Source: Desulfuromonadaceae bacterium
GTDB lineage: Bacteria; Desulfobacterota; Desulfuromonadia; Geobacterales; Pseudopelobacteraceae
Direction of reading: 5' to 3'
Assembly (NCBI GenBank): GCA_049305715.1
Contig: JBAQPK010000604.1
Span: 1 to 52,949, forward strand
DNA: 52,949 nucleotides
In this document: piece by piece, positions 1-52,949 of the stretch
How the letters are laid out: each line of letters starts with the position of its first letter
Position numbering within the stretch: the stretch's first letter is position 1
Translations under genes and position numbers: made by a program
Notes under the pieces: generated by a model
What the model saw: the letters and a program-made list of their open reading frames with translations, nothing else
What the model was told of the DNA's origin: nothing
Databases searched by the model: none

Positions 1-3000
1 TTCGGGAAGAGGCGTCAGGGGCGTTGTTGGTTTGGCGGGCTTGGTTTTTCTCTGAAGAGCGGGCGCATCAGGCCCGATTTTGCCATCAGACAGCAGGTAT
101 TTGACTTGGGTTTTTCCCTCTCCCTGAATGAAGACATAGAGGGGCTTGCCGTCAAGGTTAGTGGCGAATACCTCAGACTGCCGCATTGAGGCGTTCAGCT
201 CTTCGGAGGCATACAACTTGAGGGCATCGGCCACCCGCATAGCGTCGGCCTGGTCAAACTCTTTGTAAGGGGCTGACAGCTTCACGGCTTTCGATTCGTC
301 GGCCATGTCCCGAGCGTTCATGTAAACGTGATGAGGGGCAGGGACAACATCGGAGCCAGTTTTGATAGTCGGAGCAACCTTGTCCAGTTCGGCATGGGCG
401 CGGTCATATGCGTTCTGCACGGCGGGAAGGTTCTCTGCGGCTTCCAGCTTGTCGGCGGCGGCCCGCAAATGGTCGGCGGGCGTTAAATCCTTTGCCAGTC
501 TGGTCTCTGATGCTGCGGCTGGAGCCGCCTCTTGCGAAACGGCCCCGGTTACTGTTTGTGCGCTTGGCACATCAGCTTTCTTAACGAGGATCTGGAGGGA
601 TTTCAGCTTTTGCGCTGGGCTGTAAGCTGAATCGAGGATGCTGGAAATGTCTTTCTGAAGGGCGAGCTGCTGCTTGACCGGGAGGGAGGCTACGAAGGAT
701 TCCGGGGTTACTTCTTGGGCTTCCGGGCTTCCTTCTTCAGCCGCAGGCACTCCTTGAACGCCATCTTCCGAATATCCGGGTCGCCGCTGTTCGCTGCCAG
801 CATCGTCATTCTTGCCTTCAACTGTTCCTTGGTTTCGGCCATTGGATGCCTCCTTAATTTCATTATGCGCTTTCACCGGCGCGTTGTCAACTGTGACAAA
901 ATCACCATCCGCCAGCTTCGTATCAATAGCGGCAATCAAGGATTCTTCGCTGAGCTTGCCAATGGTCAGCGACATGGCAATAAAACTCTTGGTCGGCGTC
1001 TCTTCTCCGGCGTGGCCTTCCTGGTAAACCCCACCTGACTTGTAAGCAGTCAGGTGATAGCCGTTCATCAGGGCGAAGTCGTACCGGAAATCAAACTGCT
1101 GGCCGGCCGGGGAATTGCCGATAAACCTTTCCACGTCCTCGCGGAACCGGGCGCGGTCGCCAAAGACGAATTTCTTTCTGTCCTCAATCAGCTCACTCAG
1201 AACCCCGTGAGCCTCTTCTTCATCGAGAGTCCCTTCCCCTTCGCCCTGGGCTTCCTCTAACCCGTCCAGGTGTTCTCGGACAAGGCGCGACTCGGAGCCC
1301 AAGGATTCCTTCAGGTGCGCGAAGTCAATCGGGGCTGGCACATAGTCTTGATTCTCTTGCGGTTCGCCCTGCTTGATAAACTCAACCTGCACCTCGTCCA
1401 GCAGATCAATCTTCTCCTTGCCCTTGCCCTGGAGAACCACCCGGCCCTGGCTGTCCTGGCCAAGCACGGTAAACTCGTCTTCCATGCCCCCCTGGATTCG
1501 GCCGATAACCTGATCACCCTTGCGGAGATTGCCAGCCGTCAACTTATCGCCAACCGGCACAAATCCGGCCTGTCGCAATTCCTCGAAGTGGGCGTTGTCC
1601 TGTTCCAGCTTAACCGGCGCGGCCTGGCTCATCGGCTGGGTGGCTTTCAAGGCTTCAACAAAATCATCCAAGGTTTCATAGCCAAATTCTTCAGACTCGG
1701 CGAAGTCGTCCGCAAATACCTTGCCGCCCCGCTTGAAAATGCCGGGGAACTTTTTGGTGATCTCTTTCGACAAGTCGGGATAGTCGCGCTCAAGGGCTTC
1801 CAGGTTAATCGGGTTGCGCTTGGCTTCTTGGATGATGGAATAGATGGGGTCTGACTTGGCGACCTCAGTTGCGGCAATTCCGGCCTGTTTCTGGGAAGCT
1901 GCTTCGGCTTTCGCCTGGGCCATCGCCGCCCGTTGCTCAACCGGCACGGTCTGAATCTGGAACCCGCCTTCGACCGGGAACACTCCATACTCATCGGCGG
2001 CCAGTCGCCCTTTCTCGATTCGGTTGTTGAGTGCTTTGGTTGCCCCGGCTTCGGTCTTGTGGACTTTCTTGAGGATGACCTGACCAATCGGGCCGATCTG
2101 GCGATTGACTGGCCGCCTGATCGTCTCGCCCGGAGCCTGATTAACCGGCAAGCCTCGGGCATCCAGAACGTCAAGGGCGGTCTCGGTGGAGATGGTCGGA
2201 GCCGCCCCGCCTTCTACCCTTGGCTCAATCTTAGGCGCGAAGAACCTCGGGGCAGTCGGCCCAGGTGCGGTCGGCGCTTCCGGCTGGTACTCGGAAACCA
2301 GTTGGTCAATCTCGGCGTTCTTCGCGACGTTGGGTGCGATACCTGGCGAGGGGGCCATAGTGAACCCTTCCCCGGCTGTCCGGTCGCTGGTCAGGAGCGG
2401 GCGGGCAGGTACGGCAGGAAGGGCAGGAGCTGGTCCTGAACCGGGCGGCAGGGAAACTTGGTCGAAGATATCGCCAAGGTTGTTGGGGTCGGTGCCGTAT
2501 AGGGAAGGCTCTCCCTGTGGCGAGTCCTGCGGCTTTTTGGCCAGGGCGTTGATTGCCTGTGATCCCACCGTCGCACCACCAGTCACCAACCCCGAGACAA
2601 TAGCGGTATCAAGTAGAGCCTTGGCGTAATCGTCGGAGGTGTATTTCTTGCCAAGTATCGGCGTGTCAATCAGCGACATTTCCCCGGCTGTGGCTATCAA
2701 CTCGCCAGGGACATCAGCGACAAGACCTTGCCCGAGCCGCTCGAAGAACTTTAACCCTGGCTTCTGGAGGATCTCAAAGGGCAACTTCTCCGTCCAATAC
2801 TCCAGCGCGGTTTGCACAGCCGCGCCAGCAAGCGCCTTCTGGACAGACTTGCCAGCATCTAGGATCTCCCCGGACTTAGTAGACCCTGAATAGACCGCCA
2901 TCAGCGGCAGAGACAACCCGCTTCCCGCCATTTCCGAAATAGTCCGGGCGGCCTGTGATGCGTAGTTCTTTAAGGGGCTTTCGCCGACATCTGGGGTTAT

Positions 3001-3402
3001 CAGCTCATCGATTTGCTTCAGTCCTTTGCGGAATCCGCTTTCGGGCATGTCGAGCGACTTTCTAATCAGGTTGCCGCCTTCGGAAATGACCTGCGGAACC
3101 ACAAAGAATCCCCGCGCTGCCGACTTTCCGGCAATCCCCGCCCAGCTCTCACCACCCGTCCCGACGACATCATCCACCATGCTCTTGGCGGTGTCTCGGA
3201 TATCTGCTGAAGGTGCGCGGCCTACCTGGTTGCTCTGGTCTGAAAGCGCAACCGTTGACCGGCCAGGGCGGGAACTTGCGGCCGGCAGGACTAGCGCGTT
3301 GCCTGTTCCGGGAAACTGCGCCGGGGCCGGACCAACAGAAATACCCGGAGATACTTGGTCGAAAATATCCCCACCGGCAACCTGATCGAAGATGTCAGCC
3401 AT
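1..3402 (-). CDS. Giant virion/ejection-type protein; 5' end complete, 3' end runs off the window (at least 1,134 codons)
   Basis: ATG 3402..3400 abuts the TAA of the 3403..4497 gene. In + strand triplets phased to base 1 I find no tta/cta/tca down to base 1, so there is a start but no stop (hence absent from the ORF track). Translation is protein-like (MADIFDQVAGGDIFDQVSPG ... KTKPAKPTTPLTPLPE). The + strand ORFs listed over 362..3537 are antisense shadows. Confidence 0.8.
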   Translation of the reverse strand, partial: MADIFDQVAGGDIFDQVSPGISVGPAPAQFPGTGNALVLPAASSRPGRSTVALSDQSNQVGRAPSADIRDTAKSMVDDVVGTGGESWAGIAGKSAARGFFVVPQVISEGGNLIRKSLDMPESGFRKGLKQIDELITPDVGESPLKNYASQAARTISEMAGSGLSLPLMAVYSGSTKSGEILDAGKSVQKALAGAAVQTALEYWTEKLPFEILQKPGLKFFERLGQGLVADVPGELIATAGEMSLIDTPILGKKYTSDDYAKALLDTAIVSGLVTGGATVGSQAINALAKKPQDSPQGEPSLYGTDPNNLGDIFDQVSLPPGSGPAPALPAVPARPLLTSDRTAGEGFTMAPSPGIAPNVAKNAEIDQLVSEYQPEAPTAPGPTAPRFFAPKIEPRVEGGAAPTISTETALDVLDARGLPVNQAPGETIRRPVNRQIGPIGQVILKKVHKTEAGATKALNNRIEKGRLAADEYGVFPVEGGFQIQTVPVEQRAAMAQAKAEAASQKQAGIAATEVAKSDPIYSIIQEAKRNPINLEALERDYPDLSKEITKKFPGIFKRGGKVFADDFAESEEFGYETLDDFVEALKATQPMSQAAPVKLEQDNAHFEELRQAGFVPVGDKLTAGNLRKGDQVIGRIQGGMEDEFTVLGQDSQGRVVLQGKGKEKIDLLDEVQVEFIKQGEPQENQDYVPAPIDFAHLKESLGSESRLVREHLDGLEEAQGEGEGTLDEEEAHGVLSELIEDRKKFVFGDRARFREDVERFIGNSPAGQQFDFRYDFALMNGYHLTAYKSGGVYQEGHAGEETPTKSFIAMSLTIGKLSEESLIAAIDTKLADGDFVTVDNAPVKAHNEIKEASNGRNQGTVEGKNDDAGSEQRRPGYSEDGVQGVPAAEEGSPEAQEVTPESFVASLPVKQQLALQKDISSILDSAYSPAQKLKSLQILVKKADVPSAQTVTGAVSQEAAPAAASETRLAKDLTPADHLRAAADKLEAAENLPAVQNAYDRAHAELDKVAPTIKTGSDVVPAPHHVYMNARDMADESKAVKLSAPYKEFDQADAMRVADALKLYASEELNASMRQSEVFATNLDGKPLYVFIQGEGKTQVKYLLSDGKIGPDAPALQRKTKPAKPTTPLTPLPE
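708..842 (-). CDS. Small ORF (44 aa, MAETKEQLKARMTMLAANSGDPDIRKMAFKECLRLKKEARKPKK) nested out of frame inside the giant ORF
   Basis: AAGGAGG lies 6 nt upstream of ATG 842. Third-position GC is about 35/44 in this frame versus about 16/40 in the giant-ORF frame over the same stretch. Below the 60-aa track cutoff. Confidence 0.35.
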   Translation of the reverse strand: MAETKEQLKARMTMLAANSGDPDIRKMAFKECLRLKKEARKPKK

Positions 3403-4497
3403 TTAGAAGGAATACCCCTGCTGTTTTGCCATTTCTCTTGCCTTCGCCTTGTCGCCGCCAGCTTGTTCGAGGAACTTGGTTGCTATCTCTTTTGTTACCA
3501 CTTTTGCCGCTGTTTGTCCACCTTTAGGTGCGGTTAAAGCATTGCCGGAACTGTGGCTTGAAGCCATCTGCACCGGCTCTTTAACTGCTCCACCCATCGC
3601 CCCGCCCCGAATCTGATTGACCAGCCCCCAAGCTTCATTAACCAGGGTCTCGCGGTCTTTGTAACCGGGTGCGCCTGGCTCGATATAATTCGCCGCCTGC
3701 GCCTTCTCCGCGTCAGTCACCCACGACATCACCAGCTTGGCCGGTTCTACCCTAGATAGCTTCTGCAACTCGTAGGCTTCTTTCTCGTCCTTGGCTATAC
3801 CCATCTGAACCATTGCCCGCCAAGTCTGGACTTCGGCAGGTTCATCGCCGCCCTTCGCGCCAGTCTTCTTGTACTCCTTTAACTCCGCCATAGTCGGAGG
3901 TCTGCCAAGAATCGTGGACAGGTCGGCAAAGTCGGAAGATGTATTGCTCTTGGTTGACTTCTCTGGTGCGGTCGCCAAGACATTACCTTGGGCATCAATT
4001 ACCGACGACCCAGCCGCCACGGTGGTCTGGCCTTCCTTGGCCATCTTGTTCTTGGAGGCCACCTGGTACGCCTTGATCCGCTCCTTGTTGCCAATCGCAC
4101 CCAGCGCCCGCTTTACCAATGGCGTGACTTCTTCTTTGGGCATCCCGTAAACCTTGGAAAGATACGACCCAAGACCATCCCCAAACTGGAAGGCTTGTTC
4201 CTGGTACTGGTCGTCTGGCAAGTCGGTATTAAGGTTCGGGATCTCGGAAGCCACCGCCTCGCTGATCTGCTTTTCCATGTCCTGCGCCCGTTTAATGCGC
4301 CGGTCTTCCCCGGCAACCGACAGCGCATTGTCTTCTCGCTGCATGTTCCGCGACCGGTCTTCCTGCCGCTGGGCCATCAAGAGCGCGTTCTGCTTATCGC
4401 CTGCTTCCTGCCGATTTATCTGCCTGACGTTCTCCCGGCCCGCAAGATAGTTCTGCATCGGCTGGTTGGCGTCGAACACTTTCAATTCTGGTAGCAT
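3403..4497 (-). CDS. Virion internal/ejection protein candidate (364 aa)
   Basis: Track ORF in the gene run between tail-hub candidates and the giant ORFs. Charged Q/E/R/K-rich N-terminal third; no catalytic motif recognised. Function assigned by position only. Confidence 0.7.
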   Translation of the reverse strand: MLPELKVFDANQPMQNYLAGRENVRQINRQEAGDKQNALLMAQRQEDRSRNMQREDNALSVAGEDRRIKRAQDMEKQISEAVASEIPNLNTDLPDDQYQEQAFQFGDGLGSYLSKVYGMPKEEVTPLVKRALGAIGNKERIKAYQVASKNKMAKEGQTTVAAGSSVIDAQGNVLATAPEKSTKSNTSSDFADLSTILGRPPTMAELKEYKKTGAKGGDEPAEVQTWRAMVQMGIAKDEKEAYELQKLSRVEPAKLVMSWVTDAEKAQAANYIEPGAPGYKDRETLVNEAWGLVNQIRGGAMGGAVKEPVQMASSHSSGNALTAPKGGQTAAKVVTKEIATKFLEQAGGDKAKAREMAKQQGYSF

Positions 4498-4509
4498 GTT
4501 ATCGTCTCC

Positions 4510-5199
4510 TTACCATTCGTCGCCGGACCAGAAATCATCCGTGCCGCTCTGCCCTTGCGTTGAGTAAGCCGTCGCCCCGCCGCCACCTGTTGATCCGGTA
4601 TTCGTCCCGTAATTCTTGTTGCCATAGTAGGAAGACAGCGCGTTAGCTACCCCCTGGCTTGCCCCGGTCATCGCGTTGGCGGAATTAATCATCCCCGAGG
4701 CCCGAGCGTTGCCGGCCGACATCAGATTGTTGCCCATGATGTTGCCGGTGTTCAGGGCGTTGGCGCTCATCCCGGCCGCCGCCGACTGCCCAACCCCTGC
4801 TAGGGATTGAGTGGGATTCAGTTTGGTAGCAATCCACTCGTTCAGCCAGTTGCCCCGGTTATTCTCATTGACGGCCACGGCGGTCTTCTGCAAGTCCTTC
4901 GCCGCTTTCCCGGAAGCGTAAAGGCCCCGAGAGGCAAGGTAGGTATCGGTGGCCCGGTTGGCCTCGTCAAGCCCCTGGTTGTAATACTCGCTGTCCTTGA
5001 AGTCACCAGGCCCGTCTTGCACCATCGCGTTCAGGTTGCCAAGGTTTTCTTCACCGACTACCAGCCAAGGCATCTGGTCGGCCCGCGACTGCTGGTACAT
5101 CTGCCATTGGGTTTCGTTGGCTTGGGCCGCAGACTGGGCCTGGGTGTCGGCCGCGTTCTCTGCCGCGTCAGCGCCCTTGATTCCTGATACCACGCTCAT
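4510..5199 (-). CDS. Gly/Asn/Ala/Ser-rich virion internal protein candidate (229 aa)
   Basis: Track ORF; its ATG overlaps the GNAT stop (ATGA). Low-complexity C-terminal half (GNNLMSAGNARASGMINSANAMTGASQG ... SSYYGNKNYGTNTGSTGGGG ... DDFWSGDEW). Confidence 0.7.
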   Translation of the reverse strand: MSVVSGIKGADAAENAADTQAQSAAQANETQWQMYQQSRADQMPWLVVGEENLGNLNAMVQDGPGDFKDSEYYNQGLDEANRATDTYLASRGLYASGKAAKDLQKTAVAVNENNRGNWLNEWIATKLNPTQSLAGVGQSAAAGMSANALNTGNIMGNNLMSAGNARASGMINSANAMTGASQGVANALSSYYGNKNYGTNTGSTGGGGATAYSTQGQSGTDDFWSGDEW

Positions 5200-5633
5200 T
5201 TCAGCACCTTTAGGTAATGTTTCTCAATCAACTCGTAGCCCTTGCGCCTGTATAGTTTTTCCAATATCTCCGGCTGGCTGTCCGTCAGGTGCACCATCGC
5301 CACAGCATCACACTTTTTTTCAACTGCCCAGTTCTCGAAGGCGGCGAATAACCGCAACCCCTTGCCCCGGAACTCGGGCAGGACAAACCAGAATGTTTCA
5401 ACTGCGACAATCCGGGGATGATGCAAGTCAGGGCCTTTAATTCCGCCCAGCCCGCCCACAACCTTATCCCCCACCATGAGAGCAAAGACCACCGCCGCCC
5501 CGCTGCGGATCATGCGCTGGTAGGTCTTGGTAGCGTGGTCAGGGTCAACAATCACATGCCCGGTATGGTTGGCAAAGTCAGCCGCCATCAGTGATACCGG
5601 GTGCATCTGCTCTGGGGTTATTTGGATAATCAT
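5196..5633 (-). CDS. GNAT-family N-acetyltransferase (145 aa)
   Basis: Size and acetyl-CoA motif-A-like segment VLPEFRGKGLRLF, followed by a KKGY-type C-terminus. ATGA overlaps with both neighbours. Confidence 0.8.
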   Translation of the reverse strand: MIIQITPEQMHPVSLMAADFANHTGHVIVDPDHATKTYQRMIRSGAAVVFALMVGDKVVGGLGGIKGPDLHHPRIVAVETFWFVLPEFRGKGLRLFAAFENWAVEKKCDAVAMVHLTDSQPEILEKLYRRKGYELIEKHYLKVLK

Positions 5634-6709
5634 AGTGTCGGGAACACCGTCATATTCCGGCTGGTGGCAATCTCCGTGAACAGCGCCGTAAAGTTAGCTG
5701 CGTCCTCATCTGAGATACTTCTGGTCTGGTACTCGGTTCCCACAAACGGCTGAACCAGCACCGGGAAAAAGTTGTACCCTGCCGGCAGCTCCTTCAATTC
5801 CTCGATGATGTCCTCCGTGGTTTCGCCAGGTAGCCCGGTCAAAATGCACCCGTGATAGCCAATGTCGTATTTATGGAGGAGGTCAAGGCAGGAATAAATC
5901 TGCTCCACCTTGATTCCCTTTCGCATCGCGTCGAGCTTGTCCTGCCTGAACGATTCAATCCCAACCACGAAGTACCGGCAGCGGCTTTTCTTTGCAGCAA
6001 TCGCCATCTCTTCGTCGAACCGATCAACCCGAATTGCCGCCGTCCAAGGCTTCGTCATCCTCCCGCAGATTTCCATAAACCGGGACTTACTGGTGTTCAG
6101 GGTGTTGTCGTTGATAATCACCGTGTCCACATCGCCGTAGCTGTCAATCTCGGCCATCACCTGATCAATATCGCGGGCCTGGGTCTTGCAGGTCTGAGCG
6201 CAGAACCGGCAGCGGTTCGGGCAACCCCTTTGGGTCAGTACCCCGATATGCTTAAAGCCGTTGCGCTTGTGATATTCCGCCACCCCAAAGCCTTCGTAGT
6301 CCGGCAAGGGGATAGTGTTCAGGTCGGGCTTGGTGCCGTAGATAATCCCGGATGTGGTCAGTGCTTGCTCAACCACGTTTTCACCTTCTCCGACTACCAC
6401 CGTGTCCACATGCTGCAACATCTCTTCCGGCTTAAAGGTCGCCAAGGCTCCACCGAGAACGGTATGAATCCCAAGCCCTTTGCAAATAGCCGCATCCCGC
6501 TTGATGTCCTCAAGGAAATGCTCGAACCCGGTGAAGAGAACGGCGTCGTAACCTTCCAGCGGCAGGGCGTGATAGAGATTCTGGTTGTTGATGGTCACGT
6601 CATGCCCCGCCCGCTTCAGCACGGCGGAAATGGTCATGTAGCCCAGCGGGTAACAGCAAGGGTCGCTGATTGGCACGTTGTAGTTATGCAGGACGAGGAG
6701 AATTTTCAT
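5630..6709 (-). CDS. Radical SAM enzyme with an N-terminal Rossmann-like (B12-binding-type) domain (359 aa)
   Basis: CxxxCxxC cluster GCPNRCRFC at aa 162-170, preceded by about 150 aa starting MKILLVLHNY... (class-B radical SAM architecture). 4-nt overlaps on both sides. Confidence 0.85.
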   Translation of the reverse strand: MKILLVLHNYNVPISDPCCYPLGYMTISAVLKRAGHDVTINNQNLYHALPLEGYDAVLFTGFEHFLEDIKRDAAICKGLGIHTVLGGALATFKPEEMLQHVDTVVVGEGENVVEQALTTSGIIYGTKPDLNTIPLPDYEGFGVAEYHKRNGFKHIGVLTQRGCPNRCRFCAQTCKTQARDIDQVMAEIDSYGDVDTVIINDNTLNTSKSRFMEICGRMTKPWTAAIRVDRFDEEMAIAAKKSRCRYFVVGIESFRQDKLDAMRKGIKVEQIYSCLDLLHKYDIGYHGCILTGLPGETTEDIIEELKELPAGYNFFPVLVQPFVGTEYQTRSISDEDAANFTALFTEIATSRNMTVFPTL

Positions 6710-7665
6710 AGCTTATCCATTCCTTCGTTGACCAGCAGCGCGTGGAGCAGGTTGTACGCCTTCCCGTCCTTGGCCCGATACCAGGGGGCGCAAGCAATGT
6801 CTTGGAGGTCAACATTGTCTGTCCCATACCAGGAGACCGGCATAATGTTAAGCCCGTTCACCCGCACTTCGGTAAAGCTGGTCTTGGTGCTGCCGGTAAA
6901 CTCAACTTTCCCCAACCTATCCAGGGCCAGAAGCATGTCGCTTACAAATACTCTTTCCCCGGCTCCGTCTTCCGCCCAAGCGTTGCAGGCGTTCTTGATC
7001 CGCAGGGCGCACACGATGTCGGAATATTCTTGGTAGAGCGCCACGGCATCTTTAACCTGGCTCACATCGTCAATTACGCACAGGATGGAGTTAATCTTGA
7101 TGCCGCACTCCCGCGCATTTGCCAAAGTCTGCAGGTCGGCCCCGTTGCTTTCCGGGTGGATTGAAACGTGAATGTCGGCGCAATCATCAGACAGCATCAT
7201 CAAGGCGGCGGTGCGTTTGAAGAAATCCATATCGGCGGTCTTGGTGCCGTTGGTGACAATAGAGATAGCCCCGCACTCCTTCTTGACCTCCTCGCACATG
7301 GCGAAGAAATCTTTATGGATGGTCGGCTCACCACCAATCAGGGAGACAGCGCCTGTCTTGTCCACTCTCCCAGCTACTTCCTGGCACACATCGGCGATTG
7401 TCCGGTCTTTGCCTTCAAGCCCGTGGAAACAATACTTGCACTTGAGGTTGCACCGGGAGGTGATATCAACGAAGTACCCGTCATAAATCCCCTTGTCTTC
7501 CTGCTGCTGGCACCACAACCACCACCGATAATCACGCTCAACCATCGCCTCGAACGGGCCATGAAGCGGACAAGCCTTCAGCATCCAGGCGGCCCCACTG
7601 AGGTTATGGATTTCCGCGGGAATCTCTGCGTAACAGACCGGGCATAGCGAGGTGGTTTCTTTCAT
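6706..7665 (-). CDS. Radical SAM enzyme with an N-terminal zinc-ribbon-like motif (319 aa)
   Basis: CNLKCKYC (aa 72-79) is a CxxxCxxC motif, followed by the glycine-rich LIGGEPT. N-terminal CPVC...CPLHG motif. No SPASM-type Cys cluster seen. Confidence 0.85.
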   Translation of the reverse strand: MKETTSLCPVCYAEIPAEIHNLSGAAWMLKACPLHGPFEAMVERDYRWWLWCQQQEDKGIYDGYFVDITSRCNLKCKYCFHGLEGKDRTIADVCQEVAGRVDKTGAVSLIGGEPTIHKDFFAMCEEVKKECGAISIVTNGTKTADMDFFKRTAALMMLSDDCADIHVSIHPESNGADLQTLANARECGIKINSILCVIDDVSQVKDAVALYQEYSDIVCALRIKNACNAWAEDGAGERVFVSDMLLALDRLGKVEFTGSTKTSFTEVRVNGLNIMPVSWYGTDNVDLQDIACAPWYRAKDGKAYNLLHALLVNEGMDKL

Positions 7666-8144
7666 TGGACAAACATCCCGACGCCAGAACCGCCATAGTA
7701 TTGGTTAAGAATATCAGCCTGTGTCTCGGGAGAATCAAACGGGCCAGCGGCCAGAGCGTTGTTGCCGCCCGGCTGGGCTTGGGCCGCCAAGGCATTGCCC
7801 TTGCCCCGAGTCTCGCTTTTCCAGTCCGGTACGTACTTGTTCAGGAGCGGCCAGACCTCTTTATGCCGGGGGTCATCGGCCCGTTCGACTGGAGGTTTCT
7901 TCGAGGCCCGCCATTTGGCCATCTGGGCGTCGATTCTGGCGCGGGCATCGGTCTTGGCTTTGGTATTTGCCGCTGCCGTTCCGACTGTTGGGATTGCCGC
8001 CGCATCGGCTTTCACATACGGGTCGTAAACATTGACCACCGCATGAGAATCAGGCACGTCAACCCCGATTGCCTCACCCTGGTCGGTAACGATAGAGGCG
8101 CTTATCGGGTCCATAAATTCCATAACTGAATCAAAGAAGCCCAT
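7662..8144 (-). CDS. Small virion internal protein candidate (160 aa)
   Basis: Track ORF. TAATG overlap with the upstream gene and ATGA overlap with the radical SAM gene. N-terminus MGFFDSV resembles the GDIFDQV motif of the giant ORF; C-terminus ...NQYYGGSGVGMFVQ. Confidence 0.7.
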   Translation of the reverse strand: MGFFDSVMEFMDPISASIVTDQGEAIGVDVPDSHAVVNVYDPYVKADAAAIPTVGTAAANTKAKTDARARIDAQMAKWRASKKPPVERADDPRHKEVWPLLNKYVPDWKSETRGKGNALAAQAQPGGNNALAAGPFDSPETQADILNQYYGGSGVGMFVQ

Positions 8145-9571
8145 TACCGATCCCCCATTTCAGCCCGCAGATAAACCCCCACCACTTCCACCTTGACCGC
8201 ATCAGCGACCATGAACCGATACACCCGGCCGATACTAGCGCCCAGCCCGAACCACCGCGCCCGGTTTCGATACGCGCCCACCCGGCCGATTGATGCCCAG
8301 AGTTCACTGCTCCAGGTGCGCCCTTCATCATCGGAGTAGGTCATCATTGCTTGCGGATCTTCGACGTCAGCCGTAGCAACCCCCATTTCTACTTTAAGCT
8401 CAAGCTCATGGTGGAACATCAGCCGGTTTTGTTTGGGGTCGAATACTTCCGCGCAAGTCCAAATCCTTTGCATCGGCTCCAGGTTGTCGGTGTGCGTCTC
8501 TTCGTCTAGGGTATAAATCCAGCCGTTCTCGTAGTCGCCCACATAAACAATCGGCCCTTCCTGAAGTACACAGTTCCCGCGCCACCTGTTCACCGAATCA
8601 ACCGGGTAGCTCCGCTGTTCGTGCCAGACATTACGCCCAGCCTGGGCGGATGTGGTAACATCGTAAACAAGAGTCTCGTTATCGGTCGGGAAGGTCAGGG
8701 CGTAGAAGGCATGGCCGCGCCAGATGTAGCCGAGGCCAACCGCGTCGTCAGTCCTGGCCATCTGACCGATCTTGTATGCAATGCTGTCGGTGGAGATAAT
8801 GCGTGGGGAGTAGGCTTCCATCATGCGAACTTGCAACTCGCTGTCCAGAAAAGGAACCATCCCAGCCACTTTTGCCGCCGACCCAGGCGCGTTGATACCG
8901 ATTTCGTGCATCCCGCCATCAAGTGGCTGGAATACCGCATCCACATCACCGCTGGTTCGGTAAATCTCAATGGTTTTAGCGCCAAACCCAAGAGCCTCTT
9001 TGTGGTCAGCCACCACCGCCAGCAGGTTGTCCGGCGCAGTTTCAGCCGTGACGAAAGCGGTGCCATCCCAGGCGGTGAAATCGTTTAATTCGCAGTTCCG
9101 CAGTCGCCCGGTGTCCGGGTCAATCGTGACTGCGTAATTCTGCATGAAAGCCAGGGAAGCCGCGCCGGGGAAGTCAACATCGCTAATCTGCCCAAAGGCC
9201 AAGGTTGACCAGTTATAAACCCACCCCTCATTTGCGGCCGCAATCAATATCTGGCTGTTGGCGTTGCGCTCGATCCATGCCTTGCCGGTTGTGCTGCCCA
9301 CCGAAAGGATTAGCGAATGGGCAAGAGAGGTCAGGTTAATCTCGTAGAACCCGTTAGCGATTAAGGCGTAGAGGGTGTTGTCAATCTGGAGTAAGGCCCG
9401 GACTTCACCAGAGGCGACCACCTGAACCAATCGCTTCAACCCAGGCCGCTCGGATAAGGTCAGCGGACTCTTGGCGTCGTCTTGGTTCAGGCAGGGGAAC
9501 ACGTTGACATCGTGGCCTGAACTGACGGCAGGCGAGCGGCCCTGTGAAAACCCGAGCGAAAGAGGTATCAT
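8144..9571 (-). CDS. Tail hub/nozzle candidate (475 aa), P22 gp10-like by size and position
   Basis: Track ORF 8144..9601. I prefer the ATG at 9571, which overlaps the upstream stop (ATGA). Beta-rich sequence. Function inferred from gene order only. Confidence 0.65.
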   Translation of the reverse strand: MIPLSLGFSQGRSPAVSSGHDVNVFPCLNQDDAKSPLTLSERPGLKRLVQVVASGEVRALLQIDNTLYALIANGFYEINLTSLAHSLILSVGSTTGKAWIERNANSQILIAAANEGWVYNWSTLAFGQISDVDFPGAASLAFMQNYAVTIDPDTGRLRNCELNDFTAWDGTAFVTAETAPDNLLAVVADHKEALGFGAKTIEIYRTSGDVDAVFQPLDGGMHEIGINAPGSAAKVAGMVPFLDSELQVRMMEAYSPRIISTDSIAYKIGQMARTDDAVGLGYIWRGHAFYALTFPTDNETLVYDVTTSAQAGRNVWHEQRSYPVDSVNRWRGNCVLQEGPIVYVGDYENGWIYTLDEETHTDNLEPMQRIWTCAEVFDPKQNRLMFHHELELKVEMGVATADVEDPQAMMTYSDDEGRTWSSELWASIGRVGAYRNRARWFGLGASIGRVYRFMVADAVKVEVVGVYLRAEMGDR

Positions 9572-10275
9572 CCGAACCACCCAACCGGGAAGTCGGAACA
9601 CTGGCCGCTATTGCCGGTCGGGTCAAGGCCAACCATGTTCTTCACCCGGTAAGCCGCGCACTGGTTGACAAGGTTGTTGTAGGATGTCCCGGCGATTGCA
9701 TAGGTTGACTGCGGCAGTTGCCGGCCGTTGTCGCCAGCCAGCATTACCGCTAGATTGTATTCGACAGCGATGTCATATCCTGGCGGCAGGTTGGCCGAAG
9801 TAGTCAGGTCGCCAGTGTCAAAGGTCGGCATCGGCTTGAGCGATACCAGGATGAACGAGTAATTCACATCGGGAACCGGGTGAACCTTGATTACGCCAAG
9901 GGGCATCGTCGGAACCATGTGCATTACTGACGGACGGCCGGTGATAGTCTTGTCGCTGATTGCCTCGTATTTGGCATGTTCAATGGGCTTGATTGGGTAT
10001 TCCTGGCTCCCGACCAGGATATGTGAATCAAGTAAACGATTAGGCCGCGAGGTATTGAATACCCCGTTTGTCCCGATGGTATAACTGGCGGTGCCGGCGA
10101 CAATCGCCAAGGTCTCCCGCGAGGGAAAGTAAATCCCCTGGCTCGCCCAGAGATCGAGCATCAAATTCGTGGCGTGAAGGGCATCCGCAATAAGATAAGC
10201 TGGCGCGGCCTGCCCTAGCCCGACCAGCCCGGCTTTCTTGAGTGCGCCTGTTACTACGCTGTTAAGCGTTGCCAT
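9568..10275 (-). CDS. Head-to-tail adaptor / tail tubular A-like candidate (235 aa)
   Basis: Track ORF downstream of the coat region and overlapping both neighbours. Function by position only. Confidence 0.6.
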   Translation of the reverse strand: MATLNSVVTGALKKAGLVGLGQAAPAYLIADALHATNLMLDLWASQGIYFPSRETLAIVAGTASYTIGTNGVFNTSRPNRLLDSHILVGSQEYPIKPIEHAKYEAISDKTITGRPSVMHMVPTMPLGVIKVHPVPDVNYSFILVSLKPMPTFDTGDLTTSANLPPGYDIAVEYNLAVMLAGDNGRQLPQSTYAIAGTSYNNLVNQCAAYRVKNMVGLDPTGNSGQCSDFPVGWFG

Positions 10276-10732
10276 TTCTTACCCATTTCCCGTAATCGTC
10301 AAAACTCCAGAACTTCCGGTTCTCGCTGCTCCAGCCGGTGCATTTCTCGCCTGCCTTAAAGGTTCGCGGCTCTTCTGTTTCGTGGTACAGCCAGCCGTCA
10401 GCCTCGGCGATGGTGTCCATTGCGGCCAGACGGTCTTTCTCTTCCTGCTCGGCCTTCAACTTATCGGCTTCGGCTAGCTTTTCCTCGGCGGCAAGGCGTT
10501 CAAGTTCCACCAGGGCGGCGGCTCCTCTCGCAGCGACACATTGCGCCTCAAAGCAATCCGGGTTTGAACAGGCGGAGTCGCCGTGAGAACCCTCGCCCTG
10601 TTGTGCGTTCCCGCCTTTCTCAGCCTCGGCAATCCGCTCTTTGAGGGTATCAACGCCCATCAGGTGCGGACTCTTCAATCCAAGCTCTTTCGCTCTGGCA
10701 ACCAACAACTCTTTCTCGTCTTGCTCACTCAT
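10262..10732 (-). CDS. Hypothetical structural-module protein (156 aa, acidic coiled-coil centre)
   Basis: Track ORF with AGGA upstream of the ATG. No motif recognised. Confidence 0.6.
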   Translation of the reverse strand: MSEQDEKELLVARAKELGLKSPHLMGVDTLKERIAEAEKGGNAQQGEGSHGDSACSNPDCFEAQCVAARGAAALVELERLAAEEKLAEADKLKAEQEEKDRLAAMDTIAEADGWLYHETEEPRTFKAGEKCTGWSSENRKFWSFDDYGKWVRNGNA

Positions 10733-10747
10733 TCTTCATCCTCAGAG

Positions 10748-10775
10748 CCGGGGGCCGGTTTTACCCGGCCCCCGG
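10748..10775 (-). terminator. GC-rich hairpin downstream of the secreted-protein gene
   Basis: CCGGGGGCCGG (10748..10758) pairs perfectly with CCGGCCCCCGG (10765..10775), an 11-bp stem with a 6-nt loop. No clear U-run on the minus strand. Confidence 0.45.
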
Positions 10776-10791
10776 TCAGGTTGTACTACTT

Positions 10792-11952
10792 TTAGTTGAT
10801 GTCGGCCCAGATGCCGGTGGAGGCGGTGATGTACCAACCATCGGTGCCGTCGCCCACAAGGGTCATGCTGTCGCCCCGAATGGTCGTCGCCTTGGTGTTG
10901 GAAACTGCATCGCCCGCACTACCCGCAACCGCAACCACAGAAGCGGCCAGGGTCACAGTACCGAAAATCTGGTCTGCGTTGTCGGGGTTGATGGTCAGCA
11001 GGTTGTTACCAGCAGCGCCGATGTTGACAAAGGTGAGTACGCAACCGGCAGAGGTGGCCGGAAGGTTGAACACGCCGTCAGCATCAGCGGCAGCGGTCAG
11101 AACCCCGCCACAATGCGCGGTGGTTACGGTGGTGGTGCCGGAACCGGCGGTAATGGTCTTGCGAGCGCCTAACCCGGAGATAGCAGCAGCCGTCCCGGTA
11201 ATGTTGGGAACGGTAAAGGTGCTGTCTGCGGTAGCATCAGCGGCGGCAACCGTAACCTCAAAGGCGTCAGCGGTTCCCTCAAACACCAGACCGTTGCTTG
11301 CACCAGTTACCGAGTTCAGAATGTCCGGGAAGTTGGTGGCCAGGCTGGAAGACATGACGTAAACGGTGGACGCTGCGCCGGTGGGAAGCTGATAAGTTAC
11401 GTCAGCGGTCGGGTCAGTTACGCCCAGGGTAGTTTCGTGCGCGTCAGCGGTAGCGCCCTCAAAGACGATGGTTGCGCCGTAAGACTGCGTACCGATATTG
11501 GAAGTCCCAGCCTCATGGTCTTCCACGACATAGGGGCTTTCAAAGGAAACGTCCCAGTTCTTGCCGCTGGCCGAGCTGATAACCATATAGCTATTCTGGT
11601 TGACGATCTTCCGGGCCGATTCCCCGCCGATGGTGTCGCCGGTTGCCGGGGCAACGGTCAGCACATTGACGCTGGAATCCGTTTTGATTACCTTCAGGGC
11701 CATGCTCTGACCGCTGGCGGAAACCGAAGAGAGAGACGGCAGGGTAATGGTAAACCCGGCCGCCGTGGCATCGCCGTTAATCAGCGCGCCACCGTCCGAG
11801 GTGGTCACGGTGTAGGTTGTGGTTTTGGTAAGAACTTTGGTCTGGTTGAAGTCAACCCCGTAAGGTGCGCCCAACCGGGCGGTGGTGGCATAGCCGTTCC
11901 CTGCAATCAGCAGGAAGGCCAGCGCAACCGAGAGAGTCTTGAAGTGCTTCAT
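10792..11952 (-). CDS. Secreted protein (386 aa) with Sec-type signal peptide, encoded directly after the coat gene
   Basis: N-terminus MKHFKTLSVALAFLLIAGNGYA|TT has basic n-region, hydrophobic core and small-residue cleavage-like site, with no lipobox Cys. Thr/Ala/Gly-rich beta-type body whose N- and C-terminal domains both end in a G-x-(N/D)-W motif. Confidence 0.75.
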   Translation of the reverse strand: MKHFKTLSVALAFLLIAGNGYATTARLGAPYGVDFNQTKVLTKTTTYTVTTSDGGALINGDATAAGFTITLPSLSSVSASGQSMALKVIKTDSSVNVLTVAPATGDTIGGESARKIVNQNSYMVISSASGKNWDVSFESPYVVEDHEAGTSNIGTQSYGATIVFEGATADAHETTLGVTDPTADVTYQLPTGAASTVYVMSSSLATNFPDILNSVTGASNGLVFEGTADAFEVTVAAADATADSTFTVPNITGTAAAISGLGARKTITAGSGTTTVTTAHCGGVLTAAADADGVFNLPATSAGCVLTFVNIGAAGNNLLTINPDNADQIFGTVTLAASVVAVAGSAGDAVSNTKATTIRGDSMTLVGDGTDGWYITASTGIWADIN

Positions 11953-11982
11953 CTTGTAATCCTCTTTTTGATTTTGGTTAAT

Positions 11983-12008
11983 CCCCGGCAGGGCGAACCA
12001 TGCCGGGG
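11983..12008 (-). terminator. Hairpin between the coat gene and the secreted-protein gene
   Basis: CCCCGGCA (11983..11990) pairs with TGCCGGGG (12001..12008), an 8-bp stem with a 10-nt loop. Weak U-run. Confidence 0.4.
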
Positions 12009-12040
12009 CTTTGTCCTAAGTCCTTGTTTTTACTGCGCTA

Positions 12041-13255
12041 TCATCCAAGCAACCGTACCCCGGTCTCGGGGTAAAGCTCACGCCCACCGAACAGGATGTC
12101 GATACGCGCCTTCTCCGTCATGGTCGAAACGTCATAGCCTGCGGTCAGCAGCAGCGAAATGCCTTCGTAGGTGATCGTCTCGGCGATGGTGGCGCTCATC
12201 GGCTTCTTGAACGGCATGGTAGCCAGAACCAGAGTGTCCTTGGTGATAACCATGTTGGCAACGTGAGCAGCCTTCACGGTTACAGCGGCAGCCTCAACAG
12301 GGGCGGCGCTCACATTCTGGTAAGCCCCGGTTGCAATCGGCTCGGGGGAGATGGTAACGGTCATCGCGTTACCGGCTTCCGCTCCAGCGGTGGTAACAAT
12401 GAACTGCATCAGCCGGTCGCTGGAAACGGTGCGCTTGTTAACCGGGTTAACTGCGTAAACCCCGGCAATGGTAATGGTGTCTCCGACAACCAGGCTGTCG
12501 CTGGCATCCAAACCCTGAAGAACCAGGGTAGTCCCGCCAGAACCTGTCTCATCGTACTGCGCCCCTGCGCCCAAGGTGCCGGAGGTGTGCTTGCGGATGT
12601 TGTTGGACTCGTACATATTCAAGTCCATCAAATGCCCGAGCCGGCCGGTCTTGACTGCTTCCTGCGCTTCACGGACAAACAGCGCGGAAAGGGCAGTCGG
12701 GATATACCCGGCAGCCTTGGGGTTAAGGATCATGTTCTTGGTCATTGACTGCGTGACACCGTTCTCGACCATGATCATTTTGGCGTCAGCTAGGGCCTGC
12801 TGGGTCGCGGCGGCGGTTCCGGAGCCAGGGGTTTGACCTGCGGTGCCTGCGGTCTGGTGCAGCTTGGTGCCGAGACCGGCGATGTAGTCGTCAATGGAAT
12901 CAGCCAGGGTCAGAATTGCCGGGCGGATGAACTTGCTGGAAACCTTAGTGATCTCCGCTTCGGTGTTGAGGGTCATGTCAAAGACGGACATATCCAGGCC
13001 AACGTGCTTGTGCTGGTCAAGGGTGACGGTCTTGGTGGTCTCGGTGATGCTCTGGCCCTGGAAGGTCGCGCCGTCCTTCGCCAAGTAGCGAATGGGCATC
13101 GGAACGTCAACGGACGGGCCGAGTGCGCCCATACCGGGAGCCTTGTATTTCTCTTCACCGTACATGGTGACGACTTTCCCCAGCTTCAGCGCATTGTAAA
13201 GCTCAATGGCTGCAATCTGGAGAATCTTCTTACTGGTCTTAAACTGGTTAGCCAT
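12041..13255 (-). CDS. Major capsid (coat) protein (404 aa), P22-type head-module position
   Basis: Track ORF directly after the scaffold gene in the order portal, scaffold, coat. Size and composition are typical of HK97-fold coat proteins. Confidence 0.85.
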   Translation of the reverse strand: MANQFKTSKKILQIAAIELYNALKLGKVVTMYGEEKYKAPGMGALGPSVDVPMPIRYLAKDGATFQGQSITETTKTVTLDQHKHVGLDMSVFDMTLNTEAEITKVSSKFIRPAILTLADSIDDYIAGLGTKLHQTAGTAGQTPGSGTAAATQQALADAKMIMVENGVTQSMTKNMILNPKAAGYIPTALSALFVREAQEAVKTGRLGHLMDLNMYESNNIRKHTSGTLGAGAQYDETGSGGTTLVLQGLDASDSLVVGDTITIAGVYAVNPVNKRTVSSDRLMQFIVTTAGAEAGNAMTVTISPEPIATGAYQNVSAAPVEAAAVTVKAAHVANMVITKDTLVLATMPFKKPMSATIAETITYEGISLLLTAGYDVSTMTEKARIDILFGGRELYPETGVRLLG

Positions 13256-13272
13256 CTCAATTCCTCGTTAGG

Positions 13273-14187
13273 TTAGCCCCGCCCGAGAATCCTTTCCAGT
13301 GAACTCATATCAGCCCCGGCAGTCGTGCCGTTGTTGACGATGTTCCCACTGACAGGAGTTATCGGGTCTGGGGCGTTTGATGTCTTTTTGGGTACTGGTG
13401 AACTCAACTTCACGGACAACTCGCCCAATGCTATTGCCCGTTTCTTCTCTGGCATTGCTGCCAGCCTTGCCCCAAGGTCGAGGTTCTGTGCCAAGTGATA
13501 GGCGACCTCAACCGGGTTAGATGTTTGCGTGATATCGTCGGCCAGATCCTCCGTGAAGTACCCGGAAGGCACTGACTCGATTACCTGCTTGAAGTCGGCA
13601 TGAACTTTCGGCCCTTCTTCATGCAGTTTTGAAACTCGTCCTCCCAGGTCGCTTGCAACCTGCGGAGTAGGTTTTTCAATCTCCGGCGCTGGTTTGGCCG
13701 GCGCGGCATTCTCAAACTCCCGCTGCTCCAGCTTCCAATCAACCGTAGCGTCGATGTATTCCTGTTCGGTTTCAAAGTCGTCCAGGCTCGGCTTGGGCTT
13801 CTCGAACTCAGGCTTGGGGGCTTTCGCCTCCAATTCCTTCAGTCGCTCTTTAAGCGTCTGGTTCTCGCTGGCCAACCCTTCGGCTTTGATTCTGAACTCA
13901 TGCTTTTGCCGAGTCGCACGGTTGACAGTCTTCTGAACCCACTTCGGTGTGTTCTCGGGCCAGGTTCCGGTCTTTTCAAAGTGCGCTTCGGCCTCGTCTA
14001 CTTCGTCCTGCTGGGTGGCAGTTAAATCTTTCGCCGGTTCGGCGGTGCCCTCTTCCTTCTTCTCTACCTCTGGTTGCCCTTCGGTATCAGTGGTGGTATC
14101 AACGGCGGTCTCTTCCGTCACTTCTGCGCCCTCACCCGGTTCAGCGCCGGTCAACTCTGCAATCTGTTCGTCGGTGAATCCCTTCAT
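13273..14187 (-). CDS. Scaffolding protein (304 aa)
   Basis: Acidic E/K/T/P-rich, predicted helical protein between portal and coat. Confidence 0.7.
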   Translation of the reverse strand: MKGFTDEQIAELTGAEPGEGAEVTEETAVDTTTDTEGQPEVEKKEEGTAEPAKDLTATQQDEVDEAEAHFEKTGTWPENTPKWVQKTVNRATRQKHEFRIKAEGLASENQTLKERLKELEAKAPKPEFEKPKPSLDDFETEQEYIDATVDWKLEQREFENAAPAKPAPEIEKPTPQVASDLGGRVSKLHEEGPKVHADFKQVIESVPSGYFTEDLADDITQTSNPVEVAYHLAQNLDLGARLAAMPEKKRAIALGELSVKLSSPVPKKTSNAPDPITPVSGNIVNNGTTAGADMSSLERILGRG

Positions 14188-14226
14188 ACTTTCCTCGCAA
14201 TGAGTAGAATCCGCGTCTCCGCGTGG

Positions 14227-16182
14227 TTACTGCCCGTTAGGGGCTTGAATCAAGCCGATTTGCACAAGCGCCTCGGCTACTTTCTCTTGGACAAGCTGGG
14301 TGATGTCCTCTTGGTTCTTGGCCATCCGCATCTTCCGCTCTTCGTTAACTAACTGCTGCCCTTCAATAGATAGCTGTTCTTTCTCGGAAGGAGGCGGCGG
14401 CCCTTGGGGCTGTTCTGCTCCAGGAGGCGGCCCGGCCAAAGCCTTCAACTCGTCTCCGATCTCCTGTGCTTCCGGCCAATCGGAGTTTTTGGCAATTCGC
14501 GGAGCCAAAACCGGAACGGCAGGAGGGAAGGCTTGGGCGAGCTGGATCATGCCGTCAACCGCTTCTTGCCGCTTGGTTGCGTAAGCAGTACCAGCCGTCG
14601 CCACTACGTCATACTTGCCAATGGTTACGTCATTCTCAATGATGGTTCGGCCAGGCTGGAGCGGGTCACGAACCGCCTTGTTGATTGTCGCCCACGATTC
14701 CGCCCCATCTTCGCCGAGCAGCCGGACAACTCTTTCGCCGTCCATTACCCTTGGGATCATGTCAACCAGCACCCGGCCCAGGAAGGTGATGCCGTGGACG
14801 TGGTTGTCGATAAAGACGAAGGTTCCGATATCCCCTTGTCTCTGCCTGGCGTTGATTGCCTTGCCGCTGGTCTCGTTACCGGCCGCGCCAAGGGATGCGT
14901 CGTACTTCCCGGAGGTTGACTTGATATCGTCGGAGGCCAGCATTGCCTCACGGTCGGCGGCTTGGTTAACTACGGCCGGCTGCTGGCGTTGGGGCCTACC
15001 GTTGCCTTTTCCTGTGTCGTTATAGAGGAGATAGGGAAAAGGCTTCTTGTTGGCCTCGTCCCATATCGGCTCGAACCCTTGCACTTCGCCAGGGGTCAGG
15101 ATGAACGGCTGGATAGGAGCTTGGGCCATCGTCTCAACCGCAGTTGAACGCGCCCAGTTATAAAGCCGGTTCGGGTCTTTGCTCCACTTGATTGCCGACC
15201 GGAGTTTCTGCTTGCCTTCAATCCAAACCTCGTCGCCGGGAATGAAGATTATCGGGATGTACTTGCAGGGAACTTCTTTCGGGCCTTCCAGGATTTCAAT
15301 ACCGTTGGTCTTGTACCATTCGACCACGGGAATATTGGTGGTTCGCTCCTTGATAATGGCGATACTCGCCCCGCTCGCTGAAACGATGAACCCGTCAACC
15401 ACCTTACCGCCGTACTTTTTAACCCGCGATTCCCTGATGGTCGCCCCGCCTTCGACCTGATAAAGCTGCTCCTTCTTTTCCTCAACCCGGAAATACTCGA
15501 CCACCCTCACCGTCTCATCGGCAATCCAGGTCTTCTCCTGGTCGCCAAGTCCTGACGCCATCGCCCCGCAGACGGTCGAATTTGGGTAATCCTTCTCGTA
15601 GGTCTTTTTGGCTACATCCTCAGTCACGAAATAGAACCTAGCATCAGAACGGTCTAGCTTTTTGGCGTTGGGGTCGCAGTAGATAGACAGCGGATTAACC
15701 ACCCGCTCGATCTTGATGTCCTGGTCCATCGAATCTTCGTCGATGAACTGGGTCAAAACCCGAAGATAACCCCAACCGCCCCGGACGGAATAGGAAAGGC
15801 CAGTATCGTAGGCGGTTTCGGCTTGGGATTGGTTCTCGATGTTCTTGATGATGCCGTTGAATACTTCGGCAAGGGCGGGGTCGCTTATGCCGTCAACCGG
15901 CTTGACCTTGATATTGATTTTGTTCTGGCGGGCGTCGCCTAGGATCTGCTTGGTGATCTGCTGGGTCTTGTTAATGACGAGACACGGCCGGCCATCGGCT
16001 GAGCGGTCGGCCTCTACCTTCTCGTCCCATTGTTTGCCGTTCTCAAACTCGATGTCTTCAATAAAACTTTCCCGGTTCTCGCGTTCGGCTGGGTCGTTCT
16101 GGCACAGCTCGTAGCGGTCCCGGATTTCTTGCAGGAGGATTACGTTTTCTTCCGGGCTCTTCTTCTTTGCCTTCTCGGCCAT
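14227..16182 (-). CDS. Portal protein (about 651 aa)
   Basis: Track ORF 14227..16194 (TTG start lying in the terminator T-run). I prefer ATG 16182 (MAEKAKKKSPEENV...). Size and position between TerL and scaffold. Confidence 0.85.
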   Translation of the reverse strand: MAEKAKKKSPEENVILLQEIRDRYELCQNDPAERENRESFIEDIEFENGKQWDEKVEADRSADGRPCLVINKTQQITKQILGDARQNKINIKVKPVDGISDPALAEVFNGIIKNIENQSQAETAYDTGLSYSVRGGWGYLRVLTQFIDEDSMDQDIKIERVVNPLSIYCDPNAKKLDRSDARFYFVTEDVAKKTYEKDYPNSTVCGAMASGLGDQEKTWIADETVRVVEYFRVEEKKEQLYQVEGGATIRESRVKKYGGKVVDGFIVSASGASIAIIKERTTNIPVVEWYKTNGIEILEGPKEVPCKYIPIIFIPGDEVWIEGKQKLRSAIKWSKDPNRLYNWARSTAVETMAQAPIQPFILTPGEVQGFEPIWDEANKKPFPYLLYNDTGKGNGRPQRQQPAVVNQAADREAMLASDDIKSTSGKYDASLGAAGNETSGKAINARQRQGDIGTFVFIDNHVHGITFLGRVLVDMIPRVMDGERVVRLLGEDGAESWATINKAVRDPLQPGRTIIENDVTIGKYDVVATAGTAYATKRQEAVDGMIQLAQAFPPAVPVLAPRIAKNSDWPEAQEIGDELKALAGPPPGAEQPQGPPPPSEKEQLSIEGQQLVNEERKMRMAKNQEDITQLVQEKVAEALVQIGLIQAPNGQ

Positions 16183-16192
16183 TTCGTGCCCC

Positions 16193-16256
16193 AAAAAAAA
16201 GACCCGCCAACTCCAGATAAGGAGTTGGCGGGTCCGTGTTATACGATGCCCAGAGA
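16193..16256 (-). terminator. Intrinsic-terminator-like element, copy A of a roughly 60-nt repeat
   Basis: On the minus strand a perfect 14-bp stem (16201..16214 / 16221..16234, GACCCGCCAACTCC) is followed by T8 (16193..16200). The box TGGGCATCG..AACA lies 5' of the stem. A near-identical element is at 42904..42965. Confidence 0.6.
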
Positions 16257-16276
16257 TTTTTTAGCTACTTTGCTCT

Positions 16277-16305
16277 ATTTGACTGTTTTACCTACTGTTT
16301 GTCAA
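16277..16305 (-). promoter_or_regulatory. Sigma70-like promoter candidate upstream of the portal leader
   Basis: Minus strand TTGACA (16305..16300), 17 nt, TCAAAT (16282..16277). Confidence 0.3.
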
Positions 16306-16429
16306 TGTTTTATTTGGGCTGGGGCTACTGCCATTACACACAGCCCTTAGCACATCTGCGGCCAATGCCGGGAAGCTAATCTTATCTCTAATAGCTATTT
16401 CAAATTGATCCCGACTCTCGTCTTGGCTG

Positions 16430-16624
16430 TCATCCCACAACCCGCCTCATCCCAACCCTCTCGGGCGGCTTCATCCCTTCGCCCCGGTTAACATGCACAA
16501 CCTGGCCGGCTTGAACCTTAATAACCGCCTCGCCATGCCATAAAGGGTCACTGAGCATCGGCCGGATTACCGTCTGGATCAGCCATGCCTCGGTGTCGTT
16601 TAGCTCGACTGTGCGCTTGGTCAT
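16430..16624 (-). CDS. Hypothetical small protein (64 aa)
   Basis: Track ORF 16430..16666. The internal ATG at 16624 (MTKRTVELND...) follows a GGGGG Shine-Dalgarno-like run. Confidence 0.5.
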   Translation of the reverse strand: MTKRTVELNDTEAWLIQTVIRPMLSDPLWHGEAVIKVQAGQVVHVNRGEGMKPPERVGMRRVVG

Positions 16625-16713
16625 TCCCCCGAATCCCCCCTTGTATTCCAGCGGTGAGCAACACATAAAGAATCGTTGTTAAAACAATAACATAAAATTT
16701 TCGCCCTATCTAG

Positions 16714-18201
16714 CTAAATCAGCCTCGTCTTGCTTGAGCTTCCCGGCATCCGGCCGGAGTATTGAAACACCTGTTCGCCGATAAACAGGCTCATCATCGC
16801 AGGGTCGGCTACGTTTGGGGATGGGATCTTGAGCATGTTTTTCATATCCACTTTGCTCATTATCTGGAAAAGGCTATTCGCGTTTGGTTTCTCTGGGATT
16901 CTGCATACTTCGGTGCGAAACTTTTTAAGGCTTTTGCACTCGGAAGAGATAGACAACAGCTTATCCGGGTCTACATATTCGCCCTTTACTACGGCTTTGT
17001 AGGTGTTTCTTATTCGGTCACGCAGTTCCCTATAGTACTGGGCTCGCTTGTTCTTGCAAGTCTGCTTATTTGTCCGGGTTTTTTGCTCGCCAGTTGTCGA
17101 TCTGTCACCGTCATATGGTTCGTCCGGGCGGTCTACGCCCTCCGATCCCTTGAACATGGCCCAGTCAATCTTCTTCCCGGCTAAAAACCGGCTTACCGTT
17201 CCCTTCTGCCCAAGGCCCAGCCCGTCACAATCCCATACGAAAAGGTCTGCCCCGTCATCGACAGCCTTCCCCAAAGCCCAGAGCATACCGTCATCAACAT
17301 CTCCTTCAGTCCTTTCCTCGGCCTCCAATATCACCGAACCGTGCCTTAAGATATACCCTTTCGGATCACCAGAATCGGCTGGGTCGTAGGCGGCAACAAT
17401 CTTACCCACTGGCTTGAAGCCTAATTTAACATGAGCATCGACACAGGCATCAAACCATTCCGGCAGGATAATTGCCCGGTCGATTGTATCAAGGTACTTC
17501 CCGCCCCATTTGTTATCGTACACGGCTCTTGGCAGGTTTTCTAAGTCATCCAGCCGCTCATCCTCAAGGCCAGATGCTAAAAACCAATCACGGGGAACAT
17601 CGTCCCAGTTGGCCTCGACTGCCATTACCACATCGTCCTCGTAAAACCCGCACCGCTCAAGGTCTTGGTCTGCCCGCTTCAGCCACTTCTGGGCGATGGC
17701 GTCGGCAGACGAGTCTCGATTCATGGATATCCAAATTTCCGGCATTTTCGCCTTCCCGCCGGCGAGAACTTGGCCTGCCTTTTTGGCGCTAACCCGGACC
17801 GAGGCGGTCAAAACGTGCAGCGTCGCGTCGGATAAACTTTCCCCCTCTTCAATCCACAACCCATCCACGCCAGATAGCATGGATTTTATAGACCGGATAT
17901 TGCGCGACAGCCCCCGGTAGAAATTCCGGCCGCCAGACGAATGGTAGATATGAGACTTGTCGGAACTAAACCCCTGGAACCCGAGCCTATCTATCTCATC
18001 CTCAAGCAAACGGTGGACAGACTCATCAATCGAATTTTGGAACTCTCGGGCGCAACACCAGAGCTGGCCTTTTGATATACACGCGATAACGTAATCAGAA
18101 ACAAATGTTGACTTGGTAGAACCGCGCCCGCCGACGAGAATCTTAATCCGCTTCGGTCGTTCAACCAGCGGCTTGAATCTGTCTAGGCACAGGATATTCA
18201 A
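16714..18201 (-). CDS. terL: Terminase large subunit (495 aa)
   Basis: N-terminal Walker A VGGRGSTKS, Walker-B-like LWIEE, C-terminal nuclease-type region. Lies directly upstream of the portal region. Confidence 0.9.
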   Translation of the reverse strand: MNILCLDRFKPLVERPKRIKILVGGRGSTKSTFVSDYVIACISKGQLWCCAREFQNSIDESVHRLLEDEIDRLGFQGFSSDKSHIYHSSGGRNFYRGLSRNIRSIKSMLSGVDGLWIEEGESLSDATLHVLTASVRVSAKKAGQVLAGGKAKMPEIWISMNRDSSADAIAQKWLKRADQDLERCGFYEDDVVMAVEANWDDVPRDWFLASGLEDERLDDLENLPRAVYDNKWGGKYLDTIDRAIILPEWFDACVDAHVKLGFKPVGKIVAAYDPADSGDPKGYILRHGSVILEAEERTEGDVDDGMLWALGKAVDDGADLFVWDCDGLGLGQKGTVSRFLAGKKIDWAMFKGSEGVDRPDEPYDGDRSTTGEQKTRTNKQTCKNKRAQYYRELRDRIRNTYKAVVKGEYVDPDKLLSISSECKSLKKFRTEVCRIPEKPNANSLFQIMSKVDMKNMLKIPSPNVADPAMMSLFIGEQVFQYSGRMPGSSSKTRLI

Positions 18202-18668
18202 CCCTGGACTCCCTGGAAGACAATCACCCCGTCGCCGTCAGGGTTGTTGTTGATCTGGACGTTCGTTGTCGGGTCTTTGCCAAGCACCGTCTCGCGGCCC
18301 TTGTTAATCGTCTCTGCCCGGTACTTATAATCGGTCTGGTCTTCGCAGGGGGCGGCCATCGCTTCGGCGACATTTTGGAGTGCGGCTTTATTGAAAAACA
18401 GAATGTGCTTTGTCCTCTCGTCCACCAGTTCGTCATGGACGGCAAGAGCAACAGGATCGAGTGTTTCTTTCTCAACGGCAACGCTTACGGCTGTAGCGAC
18501 TAACTGTTTCTTCCGTGTTTCTTTCTGCCACCCTTCTGAATTAGACCGCTTGCTTAACTGACCTCGGCTAATACCTGTCTTTTCTTCGATCTTTGCCAGC
18601 GATAACCCGGCCTCGAAATACTCTTTTGCTTTGACCCATTGCTTGGGGGGAATTTCCTTAAACGCCAT
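18198..18668 (-). CDS. terS: Terminase small subunit candidate (156 aa, N-terminal HTH)
   Basis: HTH-like segment AGLSLAKIEEKTGISRGQLSKRS. 4-nt overlap with terL. Confidence 0.65.
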   Translation of the reverse strand: MAFKEIPPKQWVKAKEYFEAGLSLAKIEEKTGISRGQLSKRSNSEGWQKETRKKQLVATAVSVAVEKETLDPVALAVHDELVDERTKHILFFNKAALQNVAEAMAAPCEDQTDYKYRAETINKGRETVLGKDPTTNVQINNNPDGDGVIVFQGVQG

Positions 18669-18669
18669 T

Positions 18670-18798
18670 CTACTTCCTCACTAGCACAGCATCATTGAAC
18701 CCACAAACCGAACACAGGCACATTACCCGATACTCGCCAGGCCTGCCGGTCATTATCCGTGGGCCGGTTTCTTGCATCTTTTGTCCGCAGTGGTTCAT
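18670..18798 (-). CDS. Small Cys-rich ORF (42 aa, MNHCGQKMQ...CLCSVCGF...)
   Basis: ATG lies 4 nt after the DUF551-like stop, with GGAG upstream. Its stop is 1 nt before the terS ATG. Below the track cutoff. Confidence 0.4.
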   Translation of the reverse strand: MNHCGQKMQETGPRIMTGRPGEYRVMCLCSVCGFNDAVLVRK

Positions 18799-18802
18799 GC
18801 AA

Positions 18803-19055
18803 TTACTCCGGCCGGGCAGGGAGTGGCATCCAGTGAGTCACATGCCCACCATCGCCGCTCATATGGTAATACCTGTTATTCCCCCACCAGCATCCAACGG
18901 TCATGCGGTGCGCCCCGTAATTTTCCGGTTCGTCCTTCTCGACAAAACACCGCGTGGCTATTACGTAACCACTGGCTATAGGGTTTCTCGGCAGATACAC
19001 CCAGGCCAAGAACCTGAGTCCCGTAAGGCGCTGTATTTTCGGGCTGCCAACTCAT
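18803..19055 (-). pseudogene. DUF551-like gene split over two frames (needs a +1 shift near 19009)
   Basis: ATG 19055 opens MSWQPENTAPYGTQVLGLG..., a W-x-P...VL N-terminus. The track ORF 18803..19009 in the +1 frame continues AWVYLPRNPIASGYVIATRCF...THWMPLPARPE, a typical DUF551 C-terminus. Confidence 0.5.
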
Positions 19056-19194
19056 TGCGATATATTACCTAAATCCCCATATTTAGCAAGAAAAACCCGG
19101 CTTTTTACTACACCGTTCCCTTATCTCTGGTGATTGCCCTTCCCAGAAATACACTCACGATGCACCGGCCCTTCCTTCTCCCGGTAGTAGGCGG

Positions 19195-20115
19195 TCATTG
19201 TTTTCCCTTCCCGCGGTTAAGCTGGTCTAGCCAGTCCGTTCCAGGATCATCGGGCATGTGAACAATAACCGAAATATCGGTATTAATGCTGACCCGGTTC
19301 GCCAGTTCGTAGGCTGCCTTATGCCCGGTAAAGTTAAAGTCGTTGTCGGCGAAAATGTGCAGATGAGTTATCCCTTTCGGCGGACTAAACCCGGCCAGGA
19401 GGGCGCTTGATACCGCTGACCACACAGATATTCCCGTTGACTCATGGGCGGCGATGGCTGTTTCAATCCCCTCAGCTACCCCGACAACCCCGTCATCAGA
19501 AGGCCATAACCTGATTGCGCCTCCGGTCATTTTCTTCAACGACGGCAGAAGCTTTTTAACATCCACAATCCCGGTTGCTTTCCTGCCCGCTCCGTCTAAA
19601 TACGTCCGGTGCATGGTCACGGCTGTTCCGTCCGGCATGGTGAAGACGGCCAGCATTGCAGGGATTTCCTTCTTCAGTTCCGCGTTCCAGCATTTAGGAG
19701 AATACCGCAGAGTGGCCGGCACGATCTTCAACCCGCGGCCATGCAGATATTTTCCCACAGGGCAAGTCTGGTTTGCAACCTTTGAACTCGTATAAATGGC
19801 CCTTAGTTTCTCTGGGGTAATGGTCGGCTCTTTCGGTTCATTATCGGAAGGTTTTATCTTGCCGATCAGTGATTCAATCTGTTTGGCAGCCGCCTTGAAA
19901 TCACAGTTCAGAACCTTTTGAACCAGCGAGAACCCATCCCCGGCCCCGCACTGGTTGCAGTACCAAGTCCCTTTATTTTCCTTATTATCAAATCTGAACC
20001 GATCAGTTCCCCCGCATATCGGGCAGCCGCAATGCTTACCGTCGCCTACCTCGATTCCCAGAGAGCTAAAAATTCCGTGCCATTTCCCGGCGCACTCAAG
20101 AGCGATATCAGACAC
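19195..20115 (-). CDS. DNA primase (zinc-ribbon plus Toprim type, about 306 aa)
   Basis: CGCPICGGTDRFRFDNKENKGTWYCNQCG zinc-binding motif, with a Toprim-like acidic region downstream (VAEGIETA... ADND). Track ORF starts at 20226; I prefer GTG 20115, which overlaps the helicase stop. Confidence 0.8.
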   Translation of the reverse strand: MSDIALECAGKWHGIFSSLGIEVGDGKHCGCPICGGTDRFRFDNKENKGTWYCNQCGAGDGFSLVQKVLNCDFKAAAKQIESLIGKIKPSDNEPKEPTITPEKLRAIYTSSKVANQTCPVGKYLHGRGLKIVPATLRYSPKCWNAELKKEIPAMLAVFTMPDGTAVTMHRTYLDGAGRKATGIVDVKKLLPSLKKMTGGAIRLWPSDDGVVGVAEGIETAIAAHESTGISVWSAVSSALLAGFSPPKGITHLHIFADNDFNFTGHKAAYELANRVSINTDISVIVHMPDDPGTDWLDQLNRGKGKQ

Positions 20116-21613
20116 GTTTTCCCCCCTTGGCCCACTTGATAGCCTGGTGCTGCATGTATGCCAAAAATGCTTGGTCTGGCTCAATCGGTGCCACATCTGC
20201 GTAGGAATGGTGCGGCCATACCCCATAGCGGCCCTTGAATGAGCCGATGATTCGTTTCGGGTTGGGGTTTTTTTGCCGCGGAATATAGTGCTTCAGCATC
20301 CCCAGAAAAATCCTTTTTTCTGCCACGCTCCCCTTTTCTTTCTTTTCCCCGGCTTCGACCAGATCCGCTTCTACCACGTTTATCTTCTTGCCGAACAACT
20401 TAACCGCGGTTCCGCAATCTGGGCAAACTGAACCACCCGAGAAGACCAAATCGCAAGCGCGACACTGGACAACCTTTTCGAGAGTATCCTTTTTCTTCGG
20501 CTCCTTCCATGCCTTTTCTTTGCCGTCAAGCGACCATTCCCGCGCCCACTCGACTAGCCCGTGTTCGTCAACCGTTCCCCCGTGGTCGATCAAGATGCAA
20601 TCCTTCTTCCCCGGATATGGGCGAAGGCCGCGGCCAGCCATTTGGAGATATAACCCGAGGCTCTTGGTTGGTCTGGCAAGGATGATGCTGCCAGCCGCGG
20701 GGAAGTCGAACCCCTCACAGAGAATCCCCACGTTTGAGACAACTTGCGTTTTCCCGTTCCGTAGCCGCTTGAGAATATCGGCCCGTTCTTCTGCCGGGGT
20801 TTTTGCGTCAACGTGTTCCGCGGTAATCCCCACAGAAAGGAACTGGTCAACGATATGGATTGAGTGCCGGACGTTTACCGCAAAAACTATCGTCGCCCGG
20901 TCTGGGCATATCTTCAGCCAGTTATCGACAATATCCCCGACGAGGTGGGCTTTGTCCATCCTGGCGCCCAACTCTTTCCGGTCGTAGTCACCGGCAACCG
21001 TTCTGATTTTGTCCAGGTCAGGAGTTGAAGGGACGAAATAGCGAACCGGAACCAGATAGCCCTGGTCGATCAGTTCCCCGATTCCCAAGGTTGACACCAG
21101 GGCGTCAAAGTATTCACCGAGTCCGCGGCCATCCCCGCGGCATGGGGTCGCAGTGAGACCTACCGTTATTGTCTTGTCGCCGTACTGCTTCAAAATCTTT
21201 TGATAGCTGGGGGAAATCGCCCCATGACATTCATCTACGACAATCACCGCCGCGGCATGAAACCACGGATTGCTGTCAAGGTCTTCAAGGTTCATCCGGC
21301 GCACGTAGGTTTGCATGGATGCCACCTGAACCGCACTTGAGAAACTTGGCTCTTCCCCCGCCATAATCACGCCGGCCTCAACACCGCACCCGGCCAGGGT
21401 ATCACGCGCCTGAAAGATCAATTCGCGCCGGTTCGCCAGGAATAGCACTTTCCGCCCCTTGTTCTGCGCTGACTTAATCAGGGAGGCCGCGGTTATCGTC
21501 TTGCCTGCCCCGGTAGGTGAGTGAAGAATAACGTTTCGCTTTCCGGCCAGGAACTCGCGTCGTAAAGAATCAATCGCGGCAAGCTGGTAATCCCTCAAAA
21601 TCATATCGCCCAT
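20108..21613 (-). CDS. Superfamily 2 DEAD/DEAH-box helicase (about 501 aa)
   Basis: Motif I HSPTGAGKT, motif II VVDECH, motif VI QMAGRGLR, C-terminal CxxC...CxxC. ATG 21613 follows GAAGGGG (track start 21640 is a GTG). Confidence 0.9.
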   Translation of the reverse strand: MGDMILRDYQLAAIDSLRREFLAGKRNVILHSPTGAGKTITAASLIKSAQNKGRKVLFLANRRELIFQARDTLAGCGVEAGVIMAGEEPSFSSAVQVASMQTYVRRMNLEDLDSNPWFHAAAVIVVDECHGAISPSYQKILKQYGDKTITVGLTATPCRGDGRGLGEYFDALVSTLGIGELIDQGYLVPVRYFVPSTPDLDKIRTVAGDYDRKELGARMDKAHLVGDIVDNWLKICPDRATIVFAVNVRHSIHIVDQFLSVGITAEHVDAKTPAEERADILKRLRNGKTQVVSNVGILCEGFDFPAAGSIILARPTKSLGLYLQMAGRGLRPYPGKKDCILIDHGGTVDEHGLVEWAREWSLDGKEKAWKEPKKKDTLEKVVQCRACDLVFSGGSVCPDCGTAVKLFGKKINVVEADLVEAGEKKEKGSVAEKRIFLGMLKHYIPRQKNPNPKRIIGSFKGRYGVWPHHSYADVAPIEPDQAFLAYMQHQAIKWAKGGKRV

Positions 21614-21721
21614 AAGTAACCCCTTCGCGCACACACGCACGTATCTATATAATCAATATAGTTCTTAGTCTTGGCTGGGGAGGTAGTTAGTTGGTAAAGG
21701 TGATGGTGACGGGCATGGTTT

Positions 21722-21780
21722 AAGCATTGCTTATGCATTGCTCCAAGCATTACTTCAAGCATTGCTCCAAGCATACTTAA
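21722..21780. repeat. Five tandem ~12-nt iteron-like repeats
   Basis: AAGCATTGCTT / ATGCATTGCTCC / AAGCATTACTTC / AAGCATTGCTCC / AAGCATACTTAA, between the DUF1376-like gene and the helicase gene. A sixth related copy (CAATGCTCCAAGCAT) lies inside the DUF1376 gene near 21980. Confidence 0.7.
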
Positions 21781-22175
21781 AGTTCCTCGGTTAGAGGAAA
21801 AACCTCTTCACTTTGCCGCCTTCTCTCTCTTTCTTTCTCCCACCGTCTTTCCCCGGCAACACGGGCTTTCTCTGTAGCTTTCTCTTTTTTAGACTGTGCC
21901 GCAGATAGCTCTTTTTCAACCCGCTTGTGAACCCATAATGTCGGGTCTGAATCGGTATCGAAGAACTCTTTGATTTCTGCTTGTGCAATGCTCCAAGCAT
22001 CAAGGGACATTCCGACTATCGCGGCAAGTTTCTTGTCACAAGCAGGAAGGGCTTTACCTCGTCGCCAATACGCCATTAGTAGCAGGAGATAGGCCCCATG
22101 CTGCTCAGTCGTGAGGTGCATGGTGTCGGCCAGGTAATCGCCGATATAGAGGGGCATCCATATATCAGCTTTCAT
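21777..22175 (-). CDS. DUF1376 (YdaU-like) replication-associated protein (132 aa)
   Basis: N-terminus MPLYIGDYLADTMHLTTEQHGAYLLLLMAYW is the characteristic DUF1376 opening. Upstream of helicase and primase. Confidence 0.8.
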   Translation of the reverse strand: MKADIWMPLYIGDYLADTMHLTTEQHGAYLLLLMAYWRRGKALPACDKKLAAIVGMSLDAWSIAQAEIKEFFDTDSDPTLWVHKRVEKELSAAQSKKEKATEKARVAGERRWEKERERRRQSEEVFPLTEEL

Positions 22176-22473
22176 ACCGTAGCCCAGAAGGAAAATAAGC
22201 CGCTAAGGATATGCTGTGCCGGCCTTGTGCCAGGGAAGGCAAACGCAAGACCACCGCGCCGCGAACGCGATTCATATCCAAAGCAGCTTAAAAATAGATT
22301 GAACGAGGGGAACACTTTTGACTCCTTCCCTGAATTTTGGCACTTTCCAAAGTCGGCACAACCCGGAAAGGAAAAAGCATTACACGCAGAATAATCCAAT
22401 CGGCGTAATCCGCAAGAGAATAATTGCACCGATTGGCGATTAAATTTATTCGATAATTATTATTGATTGCTGC

Positions 22474-22505
22474 GACAAAAAGAAAGGGCCAGCCGAAGCC
22501 AGCCC
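22474..22505 (-). terminator. Rho-independent terminator ending the minus-strand early operon
   Basis: Minus strand GGGCTGGC-TTCG-GCTGGCCC (8-bp stem including two G-U pairs, UUCG tetraloop; 22486..22505) followed by TTTCTTTTTGT. Confidence 0.7.
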
Positions 22506-22551
22506 ATTGAATAAAACAGGTTATTGGGGGGATGTAAAGGGGGGATTGTGG

Positions 22552-22755
22552 TTATGAGATATGACCAGTTTTATCACCGTACCTGTCGCGCAAATCGTCG
22601 CGCTCAGTTATCACTTGTGCCAAGTGTGTCAGCATGGCGTCCTCGTTGGCCCTAAGCCGCTCTATCTCGTCGGCAGCCTCCATTGCAATACACCGTATCA
22701 TCGAGGTTCTGCCGTTTACAGATAGCCTCCGCAGTTCCTTGATAAGATCATCCAT
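22552..22755 (-). CDS. Hypothetical helical protein (67 aa)
   Basis: Track ORF; last gene before the terminator. Confidence 0.55.
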   Translation of the reverse strand: MDDLIKELRRLSVNGRTSMIRCIAMEAADEIERLRANEDAMLTHLAQVITERDDLRDRYGDKTGHIS

Positions 22756-22841
22756 TGGCTATCTCCTTACGTTTGGCCCGTCTCCTGGCCCGTTTATCCT
22801 CGGCCCGCTGCTGCTCGGCGGTCAGGGATGGACATGATTAT

Positions 22842-23573
22842 TCATAAACCACACTGGCAGGGCGGATATTCCATCTCTTCCATGCTCGGCAATGCGGCTT
22901 GCCGGTCGTTTACGATCTGCCCCAAAACAATGCCATCACCCCGCAAGGAGAAAGGGGCTTTACCTTTCGCAACCCGAGCCTTCCGGGTTCTCTCTTCCAG
23001 CTTCTGGGCCTTGCAAAATAACTCAGGGTGGTTCATCCTCAATCCCTTCCATTGCGCCACCCGTTGATATGGGCAAAACCAGCAACCAGATTTTGGCGGG
23101 ATTTTCAACCCAGCCGATTCAATCAGGTTCTTGCAGCCATCCCGGTCAATGTCGTGTTCGATCAGCAGCCAACGCGATTCGACGCCCTTTTGCGTGTTCA
23201 TCCTGGCCCGCTTCGCTTCCCCTGCATCAATCCCCAGGTGCATAAAACATGGAGTTTTAATGTAGCGGTTAACCGGGATCACCTTGAAATCCTTGGTACA
23301 CCACCGCGCCATCATTGACGGCACCATCTCCATTTCCCAGCAATATTCGTACAGGTCATTGTAAGTCCGCCCCTGGTTCTTGCGGTAGCACTCTGGCTTT
23401 AAGATTGTCACCGGCCGGCCGGTCGCCACAAAATAATCCACATATTCGTAGGTTTCCGGGTAGTCTCCTCCGTGGTCAACAAACACGGCCTCAAACGCCA
23501 TACCTAGCCGCTCCATCAGGAGATAAAGTGCCACCGAGTTAACGCCAGCCCCGAAAGACAGATAGTTTTTCAT
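22842..23573 (-). CDS. PAPS reductase / PP-loop ATPase-like protein (243 aa)
   Basis: N-terminal PP-loop variant LSFGAGVNS and a C-terminal Cys pair (CWFCPY) typical of phage PAPS-reductase-like proteins. Confidence 0.75.
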   Translation of the reverse strand: MKNYLSFGAGVNSVALYLLMERLGMAFEAVFVDHGGDYPETYEYVDYFVATGRPVTILKPECYRKNQGRTYNDLYEYCWEMEMVPSMMARWCTKDFKVIPVNRYIKTPCFMHLGIDAGEAKRARMNTQKGVESRWLLIEHDIDRDGCKNLIESAGLKIPPKSGCWFCPYQRVAQWKGLRMNHPELFCKAQKLEERTRKARVAKGKAPFSLRGDGIVLGQIVNDRQAALPSMEEMEYPPCQCGL

Positions 23574-23668
23574 TTTACCTCGTTACCAGGGCTGCCCCTG
23601 AGTTGCTGCCGAATAGATCGAGTTGGCCAGGATGGACATTAATGTGAAAATCTGGGATTTGGTCACGG

Positions 23669-23902
23669 CTAAGTAAGGGTAATATATTCGCCGCACAGCA
23701 ACTTGAAACACGCTTGGCATAGGTCAAGTTCTATCGTAGCGCCATCGCCAAACACTGAGCCGTACCCTCCGACGGAGTGGATAGAAACCATTTCTTGCCA
23801 TTCAATCCAATCGCTAGCGGTAAACTGTTTCTTGCAACGGTCGCACTCTATCTTCGATACGCACCGCGTGGTTTGCCTAATGGCTTGTGTGTATTTCATC
23901 AT
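23669..23902 (-). CDS. Hypothetical zinc-ribbon-like protein (77 aa)
   Basis: CDRC ... CQAC pairs; AGGAGG upstream of the tandem ATGs. Confidence 0.6.
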   Translation of the reverse strand: MMKYTQAIRQTTRCVSKIECDRCKKQFTASDWIEWQEMVSIHSVGGYGSVFGDGATIELDLCQACFKLLCGEYITLT

Positions 23903-23913
23903 CGCCTCCTAAG

Positions 23914-24015
23914 TTAATCTTCCTTCCCACTCCCACAAACGGGAAACTGTTGTGATTGTAGTTCCCAGACACCTAACTTTCTCATCCACGTAACGCAATA
24001 AGCCTCTTCGGTCAT
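23914..24015 (-). CDS. Small ORF (33 aa, MTEEAYCVTWMRKLGVWELQSQQFPVCGSGKED)
   Basis: Its ATG overlaps the upstream stop (ATGA). Below the track cutoff. Confidence 0.35.
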   Translation of the reverse strand: MTEEAYCVTWMRKLGVWELQSQQFPVCGSGKED

Positions 24016-24110
24016 TCCCCACCAGGGGCAAAAGGGCCGCTTGGTTCGTGATCCTTGTCAGCGTGGGGGCACTCGGTACTTCCGCAGGTTTCGGCGTGGG
24101 TGCATTTCAT
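24012..24110 (-). CDS. Small Cys/His-rich ORF (32 aa, MKCTHAETCGSTECPHADKDHEPSGPFAPGGE)
   Basis: GAGGG Shine-Dalgarno sequence; ATGA overlaps on both sides. Confidence 0.4.
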   Translation of the reverse strand: MKCTHAETCGSTECPHADKDHEPSGPFAPGGE

Positions 24111-24283
24111 AATTCCCTCGGTTTTCCTGTGGCGTAAACGCCCTTGGTTCTGACCAGCTTGGCAGGACTTCCGCCCAGTATTTCAGCGGCCTCTTTCCTG
24201 GTTCGGGCGGCCACGCGATATGGCCATCCGCCCGCAAAGCACTTCCACACCGCCAACATCGCCTTGCCGTCTTTGTCCCTCAT
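24107..24283 (-). CDS. Small ORF (58 aa, MRDKDGKAMLAVWKCFAGGWPYRVAARTRKEAAEILGG...)
   Basis: GGAGGAG upstream of ATG 24283; its stop overlaps the next ATG. Confidence 0.45.
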   Translation of the reverse strand: MRDKDGKAMLAVWKCFAGGWPYRVAARTRKEAAEILGGSPAKLVRTKGVYATGKPREL

Positions 24284-24312
24284 CCCAACTCCTCCGCCAA
24301 CTGGCGGTCAAA

Positions 24313-24591
24313 TTAACCCTCGCCCAACATCAGGCAAGTCTTTTCGTGCAGGTCTTCATCCGTCCCTATAAACTCTACGAACTTTGCTGGGTCTTTATGC
24401 CGTGCGAATGGCCCGTCTTGGTGATGATACTTGCATAAAGGGGCTACATGGTCGTGTTTTCTCTGGCCCATTCCACAGGCATGCCGACAATGATGAATGT
24501 TTGCCTCACCACCGCAACCAGGGACTAGACAGCCCAGCTCCACGATGCGAGAAAATCTATCTTTCTGCCGTTTAGTCGGGCGTTTAGACAT
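24313..24591 (-). CDS. HNH-type nuclease candidate (Ref/DUF968-like, 92 aa)
   Basis: CLVPGCGGEANIHHCRH ... CKYHH Cys/His pattern. Confidence 0.5.
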   Translation of the reverse strand: MSKRPTKRQKDRFSRIVELGCLVPGCGGEANIHHCRHACGMGQRKHDHVAPLCKYHHQDGPFARHKDPAKFVEFIGTDEDLHEKTCLMLGEG

Positions 24592-24698
24592 TTCCTATGT
24601 CCCCGACAGCCGTTGCGATCGGCGCGCCACCCATGCAAGATATTTACCAAGCTCTGCTACTTTTGACCATCGGCGCTTCTGTGCTGCGGTCTTGGCGC

Positions 24699-24998
24699 TC
24701 AAAGTATTTCTCCCCATATATCAACAATGATTTCCTCAACGGTCGAAACAACCCTGTAATGGCCGCGCCAGGATGCCAGAAGGTCTTTCTGCGATTGCTT
24801 CAGCGCCGACCCCCTGACCTCCCCGGTTTTCTTGCTGACCGCTTCTGGTGACTTGATCTCGTACCAGAATGTTTTACCAGCGTGCCCGACCAGGATATCA
24901 TCATGCCCAACCTGGACAGTAACGCCTCTTGCGACCAGGGCGGCAACTATTCCCGGCTGGTTGGTGTCGATCTTTGCGGCCCTTCGGTATTTGCTCAT
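24699..24998 (-). CDS. VRR-NUC domain nuclease (99 aa)
   Basis: GHDDILVGHAGKTFWYEIK matches the D...E-x-K core of VRR-NUC / PD-(D/E)xK nucleases. Confidence 0.75.
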   Translation of the reverse strand: MSKYRRAAKIDTNQPGIVAALVARGVTVQVGHDDILVGHAGKTFWYEIKSPEAVSKKTGEVRGSALKQSQKDLLASWRGHYRVVSTVEEIIVDIWGEIL

Positions 24999-25096
24999 TT
25001 ATTGCCTTTGGGCTTCTTGGCCTTGGGCTTGCCGGTGGACTTCATCGGCGTCTTGGCTTTCAATGGCGTTTTCCTAGCAAGGGCGGTTCTTTTCAT
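24995..25096 (-). CDS. Small basic ORF (33 aa, MKRTALARKTPLKAKTPMKSTGKPKAKKPKGNK)
   Basis: ATGA overlaps with the MazG stop and the VRR-NUC start. Confidence 0.4.
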   Translation of the reverse strand: MKRTALARKTPLKAKTPMKSTGKPKAKKPKGNK

Positions 25097-25446
25097 GGCT
25101 TCTGTACCGGCTTGCCGTGATTGTTACCGGATGGGTCGTTTACCCAATCGCGTTTCAGCACCTTTTCGATCACAGCCGCTATCTCAACCTCTGCATTTAT
25201 CCCCAGAAAGGATAACAGTTGCAACCCATAGATCAGAGTGTCGGCTACACCATCGGCAATCTCATCTTTGTTAATGCCGTTCACGCCGCCCCGTATCCCC
25301 TGCGTACCCTTCAGGACATGGTGACAAACCTCGCCAACCTCTTCGGCCATACCGAGGGCGCATTGCATAGCTATAAAGTCGTTGGTGCCGAAGTTAAGAT
25401 CCTGCCAAGCCCTCAACTCTCCTTGCCTTAGATCAATCATCATCAC
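25093..25446 (-). CDS. mazG: MazG-like nucleotide pyrophosphohydrolase (117 aa)
   Basis: LGMAEEVGEVCHHVLK ... EIADGVADTLIY is the MazG E-x-x-E ... E-x-x-D helix-pair pattern. Confidence 0.8.
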   Translation of the reverse strand: MMMIDLRQGELRAWQDLNFGTNDFIAMQCALGMAEEVGEVCHHVLKGTQGIRGGVNGINKDEIADGVADTLIYGLQLLSFLGINAEVEIAAVIEKVLKRDWVNDPSGNNHGKPVQKP

Positions 25447-25455
25447 CCCTCCATG

Positions 25456-25489
25456 GTTAACTGCTTGAAATTATCGACCCCCAAACTAC
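25456..25489 (-). promoter_or_regulatory. Conserved intergenic motif, copy 1 (just upstream of the MazG RBS)
   Basis: The 20-nt core GTTAACTGCTTGAAATTATC (+ strand) is identical to 25732..25751, and the flanks are similar. The minus strand reads AGTT.GG.GG..GATAATTTCAAGCAGTTAAC, which contains a -10-like GATAAT. Confidence 0.5.
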
Positions 25490-25716
25490 ATCAATCTAGC
25501 CATAACAATCCGGGCGGCAGAGCCCCATACCTCAGCCTTGGTGTGAGCGGTCATGGCTTCCGCGTCTTCCTTGGGCCTGTTTTCTGCCCTGCCAATTAGG
25601 CCCCTGAGAGCTGCGTTCTTCGCCTCGTTATCACAGGCGGTTTCATAGTCGCGGAACGTCTTGGCCAAGTCGCGGATCATCGTTTTTGTTTCTTCGGCCA
25701 TTGTTTCATCAGGCAT
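25486..25716 (-). CDS. Hypothetical protein (76 aa)
   Basis: Track ORF flanked by the two motif copies. Confidence 0.55.
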   Translation of the reverse strand: MPDETMAEETKTMIRDLAKTFRDYETACDNEAKNAALRGLIGRAENRPKEDAEAMTAHTKAEVWGSAARIVMARLM

Positions 25717-25731
25717 AAGGCATCCTATAGA

Positions 25732-25765
25732 GTTAACTGCTTGAAATTATCCCCGCCGAACTGCC
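25732..25765 (-). promoter_or_regulatory. Conserved intergenic motif, copy 2 (just upstream of the 25716 start)
   Basis: Same 20-nt core as 25456..25475. Confidence 0.5.
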
Positions 25766-25798
25766 ACCGGCTGCGCTAGGTGTAGCGGTTCTTTGTTC

Positions 25799-26014
25799 TC
25801 ATCTTTGGCCCCATTCAATGAAAGCGGCAGAAATGATAATAAAGAAAATTGCTACCCCACCAGTCGATAGGACGGTTGGGATATACCACCATTCAAACTC
25901 GGTGGACTCGAATGGGAAATAATGGAACGAGTAGAAAAAACCCCACACCGCCGCCGCAATCACAGCCACCCCGCCGATTGCTGTTCCGAATCTCTTGATA
26001 TGTTTCATCTCCAT
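25799..26014 (-). CDS. Small membrane protein (71 aa, two predicted TM helices)
   Basis: Hydrophobic stretches GGVAVIAAAVWGFFYSF and VLSTGGVAIFFIIISAAFI; GAGGGG RBS. Confidence 0.6.
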   Translation of the reverse strand: MEMKHIKRFGTAIGGVAVIAAAVWGFFYSFHYFPFESTEFEWWYIPTVLSTGGVAIFFIIISAAFIEWGQR

Positions 26015-26074
26015 CCCCTCGCATTAATTAAACTTCGTGGGCCGGGCAACTGTTGTGATTGCCCTTCCCGGCGA

Positions 26075-26248
26075 TCACTCGCCCCAGACCTTATCGCGCT
26101 TCATTTGCGCGATCATCGCCGATCCTAATCTGCCGAAGCCCATCATTTTCCCGCAGAGCAACCGGCGCAGAGTTGGAGCTTTCCAGCCTTTGCGCTCGGC
26201 GTATCGTGCCACTGTCCCGTACTTCTCGCGTATCTTTTTGGTGCTCAT
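26075..26248 (-). CDS. Hypothetical small protein (57 aa, MSTKKIREKYGTVARYAERKGW...)
   Basis: Internal ATG of track ORF 26075..26335, overlapping the DUF5131 stop (ATGA). Confidence 0.5.
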   Translation of the reverse strand: MSTKKIREKYGTVARYAERKGWKAPTLRRLLCGKMMGFGRLGSAMIAQMKRDKVWGE

Positions 26249-26970
26249 GGCATCTCCTGGCCTTGAAGGAAAGCGGGGATTGGTTCTTTCCTCGCCATCT
26301 GTTTCATAAAGAACGGCCACCCGGCCGCCGCGCATTGCGTTTTGAGATCATCGGCCCAAGGCGCTTCCATGTCCCTGGCCTGCGGCCCCGATTCACCACC
26401 GCAAATCACCCAATTAATCAGGCCATGCCCACATTCGATAATATTCATGTGTTGCCCTTCAGACAGGCAAAGCAACCATTCCGATCTCATCCGCACCGGC
26501 CCAATCATTGGCTCAACCGAAACGAAGCGGAGAGCCGCCGGGGTTTTGAGTAAAATCGGAATCCGCTGGTCAGCCATATCCTGATTCTCTGCCGTTACCC
26601 CGAGCCAGACATTGCGATACGGCCAGCCTTCCGGCAACCTTCCGGCGATATTCTCCGGCCGCTTGGTCAGCAGCATGTAAGTTAGGTGCGGAGTGCGGCG
26701 CATGATCTCCCACGCCTCGTCCCGCCATGCGTCGGCATCCTCGATAAAGAAGTCAGACCATGAGCAGACAAACACCTTGGCAGGTTCTTTCCACCTTAGC
26801 GGGGCATTAAATGTGTGCTGTTTCGACCTGATAACGATTGCCGGGTCTTGCCCATACCGTGCCTTGTCTCGGTACATATAGCAATGAGCGCAACCAGGCG
26901 ACACCTTGCGGCACCCTTGCCAGGGGTTCCACGTATGGTCGCACCATGATATGCCTGAATTTTTAGCCAT
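26245..26970 (-). CDS. Phage Gp37/Gp68 (DUF5131) family protein (241 aa)
   Basis: N-terminus SGISWCDHTWNPWQGCRKVSPGCAHCY is the hallmark opening of this family. ATG 26970 follows GGAGG (track start is 27027). Confidence 0.8.
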   Translation of the reverse strand: MAKNSGISWCDHTWNPWQGCRKVSPGCAHCYMYRDKARYGQDPAIVIRSKQHTFNAPLRWKEPAKVFVCSWSDFFIEDADAWRDEAWEIMRRTPHLTYMLLTKRPENIAGRLPEGWPYRNVWLGVTAENQDMADQRIPILLKTPAALRFVSVEPMIGPVRMRSEWLLCLSEGQHMNIIECGHGLINWVICGGESGPQARDMEAPWADDLKTQCAAAGWPFFMKQMARKEPIPAFLQGQEMP

Positions 26971-27008
26971 AAACCCTCCGATATTGATTAGTAAGAAGCT
27001 ATGTCGTG

Positions 27009-27037
27009 AATCTATCCCATCCGGCATATTATGTCAA
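27009..27037 (-). promoter_or_regulatory. Sigma70-like promoter candidate for the minus-strand early operon
   Basis: Minus strand TTGACA (27037..27032), 17 nt, TAGATT (27014..27009). Confidence 0.4.
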
Positions 27038-27081
27038 TGGTGAATAGTGAGTTTTATTTACACACAATGCCCAAATAACCC

Positions 27082-27110
27082 TTGACGCCATATTCCGGCC
27101 TTGGTACAAA
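27082..27110 (+). promoter_or_regulatory. Sigma70-like promoter candidate for the plus-strand early operon
   Basis: TTGACG (27082..27087), 17 nt, TACAAA (27105..27110), in the divergent intergenic region. Confidence 0.4.
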
Positions 27111-27150
27111 TAGCCATCACCGGAGCAAAACTAACTTGGAGGGTTTGGGT

Positions 27151-27369
27151 ATGCAGGGAGAAATAAACCACTTTTTTTATAGCGAGAAGCAAGCGGCTCT
27201 TTATAGCCGATCTGATAACCCCCAGCACAGAAACATCGCCTTGATCGAAGGGAATGAGGTTGTCTATACCTGCTGCTCTGATACCGCTGACCACGGCTGC
27301 CTGTTCGGCGATGAACAGCCTTTAGGTGTAGGCGTGTGGCTGAAGTGCGATGGCCACTGGAATAAATAG
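27151..27369 (+). CDS. Hypothetical protein (72 aa)
   Basis: Internal ATG of track ORF 27082..27369, preceded by GGAGGG. Confidence 0.5.
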   Translation: MQGEINHFFYSEKQAALYSRSDNPQHRNIALIEGNEVVYTCCSDTADHGCLFGDEQPLGVGVWLKCDGHWNK

Positions 27370-27396
27370 CCATCACCAACACACGGGAGGAAGGCG

Positions 27397-27672
27397 ATGA
27401 AAGCAAATATCAATGAGGTTTCCGGGAATGCCGCAGAGGTCACGCTGGACGGTGACGGCTGGCACGCAGTGGTCACGGCCAATATCGCGCTAGACGAAGG
27501 GCTTTACGAGGTCGTTCTTGATTCATGGATCGCCTTGACCGATGAGATTAAGATATGGGTTCCAAGCGCCCTGATATCTGGTAAGGAAACCGAGATTGCA
27601 GTTAACGAGGCCCTGGCCGCATATTACGAAGCGGATGCCGAGGCTACTAAAATTAACGAGTTGGAGGACTGA
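27397..27672 (+). CDS. Hypothetical acidic protein (91 aa)
   Basis: Track ORF with GGGAGGAAGG RBS. Confidence 0.6.
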   Translation: MKANINEVSGNAAEVTLDGDGWHAVVTANIALDEGLYEVVLDSWIALTDEIKIWVPSALISGKETEIAVNEALAAYYEADAEATKINELED

Positions 27673-27675
27673 AAA

Positions 27676-27873
27676 ATGCGTAAGGATAGAATTGAATTAA
27701 CCGATACACCCATGCCCATGATTATGAAAATGTCTGACGGCAACCCCGGCGCTGTCAATGTTTTGTGCCGGATGCTAAAAGAGGGCGAGGCCATCGACCG
27801 GGACAGCGCCCTTGGCGGATATGGCGCACTTCTGGGCATGGACACCCACGGGATTTACGGTTCCCGGATTTAG
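27676..27873 (+). CDS. Hypothetical protein (65 aa), possibly the N-terminal half of a TAG-split gene
   Basis: Track ORF ending ...THGIYGSRI-TAG. The next ORF starts at the very next codon. Confidence 0.55.
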   Translation: MRKDRIELTDTPMPMIMKMSDGNPGAVNVLCRMLKEGEAIDRDSALGGYGALLGMDTHGIYGSRI

Positions 27874-28092
27874 ATGCTTTACAACGATGTGTGCGGAGAG
27901 AACCTGGAAAACACCCTGGGGGTTCTCCGCGCCTGTCAGCTTGGGCATATTTCTGACTCTACCTTGAACCACGCCATAGATAACCGGGGCGAGGGGGTAG
28001 ACGTGGCGGCTCTGGTCGCTTACGTGAAGTCAGTATTGCCTGGATTTGGCGTTAAGGATGCCGAGGCCGTGAAGATTCAGGAGGCGGAATAG
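27874..28092 (+). CDS. Hypothetical protein (72 aa), possibly the C-terminal half of a TAG-split gene
   Basis: Track ORF MLYNDVCGENLENTLGVLRACQLG... I see no separate Shine-Dalgarno sequence upstream. Confidence 0.55.
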   Translation: MLYNDVCGENLENTLGVLRACQLGHISDSTLNHAIDNRGEGVDVAALVAYVKSVLPGFGVKDAEAVKIQEAE

Positions 28093-28093
28093 A

Positions 28094-28429
28094 ATGGACA
28101 TCCAAGCCAGCTTAGCGCCACGTTCCGAGGATGGCCGGAAAGGGACAATGCGCCAGACTGAAATTGAGTGCCACGAGTGCGGCCAGACGATTTATGCCGA
28201 CATTGACACCGGGATCAACGGGAATCATGTGATTCTCTGCCCTTGCGGCCACGAGCATTGCCGGGTAGTTGAAAGGGGCCGGATAACCTCTTCGCGGTGG
28301 GATCAAAGGAATAGAACTGCGTCAACGGTAACAGCTTCGACAACAACCACCGGAACGGATTTCTATATTTGGTCGAGTGTGACAATGACCAGTACAGCAT
28401 CTAGTTATTTTACTGTTGTTTGCGCTTAA
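28094..28429 (+). CDS. Zinc-ribbon protein (111 aa)
   Basis: CHECG ... CPCGHEHC motifs; AGGAGG upstream. Confidence 0.6.
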   Translation: MDIQASLAPRSEDGRKGTMRQTEIECHECGQTIYADIDTGINGNHVILCPCGHEHCRVVERGRITSSRWDQRNRTASTVTASTTTTGTDFYIWSSVTMTSTASSYFTVVCA

Positions 28430-28459
28430 CCAGCCTCACGGCTGATACAGGAGGAGAAA

Positions 28460-28927
28460 ATGAACGCAAAACTTTTAGCAGCAAAAGCCCGGATCGCGGC
28501 CATTGAATCACGGGTGGCGGGGATGCTGGCTGACAACACATACCGGACTATGCGGGATGAAACCATTGCCTATGATGGTTCATGCTTTCGTGAGGCCGAG
28601 GCAGAACTTACCGAGATCGCCGAAAGTTTGGAGCGCAAAGACGCGGCCAGGGAGTTGGCTTTATCCCGTGGCGACATCCTGCCCTATGGATATCCGGCTA
28701 CTGCATACGGGTGGGGTCGTGACCAGAGGACTAATTCACCGGCAGAACTGGCAGCCAAGCCGACCTTTACCGAACCGCCCCCGGAAGTGGCTGAACTGGT
28801 CAAAAGGTTGCGGTATTGCGACAGGGTTTGCATACTTGATGCGCCTGGAGGGCAAGGAACTTATAAAGAGCTAACCAGCGAAGAAATTGTCTGGGTGATT
28901 AAGGCTCTTGAGAATTACAAACCGTAA
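28460..28927 (+). CDS. Hypothetical protein (155 aa)
   Basis: Track ORF with GGAGGAG RBS. Confidence 0.65.
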   Translation: MNAKLLAAKARIAAIESRVAGMLADNTYRTMRDETIAYDGSCFREAEAELTEIAESLERKDAARELALSRGDILPYGYPATAYGWGRDQRTNSPAELAAKPTFTEPPPEVAELVKRLRYCDRVCILDAPGGQGTYKELTSEEIVWVIKALENYKP

Positions 28928-28945
28928 GAGAAAAGGGGGATGAAG

Positions 28946-29179
28946 ATGCCAACCATCACGATAAGAACGGACAAGTCAACGCCGAACTTTTGCGCTCTCG
29001 AAGCTGTGGCAATGTGGATGATGGATAATTACCTCACCAGGAATCATCTTAGTGAGCGAGAAATTGTCGTGAAAAGCGGCCGAAAGATCAAGGTCACGGA
29101 ACTCGCAAGGAAGAAAGGTAGCTCAATATGCAGTTGCCGGTTCAAGGCATCACTTGTTGGAAAAAATAAGGGGGAATGA
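28946..29179 (+). CDS. Hypothetical protein (77 aa)
   Basis: Track ORF 28940..29179; the second ATG has better spacing from AGGGGG. Confidence 0.55.
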   Translation: MPTITIRTDKSTPNFCALEAVAMWMMDNYLTRNHLSEREIVVKSGRKIKVTELARKKGSSICSCRFKASLVGKNKGE

Positions 29180-29473
29180 ATGCTAAATCCAATCGACTTC
29201 ACCGACCTACTGCCCGAGGTAGAGCAGACGCACCTTGGGGGGATTATCACCGGCAATCAGTTTATCGCCTTGTCCGTGGTCTTTGTGGCCATGGGCCTGC
29301 TGGTTCTGGCCGGGTTTCACGCCAGGGATTTCTTTGTTCCCCCGGCCAAGGGCAGCGTCATGGACTACCGGCCCGCGCCGATTGCTGGCAACATGGGGCA
29401 TATTGTAACCCCTGCAGAGGCTAAGATTAAATTCAGGGCCGCTCATCCGGAGTGGCGGGAGGTGGGAGAATGA
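29180..29473 (+). CDS. Small membrane protein (97 aa, one TM helix)
   Basis: Hydrophobic segment FIALSVVFVAMGLLVLAGF. Confidence 0.6.
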   Translation: MLNPIDFTDLLPEVEQTHLGGIITGNQFIALSVVFVAMGLLVLAGFHARDFFVPPAKGSVMDYRPAPIAGNMGHIVTPAEAKIKFRAAHPEWREVGE

Positions 29474-29625
29474 AAACGGTAAACATTGAACATTGCGGGG
29501 ATTGTCCGCACAGATATTACGAGGGCAACGATTTATACTGCGAAGAAACATCCTTGAAAACCAGCGAGAACGCCCCTATCCCGTCATGGTGCCCATTGAC
29601 AGACGCCAAAGAGGTGGCCAGATGA
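29470..29625 (+). CDS. Small Cys-rich ORF (51 aa, MKTVNIEHCGDCPHRYYEGNDLYCEE...WCPL...)
   Basis: ATGA overlaps at both ends. Below the track cutoff. Confidence 0.5.
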   Translation: MKTVNIEHCGDCPHRYYEGNDLYCEETSLKTSENAPIPSWCPLTDAKEVAR

Positions 29626-29912
29626 TCGCCACCCTCAAGCAAAAACGCCGGGAGGGAGTCAAGCGGATTGGCGAACTCCAGAAAGAGCGGCAGTCCCTTG
29701 ATGTGCAGATCGCCGTGGCCTCTACCGAGAAGCGGGTGAAGATTACCGAGGCGCGGCGGCGGAAAATCTACCCGCTCATTTTAGCGGATCTCGACAAGGG
29801 CCTGGATTTTCAGAAGGTGGCCCGCAACCTGAATATCCGTGGTTTCCGCAACGATGGCCGGGTCTGGCGGGCTGCGGCGGTTGAAACTGTCTGGCGGGAG
29901 GGAACGCTATGA
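29622..29912 (+). CDS. Small DNA-binding protein candidate (96 aa)
   Basis: Internal ATG of track ORF 29493..29912. The segment GLDFQKVARNLNIRGFRNDGRVWRAAAVETVW resembles the recombinase-type HTH region. Confidence 0.5.
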   Translation: MIATLKQKRREGVKRIGELQKERQSLDVQIAVASTEKRVKITEARRRKIYPLILADLDKGLDFQKVARNLNIRGFRNDGRVWRAAAVETVWREGTL

Positions 29913-30481
29913 CCGCCAAAAAGATGGCACCCCGCGACCAGTATTGCGAATGTGGCTGCGGTCTGAAGTTCGCTGGGCAGGCCGTGCTTAACGCCCGGTG
30001 GATTCGCGGCCATGAGGACAAGATGTGCGAGCTAATCAAGGCCGGGAAAGCTAAACCGCCTTTTGTCATAACCTGCCAGTTTTGTGAGCTCGAAGATGTC
30101 CCAGCCCTGGGCCGTGGCCAAAAGTATTGCACCGAGCGACTTACCGGGAGGAAATGCCAGCAGCAGGCCAAGGACGCGAACCGGTACGCCAAGGCCGGTC
30201 TGCCCAAAAAGCACACGCCCAGCAAGCCCTCCCCTAAATACAAATACCCATTCGACCGGGTTAAGGAGTGCCTGAAAGACACGGAAGGCCGCTGGTGTGA
30301 GTGTGTCGATAATGCCAGGTGCCTAGAGGCGGTATCTGAAGGTGGTTTGCCGAAGCTGCAATCTGGTATGGAGAAGCATTGCTACAGACCAACTCGGGCG
30401 GCTTCTGCCGGGTCGGCGATTGATTGCACGGTTTATCATTCTGAAAATAAACGGAGCCAGTCTAGCCGGGGGGCTCAATGA
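29909..30481 (+). CDS. Cys-rich hypothetical protein (190 aa)
   Basis: Track ORF with several CxC/CxxC pairs. Confidence 0.6.
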   Translation: MTAKKMAPRDQYCECGCGLKFAGQAVLNARWIRGHEDKMCELIKAGKAKPPFVITCQFCELEDVPALGRGQKYCTERLTGRKCQQQAKDANRYAKAGLPKKHTPSKPSPKYKYPFDRVKECLKDTEGRWCECVDNARCLEAVSEGGLPKLQSGMEKHCYRPTRAASAGSAIDCTVYHSENKRSQSSRGAQ

Positions 30482-30675
30482 AACTGAAACTTTGCGATGA
30501 CTGCCGGAGACTGTACCGGCCCACCAACGGGAAGCAAAGATATTGCCCCACCTGCGGCCAGCATCGTGCCACCGCCCAGCAGATGCAATCATTCCGTGGC
30601 AGTACGGTAAACCCGCTTTTCTTGCCGGAAACCCGCGAGGAGATAGAGGCGGTTATGGATGTTTTTGGGGATTAG
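30478..30675 (+). CDS. Zinc-ribbon protein (65 aa)
   Basis: CDDC ... CPTC motifs. Confidence 0.6.
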   Translation: MKLKLCDDCRRLYRPTNGKQRYCPTCGQHRATAQQMQSFRGSTVNPLFLPETREEIEAVMDVFGD

Positions 30676-30706
30676 TAAATAACTACACCGAATGGATTAA
30701 AAAATG

Positions 30707-30734
30707 TTGACTTGCCCGCTTGATAGGCTATTAT
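30707..30734 (+). promoter_or_regulatory. Sigma70-like promoter candidate
   Basis: TTGACT (30707..30712), 16 nt, TATTAT (30729..30734), with an A-rich upstream tract. Confidence 0.5.
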
Positions 30735-30763
30735 TCGGGACAGCGGACTTGCGCCGCGCATTG

Positions 30764-30875
30764 GGCCTTGGAACTCAAGCGATACCGATTAGTTTTCTTA
30801 CTCCGGCAACGGGAGGCTACCCCTCCGAACTTCCAAGGCTCAGATCGCGCCTCTCGTCTGCCGGGGTTTTTATTC
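30764..30875 (+). ncRNA. Structured RNA element, copy 1 (leader-to-loop helix plus large terminator hairpin), upstream of tRNA-Thr
   Basis: Helix X: GGCCTTGGAA (30764..30773) with TTCCAAGGCT (30831..30840). Helix Y: 30801..30816 with 30850..30866 (16 bp, one bulge), followed by TTTTTATT. Same architecture as 32383..32494, with compensatory changes. Confidence 0.5.
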
Positions 30876-30892
30876 AGCGTTTCCACCCCAAT

Positions 30893-30968
30893 GCCGTCAT
30901 AGCTCAGTTGGTAGAGCGCCTGCCTTGTAAGCAGGATGTCGCGGGTTCGATGCCTGCTGGCGGCTCCA
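30893..30968 (+). tRNA. trnT: tRNA-Thr (anticodon UGU), CCA encoded
   Basis: Cloverleaf read by hand: acceptor GCCGTCA/TGGCGGC, D arm GCTC-AGTTGGTA-GAGC, anticodon arm CCTGC-CTTGTAA-GCAGG, T arm GCGGG-TTCGATG-CCTGC, then T-CCA. Confidence 0.9.
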
Positions 30969-31087
30969 AAGATAACCTGTGTAGAAAAACGATTGCTGCC
31001 GCTAGACCGGCGACAGGCAACGGCCTCAAAACAGGGACACCCTACGAGACAGCAACACCGGAATCAGCCCCGGCCTGGGTTTCACTT

Positions 31088-31116
31088 TTGACCAGGAAAG
31101 CAAGCTCCCTGATAAT
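31088..31116 (+). promoter_or_regulatory. Sigma70-like promoter candidate
   Basis: TTGACC (31088..31093), 17 nt, GATAAT (31111..31116). Confidence 0.45.
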
Positions 31117-31240
31117 GTGCAATCGTTCCGGTTTGCCGGTTTGTTCTTCGGCCAGAAGGCAAAGCTATTAACTGCTGTCTAGATACGCCTAAAAATCGAG
31201 GGTGAAAGGCTGGCACCCTAGAATCGAGAGGAGGAGCGGC

Positions 31241-31519
31241 ATGAAGGCAAAACTCAGATGGAAGATGGAACCACGCGAAACCGGGTTACGGTCAATCGGA
31301 TCTGGCCCGAGAGGCTATTTTTACCATGACGGCGAAAAGGTTTACGCGCGCGTTTGTGCCCATGGTGGCAACTGGGCCAGACCGATGGCTGGATGGTATT
31401 GGGTCGCCGGGTGGGATTCAGATGTGCCATATCAGAACACGTCCGGTAGCCCCTGCGAGACGATAGACGAGGCCAAAACACAGGCGGCTGAATATGTGCG
31501 CCAGAATAGCATTGCATAA
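31241..31519 (+). CDS. Hypothetical protein (92 aa)
   Basis: Internal ATG of track ORF 31202..31519, preceded by GAGAGGAGGAG. Confidence 0.6.
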   Translation: MKAKLRWKMEPRETGLRSIGSGPRGYFYHDGEKVYARVCAHGGNWARPMAGWYWVAGWDSDVPYQNTSGSPCETIDEAKTQAAEYVRQNSIA

Positions 31520-31550
31520 GGGGCCTGTTCACATCGGCAGGCCCCTTTCG
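31520..31550 (+). terminator. Rho-independent terminator
   Basis: GGGGCCTG (31520..31527) pairs with CAGGCCCC (31538..31545), followed by TTT. Confidence 0.6.
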
Positions 31551-31580
31551 GAGAGTTCAAAAATCAAATAAGGAGGGTGT

Positions 31581-31811
31581 ATGATTAACCGGTAAGAAAT
31601 AATCAAGAAATATTCGTTTCTGCGGACCAACAATCACGACATCCCGGATGCAACAATCGAGTTTATCAAGGATGCAGCGTTAAGCGCGTATGATTCTCTG
31701 CATGATAAATACTGCGGGAAGTGCCAATTTAACGGGAAACAGATGGTTTACCCATCCCAATGTACCGGGTGCGGTGGGCATGGAGAGAAGCGCAATTTTA
31801 GGCTTGCATAG
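31581..31811 (+). CDS. Zinc-ribbon protein gene interrupted by an in-frame TAA at codon 5 (recoding candidate)
   Basis: AAGGAGGG then ATG 31581, ATT AAC CGG, TAA (31593..31595), then 71 open in-frame codons (EIIKKYSFLRTNNHDIPDATIEFIKDAALSAYDSLHDKYCGKCQFNGKQMVYPSQCTGCGGHGEKRNFRLA) ending at TAG 31809. No ATG/GTG/TTG before 31743. Confidence 0.5.
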
Positions 31812-31830
31812 GCGATACAAGATAAAGTTT

Positions 31831-32010
31831 TGGGTGGTGGCGGAATAGAGACGCTACCAGATTAACTGGTGAACCGGAGGGCAACCGAAGGCGAAAAGTG
31901 AGGGGAGGCCGTAGAAAAGCCGCCGTTGGGAATAAAACCAATGGGTGCGGACGATCTACGGTGAATGAGCTTGAATCTCCCCATGTCGGAATCGAATCCG
32001 GCCCACCCAA
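31831..32010 (+). ncRNA. tRNA-like structured RNA with a roughly 110-nt insertion at the variable-region position
   Basis: Closing helix TGGGTGG (31831..31837) with CCACCCA (32003..32009), directly preceded by the T-arm-like hairpin GTCGG/CCGGC (31985..32002). Hairpin ACCAG-ATTAA-CTGGT at 31856..31870. Long nested arm 31902..31982 (GGGGAG/CTCCCC, CCGTAG/CTACGG, CCGC/GCGG, TTGG/CCAA). Confidence 0.4.
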
Positions 32011-32036
32011 TTTAATCATTTCCTGGAGGGGAAAAC

Positions 32037-32333
32037 ATGAAAAAAGACGAAATCATCGCCAAGATTAACGACACTTCTGGGCGGATTTCTGATCTGCAAA
32101 ACGACAAGATAGGGCTTCTTGCCAAGCTTGCCGAAACCGTCTCTCCCTACAGAGTCGGCGAGATAGTGGATACCAAAGGGTACAGCTACCGAGGATCAAA
32201 ATGCAAGATTTCTCGTATCTCAGCCCAACCGACATACAATGGCAAATTCGAACTGCACGTGAATGGCAACGTCCTCAAAGCAAACGGCGAGGAAGGTGCC
32301 AGACAATGCGATTGGGACGAGAAAATCAGCTAA
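32037..32333 (+). CDS. Hypothetical protein (98 aa)
   Basis: Track ORF with GGAGGGG RBS. Confidence 0.6.
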   Translation: MKKDEIIAKINDTSGRISDLQNDKIGLLAKLAETVSPYRVGEIVDTKGYSYRGSKCKISRISAQPTYNGKFELHVNGNVLKANGEEGARQCDWDEKIS

Positions 32334-32344
32334 TCGAATAACCC

Positions 32345-32372
32345 TTGCATCCATTTCCAGATAGTATATCAT
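32345..32372 (+). promoter_or_regulatory. Sigma70-like promoter candidate
   Basis: TTGCAT (32345..32350), 16 nt, TATCAT (32367..32372). Confidence 0.5.
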
Positions 32373-32382
32373 AAATCACATG

Positions 32383-32494
32383 GAGCCGCGAACTCTGAAC
32401 AAATCCAGAATTATCTTCCCCCGGCTGGCCGTTTGGCCTTCAAAACTTCGCGGCTCTGATTCCAAGCGGCTGGCCGGGGGATTCCCTTTTTATA
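32383..32494 (+). ncRNA. Structured RNA element, copy 2 (leader-to-loop helix plus large terminator hairpin), upstream of the recombination genes
   Basis: Helix A: GAGCCGCGAA (32383..32392) with TTCGCGGCTC (32447..32456), 10 perfect bp. Helix B: 32417..32431 with 32467..32481 (15 bp including two G-U pairs), followed by TTCCCTTTTTAT. Confidence 0.5.
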
Positions 32495-32510
32495 CCAGGA
32501 GAGAAACACG

Positions 32511-32687
32511 ATGGAAACCAATGAAGAAATAGCGGAAGCGAACAGAGTATTCGCAGTAACCACCTTTTGCCCGCTCACTAAAGATAAGTGCAGGGTGGAT
32601 TGCATTTGTTTCGGGACACGGCAAATGAACAGCACGGGGACAATGTATGGCCCATACTGCGGGAACCATATGTTTTCCGGCGAATAA
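32511..32687 (+). CDS. Small Cys-rich ORF (58 aa, METNEEIAEANRVFAVTTFCPLTKDKCRVDCICFG...)
   Basis: AGGAGA RBS. Below the track cutoff. Directly upstream of recT. Confidence 0.5.
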   Translation: METNEEIAEANRVFAVTTFCPLTKDKCRVDCICFGTRQMNSTGTMYGPYCGNHMFSGE

Positions 32688-32709
32688 TTTAACCTGGAGG
32701 TAATTAACA

Positions 32710-33612
32710 ATGACTGAGGACAAGACCGAACCAGAAACCAAAGCCCTTGCGCCGTGGGTCGAGACGATCAGGAAGACTGAGGACAAGTTCCACGAAATCA
32801 CCAAGGCCAGCGGCACAGAAGTAGCTTTTGCCGTTGAATCAATGTTCGCTTTCCAGGCGGTGAGCCGCAACGATTACACCAAGGGGATTGCCGAGAAGAA
32901 CCTGCCCTCGCTTCGTGATGCCATTATAAACATTGCCAGTATCGGCCTTTCGCTTAACCCGGCCATGCAATATGCCTACCTTGTCCCGCGAGACGGGGCT
33001 ATCTGCCTGGATATATCCTACAAGGGCCTTATCAAGCTGGCAACTGATACCGGGTCAATGCTGTGGGTCAGAGCCGACCTTGTTTATGAGCGCGACCAGT
33101 TCACATATCGCGGCCCGGCTACCGCCCCGACCCATGAGGCAGATGTGTTCGGCGACCGTGGCGCCTTTGTCGGGGTTTACTGTATCGCCAAGACTATCGA
33201 GGGCGATATTCTGGTGGAGGTCATGACCGCCAAGGAGATTGAACAGGTCAGGGACACCTCCCAGGCGTGGGCGAAAAAGAAGGCTGGCCCGTGGCGTGAC
33301 TGGTTCGGCGAAATGACCAAGAAGACCATCATCAAGAGGGCGTCGAAGACCTGGCCGCGAAGCGACAAGAACGACCGGCTGGCGCAAGCGGTGGAGGTCA
33401 TTAACCAGCATGAGGGCTTCGCGCCGGATGTGGTTGACGCGGTGCAAATGTTGACCGATGAGCAGGAGAACGAGATTCACGCTTTCATCGAAGACAACAA
33501 CCTTGACCGGCAGCGGTTTTTCAAGACCTTCCACATTGACAGCATCGGCCAGCTTTCGCCCAAGGACTTCCCCCGCGCTATGGTTGCCTTGAAGGCTATG
33601 GTGGGGCGATGA
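32710..33612 (+). CDS. recT: RecT-family single-strand annealing protein (300 aa)
   Basis: Segment IINIASIGLSLNPAMQYAYLVPRDG...ISYKGLIKLA is typical of RecT. Followed by a YqaJ-type exonuclease. Confidence 0.85.
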   Translation: MTEDKTEPETKALAPWVETIRKTEDKFHEITKASGTEVAFAVESMFAFQAVSRNDYTKGIAEKNLPSLRDAIINIASIGLSLNPAMQYAYLVPRDGAICLDISYKGLIKLATDTGSMLWVRADLVYERDQFTYRGPATAPTHEADVFGDRGAFVGVYCIAKTIEGDILVEVMTAKEIEQVRDTSQAWAKKKAGPWRDWFGEMTKKTIIKRASKTWPRSDKNDRLAQAVEVINQHEGFAPDVVDAVQMLTDEQENEIHAFIEDNNLDRQRFFKTFHIDSIGQLSPKDFPRAMVALKAMVGR

Positions 33613-34208
33613 TAACGCTTAATATTCCCCAAGGCACTCCCGAGTGGAAGGCCGAGAAGTGCGGCAAGCCGTCATCAAGCCACTTTGATGAGATTATCAC
33701 ATCTAAGGGGGCACGATCAAAGCAATGGGAAAAGTACCTTTATAAGCTGGCAGGAGAAAGAATCACTGGCGTCCAGGCAGACAACTTTTCGAGCGGCCCG
33801 ATGGCCGGTGGCGTTGAAAAAGAACCAGAGGCCCGGGAATTATGGCAACTCCTGAATAACATCGAAGTAGATCAGGTCGGAGTATGCTACCGGGATGAAT
33901 CACGGGATTTTCTATGTTCCCCAGACGGGCTAATAGGCTCAGATGGAGGGCTGGAAATCAAGTGCCCATTGATCCATACCCACGTAGAGTATCTCCTTGA
34001 CGCCAAATTGCCGACAGCTTATTTCCAGCAGGTTCAGGGCAGCCTCTTCGTCACTGGCCGGGAATATTGGGAGTTTATGAGCTACTACCCAGGAATGAGG
34101 CCGCTCATCCTCACGGTCAAGCCTGATCCGGTATTCCATGCGGCCCTTGGTGCGGCTCTGGTTGAATTTTGCGCCCAGCTTGACAAGGTAACTGAGGCAA
34201 TCAGATGA
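33609..34208 (+). CDS. YqaJ-like (lambda Exo type) recombination exonuclease (199 aa)
   Basis: GTPEWKAEKCGK N-terminus and the GLEIKCP core of the PD-(D/E)xK YqaJ family. 4-nt overlap with recT. Confidence 0.85.
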   Translation: MITLNIPQGTPEWKAEKCGKPSSSHFDEIITSKGARSKQWEKYLYKLAGERITGVQADNFSSGPMAGGVEKEPEARELWQLLNNIEVDQVGVCYRDESRDFLCSPDGLIGSDGGLEIKCPLIHTHVEYLLDAKLPTAYFQQVQGSLFVTGREYWEFMSYYPGMRPLILTVKPDPVFHAALGAALVEFCAQLDKVTEAIR

Positions 34209-34417
34209 AACGAAGATCAGACCAGTGCCTATTCTGCCACCGACGCGCCTGCTACGAGCGTGTGGTTTCTTCCCGAGACAACGGGGCCGCCTATGATGAG
34301 GTAGCCTGCGATGCCCACCGCGCCGAACTTTACGCCCACTCGGATAAGCTGGTAGGCGTGAAGAAGCATTTTATCAGCAGCACCGGGAAGCAGAAGCGCG
34401 GGGAGCCGGTTGAATGA
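34205..34417 (+). CDS. Hypothetical Cys/His-rich protein (70 aa)
   Basis: Track ORF with a CLFCHRRAC motif. Confidence 0.55.
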   Translation: MKRRSDQCLFCHRRACYERVVSSRDNGAAYDEVACDAHRAELYAHSDKLVGVKKHFISSTGKQKRGEPVE

Positions 34418-34566
34418 AGCGCACCGTTAACTCTGCGGAATCATTGTCGATCGTTATTGGCGACCTTCGTGAACTGTTCAAGACCGAGAAGTATATCCAG
34501 GTCAGCGTCACCACCGGGAAATCTCGTTCATTGAACCAGAACGCCATTGCAGGAGAACTAGCATGA
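34414..34566 (+). CDS. NinB-like N-terminal fragment (50 aa)
   Basis: ...IQVSVTTGKSRSLNQNAIA matches the NinB core (V-x-V-T...RSLDQN) and then stops. ATGA overlaps on both sides. Confidence 0.4.
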   Translation: MKRTVNSAESLSIVIGDLRELFKTEKYIQVSVTTGKSRSLNQNAIAGELA

Positions 34567-35012
34567 AACCGCCTGAGATTGTGGCGACCATAACTGATGA
34601 CCTTACTCTATCCTTTGATATCCCGCGTATGTTGCAAGCTGTCTTGGCCGGGATCGGCAAGGGTGAAAAGGTCAGGGTGGATATTCGCAAGTGGTACAAA
34701 AAGCGCACCCTTGACCAGAACGCTACCATCTGGGGGCCTGATTACGCCCTGATTATACCATACGTTTTGCAGACTACCGGCCAGAGTTTTGACCCTGAAG
34801 AGTTGCACGACTTCCACAAGCGAAAGTTTCTCGGATTCGATGAAGCAAAGGGCTTTCCGGGGCTGTACCGAGTGAAGTCAACCAAGGGGCTTGATACCGT
34901 GGGCTTTGCAACATTCCGGGAATACTACTGCCGGTTCTGGGCAGAAAACGGCCTTTACATCCCCGACCCCGACCCAGCTAAAAAGAAGGTTGGTAAAACC
35001 AAATCTTCATAG
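34563..35012 (+). CDS. NinB-like recombination protein candidate (149 aa)
   Basis: EKVRVDIRKWYKKRTLDQNATIWG repeats the RSLDQN-type motif, here in a full-length protein. Confidence 0.5.
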   Translation: MKPPEIVATITDDLTLSFDIPRMLQAVLAGIGKGEKVRVDIRKWYKKRTLDQNATIWGPDYALIIPYVLQTTGQSFDPEELHDFHKRKFLGFDEAKGFPGLYRVKSTKGLDTVGFATFREYYCRFWAENGLYIPDPDPAKKKVGKTKSS

Positions 35013-35115
35013 TATATTTCACAAGCGGATAGGGTAGCTCCCGACAAGGCGTGATTCATCACCATGCTTTCCGCTTCCTCCCTGTGATGATAGACTTTGA
35101 TGGAGGTCTGCCTAA

Positions 35116-35652
35116 ATGCTTACCCAAGAAAAAGTAAAAGCTCTGTTTGACTATCTTCCGACCGGCGAGTTGATATGGAAAGTCCGTCTATCTAATAGAA
35201 TAAATATCGGCGATACAGCAGGTCATACGCGTCGGGGAGGGTATTTAATTACAGGGATAGGTGGCAAGATTTATTACAACCATCGACTTGTGTGGCTATG
35301 GCATCATGGGTATTTACCTGAAAACTACATAGATCATATTGACAGAAACACATCGAACGCGAGGATTGAAAATTTAAGGGAAGTGTCTATGTCGTGTAAC
35401 TTACGGAACGCCAAGCAACCGATAAACAACACTTCTGGGGTTAAAGGCGTGTCGTTCAACAATAAAAACAAAACATGGCTAGCGCATATCCATTGCGAGG
35501 GAAAGTTGTTGAACATCGGGACGCATAAAGACTTCGGTGAAGCTGTTTGCCACCGCCTTGCGGTAGAGCAGGCTTTAGATTGGGGAGGGTGCGACTCTTT
35601 AAGCCCTGCCGCCTTATATGTGAAAACCAACATAACCCGGTCACTTCGCTGA
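35116..35652 (+). CDS. HNH homing endonuclease with AP2 DNA-binding domain (178 aa)
   Basis: HRLVWLWHHGYLPENYIDHIDRNTSNARIENLR (HNH_3 type) followed by SGVKGVSFNNKNKTWLAHI (AP2-like). Locally AT-richer. Confidence 0.85.
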   Translation: MLTQEKVKALFDYLPTGELIWKVRLSNRINIGDTAGHTRRGGYLITGIGGKIYYNHRLVWLWHHGYLPENYIDHIDRNTSNARIENLREVSMSCNLRNAKQPINNTSGVKGVSFNNKNKTWLAHIHCEGKLLNIGTHKDFGEAVCHRLAVEQALDWGGCDSLSPAALYVKTNITRSLR

Positions 35653-35882
35653 TGAAGGTCAAGCAGTTGAGCGAGTACCTGGATCATGTGCAAGCGCATT
35701 ACAAGACACTTTCCAGATTGGCTGCTCTGCCGGCTGTGTTTGTGAGGTTGAAGAGGACACCGAGGTCTGGGCGGTGCGGATGTGGAACAGAAGGGCAGTG
35801 TAACGCCAAACTCAGCGGAGCCGCCGCTGAAATAACAATAAATTGCCCGACATTCTCGGCTTCCGCTGAAACGTATTGTTAA
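35652..35882 (+). CDS. Hypothetical protein (76 aa)
   Basis: Internal ATG of track ORF 35547..35882, overlapping the HNH stop (TGATG). Confidence 0.4.
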   Translation: MKVKQLSEYLDHVQAHYKTLSRLAALPAVFVRLKRTPRSGRCGCGTEGQCNAKLSGAAAEITINCPTFSASAETYC

Positions 35883-35903
35883 ACCTTTTAAAGGAGCAAT
35901 TTA

Positions 35904-36299
35904 ATGGAAAAGCATTTCGTAGTGTTCTCCAGCCCCGGCAGCTTCATGGCTGAACAGACTCAGAAGGAAATAGCGGCCTGGGATATTGAAACGGCAAAGA
36001 AGATGGCGAGGGGCATTAAAGAAAGGCACGGGGCGTTGCCCTACGGCTTTCAGTTTGTGACCAGGGAGCGAGGGGAGGAAGACTTTGACAGCAAGGAAAC
36101 CAAGAGAAGCCACATGTACTACCTCGGCGGGCGGATTTGGACTCTGGGCGAGCTGAAGGCCCGGAACGACCCAAAAGACAGCATCCTGATTTCCAATATG
36201 GAATGCAACCACTGGCCCAGGGTGATAGAAAACAACAACTCTTGGAAATGGACGCAGCCACTCCAGGACTTGGATGTTGTCTTAGATTTTGAGGTTTAA
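35904..36299 (+). CDS. Hypothetical protein (131 aa)
   Basis: Track ORF with AGGAG RBS. Confidence 0.6.
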   Translation: MEKHFVVFSSPGSFMAEQTQKEIAAWDIETAKKMARGIKERHGALPYGFQFVTRERGEEDFDSKETKRSHMYYLGGRIWTLGELKARNDPKDSILISNMECNHWPRVIENNNSWKWTQPLQDLDVVLDFEV

Positions 36300-36337
36300 C
36301 AGTAGTATTAGGCCGACAACGGAATAATCAGGATATT

Positions 36338-36616
36338 ATGCGACACTGGCGATTTACCAGGGAACAGGCGCAATCTGGAGCCGCAAAGCGTCTCAGCAAA
36401 ATCCTCGCCGCTGAACCGCCAGAATATCCACAAGGGAGGGTGCCCGGTGAAATAATCCAACGCCAGAACGGGCAGGAGCTAATTGTCGCATTGTTTCCGT
36501 GGGGCCGCTGCACTCAGTACCGGGCGGTGTTCCCTGACGGGGAGGGAATAAAGGGCGGCATGGGACAGATCCATGCGGAAATCAGGCGGAGAATACCGCC
36601 GTTGTGGGGGTGGTGA
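36338..36616 (+). CDS. Hypothetical protein (92 aa)
   Basis: Track ORF; last gene of the plus-strand operon, convergent with 36582..37196. Confidence 0.5.
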   Translation: MRHWRFTREQAQSGAAKRLSKILAAEPPEYPQGRVPGEIIQRQNGQELIVALFPWGRCTQYRAVFPDGEGIKGGMGQIHAEIRRRIPPLWGW

Positions 36617-37196
36617 TCCTCCGCATGGTCTGGCCAAAGTTTGCCGCGTCGAACCATGTCGAATGCCCGAAGTCTGGCTCTATGACAACCTGGATATTCC
36701 CTGACGGCTCAATCGGGCCACCCTGCCCGAGCGTGCCATAGCCCAGAGCCCGCCCAAGGAAGGTATCAGCGGCCTCAAGGGCGGCATCCTGGCCAGCGAT
36801 ATAGACCACGATCCGCTCAAACGACACCCACCCGACATTAAGCCCGTTCTCGTTCCAGTTGGCTTTGCAGGCTGGAGCGATCATGTGCAACTCTTTTATC
36901 CTCGGCCAGCCCATTAAGGCCAGGGCGTCAAGAGCCACATCGGCACCGTTTGAGTGCGTCCCAATGGAAACCGTGAACCCCTTGGCGAGATACCGCTGGA
37001 TGGTTTTGACGGTCTTCTCGGCCCGTTCCTGCTCACCCATCGGCCGCAACAGTGGATTGACGTAATATTCAATCTTCTCGGCGAAAGTTTCCAGCTCGGT
37101 GTGGCAATGGGTAACCGCCTTGCCAGTCCAGTTCTTCGCCTCTCCTGGATGGTTCCCAACACCGCAGATAAAGATGAAGACGTGTTTCTCAGCCAT
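36582..37196 (-). CDS. Alpha/beta-hydrolase-like serine esterase candidate (204 aa)
   Basis: Nucleophile-elbow-like GTHSNG and a later His (DFGHSTW). ATG 37196 (MAEKHVFIFICGVGNHPG...) within track ORF 36582..37244. Confidence 0.55.
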   Translation of the reverse strand: MAEKHVFIFICGVGNHPGEAKNWTGKAVTHCHTELETFAEKIEYYVNPLLRPMGEQERAEKTVKTIQRYLAKGFTVSIGTHSNGADVALDALALMGWPRIKELHMIAPACKANWNENGLNVGWVSFERIVVYIAGQDAALEAADTFLGRALGYGTLGQGGPIEPSGNIQVVIEPDFGHSTWFDAANFGQTMRRITTPTTAVFSA

Positions 37197-37356
37197 TGCC
37201 CACCCCATCGTTATTCTGGCTGGTCGGGATATGCAGCAGCGCAAAGGCTCCGGTCAGGCCGGCCGACACTACATTCCATTCCCCCTTGTATGCGGCCACA
37301 ACGACAGTTATCGTTATCCCAGCCGCGATGATTACTTGCACGGTGTGTTTGCTCAT
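37189..37356 (-). CDS. Holin-like small membrane protein (55 aa, two TM segments)
   Basis: MSKHTVQVIIAAGITITVVVAAYKGEWNVVSAGLTGAFALLHIPTSQNNDGVGNG. ATG is 1 nt after the HNH stop, and the ORF overlaps the esterase start. Below the track cutoff. Confidence 0.5.
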   Translation of the reverse strand: MSKHTVQVIIAAGITITVVVAAYKGEWNVVSAGLTGAFALLHIPTSQNNDGVGNG

Positions 37357-37357
37357 C

Positions 37358-38146
37358 TCAGATTATTCCCGGCATATAGACGGTAGCCCCGCCCCGTTTA
37401 ACTGCCGTTAATAGCTGTTTCCTGGTGCCGCCAATGCCGAGAGGTAGTATATTTGACTTCTTTCTATTCTCGATGGGGTAAAGCGGCTGGAGATTGCTTA
37501 ATGCGTTTACTTCTCGCGGATCGAATATCCCCGCCTTTGTAAAAGCATCTACCGGGATTATATGGTCAATGTGGAAAGACTCTCTATCCGACCATGACAT
37601 CCCATCTCGGAATTGAGATTCGATGTGAGAAACAAATTCATCTCTGGTGTAACCTAAAGCAGCCTCGGTTTTTATGCATTTTCTCTTCCCAGAAGCGGAG
37701 ATTAACCTTCTATACAGGTTTTTATACCGTGTTCGCTGTCTAGCCCTTACAGACACCTCTTCAGCGGTCAATATAACCTTTTCCGGTTTAATTATTTTTG
37801 GCCGCAAGGCTCTCTTAACCTCCCAAGCATCCCGCATATGCTGACGCTGTTCTTCTGTAAAAACTCTTCCAGCCGTTGTCTTGTAATTGGAACGGTCAAT
37901 TGCTCTCATTTTTGCGCGGGTCTCGTCGCTACACCTTGTCCCTTTTCTCTTTGAAGGGCGGCCAGAGACTTTCGTTGATATGCTTCGCCCCTTATCCATA
38001 ACTATGCCATTTGCCAATAATACTTTCCGTATGGTGTTTTTTGCGACACCATACCGGGCAGAGATATCACAACAACTACTACCGGCCAAATAACACGCCT
38101 TCATAGTTTCGACCTGCCCCTGTTCAAAAAGTATCCGCGCCGGCAT
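37358..38146 (-). CDS. HNH homing endonuclease with N-terminal HTH and NUMOD3-like repeats (262 aa)
   Basis: C-terminal HIDHIIPVDAF...NLQPLYPIENRKK (HNH), plus GRPSKRKGTRCSDETRAKM and GRVFTEEQRQHM (NUMOD3-like). AT-richer than its flanks. Confidence 0.8.
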   Translation of the reverse strand: MPARILFEQGQVETMKACYLAGSSCCDISARYGVAKNTIRKVLLANGIVMDKGRSISTKVSGRPSKRKGTRCSDETRAKMRAIDRSNYKTTAGRVFTEEQRQHMRDAWEVKRALRPKIIKPEKVILTAEEVSVRARQRTRYKNLYRRLISASGKRKCIKTEAALGYTRDEFVSHIESQFRDGMSWSDRESFHIDHIIPVDAFTKAGIFDPREVNALSNLQPLYPIENRKKSNILPLGIGGTRKQLLTAVKRGGATVYMPGII

Positions 38147-38593
38147 TTATAACCCCTTGGTATATGTCGTTTTACCGTTTATTTTACGTGCCGTTAATAT
38201 CATACCACGTGGATCGCCGGTGGTTAATCCCAAATGAATCCAACCGCCACTTTCTGGGAATTCGTTTATCACTTGGTCGAAATCTCCGAGCAGTTCAGGG
38301 ATTTTCCGGCACACGTCAATATTACTCTCCCCGGTTACTGTAAAATCAGCGGCAAGGGCGTGACAGTGCGAACTTGTCTTGCTCCCGCCTACCGCCTTGT
38401 TTAGCTCCGGGGATCGGTAGCAACTTGTCACCACCATGGGCTTCCCATAATGCGCCCTGATCTTCTCCAGTGCTTCGGCCATCATTTTGGCGTTGCCGAG
38501 TAGCGGTCCGGGAATGGCGTTATTTATCCCGCGCCGGGTGGCCGTCGAGGATTTTATAAATTCTTCCGTTGTGAAATGCTCGGTCAGTATCAT
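38147..38593 (-). CDS. Peptidase M15-family endolysin (148 aa)
   Basis: TSCYRSPELNKAVGGSKTSSHCHALAADF ... GGWIHLG carries the zinc-ligand His/Asp pattern of M15 D,D/L,D-peptidases. Confidence 0.85.
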   Translation of the reverse strand: MILTEHFTTEEFIKSSTATRRGINNAIPGPLLGNAKMMAEALEKIRAHYGKPMVVTSCYRSPELNKAVGGSKTSSHCHALAADFTVTGESNIDVCRKIPELLGDFDQVINEFPESGGWIHLGLTTGDPRGMILTARKINGKTTYTKGL

Positions 38594-38664
38594 CCTCTCC
38601 CCGCCATAAAGTTAATTGTCCAAATCAGCAGCGCCAGGAACAGCAACAGAAAGATAAAGTTCAT
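38590..38664 (-). CDS. 24-aa hydrophobic peptide ORF (MNFIFLLLFLALLIWTINFMAGRG) coupled to the endolysin
   Basis: GGAG lies 5 nt upstream of the ATG. Its stop overlaps the endolysin ATG (ATGA). Confidence 0.35.
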   Translation of the reverse strand: MNFIFLLLFLALLIWTINFMAGRG

Positions 38665-38728
38665 GTCTGCTCCAAGTCCGACCACACGGCCCGCGCCTGG
38701 GAGGGCAAGCAACGGGCCGGGGCCGGGG

Positions 38729-38914
38729 TTAAACCTCTTTCACCACCAGGTATTGCGAACCGTGAACGTAATCGGTAAGCATGGCGGTGGGGTAATCCAG
38801 CGTCTGCTCATTGGTCATGGTGTCCGGGTTGCCATTCGCCCCAACCTGCCACGTCTGGACAATTACCTTGTGGTCGCTGGTGTCGGCGTTTTAAATTCTG
38901 ATACTCTTGGTCAT
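38729..38914 (-). CDS. Small protein gene interrupted by an in-frame TAA at codon 8 (recoding candidate)
   Basis: GGAGA RBS, then ATG 38914 and ACC AAG AGT ATC AGA ATT, then TAA (38893..38891), then 53 open in-frame codons with high third-position GC (NADTSDHKVIVQTWQVGANGNPDTMTNEQTLDYPTAMLTDYVHGSQYLVVKEV) ending at TAA 38731..38729. Confidence 0.45.
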
Positions 38915-38927
38915 GGTCTTCTCCTTT

Positions 38928-39308
38928 TTACTTGTTTGAGATTCTTGGGAACATCTCGAATAATCTCGAACTCACAAAGTCCACCATGTAAGCGACAACT
39001 TCAGTGTTTTCATGCCCGGTTTGCATCCCTTTGTTTTCCATGATACAATGAACTACATGGACGGCCTCATGTACTAAAACCCGGCGTGAAGGCTTTGGGA
39101 ATATCATAACAAAATACGCTGAACCATCCAACATTATTCGTGAAACAGAACCGTTGCACTCATCCCAATCGCTGCAAAGTTCAGCAACATCTTTCCCGGC
39201 CGCTTCAATAAACGAGATGAATTGCTTGCGGGTTTTGATTACCATTATTTCAAGGCCATTGAGCCAATCAACCGTGATTATCCCCGCCCCCTCCGGCTTG
39301 ATAATCAT
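38928..39308 (-). CDS. Small HExxH protein, putative zinc metallopeptidase (126 aa)
   Basis: VLVHEAVHVVH motif; AT-richer gene. Confidence 0.55.
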   Translation of the reverse strand: MIIKPEGAGIITVDWLNGLEIMVIKTRKQFISFIEAAGKDVAELCSDWDECNGSVSRIMLDGSAYFVMIFPKPSRRVLVHEAVHVVHCIMENKGMQTGHENTEVVAYMVDFVSSRLFEMFPRISNK

Positions 39309-39448
39309 ACTTGCTCCAAAGTAACCGCCCCCACCGCCCCAGAAGAGGGTGGCCTATGCGGACAGGCCCTGCAACCATCAAGCTTGGTGGCGTATTGAGC
39401 GCACGTTTCCGGGGATGGTGCCGGGTGGTAGTTGTGGGGGCATTTCAT
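39305..39448 (-). CDS. Small Cys-rich ORF (47 aa, MKCPHNYHPAPSPETCAQYATKLDGCRACPH...)
   Basis: ATGA overlaps at both ends. Below the track cutoff. Confidence 0.45.
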   Translation of the reverse strand: MKCPHNYHPAPSPETCAQYATKLDGCRACPHRPPSSGAVGAVTLEQV

Positions 39449-39810
39449 CTTGTACCTCGATACGCCGCCCGTAACTTCCTGTCTCGTGCATTAGCCGCCT
39501 CTCTGGGGCAACATGTCTCAACTGCATCCCAGAGGGCATCGTGTTCGCGCATGATCCCTTCGTTGCAGGTCTTGCACTTTGCATTGAGGCCAGACCGCAA
39601 ATCCCCCCACGCTGCCACCCCTAGCCCAAGCACCAAGGCCATCAGCCCGCCGACCATCCAGCGCAGCATGGAAATCATCTGCATCAGCATAGGCCAGTCG
39701 GTGGCGTTCGAGAGGGTATAAACTTCGGCATGGGCATGAGTAGTGACTACAGACATCGCGATTATGGCAACTCCCAATAATGCAGTGATCAGCCCATAAT
39801 CTCTCGCCAT
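39445..39810 (-). CDS. Membrane/secreted protein (121 aa; holin or spanin candidate)
   Basis: ATG 39810 (MARDYGLITALLGVAIIAMSVVTTHAHA...) follows AAGGAAG. There is a second hydrophobic segment WMVGGLMALVLGLGVAAW. Track start is 39840. Confidence 0.55.
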   Translation of the reverse strand: MARDYGLITALLGVAIIAMSVVTTHAHAEVYTLSNATDWPMLMQMISMLRWMVGGLMALVLGLGVAAWGDLRSGLNAKCKTCNEGIMREHDALWDAVETCCPREAANARDRKLRAAYRGTR

Positions 39811-39873
39811 GATATACTTTCTTCCTTTACAGATTGCCACCCTTCCCCCCTTCTTAGTTATGGGCCGCGCCCG

Positions 39874-41103
39874 TTAATACGACCTAATCCGACTCGGTGT
39901 GGCTACCTCAACCGGCACCCCGTCTACAAGCTGGTAGGTGTAGGGGGTTGTCCCGTCATACACCGTTGCTATTCTGTTGTCGATCAGCCGGGCCGTCTCC
40001 AAATTGTGATGGCAAGCCCCCGCCGCCACCCTGTACCCCAGCGCGGCACCGATGGCCGGGAGTACCCCTGTGGCTTGGTAGATGTTGGCCACGGTCGGCC
40101 CGCCCCCAAAATACACGGCGCTCAGGCTGGCGTCCGACCCATCCACCGCCTCGAACAACCCGCCGTAGCCCATGTCGGTGGTGTAGTATGACTCCACCTC
40201 GGCTACAATGATGTCCTCTGACCACGCTCCTACCGCCCCCGCCATGATGTCAGCGAACTCTCCGACCCGGATGCTCATGGTGCGGGGCGATCTCGTCCGG
40301 TTGCCGTAAAACATCGCTAATCGGCTGTCCCGCAGCCGGTGCAGGGTCGGCAGTGTCACCCAATCCTCGGTGATCAGGCCACGATACGACCAATTAACCC
40401 CGGCATCGGCAGAGGTGAAATAGGCGCAACCGGTCGCCGGGTTAACCTCGTCATGGACGCGGGCCACAATCACATGGTTGTCGCCGTCTGCGTAGTAGCT
40501 ACACTCGCTGGGGATTGACCCGGAAATAGTCCCCGAAAAGATGACCACCGGATCGCTCCACGACAGCCCATCGTCGGTCGAGTCAACATAGTGCAGATAG
40601 GCGACCGTTTTCGCGACGTTCCAGCCCTGCATTAAAAGGCGGATGGTGCCGTTTGGTAGAACGGTGAACTTCCAGGAGCCGGGGTTGAGGGCGGTGTGCT
40701 CAGCGGGGTACGGCGCGATATCATCTACCCGCCCCCAACTGCCGCCCGCTGGTTTGCGCCAAACCTGCACGGGGTGATAGGTCATCCCCCAAGTCGGAAT
40801 GTCCGAAACCCACAGCGAGCCGAGAATGACAAGTTCGGTGCCGGTTGATGTTATCCCCGCCGCCGCGTTGCACACCACCTCCAACTCAGGGCCGCCGACC
40901 TCAAAGATGTACTCGGTTGCCCAAGTCTCCCCATTATCGGTCGAGGTCGCCAGCCAGATGTCATTAATGTCCCGGTACGGCCATAGGGGCTGGACACCGC
41001 GCGCATAAATAAAGGCCAGTGAGCCGTCCGCCCGCCGCCAAGGGGCGCTGGGATAGGCCAAATAGGTGCCGTCTTGGATGATTAGCTCAGTTGTGACTGT
41101 CAT
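39874..41103 (-). CDS. BNR/Asp-box beta-propeller protein, sialidase-like tail-associated glycosidase candidate (409 aa)
   Basis: Three Asp-box motifs: STDNGETW, STDDGLSW, SADAGVNW. Confidence 0.7.
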   Translation of the reverse strand: MTVTTELIIQDGTYLAYPSAPWRRADGSLAFIYARGVQPLWPYRDINDIWLATSTDNGETWATEYIFEVGGPELEVVCNAAAGITSTGTELVILGSLWVSDIPTWGMTYHPVQVWRKPAGGSWGRVDDIAPYPAEHTALNPGSWKFTVLPNGTIRLLMQGWNVAKTVAYLHYVDSTDDGLSWSDPVVIFSGTISGSIPSECSYYADGDNHVIVARVHDEVNPATGCAYFTSADAGVNWSYRGLITEDWVTLPTLHRLRDSRLAMFYGNRTRSPRTMSIRVGEFADIMAGAVGAWSEDIIVAEVESYYTTDMGYGGLFEAVDGSDASLSAVYFGGGPTVANIYQATGVLPAIGAALGYRVAAGACHHNLETARLIDNRIATVYDGTTPYTYQLVDGVPVEVATPSRIRSY

Positions 41104-42518
41104 TATGCCACCACCGCGTGGTTGGCGATTACCCCAGATGAGACTAGGGCCGCGTTATTAACGTCGTTGCTGGAGAACGTGTAGAAGTACGGGTAGGTCA
41201 ATGCCTGGGTCAAGGTCAGAACGGTGGGACTGCCAATCGGTGTAGTCTTCCCAGCATCGGAGTAGGCCGTCAAGGTCAAGGTTCCCACTGTGCCGCCTGC
41301 CGGGTTATGGACAATCCGAAAATAGACCCACGCGGCGTCCGTTATGTCTATGGGGCTGGGCGTTCCTATGGTTGCGCTGCCCGCGATAACCTCGGTAAGC
41401 GACGTAATTAGGTTATTTCCGGAATAAGCTACATTCACTGCCACAACCTTCCCGGCGTTGTCCACCGTACCAAGATCGCCAATCCCGTCGGCCACGCCCC
41501 AAGCGGCGATACTCCCAGACCCGGTTTCATCACCGTACACATCGAAGTAGTGGGTAAACGCCCCGGCCAGTCCGCTGGCGCCGACATCGTGGTATATATA
41601 GACGCTCTCATCCCTGGTGACGCCTGTAAAAGTAATGCTTGTGGCAGCCACAGTTAAACGACCAGGGACATCAACCTCGGTATAGGTGGTGTAGTCGGAG
41701 AAATCCCAGGTTACGACACAGGTAAAGGTGCGGTCCGTGCCATCATACTTCAGGCCCGCCGCCGACCCGGTGATGTCTTGGGAGAGATACCAGCGGTAGT
41801 TGCGCCCGACCGTGAACGGGGCAGTTTGCTCAAACGTAAATGTCAAATTATCGCTAGTTGTGGTAGCTCCGGCCACCCAAGCGCCGGTAGTGAGATCCCG
41901 CATTTCCGAAGCGCCGTAACCAGCCCCCGAGGTAGTGACCGTGGCAACGTCGATGTTTTCGGTAAATAGGACAGCGGGGTTGGTGTTGGGGCCAATCACG
42001 TCGGTAATGGCGACCGGCGTAGGCTCCACATCCCGGTACGCGGCTAGGTTGGCAGGGGAAACCCATTGCATATCCCCCGTCACCACATCCCGCAGGGAGA
42101 TTTTATCACCAGCGGCCAGGGCGGTCTTCTCGGTGGCGGAGTTGATCAGGGCGCCGTGGGTGGTGGCGTCTGCTCCTATTGCCCTCTGCGCCGTTACCAG
42201 TGCAACAGGATCAGCGCCAGCAGGCTCACCACTGAAAGCCCAAGCGCCAGATACGGTATTGAGCGTTGCAGTAACGAGGGTGACTCCATCGGCTTCGTAC
42301 ACCGGCTGGAGGTTCGGGACACCTCCGGTGATTCCGGTGACGATGGTATCAACCCCGTCTTCCCACTGGTTGGCAACGAACTCATGCCCCGCTTCCGGGC
42401 TGAGTGTCCCGCTAGTTGTGCCGCTGGGAATGGAACTCCAGAACTCCGTGATAGTCGTGGCATTTTGGCTCTCCGTTTGGGTCTCCCCGATGACAACTCT
42501 TTGTTGCTGGTCACGCAT
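41103..42518 (-). CDS. Tail fibre / receptor-binding protein candidate (471 aa)
   Basis: Thr/Gly/Ala/Val-rich beta-type sequence in the tail-fibre block, overlapping both neighbours. Confidence 0.6.
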   Translation of the reverse strand: MRDQQQRVVIGETQTESQNATTITEFWSSIPSGTTSGTLSPEAGHEFVANQWEDGVDTIVTGITGGVPNLQPVYEADGVTLVTATLNTVSGAWAFSGEPAGADPVALVTAQRAIGADATTHGALINSATEKTALAAGDKISLRDVVTGDMQWVSPANLAAYRDVEPTPVAITDVIGPNTNPAVLFTENIDVATVTTSGAGYGASEMRDLTTGAWVAGATTTSDNLTFTFEQTAPFTVGRNYRWYLSQDITGSAAGLKYDGTDRTFTCVVTWDFSDYTTYTEVDVPGRLTVAATSITFTGVTRDESVYIYHDVGASGLAGAFTHYFDVYGDETGSGSIAAWGVADGIGDLGTVDNAGKVVAVNVAYSGNNLITSLTEVIAGSATIGTPSPIDITDAAWVYFRIVHNPAGGTVGTLTLTAYSDAGKTTPIGSPTVLTLTQALTYPYFYTFSSNDVNNAALVSSGVIANHAVVA

Positions 42519-42892
42519 CAGTTGTCCTCAAGATAGACCACTGTTTTGCCGGTTGCCCCCGCATTGGTCTGGCCGGTGATGACGTGGGTGATGCCGTTTT
42601 CGATCTGCACAGGCGGGTTGAAGGTGATATCGCCGACCGCCGTAGCTGAACGGGCCGCGCCTTCTCCGTCCATGGTGTCGATGCCATCAGCGTCAAGAAT
42701 GTACAGGTTGTAGGAAGTGGGCGGCGCGCCGGTTCCGGGAATCGTCGCGACCCTGGTGATCTTTCCGCACAGGCTCACTTCTTCGATGTCTGGCACAGAA
42801 CCATCACCTGAATCACCAACCCACTCGAAGACCACCCGCCGCGCCCGCACCGGCCCGCCTGGGTCCGTGGTTACTCTGACTGTTCCGCTCAT
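42518..42892 (-). CDS. Hypothetical structural protein (124 aa)
   Basis: Track ORF with AAGGAG RBS, immediately after repeat copy B. Confidence 0.6.
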   Translation of the reverse strand: MSGTVRVTTDPGGPVRARRVVFEWVGDSGDGSVPDIEEVSLCGKITRVATIPGTGAPPTSYNLYILDADGIDTMDGEGAARSATAVGDITFNPPVQIENGITHVITGQTNAGATGKTVVYLEDN

Positions 42893-42903
42893 GGCCGCTC
42901 CTT

Positions 42904-42965
42904 AAAGAAAAACCCGCCAACTCCGGTGAGGGAGAAAGCGGGTCCGGTTGTTCCGATGCCCAAGT
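42904..42965 (-). terminator. Intrinsic-terminator-like element, copy B of the roughly 60-nt repeat
   Basis: Aligns with 16193..16256: AAAGAAAAACCCGCCAACTCC-GGTGAG-GGAGAAAGCGGGTCCGGTTGTTCCGATGCCCAAG. On the minus strand the hairpin is followed by TTTTTCTTT. Confidence 0.55.
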
Positions 42966-42983
42966 TACTACAACAGCCAGGCG

Positions 42984-43169
42984 CTATCCTTGCTGGTCAA
43001 TCCCTGAATCTTCTTTTTTCTGTTCGCCCTGCTCTCTAATTTCCCGCTCAACTTCGGTCAAAGCCACATGCCCATTTCGAATCAGCAAAGCATCGTAAGC
43101 CTGCCGTAAGGTAGACAACGCAATTTGCGTTTGAGCCAATTCTTTTCTCAATGCCAGCTTTTCAAGCAT
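42984..43169 (-). CDS. Small coiled-coil protein (61 aa)
   Basis: Track ORF downstream of the tailspike. Confidence 0.5.
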   Translation of the reverse strand: MLEKLALRKELAQTQIALSTLRQAYDALLIRNGHVALTEVEREIREQGEQKKEDSGIDQQG

Positions 43170-43184
43170 TAATATGCTCTCCCA

Positions 43185-44618
43185 TTAAGCGTTATAAAAT
43201 GGAACTTTTTGCAGAGTCCCGTTGACATAAAAGCCTAGATACCCGGCAACCGTCGCAGGCGGCGCACCACTCGCGCCCACGTTCGCCCCAGGGTATACGG
43301 TATGGCCTGTGACGCCCATCGCAGGTGCCGTCAGAATCACCGCGTCTAGGGCGGTCACATAGCTAATCCCGTAAGCGGCCACGCCATGCGCCAGCCGTAT
43401 CTGCTTGTCTGGCAAAACGGAAATCGGCACGGAATAGTTAGCGCCCACCGTGAGGCCGTAAACAGTCGCGGCGTCCGCCGCTAAATTGATCGCCGCCGTG
43501 TTTGACACCCCGGTTATCTGAATCCCGTAATTGTGGTCGCTGTCAATTACGATACCCTTGCCATCGGTAGGGTTAATCGCATTGGGATGGATGATAAAGC
43601 CGTTTCGCCAAGCTCCGGTTTCATAGGTGCCATTGGCGTAAGCGTCGTTAGCTGCGTGAAGCGCGTACCCCTCGCTGCACTCAGAACCACCAAATGCTAT
43701 AATGGTAATGCCGATCTTCTTTGTAACGGCGCTATACGCCTGTGCGTTACAGACATCCACCTCAATCCCACATAGCACATGGTCAACAGAACTACCCCCC
43801 CCAGTCGGGGTAGTGTTCCTTACCTCAAAAACCCCAGCCCACAAAGGCGACCCGGCTGTGGTTAAAGAAGTTGCCTGCCCGTAAAACGCCACATTTTGCA
43901 GCGTGTTGGTAGTCGCGTAGTCGTTCAGGATTGAAAAAACGCCGACCTCATTATGGGCAACGCCAGCGGTAAGAGTGGTCAGGACTTTCGCTGCGACCTG
44001 CTGGCTTGCAACAGTCCCGACGTTCGACACCTCCCGGTTAATATAAAACGTGTCGTGCAAAGCCTCCCCAACCGGAATTTTATCATACAGAGTCAACGCC
44101 TCGGTAAAGGCGACAGAGCCTCCGTAAAAATAGCGGTTCCCCGGCAACAAGATAACCGGCCCAACTATTGCCGCTGAAGCGGTTTGGATTGCCGCGTAAT
44201 CATCGGTTACACCGTCACCGGCTGCCCCGAAATCCATACCGGTCACTAACTCGCGGAGCTTGGTTTGCACGTCATAGGTAACAGCCCCAGCGCCGGAAGC
44301 GGTAAACCCGATCAGCGATGAACCGTCCGACAATGCGAATGGCGAGACGTTTATTGAATCCTGAGTCCAGAGCAGCACATCGTCGGCGTCATAGAGGGCC
44401 AGCTTGTAAGACCCGGACAGAAAAACAGGAGCCTCGCCCCTTGCGTTTAGGATTACGGGGTTAGTGTTAAGGGCCGATAGCGCGTAGTTGGTATATGTGT
44501 TCTTCGGGGCAGTAACCCCGCCCCCTGGCTCATAGCTGTAGAGCTTGCCACCGACCAACGGATTCCCATCAGCATCGTCAGCGTGGAAAAGCGGATAGGG
44601 CAGAATTGAAACAGTCAT
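43185..44618 (-). CDS. Tailspike with pectate-lyase-type beta-helix (477 aa), probable depolymerase
   Basis: Typical tailspike N-terminus (LPYPLFHADDADGNPLVGGKLYSYEPGG...TNPVILNARGEAPVFL) and the Pectate_lyase_3 signature FGAAGDGVTDD. Confidence 0.8.
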   Translation of the reverse strand: MTVSILPYPLFHADDADGNPLVGGKLYSYEPGGGVTAPKNTYTNYALSALNTNPVILNARGEAPVFLSGSYKLALYDADDVLLWTQDSINVSPFALSDGSSLIGFTASGAGAVTYDVQTKLRELVTGMDFGAAGDGVTDDYAAIQTASAAIVGPVILLPGNRYFYGGSVAFTEALTLYDKIPVGEALHDTFYINREVSNVGTVASQQVAAKVLTTLTAGVAHNEVGVFSILNDYATTNTLQNVAFYGQATSLTTAGSPLWAGVFEVRNTTPTGGGSSVDHVLCGIEVDVCNAQAYSAVTKKIGITIIAFGGSECSEGYALHAANDAYANGTYETGAWRNGFIIHPNAINPTDGKGIVIDSDHNYGIQITGVSNTAAINLAADAATVYGLTVGANYSVPISVLPDKQIRLAHGVAAYGISYVTALDAVILTAPAMGVTGHTVYPGANVGASGAPPATVAGYLGFYVNGTLQKVPFYNA

Positions 44619-44644
44619 TGCGGAACCCCCGTGTGAATGTGACT

Positions 44645-44673
44645 ACTATAACCCACAAAAACAAAGATTTGAA
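44645..44673 (-). promoter_or_regulatory. Sigma70-like promoter candidate upstream of the tailspike gene
   Basis: Minus strand TTCAAA (44673..44668), 17 nt, TATAGT (44650..44645), in an AT-rich 90-nt gap. Confidence 0.3.
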
Positions 44674-44708
44674 GTGTTATTTAACTACCATTTGGCTTAA
44701 ATTATAGT

Positions 44709-45980
44709 TCATACCCTGACCAGATTTAGATTAGAGTGCCTTATTGTCACATCTGACGCATCGGTTTCGTTTCTAGCCACTAACCATATCCGATCCCCAA
44801 CAGCCACCGTCATAATACCAGCCGTTCCGCAAGAACCATAGTCAGTAGTTGAGAACTTCCGCGAGACAGCAATATTATCCTTTGATGTCGTATTTTGCAT
44901 TACTTCAAATTTAAATGTTTTATTAGCCAAAGCGGAAAAGGCGGTGTTTGTCATAGACACCTTGTAAGCTCCAGCGCTGCCAGCAGAAGCCAGGAGATAA
45001 TCGCCCATTGCCCAAGCCCCTGCCTCATTGGCAACAAAAGCCTTGGTGACATAGAAAGTGTCAGCTGAAACCTTGGTGATACTATAGGTGCCATTATAGT
45101 TGGTAGTTGCGTGGATGGTGATAATATCCCCGGTCAAAAGACCATGCGCCACATCGGTTATCAAAATGGTCCCGGCAACAGTGCCAGAATAATCGGCTAC
45201 ACTGGCAATCACACCATCTTTGCCAGCCACAAGCGTAAACCCGACCAATGAGCCTGCCATATTGTTCACCAAAGCATGGTAGACATTCACCGTGCCGATG
45301 GAAGTAGCAACGGCGTTTTCATACGAGTACATTTCCGCGTGTGCGGCTGTTGCTGATGACAGGGTGATTGTCCCGTCTCCGTCATCAGTTACCGCGATCT
45401 GATTAGATGTCCCTGCTACCCAGGCCGCCAGGTTGGCGCTTACGGTCTTCTTGTTCGCATCTGTCGCAAGTAGTCGGGTAGCAGTAGCACTTGACAGAAG
45501 GATTGACCCTGGCAAGGTGATCGTGATTGTCCCGTCTGTGTCGTCTGTGACTGTAACCTTATCGGTTGTCCCGGCAACCCAATCCGCAAGGTTGGCAACG
45601 CTGGCAGTTTTCTTATCGTCCCCGGTTGCCAGTAACCGCGAGGCAGTTGCCCCAGAAAGCAGAATCGAATCAGGAAGGGTAATTCTGACCTTGCCCCCAG
45701 CAATATCCGACACCGTGATTTTATCGGCCACCCCTTCGATAAAGGCCGCCAAAAAGAGCACAGAGACAAGTTTGGTATTTGCATCAGAGGCAATCAGCCT
45801 GTTGGCGATTATCCCCGGCCACCCGATAAGCTCGGCAATTTCAGAATTAGACAGCTCGATATTCCGCCCAACCCGCTCAAACAAAGCCCGGAAAAAACTC
45901 TGCCAGACCGGGTGCATATTCCCGCGCTGGTCGTACATCATTACGCGGGGGACGTCGGGGAGGGTTAGGTTGGTGGTCAT
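44709..45980 (-). CDS. Tail fibre protein with internal tandem repeats (423 aa)
   Basis: Its ATG overlaps the giant ORF stop (ATGA). Three ~47-54-aa repeats (RLLATGDDKKTASVANLADWVAGTTDKVTVTDDTDGTITITLPGSILLSSATA type). Confidence 0.75.
   Translation of the reverse strand: MTTNLTLPDVPRVMMYDQRGNMHPVWQSFFRALFERVGRNIELSNSEIAELIGWPGIIANRLIASDANTKLVSVLFLAAFIEGVADKITVSDIAGGKVRITLPDSILLSGATASRLLATGDDKKTASVANLADWVAGTTDKVTVTDDTDGTITITLPGSILLSSATATRLLATDANKKTVSANLAAWVAGTSNQIAVTDDGDGTITLSSATAAHAEMYSYENAVATSIGTVNVYHALVNNMAGSLVGFTLVAGKDGVIASVADYSGTVAGTILITDVAHGLLTGDIITIHATTNYNGTYSITKVSADTFYVTKAFVANEAGAWAMGDYLLASAGSAGAYKVSMTNTAFSALANKTFKFEVMQNTTSKDNIAVSRKFSTTDYGSCGTAGIMTVAVGDRIWLVARNETDASDVTIRHSNLNLVRV
45345..45803 (-). 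repeat. Three tandem coding repeats (~140-160 nt each) inside the tail fibre gene
   Basis: aa 60-113, 114-167 and 168-212 of the 423-aa protein align with each other. Confidence 0.7.
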
Positions 45981-48900
45981 TTCTGCCTCCGCTGCAAGTC
46001 GCCAGCCGCTCTTTTCGCCAGCCGGTTGCGCCGTTCGTTCAGCTTGTCAATCTCGGAGCGCTTGCGTTCGGCCGTCCACCGTTCGCCCTTCTCCCGCTCA
46101 ATCTCGCGGATACGGGAAGAGATATCGCTGATCTCGCCTTGGATCTTGGTCGTTGCTGAGTTGTAGGCTTTCAGCGAACCACCTTCCCGCTTGTTGATAT
46201 CTCTGGCCGCCGCTAAATCTCCTTCTTTTGCCTTGGCGGTCATGCTGGAGTAGGCTTGTTGCACCTCTTTAGCCTGGTCGTAAAACTCGGTCAGGTAACG
46301 GCTTGACCCGCTCGGCAACGTCTCCACAAAACTTCCAGCCAGGAAGGTTTCACGCAAGGTCATCTTGGGCTTGACTGGCGCGTCCTGAAGAAAGCGGCCC
46401 AGGTAATCAGTGGCCGTTACAGCAGAAGTCCCGAGCCAGCCGAAATATCCCCGGACTAGATGATCGACCTGAACCGGCGATAAGAAATCAGCCCCCACCG
46501 TTTCGGTTACTGCCTGGCCGGCCCTGCTTGCTAACTTGGCTGTTTCGCTGGTTCGGCTGCGGTATCGCTCCGTCACCTCCCGGCGCTCCAGTGCAGGCCC
46601 TTCAATATCCCGCCCGGTGAAACTATCCTTGTCGGCGTACAAGTCAACCAGCGGCTTAAACATCTGCGGCACGGGGTTCATGGCCAGGGTCTGCGTAACA
46701 GCCGCCCATAGCCGTTCAGCAAAACGCTTCCCGGTCATTTCATCGGAGGCCATGACCTCGGCCCCGCGCTCTGCGAGGGTAGCCATTACGCCAACCTCGA
46801 AAGGCTTGGGGATGCGCCATGCCGTGTTGCCAATCCTGAACCACCAGTAATTATCCCTGTCCCAATCCTCCCGCTTCTTCCACTCTTCATCGTCCTTGTA
46901 AGCCAGCATCAGCAGCACAGAGGCCAGAGCGGCAGCCCCGATTACTGCCCCCATCCTGGCCGGGTCTGCCTTGCCGGCGCGGCCCATCTTGTAAAGGCCC
47001 TGGACTCTGGCATTGAAAAACGGCACGACTTGAGATAAGAACCGCACCGCTTTCGCCGTCCCATGCAGATTGAAGTCGAGCATGTCCCGAGATGCAAAGG
47101 CCGCTTCGGCATGGCTCTTCCCTTCGCCGATCATCTGGTTATAGAGCGAGGCCCGGTTTGCCCCTTCGGAAATATCTCCTAACTCGTTGTACCAATCGGC
47201 CATTGCGGTCAGCATGTCGGCCATCTTCTCTTTGGTATCGACAATGGTTCCAGCCTTCACCCCCGCGTTTATCAGCTTGTCCATGTGCCGGGAACTGGTG
47301 CCGTCCAGGATAGTCCCAAACCGGATCAATCCCCGCCCAGCCAAAAGCGAGGCGTAAGTCTTGTCTTTCTTCCGCATGATGTTAACCCCACCGGCCAGGT
47401 TGCCGATTGCCTTGGCAGGGTTAAGGCTCATGGGGTTTTGCGCCAGGGCTGCCACCGAATCGCGGATAAGGTTGCGAACCTTAAACGAAGGATTAGCTGT
47501 GATTCCCATCGTCAGCATGTTCTTGAACTTCCCGGCCACCTTGAAGAACAGGGAATTAAACCCGGTAAACTCAATAGCCTCAAGGGCCTCATAAACCAGG
47601 GGATCATCCACCCGGAAATACTTCTTGCCGTGGAACTCAACCGGCGTTGTTCCGTCAGAAACTTTCTCAACACCGCCCTCGGTGTATTTCGTGCCTTTCG
47701 GGAGGACTTTGGTATAGCGCCCGAGATAGAAGGTGTTGTTCTTGCCCTTGGGAGTTTCACCCATAAACTCGGCAATGCCAACCTCTTTGGCCTTGTTGAG
47801 AGCCGCCCGCGCCGCCCGGTTCTTCGCGGAGGCGTCGAGCAAGTGCATCCAGTTCATCAATACGTTGGCGAACAGGTCTTCATGCAGTTTTCTTGTTCCG
47901 CCCTTCAACTGCTTAAACCCGTACTGCCTGGTCAGCCCGCCTTGGCTGCCCCTGCTCCCGGAAATACCATCTTCCTTGGCCCGGTAGAACGGGACATACA
48001 TATCGCTTTCCCATGCGCCCCTGGTGTCGCCGTTAATCACTCCCGACTGCTCGGCAATGTCAAGGACGTTCTTGCTAGCCCGGTTGTAATCCTTCAGGAC
48101 TTCTCGGTAAACCTTGGAGCGGAAAGACCCGTCTGGCATCTTCCCATCGGCCAGTTGCTTTAGTTCAGCAATGTCTTGGGAAGAAAACAGGTTCTCCCGT
48201 TCTTCGGCCGTCAGCTTCTCGGCCCGGTTGGCGGCAATCCACCAGAAGAACCGATGCTGTTCTCCGTTCAGTTTTTGAAGCGCCTTGACTATTCCGCCGC
48301 TGGCGTCCACGTTCTCAACCCCGCTGGGATCAAGGTAGAGATCGCCAAACATCATCATCGCCTCAAGCGGCCCCTCGGTGCCTTTTGACATTCTGGCAAG
48401 TTTGTATTCTCTCTCGCCCAGGACTTCCTTGATAGCGGCGAACTGGTCAGCGATACCAGCAGTCAGCTTCAATCCGGCCCGGTCTTTAGTCTCGGCCCAC
48501 CATTCTTGAATGGTCTTAGGTGTAGCGATTCCACCTACGCGTTTAAGAGCCTCGGCTTGCTTGTCTGAAATATCACCAAACCCCTTATTGTTTTGCTTGC
48601 TGAACAGCGGGGAATCTTCTTTGGAATACCGGATGTCGGCAGTTGCTTCGCTTCTCCTAATATCCCGCTTGATCCCCTGCTCGACCATGGCCAGAATATC
48701 GGCGGTGGTCAGCTTCATCTGGAAACCGTGGGTGTTCAGCCAGGCCCGGATGTGGGCGATGATCTTGCGGATGACCATGCCGACTTTGCCGCCCATGCTC
48801 TCCGGTCGGTTGGTCTCTTGCTCGACGAAATAGGCCAACCCCTCTTCATTTCTCAGGTGCGCCGGGGTATCTCCTGGAACTCTGGAGAACGCCTTGGCCA

Positions 48901-51900
48901 CCCGTGGGTCAGATTCGCGCAAGGCCGCAAACTCGCCAAGGAGGGAATCATACCGGGATGAGAACACCCGGTCTTCCCTCATGGCCCTGTGTGTTACTTC
49001 ATGGCGGTAGATTCCTGGTGCCTCGCCAGGCTTAATCGTGTCGCTGACTAACCAAATCTTCCCATCGGCAGGCGAAAACGCGCCCGCGATGCTGCCGTCC
49101 TTGGAGTAGATGGCCTGGATTTCCACATCTGAGTCACTAAAAATTACGAAATTGAAGCTACCCTCGCCTGCTCCCCGACTGGTCCCGTCCAGGTACTTGA
49201 TGCCACGGATTCCGAGGGAGTGGAGATATTCGGAGGCTTTCTGTTCCGCCCCGCCCCACATGCTGATTTCCCCGGCCGTCGCCATTTCCTGTAAGGCCGC
49301 GAGAATCTGCGGGTTGCCGTTCTGGCCGATACCTTTGACGATGCCGCGATATATTGCCGACCCGTCCTCGCCGTTTACTTCTATGTCGTGCAGGACATTC
49401 GCGGGTAACTTCTCCAGCGCCTTCTTGACCTTCTCCGACTGCTCGGAAAGGGGCCGATCCCAGAGCAAAAATTCATCGTCGGCCGGGGCTAGTTCTACTT
49501 GGTAGAGGGCTCCTTTGTTCTTCTTTACTGCCTCGCGGGATTTAAGGTCATTCAATTCATCAAGGTCTTTTTGAGACTCAGTGGCATTACGTGCCGATTT
49601 GTCTTTATTCGTCCAGTAGTCAACATTGCCCTTTGCTACTGCGATAGCTTGATCTACATCACCATTTTCGCCATGCAAAAGCTGCCGGACACTATCCCGT
49701 ATGTTGGCGAGATAGTACTTTTGACCATCTACCGTTATATCAGTCGCAGTCAGGTTGCTCTGATACCACTCTGCGATATTCCGGGCCGACGCGAAATAAA
49801 GCCCGTGCCCATAAGCCTGCGCCCCTTCCCCTGTGCCTATCTTCTCGGTACTGAACTTATCATGCCGGGAAGCTGAACCATGCCAGGCGACCATCTTCAA
49901 GAACTTGCCGATATGCTCCGGCAACTGCCCCAAAGATTGCACCACCTCCAGCCTTTTCTTGTTCAGCAGGGCGGCAGGGGAAAGGATTTTAGACAGTTCA
50001 CGCTTGACCTTGAATACCGTGTTGCCGGTCGGCTGGGTGTTGGATTTCGACAGCTTCACGCCAGGATATCTTACAACCTCATCGCCAGCGATTACTCCGT
50101 CATAGCCCCTACTGGCGATGAACTCGCCAGGGTCGGGGTATTTCTTGTTGAACTCCCGGATGTTCCGTTCGCCAGATTCCTTGAGCAGCCAGTCGGTTAA
50201 CGCCTGGGGGGCTCCACCGGCCGCATTTCTAATCACCAAGGGGCGGCTCGGCCAGTAATCCTCCACACTGACCTCTGAGACTTGCCCGTATTTGGCGGCA
50301 AAGGATTTGTCCGGGGTAGAGTAAAGGCCCTTGCCCATCGAATACGCCCCGGTTCCCGTTGTGCCTTCGGCTGCACCTCGGTAGAGTTTCTTAGGCGGCT
50401 TGACGGTCGGCTGGGGGGATGTTTCGGAGTAGAGCGCAGTGCCCTTGTCGGTCTCCTTGGTCTGGATGGTGGCGAAGAACTCATCAAACCCGCCCCTGAT
50501 CGCCGGTAGCTCTGAAACAGTGGGGTAGGGGTATGAGCCGCCTTCGCCTATCCCGAGCGCGTCGGCCGCCTCCCAATACTCTTCTGAAACCACGTTGGCC
50601 AAGTAGTCATTGCTTGCGCCCTGGTCGTGCAGCTTGGCAATCACATACCGCTCGAAGGCCCGCGCCGACATTTCCGGCCCGGTTCCCCAATATTCTTTAG
50701 TCCGCCGCGAATCAAGGGAGGTTGCCCGTTCCCGCATCGCTGTTGAGTTGATGGCCTTGACCACCGCGCCGAAGGCTTGAACCATCTCCCGGCGAATGTG
50801 CCCCTTATGGAAGAAGTCACTTCCCCTTGCGGCCAGTGACACGTCGAGCGCATCGGCAATGTCCTTAGACTTCTCTCCCCGCAACCGGGAGAAATAGTTT
50901 GACAGGCCATGCCACCACTCATGGGCCAGACTTCCGGCCCCCTCGCGCTTCGTCAGGTTAATAACGATCTGTGTCGGCTCGTAGTGCGCGGCTGGCGCGT
51001 CCTTCCCGCCTGACCCTCGCGCCCCGAAAGCCAACCCCAATTCGCCATTGAACGAGAGGGCCTTGGGCGGGATATTGAGAACCGCCGCCATATCCATCAG
51101 GGCGTCAAAGGCGTTGTTCAAATCCTTCTGCCGCCTGCCGCCTTCCACGTAGTTCCCGAACTGCACTCCCCTGAACCCGAACGCCTCGCTGAACATTTCC
51201 GGGGTTACATCTTGGGCGTTCCGCATGTCAGCGCCGACTCTGGGCTGGTTGATGTCGTACCGCTCCCGAGGGATTGCCTTCTTCTGCTCCAGTATTTCGG
51301 TCAGTTCTTCGTTATGCTCTGCTAGGTAGAGCCGGGCGTCCATGGCCTTGGCAAAGCCTTCTTTAATGCGGATGACATTGCGCCCGACCTTCTTGCCGAT
51401 GAAGTACGGCTTGTCCCCGCCTTGGCGGGTGGAGTAGATTTCAAATTTCGTCCCGGACTGCTTCTCTTTCCCGGTATCAAGCAGCGCGTATTTGGCGGCG
51501 AAACTATCAAGCGCCTCCTGCCGGGTGTCGCCAGAGCCAAGTTCTTGCGGCATATTGCTAAAGGCGGTGGCCTTGGCGTCCCGCTCTACCGTCCATACGA
51601 CCTTCGCCGGTTTATACGAAACCCCGCCGTAAACGCTGTATTCTCCCCGCCTGATCCTAATACCCTTGAGAGTTTTGCCATGTCCCAAAAGCTGGTATAG
51701 CTCGGCCCGGCCGCCAATGGCATCGTCAAGCCGCAAATGCTCTTTCTCGGCCACCTTCTTGCGCCATGCCGCCAGGTATTCAGGTTCATTAAGCAAGCGG
51801 TCGGCGGTGTCTCTGAGGGACTTAACTTGGTCAACCCATGTCGAAATCTTCCATGACTGATGCCGTGACTTGCCGGGCTTGTTGGGGATCTCGTCACGCA

Positions 51901-52949
51901 TTGACCGCACCAGGGCCACGGCGTAAGAATCATGGCCGGCCTCAAGCAGCTTGTCGTAATCCGGTTCAGGCCATGACTTTGAAAGCGGCTCAGCGGCAAT
52001 GTCCACAGCCTGCGCGGTCTTCATCTTGTCTTTGTAGGCGGCGGCGTACTCCTTCTTCGCCCCGGAGATTACTTCCCCAAAATCCTCAATCTTGGCCTTC
52101 GATTCCGGCTTCTTCTCTTCCCCCTTGTCTTTCTGAGAAGTGGGAGATTGGGAAGAAAGGGATTTCTCAACTTCGGCCAAATCAGACCGCCGCAAAATCT
52201 TTGCCGCTTGCTCAAGCGCAACATTGGCGGTGTCGAGATGCTCGGTTGCTTTCACGGTGGGCGTATTGGCGTGGATCAAATTACCGCCCAGCCACACGCT
52301 CCAAGCCATTTTAGTCGCCTTCTCTTTGCTCCCGTGAGGCGGAACGGCCACCAGGACAAACTTCTCAAGGCCGGGAAGTGCATACCCTTTCCCCTTCAAC
52401 TTCTCGCCCAGCAGGGATTCAACTTCAACCGACGACTCAAGAACGGTCGGCCCTGATACTTGTGGGGGATTGGCGCGGAGCGAAGTAACACCCCCGGTAG
52501 TTACGCTTGGCGATGCTTTGTCAGTGGCTCCGGGGGTCGTGACCGCTTTCCCGCTCTGGGTCATGTACTCTTTGAGCGGAGTTCGTTTCCCTTCTACATC
52601 CATTGAGACAAGCGCCCATCTGGCCCCTGCGTTCCAGGCATCAACTCTGGCCTGTCTGGTCTTCAGGGCGTCGTCCGTCACCATGTCGCCCGCAAGGTCG
52701 GGATTCAGCGAGAAAGTCCCGTCATTGTTCCAGGTTTCGATTCCGGCCATTTGCTTGAATAGGCCGACGGCGATAATGTTGTCTGCTGTCTGGGGGGGGT
52801 AATCGTATTTGCCAGGGCCGACAAGGTGCGTCCCTGTTGACTTCTTCCATTTCTTGTTTGCCTTGGCGTGGTCAGTGGTGGCGATAAACTTTCCGCCCTC
52901 ATACCATTCCCCGTTGGCCCCAAACTCACCACCGGCCGCTGCCCTCTTC
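45977..52949 (-). CDS. Giant polyvalent virion protein (2,257 aa from the first ATG; frame open to the window end, at least 2,323 codons)
   Basis: Track ORF 45977..52750; the same frame has no stop up to 52948. HEWWH at 50909..50923 lies in a GFRGVQFGNYVEGG...LGLAFGARGSGG...AHYEP...GSLAHEWWH context. A second HEVTH is at 48989..49003. R-S-E-like (LYRG...GLYST) and H-Y-E-like (WHGS...GHGLYFA...YQVEL) ADP-ribosyltransferase-type motifs. C-terminal TM segment and coiled coil. Confidence 0.85.
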   Translation of the reverse strand, partial: KRAAAGGEFGANGEWYEGGKFIATTDHAKANKKWKKSTGTHLVGPGKYDYPPQTADNIIAVGLFKQMAGIETWNNDGTFSLNPDLAGDMVTDDALKTRQARVDAWNAGARWALVSMDVEGKRTPLKEYMTQSGKAVTTPGATDKASPSVTTGGVTSLRANPPQVSGPTVLESSVEVESLLGEKLKGKGYALPGLEKFVLVAVPPHGSKEKATKMAWSVWLGGNLIHANTPTVKATEHLDTANVALEQAAKILRRSDLAEVEKSLSSQSPTSQKDKGEEKKPESKAKIEDFGEVISGAKKEYAAAYKDKMKTAQAVDIAAEPLSKSWPEPDYDKLLEAGHDSYAVALVRSMRDEIPNKPGKSRHQSWKISTWVDQVKSLRDTADRLLNEPEYLAAWRKKVAEKEHLRLDDAIGGRAELYQLLGHGKTLKGIRIRRGEYSVYGGVSYKPAKVVWTVERDAKATAFSNMPQELGSGDTRQEALDSFAAKYALLDTGKEKQSGTKFEIYSTRQGGDKPYFIGKKVGRNVIRIKEGFAKAMDARLYLAEHNEELTEILEQKKAIPRERYDINQPRVGADMRNAQDVTPEMFSEAFGFRGVQFGNYVEGGRRQKDLNNAFDALMDMAAVLNIPPKALSFNGELGLAFGARGSGGKDAPAAHYEPTQIVINLTKREGAGSLAHEWWHGLSNYFSRLRGEKSKDIADALDVSLAARGSDFFHKGHIRREMVQAFGAVVKAINSTAMRERATSLDSRRTKEYWGTGPEMSARAFERYVIAKLHDQGASNDYLANVVSEEYWEAADALGIGEGGSYPYPTVSELPAIRGGFDEFFATIQTKETDKGTALYSETSPQPTVKPPKKLYRGAAEGTTGTGAYSMGKGLYSTPDKSFAAKYGQVSEVSVEDYWPSRPLVIRNAAGGAPQALTDWLLKESGERNIREFNKKYPDPGEFIASRGYDGVIAGDEVVRYPGVKLSKSNTQPTGNTVFKVKRELSKILSPAALLNKKRLEVVQSLGQLPEHIGKFLKMVAWHGSASRHDKFSTEKIGTGEGAQAYGHGLYFASARNIAEWYQSNLTATDITVDGQKYYLANIRDSVRQLLHGENGDVDQAIAVAKGNVDYWTNKDKSARNATESQKDLDELNDLKSREAVKKNKGALYQVELAPADDEFLLWDRPLSEQSEKVKKALEKLPANVLHDIEVNGEDGSAIYRGIVKGIGQNGNPQILAALQEMATAGEISMWGGAEQKASEYLHSLGIRGIKYLDGTSRGAGEGSFNFVIFSDSDVEIQAIYSKDGSIAGAFSPADGKIWLVSDTIKPGEAPGIYRHEVTHRAMREDRVFSSRYDSLLGEFAALRESDPRVAKAFSRVPGDTPAHLRNEEGLAYFVEQETNRPESMGGKVGMVIRKIIAHIRAWLNTHGFQMKLTTADILAMVEQGIKRDIRRSEATADIRYSKEDSPLFSKQNNKGFGDISDKQAEALKRVGGIATPKTIQEWWAETKDRAGLKLTAGIADQFAAIKEVLGEREYKLARMSKGTEGPLEAMMMFGDLYLDPSGVENVDASGGIVKALQKLNGEQHRFFWWIAANRAEKLTAEERENLFSSQDIAELKQLADGKMPDGSFRSKVYREVLKDYNRASKNVLDIAEQSGVINGDTRGAWESDMYVPFYRAKEDGISGSRGSQGGLTRQYGFKQLKGGTRKLHEDLFANVLMNWMHLLDASAKNRAARAALNKAKEVGIAEFMGETPKGKNNTFYLGRYTKVLPKGTKYTEGGVEKVSDGTTPVEFHGKKYFRVDDPLVYEALEAIEFTGFNSLFFKVAGKFKNMLTMGITANPSFKVRNLIRDSVAALAQNPMSLNPAKAIGNLAGGVNIMRKKDKTYASLLAGRGLIRFGTILDGTSSRHMDKLINAGVKAGTIVDTKEKMADMLTAMADWYNELGDISEGANRASLYNQMIGEGKSHAEAAFASRDMLDFNLHGTAKAVRFLSQVVPFFNARVQGLYKMGRAGKADPARMGAVIGAAALASVLLMLAYKDDEEWKKREDWDRDNYWWFRIGNTAWRIPKPFEVGVMATLAERGAEVMASDEMTGKRFAERLWAAVTQTLAMNPVPQMFKPLVDLYADKDSFTGRDIEGPALERREVTERYRSRTSETAKLASRAGQAVTETVGADFLSPVQVDHLVRGYFGWLGTSAVTATDYLGRFLQDAPVKPKMTLRETFLAGSFVETLPSGSSRYLTEFYDQAKEVQQAYSSMTAKAKEGDLAAARDINKREGGSLKAYNSATTKIQGEISDISSRIREIEREKGERWTAERKRSEIDKLNERRNRLAKRAAGDLQRRQK

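Follow-up and report, generated by a model that had tools for sequence, protein, structure and literature searches.

What would two radical SAM enzymes and an acetyltransferase be doing among the genes for the DNA-ejection proteins of a phage? The question is raised by a stretch of 52,949 nucleotides from a Desulfuromonadaceae bacterium (hereafter, the window), in which three such genes follow one another on the minus strand, next to a homologue of P22 gene 7. The phage's host bacteria are probably anaerobic.

Results

Organization of the locus

The cassette comprises a zinc-ribbon radical SAM enzyme (rSAM1; 6706–7665, minus strand, 319 aa), a B12-domain, class-B-type radical SAM enzyme (rSAM2; 5630–6709, minus strand, 359 aa) and a GNAT acyltransferase (5196–5633, minus strand, 145 aa). 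The open reading frames match exactly the span 5196–7665 given in the initial annotation, and the three identities proposed there are upheld by Pfam scores above the gathering thresholds. These are real, conserved genes, since strong homologues exist for each (best E values of 1e-118 for rSAM1, 1e-182 for rSAM2 and 3e-78 for the GNAT). Four ATGA start/stop overlaps, at 5199, 5633, 6709 and 7665, couple the trio internally and to both neighbours, all of these junctions being verified as annotated. A consensus scan of 4500–8200 turned up nothing convincing as a promoter or terminator: only two weak 5-bp stems were seen, at 7390–7406 (plus strand) and 7695–7679 (minus strand), the scan total was not above that of shuffled sequence, and the sole strong terminator lies at 16235–16200, upstream of the portal gene. 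Given this coupling and the lack of internal signals, late co-expression with the virion proteins, which had been anticipated, is likely. The GC and GC3 contents of the three genes equal those of the adjoining structural genes.

The location in the ejection-protein module was borne out, but, contrary to what was first supposed, the cassette leaves the run of internal-protein genes unbroken and falls where the genes for head completion give way to that for the first ejection protein. On its upstream side the site is bounded by the gene for a P22 gp10-like head-closure protein, Hc3 (8144–9601, minus strand; phrog_578, E 7e-81). Between Hc3 and the cassette lies a 160-aa protein without assigned function (7662–8144, minus strand), which has no match in Pfam, PHROG or NCBIfam and is not kept at the equivalent position in related loci; at other cassette loci, variable tail genes are the upstream neighbours. 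Downstream, the gp7-like DNA-ejection protein (IVP-B; 4510–5199, minus strand, 229 aa; phrog_598, E 2e-27) is followed by a 364-aa protein (3403–4497, minus strand) that takes the place of P22 gp20 and is putatively the second ejection protein; it has no family match in Pfam or PHROG and was placed by synteny with P22, Xfas53 and VvAW1. Next comes the N-terminal part (at least 1134 aa) of a large internal/ejection protein (1–3402, minus strand), whose open frame runs off the window end and which is weakly similar to the 'DarB-like' giant protein of VvAW1 (29% over 136 aa). Elsewhere in the window, a large polyvalent protein is encoded at 45977–52750 (LPD5, LPD38, LPD1 and a weak ART-PolyVal), and a PAPS-reductase-like gene at 22842–23573, away from the cassette, is the only DNA-modification-like gene.

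The gp7-like protein and its acetyltransferase neighbour

Judged by profile comparison, the gp7-like protein is a true homologue of P22 gp7: the family alignment (A2) matched it in hhalign with a probability of 94.8% (E 5e-8, 173 columns), and the gene has the syntenic position of P22 gp7, that is, of IVP-B, after the equivalents of gp10, gp26 and gp14. Its N-terminus (MSVVSGI...) is conserved and leads into a helical region rich in Ala and Gln, and its C-terminal half is rich in Gly, Ala and Asn.

The GNAT protein belongs to its superfamily by Acetyltransf_1 (PF00583; 30.9 bits against a gathering score of 20.7). Its conserved residues (alignment A3) are G60, G61, E79, R89-G90-x-G92, Y128 and E137, of which R89-G90-x-G92, E79 and Y128 vary little or not at all (A3, A6); position 94 is Arg in the window and not the last G/A of motif A (R/Q-x-x-G-x-G/A), in a column that is variable and never G/A (A3). 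Its structural neighbours are small amine, N-terminal, polyamine and aminoglycoside acetyltransferases. The internal-protein modules of podoviruses regularly open with an acetyltransferase-like, non-virion morphogenesis gene, IVP-A, represented by T7 gp13, the P22 gp14 position and SIO1 gp26.2 (PMC4819975); in T7, according to that account, which cites Kemp et al. 2005, IVP-A is needed for morphogenesis and absent from the mature virion. Being small, opening the module and directly preceding IVP-B, the window's GNAT gene sits where IVP-A does: P22 has the order 26-14-7, and here the GNAT (5196–5633) precedes the gp7-like gene (4510–5199). Because the A3 profile gave hhalign probabilities below 1% when compared singly with P22 gp14 and T7 gp13, two sequences that belong to phrog_651 and phrog_308, the equivalence rests on this position, on membership of phrog_1249, which also holds SIO1 gp26.2 (E 9e-31 against the A3 profile), and on the HHpred relationship stated in the literature. 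The best reading is that the GNAT is not foreign to the module and would be this phage's version of IVP-A. The initial annotation's remark that no standard function is known for the trio thus fails for the GNAT, IVP-A being regular in podoviruses, and stands for the radical SAM pair, which is unusual.

The two radical SAM enzymes

rSAM1 is placed in the radical SAM superfamily by Radical_SAM (PF04055; 39.3 bits against a gathering score of 29.5) and carries a Zn_ribbon_HMPTM domain (54.8 bits against the Pfam cutoff of 27). The CNLKCKYC motif that had been annotated is present at residues 72–79, with C72-x3-C76-x2-C79 invariant in 88 homologues; conservation, computed over 75–88 homologues, also marks an N-terminal rubredoxin-type Cys3His ribbon (C8-x2-C11-x20-C32-x2-H35, residues kept by 85–99%), and C292, in the C-terminal region, is the only further conserved Cys (93%). 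The SAM-binding motif is GGEP, at 111–114, and the conserved residues are mostly polar or charged. By both sequence and structure the closest match is Tes, or GDGT-MAS (MJ0619; 7TOL, 7TOM): the family profile matched 7TOL best in the PDB (E 6e-37), and the AF2 model (pLDDT 96.4) retrieved 7TOM/7TOL first in Foldseek (E 1e-15, TMq 0.66–0.76), then MoaA (4e-8), with BlsE, DesII and AbmM also among the secondary neighbours.

The two proteins have the same radical SAM core, a faint common C-terminal motif and an identical rubredoxin-type spacing, CX2CX20CX2H, which in GDGT-MAS is C9X2C12X20C33X2H36 (PMC9433317). GDGT-MAS, however, has two auxiliary [4Fe-4S] clusters needed for C–C coupling, an N-terminal one with Cys3His ligation and a C-terminal one, with Met439, the sulfide of that second cluster carrying the lipid intermediate, and its lipid pocket is described as hydrophobic (PMC9433317). 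rSAM1 has neither auxiliary cluster domain, the HMM alignment showing a deletion for the N-auxiliary one, and is smaller by about 180 aa (319 against about 500 aa); its conserved residues are mostly polar or charged, in contrast to that pocket. Its score against the Tes family NF045702 (66.1 bits) lies below the NCBIfam cutoff of 450, and with the clusters missing we rejected the identity of tetraether lipid synthase; as far as profile and model comparisons go, rSAM1 is a stripped-down 'mini' relative of that archaeal enzyme. A second candidate, prokaryotic viperin (pVip), was also rejected, with an NCBIfam viperin score of 44 bits against 180 and a PADLOC match covering only core residues 67–164.

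rSAM2 has the class B architecture, an N-terminal B12-binding domain (PF02310; 47.2 bits against 32.1, residues 18–116) followed by the radical SAM core (PF04055; 57 bits against 29.5, residues 158–306), and its annotated motif, CPNRCRFC, is found at residues 163–170 (C163-x3-C167-x2-C170). It is the best conserved of the three genes, with more than 120 homologues of at least 47% identity and a mean column identity of 59% in alignment A5. The aminoglycoside enzyme AprD4 is its top profile match, over the core only, and 9CCB aligns over residues 17–316. The latter is QCMT, the glutamine C-methyltransferase of methyl-coenzyme M reductase, which modifies a protein side chain and is the closest solved full-length relative. 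Like the class B methyltransferases, rSAM2 is small, with the B12-binding Rossmann domain before the radical SAM core, although no characterised member is as short as its 359 aa. Scores lie far below every named NCBIfam equivalog cutoff (PhpK 81.5/600, HpnJ 74.1/577.6, QCMT 67.8/360), for which reason membership of the named families was rejected; the weak matches also include a ladderane lipid radical SAM enzyme. The family forms its own well-conserved, phage-borne group apart from the named class B families. From its sequence, rSAM2 is a probable cobalamin-dependent C-methyltransferase, though cobalamin binding cannot be assumed, because the B12-like domain of AprD4, among its closest matches, binds none.

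Conservation of the cassette among phages

Synteny was followed over 25 distinct cassette loci, of which 24 have the cassette within the structural/ejection module, in no case with replication or nucleotide-metabolism genes alongside. An HMM-detected gp7-like gene directly adjoins the GNAT, alone or in a fusion, at 19 loci; at three more the neighbour is divergent and still has the MS[AIV][IV]SG N-terminus (22/25 adjacent in total), and at two the contig stops before the GNAT neighbour. The one locus without gp7 is an element of Citrifermentans bemidjiense, in which the trio is next to DnaB and an integrase and near replication-initiator genes. The GNAT–gp7 adjacency is kept over at least seven gene orders, namely rSAM1-rSAM2-GNAT-gp7, as in the window, rSAM2-rSAM1-GNAT-gp7, rSAM1::GNAT-gp7, gp7-GNAT-rSAM1, GNAT-gp7-rSAM1, rSAM2-GNAT-gp7 and rSAM2::GNAT-gp7. 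The pair also occurs without radical SAM genes at six IMG/VR loci, an arrangement similar to that of SIO1 and in agreement with the published IVP-A/IVP-B module.

Fusions are recurrent: about 15 of the 88 rSAM1 homologues are rSAM1::GNAT proteins, and directly upstream of gp7 are found both an rSAM2::GNAT fusion (P0259) and a GNAT joined to DUF6445, a 2OG-oxygenase-like domain (P0310). From the AF2 model of one fusion (pTM 0.91), a fixed two-domain unit is predicted. The tRNA carboxymethyl transferase Elp3 has the same two superfamily domains (radical SAM and KAT/GNAT), in the same order, as these approximately 15 rSAM1 homologues. The fusion's radical SAM domain is, unlike that of Elp3, of the Tes/HMPTM lineage, and we rejected the identity, as Elp3 was not among the top 50 Foldseek PDB matches of the fusion and no Elp3 family match was obtained; the only sequence matches to Elp3, at E about 0.5, were to rSAM2. 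Structural modules of related phages also hold GT2-like, methyltransferase and second B12 radical SAM genes. At one locus (L030), and possibly at another (L024), the cassette itself has taken up GT2-like genes; the window's cassette contains no glycosyltransferase.

The gp7 N-terminus varies with the presence of the radical SAM genes, its hydrophobic part being shorter where they adjoin. The first charged residue is at 4–18 (median 14) in 20 hand-curated loci with radical SAM genes and at 20–38 in eight hand-curated relatives without them. An automated, start-independent measure gave medians of 1.34 with radical SAM (n=16), 1.90 with no enzyme (n=67) and 2.14 for GNAT-only phages (n=6), in which gp7 retains the long hydrophobic N-terminus; the p values of 3e-5 and 1e-4 ignore phylogeny, and the groups overlap (L019 scores 2.04). 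No gp7 residue or motif is conserved solely in the enzyme-bearing loci.

Discussion

We propose, with about an even chance of being right, that the cassette tailors the gp7-type ejection protein chemically, late and in the cytoplasm, ahead of its packing into the particle. An IVP-A-type GNAT would form the core, to which two oxygen-sensitive radical SAM partners have been added; translated late from the structural operon, all three enzymes would act in the cytoplasm of the anaerobic host, before procapsid loading, with gp7 as their substrate and its N-terminal membrane-active segment as the most likely target. The GNAT might transfer an acyl group and rSAM2 might C-methylate the protein, while rSAM1, which has kept the rubredoxin site and one active-site Cys, could abstract and return a hydrogen atom in a redox-neutral manner, i.e., by epimerisation or by crosslinking via C292; the gain may be, for example, resistance to proteases or an adjusted insertion into the membrane as the DNA is delivered. 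We count in favour of this proposal the adjacency and its survival of rearrangement, the fusions, the GNAT–gp7 pair at loci without radical SAM genes, the homology to P22 gp7 and the N-terminal processing of that protein, the gp7 N-termini, the QCMT relation of rSAM2, the polar residues of rSAM1, the ATGA coupling, the lack of an internal promoter or terminator, the flank-like composition and the other enzymes of such modules. Against it we count the many small-molecule enzymes (aminoglycoside, polyamine, sugar, nucleotide) among the structural neighbours of all three proteins, the Citrifermentans trio, the lack of a gp7 motif tied to enzyme presence, the overlap and uncorrected phylogeny in the N-terminal comparison and the negative hhalign results with P22 gp14 and T7 gp13; the adjacency could also have come down from the ancestral IVP-A/IVP-B arrangement, the radical SAM genes having entered at a junction that tolerates insertion. 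Among the roles listed in the initial annotation, that of modifying packaged proteins has the most support, from gp7 adjacency and fusions, whereas those in DNA modification or small-molecule synthesis gain no support.

Other readings have to be weighed against this one. It is unlikely, though the likeliest of the rivals, that the radical SAM genes are morons at a permissive late-operon junction, performing small-molecule or glycan chemistry with the GNAT, the product of which (amino-sugar, polyamine, nucleotide-like or glycan) would have its use apart from gp7 or be joined later to a virion protein. The polyamine and aminoglycoside acetyltransferases near the GNAT, the use of nucleotides or sugars by MoaA, BlsE, DesII and AbmM, the place of AprD4 at the head of the rSAM2 matches, the GT2-like insertions in L030 and possibly L024 and the trio without gp7 in Citrifermentans all agree with such chemistry; however, a moron is not expected to stay beside one given structural gene through at least seven rearrangements, nor to be fused repeatedly to an IVP-A-type GNAT, and the window's cassette brings neither a promoter nor a terminator, shares the composition of its flanks and is without a glycosyltransferase. 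Lipid chemistry we consider improbable: both radical SAM enzymes, rSAM2 in the manner of hopanoid- or ladderane-associated B12 radical SAM enzymes, would act on acyl chains, of host membrane lipids or of a GNAT-added group on gp7, perhaps giving a lipidated ejection protein in place of the missing hydrophobic N-terminal segment. That tetraether lipid synthase is by far the nearest relative of rSAM1, that HpnJ and the ladderane lipid enzyme are among the weak rSAM2 matches, and that the gp7 N-terminus is short beside radical SAM genes would suit it, yet rSAM1 has lost both auxiliary clusters, including the lipid-carrying one, most residues that it conserves are polar or charged and its NCBIfam score is far under the cutoff (66 vs 450). 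Moreover, acylation alone does not track the loss of the N-terminus, because GNAT-only phages keep it long.

Two further readings concern host targets and phage DNA. It is very improbable that the enzymes are co-packaged with ejection proteins and injected for an early anti-defence or takeover action on host targets, in the manner of T4 Alt or the polyvalent proteins, even with the cassette lying within the ejection module, a polyvalent protein (45977–52750) counted as close and an effector role possible for small GNAT enzymes. Fe–S and cobalamin TIM-barrel enzymes would need to unfold on their way through the tail channel, losing their cofactors. The modelled enzymes are compact, globular and confidently folded, with no gp7-like extension or low-complexity segment, and IVP-A is reported in PMC4819975, citing Kemp 2005, to be missing from virions. 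The faintest case is that for modification of phage DNA or of the nucleotide pool, at replication or packaging, against restriction, e.g., by an Elp3-like, acetyl-CoA-dependent carboxymethylation of bases. Radical SAM followed by GNAT, in that N-to-C order, is the architecture of Elp3, and the Citrifermentans copy is near DnaB and replication-initiator genes; on the other side stand the absence of Elp3 from the top 50 Foldseek matches of the fusion model and from the family matches, the structural/ejection setting at 24/25 loci and the distance of the PAPS-reductase-like gene, the window's sole DNA-modification-like gene, from the cassette.

Tailoring of the ejection protein would recall the proteusin (polytheonamide) pathway, where the gene for a membrane-active polypeptide rich in Gly, Ala and Asn is accompanied by those for three activities: a radical SAM enzyme that has an H-donor Cys, a C-methyltransferase of the B12 radical SAM type, and N-terminal capping. 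rSAM1 is nevertheless no relative of the PoyD-type epimerases, a virion protein of 229 aa stands as putative substrate in place of a short leader-bearing peptide, and, compared with RiPP tailoring sets, the cassette has no detected RRE or SPASM domain and no protease or exporter. P22 gp7 is itself N-terminally processed, the host OpdA removing 20 aa.

We found no literature on an ejection-module cassette of radical SAM and GNAT genes, and the closest known system is the podovirus IVP module, with its IVP-A/IVP-B pairs gp13/gp14 of T7, gp14/gp7 of P22 and gp26.2/gp26.1 of SIO1. As there, an acetyltransferase-like gene in the window comes after the tail/head-completion genes and before the large internal proteins. 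It differs from the podovirus IVP-A in retaining catalytic-looking residues, and one or two radical SAM genes, fused in some lineages to IVP-A, are added that occur in none of the described modules. It is the radical SAM pair that is new.

Results

The window covers the greater part of a podovirus genome. Read downstream from the portal gene (14227-16194), in falling coordinates on the minus strand, the structural genes run through the scaffold, the major capsid protein (12041-13255), an Ad3-like adaptor (9568-10275), a P22 gp10-like Hc3 protein (8144-9601; phrog_578, E 7e-81) and a 160-aa unknown protein to a cassette of three enzyme genes, directly followed by a gp7-like "DNA ejection" protein (4510-5199; phrog_598), a 364-aa protein and a protein cut short by the window edge (more than 1134 aa), all on the same strand. 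The remainder codes for a terminase, primase, helicase, RecT/RecE, endolysin, tail spike, and a large polyvalent protein of 2257 aa. The gp10-like ORF as listed begins at a GTG that lies 34 nt inside the adaptor gene (9568-9601), and its N-terminal ~20 residues do not look native; the real start is probably further downstream. The phrog_598 family aligned with P22 gp7 over 173 columns (hhalign probability 94.8%, E 5e-8), and given the P22 gene order 4-10-26-14-7-20-16, the cassette fills the gp26/gp14 slot, immediately before gp7.

The three enzyme genes that the initial annotation had recognized within 5196-7665 are present exactly in that span, on the minus strand, and their identities are borne out by Pfam matches that all lie above the gathering score: a zinc-ribbon radical SAM enzyme, rSAM1 (6706-7665, 319 aa; Zn_ribbon_HMPTM and Radical_SAM), a B12-domain radical SAM enzyme, rSAM2 (5630-6709, 359 aa; B12-binding and Radical_SAM), and a GNAT acetyltransferase (5196-5633, 145 aa; Acetyltransf_1). 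The motifs CNLKCKYC and CPNRCRFC, likewise reported there, occupy residues 72-79 of rSAM1 and 163-170 of rSAM2, and the 4-nt ATGA overlaps were found at all four junctions (5199, 5633, 6709, and 7665). No convincing promoter or terminator was found inside the cassette by a consensus scan, which gave only two weak 5-bp stems (7390-7406 and 7695-7679) and a total number of sites not above that of shuffled sequence, and the GC and GC3 of the cassette are those of the flanking structural genes. The scan found a single strong intrinsic terminator on the minus strand, which lies ahead of the portal gene and separates it from the terminase gene (16200-16235, minus strand; 15-bp stem with 10 GC pairs, T-run), so the structural genes, from the portal gene down to the ejection genes, may be transcribed as a unit of their own.

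Both radical SAM enzymes are of uncharacterized subfamilies. The rSAM1 family profile matched the tetraether lipid synthase GDGT-MAS/Tes (7TOL) at E 6e-37 in the PDB, and with an AF2 model of rSAM1 (pLDDT 96.4) Foldseek gave GDGT-MAS as best by far (E 1e-15, TMq 0.66-0.76), followed by MoaA (4e-8). The rubredoxin-type site of rSAM1 (C8x2C11x20C32x2H35) has a spacing identical to that of GDGT-MAS (C9X2C12X20C33X2H36; PMC9433317). Most of the other conserved residues of rSAM1 have polar or charged side chains (E43, D67, R222, K224, D243, K261, D286, and D289), in contrast to the hydrophobic pocket of GDGT-MAS (PMC9433317). Unlike Tes, rSAM1 is devoid of both auxiliary [4Fe-4S] clusters required by the Tes mechanism. 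Because these clusters are absent and the conserved residues polar or charged, rSAM1 represents a new, minimal offshoot of the Tes/HMPTM lineage, for which tetraether synthesis is a very unlikely activity. Only one further cysteine is conserved, C292 (93%), which falls roughly at the C-terminal cluster ligands of GDGT-MAS in a non-significant alignment. Radical SAM enzymes that give back a hydrogen atom, such as epimerases, or that form thioethers typically have a single active-site cysteine, and by analogy such chemistry could apply to C292. As for rSAM2, it is a compact class-B-type enzyme for which every named NCBIfam family scores far under its cutoff; among solved structures, the protein glutamine C-methyltransferase QCMT, which acts on methyl-coenzyme M reductase (9CCB), aligns over almost its full length, whereas AprD4 aligns over the core only.

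Close homologues of rSAM1 or rSAM2 were absent from 50,697 GenBank phage records; blastn against GenBank phages gave no match, tblastn of either enzyme gave only weak core matches (Campylobacter phages and Streptomyces phage SF3), and BFVD held no close homologue of either, its fold search giving generic phage GNATs only. The radical SAM enzymes are frequent in metagenomes, with about 88 full-length homologues of rSAM1 (30-58% identity) and more than 120 of rSAM2 at 47% identity or above, most of them on contigs of 20-70 kb, and 44 representative clusters matched the GNAT profile with E values under 1e-30. Named organisms with homologues are only two, Citrifermentans (Geobacter) bemidjiense Bem (found by exact-protein look-up) and one Desulfobacterales MAG contig; both are anaerobes, as would suit oxygen-labile Fe-S and cobalamin enzymes.

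To compare gene neighborhoods, 25 distinct cassette loci were annotated with family HMMs. The GNAT, free or fused, adjoins a gp7-like gene in 19 of the 25 by HMM, and three more have a divergent neighbor that keeps an MS[AIV][IV]SG N-terminus; two contigs end too early, and the Citrifermentans element is the only locus without gp7. The order rSAM2-rSAM1-GNAT-gp7 occurs in nine loci and rSAM1-rSAM2-GNAT-gp7 in the window, while others have gp7(long)-GNAT-rSAM1 (L004, L019, and L025), GNAT-gp7-rSAM1 (L006), or rSAM2-GNAT-gp7 without rSAM1 (L029). Fusions directly before gp7 join the GNAT to rSAM1 (L002, L016, L014, and possibly L021, where the HMM did not detect the GNAT), to rSAM2 (L032), or to DUF6445, which is 2OG-oxygenase-like (L031). 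One rSAM1-GNAT fusion (P0018) was modelled with a pLDDT of 95.6 and a pTM of 0.91, a value that predicts a fixed two-domain unit, and its GNAT half resembles small amine and N-terminal acetyltransferases (DpA, AAC, RimI, and SSAT). An Elp3-like architecture was discarded, and kept as a loose analogy, after Foldseek of the fusion model returned GDGT-MAS and generic GNATs and, within the top 50 matches, no Elp3. The DUF6445 fusion (P0310; L031 1416-2414) shows a weak 2OG-Fe(II) oxygenase match and an HxD...H motif. The gp7-like gene that immediately follows it encodes a long hydrophobic N-terminus, and the fusion may be an aerobic counterpart of the radical SAM partners.

In IMG/VR, where 338 gp7 loci were found, the scan with the gp7 profile gave 80 loci, none with a radical SAM gene and six with a GNAT directly upstream of gp7. 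Since the GNAT-gp7 pair also exists without radical SAM genes, the evolutionary core is the GNAT followed by gp7, to which radical SAM, oxygenase, and glycosyltransferase genes have been added. Genes upstream of the cassette differ between loci (the 160-aa unknown, a tail-fiber assembly protein, a structural protein), and as these neighbors are mutually unrelated, a conserved small upstream protein acting as a RiPP-like precursor was ruled out. Structural modules of related phages carry more enzymes (L019 415-2621, L025 1366-2640, L004 706-4114, L006 1676-3132, and L030 11010-11690), namely SAM methyltransferases, a GT9-like gene, a GT2-like gene within the cassette and, upstream of the adaptor, another B12 radical SAM of a different kind together with a GT2-like gene, which suggests that tailoring of virion proteins is widespread in the lineage.

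The Citrifermentans copy (L008; CP001124.1 3988022-4009131), the sole cultured carrier of the trio (its rSAM2 is ACH40481.1), sits in an integrase/excisionase/replication-initiator/DnaB element, where genes for an 814-aa and a Cys-rich 113-aa protein precede it and a resolvase gene follows. The 814-aa protein has only a 32-aa N-terminal motif (THPTTG..T....PPSE; E 3e-6 pairwise) in common with the 932-aa third internal protein of L029; this motif is the basis for a suggestive, though not established, relationship to phage internal proteins.

The N-terminus of gp7 differs with the presence of radical SAM genes. In six cassette-free relatives (Rhodoferax P26218, VvAW1, BA3, Xfas53, DSL-LC05, and ctfPj964) and two GNAT-only loci, gp7 starts with uncharged Gly/Ala/Val residues, the first charged residue is at 20-38, and the mean Kyte-Doolittle (KD) hydropathy of residues 1-20 is 1.06-1.73, whereas in all 20 radical SAM loci a charge first appears at residues 4-18 (median 14) and mean KD is -0.52 to 0.78; separation was complete (Mann-Whitney p about 5e-5, phylogeny ignored). 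In a larger set the highest KD of any 14-residue stretch preceding the conserved P-W-R motif, a measure independent of the start codon, had medians of 1.34 with radical SAM present (n=16), 1.90 with no enzyme (n=67), and 2.14 with the GNAT only (n=6), the same trend with some overlap (p = 3e-5 and 1e-4, phylogeny ignored). The alignment contained no gp7 residue conserved only in cassette-positive phages. Host OpdA removes the first 20 residues of P22 gp7, so N-terminal processing has a precedent in this family.

Several other features of the window deserve mention. The 2257-aa polyvalent protein (45977-52750, minus strand) contains LPD5, LPD38, and LPD1 with a weak ART-PolyVal (ADP-ribosyltransferase) match, would follow the ejection genes on a circularly joined contig, and is probably an injected anti-defense protein. 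Near it are a BNR/sialidase-like protein of 409 aa (39874-41103, minus strand) and a tail-spike-like protein of 477 aa (43185-44618, minus strand), likely with receptor-binding or depolymerase functions. An N-terminal motif recurs in the 160-aa protein (8144-7662, minus strand; MGFFDSVMEF), the giant protein at the window edge (3402-1, minus strand; MADIFDQVAGGDIFDQV, with GDIFDQV repeated around residue 310), and the Citrifermentans 814-aa protein (L008 7222-9666; MGAFDDLAKE...LDKLAA), and may direct the packaging or docking of internal proteins. The early region holds a single tRNA-Thr (TGT; 30893-30968, plus strand) and, apart from the cassette, a PAPS-reductase-like protein (22842-23573, minus strand; phrog_424, E 6e-34), a type of phage protein often tied to DNA modification. 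Membership of the cassette in a defense system was rejected, the PADLOC scan having given only partial pVip core matches and one weak PDC-M51A match.

Discussion

The acetyltransferase-like gene that precedes IVP-B in podoviruses, IVP-A (T7 gp13, P22 gp14), has for decades had no clear function. Roseophage SIO1 is arranged in the same way as the cassette locus (tail appendage, acetyltransferase gp26.2, gp26.1, and the 1484-aa gp26). The profile of the cassette GNAT recovers gp26.2 (E 9e-31), and both proteins belong to phrog_1249. T7 IVP-A also matches an acetyltransferase (Hardies et al., PMC4819975), and IVP-A is reported, for T7, to be needed for infectious particles yet absent from the virion (PMC4819975, citing Kemp et al. 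2005). The GNAT profile gave no significant hhalign match to the single sequences of P22 gp14 or T7 gp13. Because of its position, the SIO1 link, and the published HHpred result, the GNAT of the window is best read as the IVP-A of this phage. IVP-A of this lineage keeps catalytic-looking GNAT residues. The view in the initial annotation that the trio has no standard function therefore stands for the radical SAM partners and has to be given up for the GNAT, which would be no foreign insert.

These residues, and the repeated fusion of IVP-A to enzymes that functionalize C-H bonds (radical SAM of two types, and a 2OG-oxygenase-like domain), always beside gp7, suggest that IVP-A is an enzyme acting on the first ejection protein. 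We propose that the cassette, expressed late and coupled in translation to the structural genes, would tailor gp7 before its loading: the GNAT would bind the gp7-type protein and probably acylate it, the obvious candidate being the N-terminal Ser or Gly bared by Met removal; rSAM2 would put C-methyl groups on it, and rSAM1 would abstract a hydrogen atom and either return it via C292, giving an epimer, or form a crosslink. The modified gp7 would then enter the procapsid and the enzymes would be left behind, as IVP-A is. The enzyme families, their cofactor motifs, the translational coupling, the adjacency to gp7, the fusions, and the gp7 N-terminal correlate are observations; which protein is modified, by what reactions, and to what advantage are inferred. 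We consider this mechanism, taken as a whole, to have about an even chance of being correct. A fuller version, which we regard as rather doubtful, is that IVP-A docks on gp7 and caps its N-terminus while the radical SAM partners add C-methyls and an epimerized or crosslinked residue, such that in phages of anaerobes a hydrophobic or protease-resistant N-terminus made by enzymes would replace the membrane-active segment encoded in their relatives, a 2OG oxygenase being the partner in aerobes.

That many structural neighbors of these enzymes act on sugars, nucleotides, or aminoglycosides, that GT2-like genes sometimes lie within the cassette, and that the Citrifermentans copy is without gp7 would all agree with the insertion, at a permissive site, of genes for a small-molecule or glycan pathway, a reading that we think unlikely. 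Lipid chemistry or lipidation would account for the kinship of rSAM1 with Tes and for the missing hydrophobic N-terminus of gp7, but the auxiliary clusters are lost and the conserved residues polar, making it improbable. Injection of the enzymes into the host we judge very improbable, since IVP-A is a non-virion protein and the cofactors would be lost in the passage through the tail, and we give the least credence to DNA modification, against which stand the location of 24 of the 25 cassette loci outside replication neighborhoods and the lack of Elp3 similarity.

The proposed tailoring of gp7 by the cassette offers a concrete substrate-enzyme pair and a way to test the role of IVP-A. If true, it may be the first radical SAM post-translational modification of a phage structural protein and would give a catalytic function to the long-enigmatic IVP-A of T7 (gp13) and P22 (gp14). 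Its confirmation would bring virion proteins into the range of radical SAM and RiPP-like tailoring, define a new minimal radical SAM branch of the Tes/HMPTM lineage, and show how the phages of anaerobes tune the machinery that moves DNA across the cell envelope. Full-text searches of the literature found no description of a radical SAM/GNAT cassette; the IVP-A/IVP-B module is known, and what is new here are the radical SAM partners beside or fused to IVP-A.

Follow-up and report, generated by a model that had tools for sequence, protein, structure and literature searches.

A putative family of phage early-leader RNAs in which the 5' region pairs with the loop of an intrinsic terminator

An initial annotation of the 52,949-nt contig JBAQPK010000604.1 (the whole stretch analyzed here, referred to as the window) described two paralogous stretches, the first one lying between a promoter and a tRNA gene, in which a long-range helix is interleaved with a terminator-type hairpin. 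This raises the question of whether both copies represent a structured RNA, to which class it might belong and what it does for the genes behind it. In this work, we analyzed the anatomy of the two copies, the relatives of the element in other phages and the statistical support for its helices, and compared it with known regulatory RNAs. As read from the sequence, the element is a previously undescribed family of RNAs of 100-135 nt, putatively transcribed from strong early promoters of uncultured phages.

The window and its two elements

The window represents all or a large part of a phage genome. The large terminase subunit, a P22-like portal, the major head protein, tail proteins, an endolysin, a helicase and a primase are encoded on the - strand, and a block of small early-type genes extends over positions ~27100-36700 of the + strand, including the genes for RecT (32710-33612) and a YqaJ-type exonuclease (33609-34208), together with those for a NinB/Orf homologue and an HNH endonuclease. 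A proteobacterial host is probable, because the closest cultured relatives of the portal, only ~38% identical, are those of Vibrio VvAW1, Thalassomonas BA3 and Xylella Xfas53. The window sequence was otherwise found in a single soil-metagenome run only. No phage RNA polymerase was detected among the genes of the window, so that the host polymerase presumably transcribes all of them.

Copy 1 (30761-30875, + strand) is preceded by a predicted sigma70-type promoter (-35 TTGACT, 16-nt spacer, -10 TATTAT; 30707..30734), which matched 10 of 12 positions in a consensus scan and places the putative transcription start at ~30741. A 5' extension, Z (30741..30760), found only in the members designated below as type 1, leads into segment A (TTGGGCCTTGGAA, 30761..30773), the 5' strand of the long-range helix. 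A G-poor linker of 26 nt (L1, 30774..30799) separates A from the 5' arm of the terminator hairpin, B (30800..30816), which is followed by a pyrimidine-rich loop segment (L2, 30817..30830); together with the end of B, this segment can fold into a local GGAGG/CCTCC hairpin. Segment A' (TTCCAAGGCTCAG, 30831..30843), the 3' strand of the long-range helix, lies within the terminator loop, ahead of the 3' arm of the hairpin, B' (30850..30867), and of the U-tract (TTTTTATT, 30867..30874). The pairing of the 5' segment with the terminator loop can be read directly from this arrangement and is borne out by folding: the core GGCCTTGGAA (30764-30773) pairs with TTCCAAGGCT (30831-30840) through nine Watson-Crick pairs and one G-U pair, and the full helix is longer than the 10 bp first noted, comprising 13 bp between 30761-30773 and 30831-30843. 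The hairpin itself (30800-30816/30850-30867) has 17 pairs, including two G-U, one bulged C and a loop of 33 nt. The gene for tRNA-Thr (anticodon TGT, 30893..30968, + strand) starts 17 nt past the element.

Copy 2 (32381-32494, + strand) has the same layout, with an identical order of promoter, A, B, A', B' and T-run, and a helix of different sequence. Its promoter (TTGCAT, 16-nt spacer, TATCAT; 32345..32372) falls under the threshold of the consensus scan and was read by eye; it aligns with the promoter of copy 1, with which it has GATAGnnTATnAT in common, and would start transcription at ~32379. Segment A (TGGAGCCGCGAA, 32381..32392) would thus lie ~2-5 nt from the 5' end of the transcript. 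It is followed by B (32417..32436), A' (TTCGCGGCTCTG, 32447..32458), located in a terminator loop of 25 nt, and B' (32462..32481). The core GAGCCGCGAA pairs with TTCGCGGCTC at 10 of 10 positions, within a helix of 12 bp (32381-32392 with 32447-32458) that includes two wobble pairs, and the hairpin (32417-36/32462-81) has 20 pairs, several of them G-U. The first description, which gave copy 2 the same layout and spacing, needs one correction here: the T-run (32487-91, within the U-tract TTTTTAT at 32487..32493) is set off from the stem by a 5-nt spacer, TTCCC (32482-86). Copy 2 leads directly into the ribosome-binding site (AGGAGAG, 32497-503) of an operon (32497..34208, + strand) in which a 58-aa ORF (32511-32687) precedes the RecT and YqaJ-type exonuclease genes.

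For both copies, promoters, termination and readthrough are predicted from the sequence. The 17 nt between the U-tract of copy 1 and the tRNA contain no promoter of their own, in keeping with the earlier proposal that the tRNA requires readthrough of the element; both tRNA-Thr and the RecT/YqaJ operon would depend on readthrough, since neither has its own promoter after the terminator. As a side observation, a 155-aa ORF (30704-31171) that crosses the copy 1 leader and runs through the tRNA is spurious, which serves as a warning for annotation that ORFs called across such leaders are spurious.

Relatives around RecT genes and covariation of the helices

Relatives were found by RecT anchoring: the DNA surrounding RecT genes was fetched and searched by script for the order A..B..A'..B' plus a T-run, and the candidates were read by eye, so that the family has been sampled around RecT genes only. 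Homologues outside the window, whose absence had been named as evidence against the element, were present in seven other contig groups of uncultured phages. Besides the two window copies (w1 and w2), we count as firm members L040_1 and L040_2, which flank RecT-YqaJ, L041, L002 (identical in L003 and L180-183), L179, L184_1, L184_2, L193, L236 and L199, that is, 10 further members and 12 in total, plus one doubtful member, L207. The order promoter, A, B, A', B' and U-tract is the same in all members, and all the firm ones lie on the RecT strand. Their putative promoters consist of TTGACA-like and TAnnnT hexamers 16-18 nt apart, except in L199 (~19 nt). In 12/12 firm members, U4-8 comes directly or shortly after a stem of 7-28 pairs that is G+C-rich at its base, the terminator loops of all members are unusually large (20-33 nt) and the spacing from A to A' varies between 55 and 73 bp.

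At relaxed thresholds, matches occurred at ~23 per Mb in RecT-linked loci versus ~1.5 per Mb in ~2.6 Mb of unrelated viral loci, a roughly 15-fold enrichment. The element is a movable cassette and not a part of the RecT gene, because the close RecT relatives L001 and L037/L038 keep the promoter and lack the element. The elements w1, L040_2 and L184_1 are orthologues since the tail TTTTTATTCAGCGT is common to all three, and their A:A' sequences are unrelated. At the orthologous L184 locus the tRNA is absent, and ~340 nt of non-coding sequence lie behind the L184_1 unit.

Several other searches retrieved no relatives. An exact-pattern scan for the motif of the two window copies gave 0 matches in IMG/VR and 29 in JGI metagenomes, all of them due to chance, as a terminator and pairing of A with A' were lacking in every one. 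With the conserved tails TTTTTATTCAGCGTTTC and GGGCTTTTTTATTTGCA, only coding-region coincidences and generic terminators were obtained. A blastn comparison of the early region and nine concatenated elements with 50,697 cultured phage records yielded no element match, and a RecT scan of genome contigs one irrelevant locus.

The proposal that the paralogous copies form a structured RNA with compensatory changes could be extended to nine members. MAFFT left the helices out of register on both natural and N-padded sequences, and pairs were therefore counted in a hand-registered alignment with artificial 16-nt anchors, which is fitted to the structure so that its counts lean towards it. In this alignment every A:A' helix differs in sequence; cognate A and A' pair at 9/9 positions in every case versus a mean of 4.3/9 for non-cognate combinations, and the base of the terminator at 7/7 versus 3.4/7. 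All 183 cells (100%) are paired, 22 of the 23 modelled pairs change on both sides, pairing drops to 33-56% when the partners are slid by 1-3 columns, and none of 500 shuffles reaches any of these observed measures. The flanking positions GAA-CTC and AAC-TTC, initially described as conserved, are common to the two window copies only and not to the wider family. Since the alignment is structure-fitted, the independent evidence is the per-element shuffle test together with the recurring layout. The former gave P ~0.0003-0.002 for seven of nine members and, with the 5' part shuffled, P ~0.001 for the A:A' helix of each window copy; the two-copy motif occurs only at these two sites of the window, against 0.00 expected in shuffles.

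Folding of the two types and comparison with known RNAs

The members fall into two types. Type 1 (w1, L040_2, L184_1 and L179) carries 20-26 nt of Z ahead of A, and in the minimum-energy folds Z is paired with B', thereby lengthening the A:A' rod; in copy 1, GCGGAC of Z (30743-48) pairs with GTCTGC of the terminator 3' arm (30856-61). These Z:B' helices are not significant individually against shuffles (P=0.03-0.87), the value for copy 1, taken as a contiguous helix, being P=0.87. In type 2 (w2, L040_1, L041, L002, L184_2 and L236), A:A' and B:B' have no nucleotides in common. A begins within a few nt of the inferred start in most of these, and in all except L040_1 (5/6) a ribosome-binding site or start codon follows 10-20 nt past the U-tract, with no promoter between. 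ViennaRNA, which folds nested structures only, favors the antiterminator rod for full-length type 1 RNAs (ensemble probability of B:B' only 0.00-0.16) and the terminator for full-length type 2 RNAs (0.65-0.99). For nascent RNAs ending just before B', the probability of A:A' is at least 0.89 in 10 of 13 elements. The predicted stabilities of A:A' (-12.6 to -25.5 kcal/mol) and of the terminator hairpins (-16 to -39 kcal/mol) are roughly equal. As A' precedes B', the clasp A:A' should form first.

The two helices are interleaved (A, B, A', B') in both copies, as had been noted, with either a pseudoknot or mutually exclusive folds as the suggested outcome. According to the modelled geometry, the answer may differ between members. 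In most of them, a linker of 15-29 nt faces a hairpin of 16-26 pairs and a pseudoknot is sterically possible. In L193, the linker has 8 nt, the hairpin ~21 bp and A' abuts B', so that both helices cannot be complete together. The promoter region is complementary to L1 in five of nine members (Fisher P=0.0027, post hoc), and we therefore considered that locally initiated and read-in transcripts might be handled differently; however, upstream RNA had no consistent effect on the predicted A:A' pairing.

No known riboswitch or leader had been recognized at this locus, and Rfam agrees: with Rfam 15, the whole window gave only the tRNA at gathering scores, positions 30600-32600 gave the tRNA and noise far under threshold at E<=10, and the L040, L041 and L184 loci gave no match at E<=1. 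With respect to intrinsic terminators, all 12 firm members have the core, a G+C-rich hairpin followed by a U-tract on the transcribed strand; the apical loops, typically of 3-8 nt in this class, here measure 12-31 nt with all inner pairs counted. Due to the large loop, the consensus terminator scan reports only a 5-bp fragment for copy 1. The MAFFT alignment of the nine members contains a single invariant column, and linkers and loops show compositional bias only (across the family, L1 is rich in A and C, with 38% A and only 10% G, and pyrimidines prevail in L2 and in the 5' half of A'). The lack of conserved nucleotides in loops and junctions makes a metabolite riboswitch unlikely.

Other classes were examined and rejected or weakened: a leader peptide, as no start codon is consistently placed; an SD/anti-SD switch, which the purine-rich A and pyrimidine-rich A' might suggest, as A' complements the ribosome-binding sites behind the elements only inconsistently; and an HDV-like ribozyme, whose topology is interleaved in the same way, given that there is no Rfam match, P1 is too long and U-tracts are present. 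Regarding a conserved phage trans-factor, RecT and YqaJ are the only proteins common to the element-bearing contigs, which makes a dedicated phage partner encoded nearby unlikely, although the contigs are short.

Phage leaders with partly similar features have been described. The T4 gene 32 mRNA carries an H-type pseudoknot in its leader, and the element likewise has an interleaved A-B-A'-B' arrangement, at the start of a phage transcript of DNA-metabolism genes; however, with 9-14 bp and 16-28 bp its helices are much longer, one of the two serves as a terminator and their coexistence is putative. In phage HK022, putL and putR, each formed by two adjacent local stem-loops of ~70 nt, make the polymerase resistant to downstream terminators. 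The resemblance lies in the pair of paralogous structured RNAs that each phage carries closely behind early promoters, and the put RNAs are also defined more by structure than by sequence and act in cis on the host RNA polymerase without a phage protein; they are set apart by their anatomy, as they have neither a terminator nor a long-range helix from the 5' end to a loop. In the PR'-tR' region of lambda, a terminator lies almost immediately behind a constitutive promoter, giving rise to 6S RNA, and in Stx phages this arrangement stands ahead of tRNAs. The element is similar in having a promoter and a near-immediate terminator ahead of an operon, the short terminated RNA being the default product in lambda, and differs in that early and recombination genes, and not late genes, lie behind it. 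Lambda Q antitermination, summarized in PMC4825925, works through a DNA site and a pause close to the promoter, and requires the terminator as the only RNA structure; neither a Q-like protein nor a pause element was found in the window.

A further parallel is the immunity system of P4, where the CI RNA pairs with seqA and seqC, with the related C4 RNA of P1/P7 and IsrK of Gifsy-1, which has a short isoform ending at a terminator and a longer one made by readthrough (PMC4825925). As in these RNAs, a 5'-proximal leader segment of the element is complementary to sequence in a stem-loop RNA of the same unit, and the pairing, which controls premature termination in P4 CI, C4 and IsrK, is proposed to do so here as well. 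Loop segment A' matches leader segment A specifically in each element, the complementarity expected of C4-type RNAs, and, as in P4 CI and C4, related elements have diverged in their specificity sequences and preserved the complementarity. In contrast to these systems, the complement lies in the loop of the terminator itself instead of in an RNA set free by processing, processing sites are not apparent, and the Rfam models of C4 and isrK detect no homology.

With terminator/antiterminator leaders, the element has in common a promoter-proximal untranslated leader, an intrinsic terminator at its end, shortly before the first gene, and an earlier-forming structure, here predicted, that competes with the terminator. 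In attenuators and riboswitches, the competing helix lies upstream of the hairpin or overlaps it, whereas here it joins the 5' end to the loop of the terminator, enclosing its 5' arm, and no conserved ligand pocket or loop nucleotides are present. A parallel to type 2 is given by tug-of-war riboswitches, whose competing structure has no nucleotides in common with the terminator either (bioRxiv 10.64898/2026.06.17.733018).

A possible conditional terminator and its alternatives

Our preferred reading, held tentatively and with somewhat less than even confidence, is that the element acts in cis as a conditional intrinsic terminator in phage early leaders, with A:A' as the modulating helix. The host RNA polymerase would start at the strong sigma70 promoter, and the first 10-14 nt of the element (A), located a few nt from the 5' end in most members, would emerge first, followed by B and then by A', within the future terminator loop. 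A would pair with A' upon emergence of the latter, before B' exists, and B would be shut inside the closed loop. In type 1, represented by copy 1, Z would lengthen the rod by pairing with B', as a classical antiterminator does; in type 2, represented by copy 2, the clasp could only impede the terminator by steric or topological means, or else both would be present in one large pseudoknot. The balance of the two outcomes would decide between a stop, resulting in an RNA of 100-135 nt, and readthrough into tRNA-Thr (copy 1) or the RecT/YqaJ operon (copy 2). We infer that A:A' lowers termination and that this balance is regulated; the element probably sets the level of readthrough into the tRNA and the recombination genes. 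Counting against a conditional terminator are, for type 2, the lack of overlap between the helices, the nested folding, which predicts the terminator, and the plausibility of a pseudoknot that contains both helices, for type 1 the lack of individual significance of Z:B', and in general that no phage protein besides RecT and YqaJ is common to the contigs. An intrinsic terminator can be suppressed by stable RNA structures beside it that have none of its nucleotides in common with it, probably by competition at the RNA exit channel (bioRxiv 10.64898/2026.06.17.733018), which provides a precedent for a non-overlapping antiterminator.

The terminated RNA could instead be the functional product of a free-standing small-RNA gene, a pseudoknotted molecule of 100-135 nt acting in trans, with readthrough as mere leakage; we regard this as possible, if unlikely. 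A:A' would bury the 5' end and B:B' plus the U-tail would protect the 3' end, resulting in a very stable RNA. The type 1 units w1 and L184_1, with no gene directly behind, are in agreement with such a role, as are the U-rich stretch before the hairpin and the U5-7 tail, which resemble the Hfq-binding module of enterobacterial small RNAs, likewise composed of a U-rich stretch before a hairpin and a U-tail. The linkers would permit the pseudoknot in most members, those of L193 and the doubtful L207 being too short for it. The length of the linker also correlates with the number of hairpin pairs (r=0.70, P=0.03, n=9), but this weak relationship is gone when strand length is used (r=0.24) and is contradicted by L193. 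Moreover, the RNA has no unpaired stretch that is also conserved, as expected of a seed region, and five members lie directly upstream of a ribosome-binding site with no other promoter, a placement typical of leaders.

A constitutive leaky terminator combined with a 5' stabilizer has, in our opinion, a low probability. The ratio of products would be fixed and nothing would be sensed, A:A' serving to pair the triphosphate end against RppH and RNase E. The position of A, ~0-5 nt from the inferred start in five type 2 members (w2, L040_1, L041, L002 and L236), would suit this function, as protective 5' stem-loops reportedly require placement close to the transcript start (Emory, Bouvet and Belasco 1992), and neither a conserved loop sequence nor a trans factor was found. 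However, the same protection of the 5' end would be afforded by a short local hairpin, type 1 has 20-26 unpaired or separately folded nt ahead of A, and both the constant location of the partner in the terminator loop and the large loop of 20-33 nt, which should weaken a plain terminator, are left unexplained. That the helices are features of the DNA, such as operators or recombination sites, or the product of chance is extremely improbable and already largely refuted. They are also inverted repeats in the DNA, with A and A' on either side of the start of each transcription unit; nonetheless, many of the pairs are G-U, which correspond to A-C mismatches on the other strand and are meaningless in duplex DNA, the spacing between A and A' is variable, the unrelated A sequences within one phage would each need their own protein, and a U-tract follows every B' on the + strand. 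Indeed, the many G-U pairs, the promoters and the U-tracts indicate that it is the RNA of the + strand that folds. Chance is excluded by the motif shuffles, the helix shuffles, the covariation and the enrichment at RecT loci.

It is tempting to speculate, by analogy and at a low level of probability, that the short terminated RNA is itself a regulator, making of the conditional terminator a self-propagating termination switch and an RNA-only, protein-free timer. Early in infection, nascent leaders would clasp their own loop in cis and be read through. Molecules terminated meanwhile, in which the long hairpin has formed, would expose A' in its apical loop and leave A as an unpaired 5' tail, and could pair in trans with A or A' of later nascent leaders of the same unit, blocking the clasp and forcing termination, so that each early operon would shut itself off after a delay set by the strength of its own promoter. 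The element-specific A:A' sequences would keep the units independent; between w1 and w2, cross-pairing reaches only 6/9 and 4/9 positions. The logic would be related to that of P4 immunity, or of the two IsrK isoforms, but here built into the terminator.

If the clasp does control termination, it would represent a regulatory architecture with little precedent, in which the antiterminating helix ties the 5' end to the terminator loop without competing for the nucleotides of the terminator. It would be a natural example of the recently proposed suppression of intrinsic termination by a neighboring structure that does not overlap it in sequence, and would allow phages relying entirely on the host RNA polymerase to schedule early, recombination and tRNA genes without a dedicated antiterminator protein. 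As the helix sequences are freely exchangeable, the cassettes could be used as orthogonal parts in synthetic biology. Even under the most ordinary reading, the element would provide a new covariation-supported RNA family for Rfam.

Possible gain, loss and duplication of the clasp-terminator cassette

In the phages with the closest RecT homologues (70-76% identity), a conserved promoter region, CTTTATTTTGTnAAAAGGTAAAAnAAAAGGTTGCnT...TATACA, lies upstream of the RecT operon (L001, 1-70; L037, 80-150, and L038, 300-370), but the operon leader in these contigs is short and has no terminator. The clasp-terminator cassette, i.e. the leader RNA with the long-range helix A:A' and the terminator hairpin B:B', is therefore gainable and losable at the RecT-operon position. 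L037 also carries a perfect 16-bp inverted repeat, AAGCGACTTGTTGCGG ... CCGCAACAAGTCGCTT, with arms 44 nt apart, on the minus strand opposite RecT (3648-3723, reverse-complement coordinates); this repeat is unrelated to the clasp-terminator family.

The surroundings of copy 1 (30761-30875) were compared with those of the orthologous element in another uncultured phage, L184 (window 30876-30990 versus L184 2815-2870). The tail TTTTTTATTCAGCGTcaTTCACCCC is common to both, and so is the motif 3' of the element, which reads CAAAGAaAACaaCCTGTGcAG in L184 and CCAAAGATAACCTGTGTAG in the window. Whereas tail and downstream motif follow each other in L184 with no intervening tRNA, the window has tRNA-Thr (30893-30968) at this place and, judged from this comparison, the tRNA gene looks like an insertion.

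The two copies of one phage are more alike than either is to its positional orthologues in other phages, as observed for the window pair and for the pair in L040. Window copies 1 and 2 (the latter at 32381-32494) have GAACTC, TCTTnCnCCGGC and AACTTC in common, and both L040 copies contain GATCCnGG..A.GA, AACTTT and GGGnTCAGA; such likeness is absent from the two copies of L184. The within-phage likeness points to a recent duplication, to gene conversion or to some constraint particular to each phage.

Promoter regions and linker L1

Linker L1, which separates A from B, shows 6-10 bp of complementarity to the promoter spacer/-10 region in five of the nine hand-registered family members (Fisher P=0.0027, post hoc). 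In copy 1, 30717-30723 is complementary to 30775-30781 and, in copy 2, 32359-32365 to 32410-32416; the complementarity is also found in L040 and L002. In predicted folding it had no consistent effect on A:A'. The complementary promoter stretch is present in the RNA only when transcription reads in from upstream.

The upstream string AATAACCCTTG is common to the copy 2 promoter (32337-32347) and the first early-block promoter (27073-27083). The latter, TTGACG...TACAAA (about 27082-27110, plus strand), opens the plus-strand early block and has no clasp-terminator element downstream.

Other features of the window

A 155-aa ORF (30704-31171, plus strand), which extends across copy 1, its promoter and tRNA-Thr, is a gene call in the public assembly and likewise in L006/L007. 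It is almost certainly spurious, as is a 50-aa ORF across copy 2 (32380-32532); gene calls beginning within the elements of L041 and L179 are probably spurious as well.

The 222 nt at 31815-32036, directly 5' of a 98-aa gene starting at 32037, contain no convincing ORF and have no match in Rfam. Their predicted fold, closed by a long-range helix, was equalled by none of 200 shuffles (z = -3.99), and this stretch may represent a second structured RNA or leader.

A 2257-aa ORF (45977-52750, minus strand) adjoins the tail genes; its matches include phrog_18222 and phrog_616, both large PHROGs of unknown function. A search for an RNA polymerase signature in it found none, and about residues 1224-1372 form an endolysin-like segment; the ORF probably encodes an internal protein of the virion that is ejected. 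Of three accessory genes, all on the minus strand (6706-7665, 22842-23573 and 26245-27027), the first encodes a radical-SAM protein and lies among structural genes; the other two code for a protein resembling PAPS reductase and for a DUF5131 (phage Gp37/Gp68) protein.
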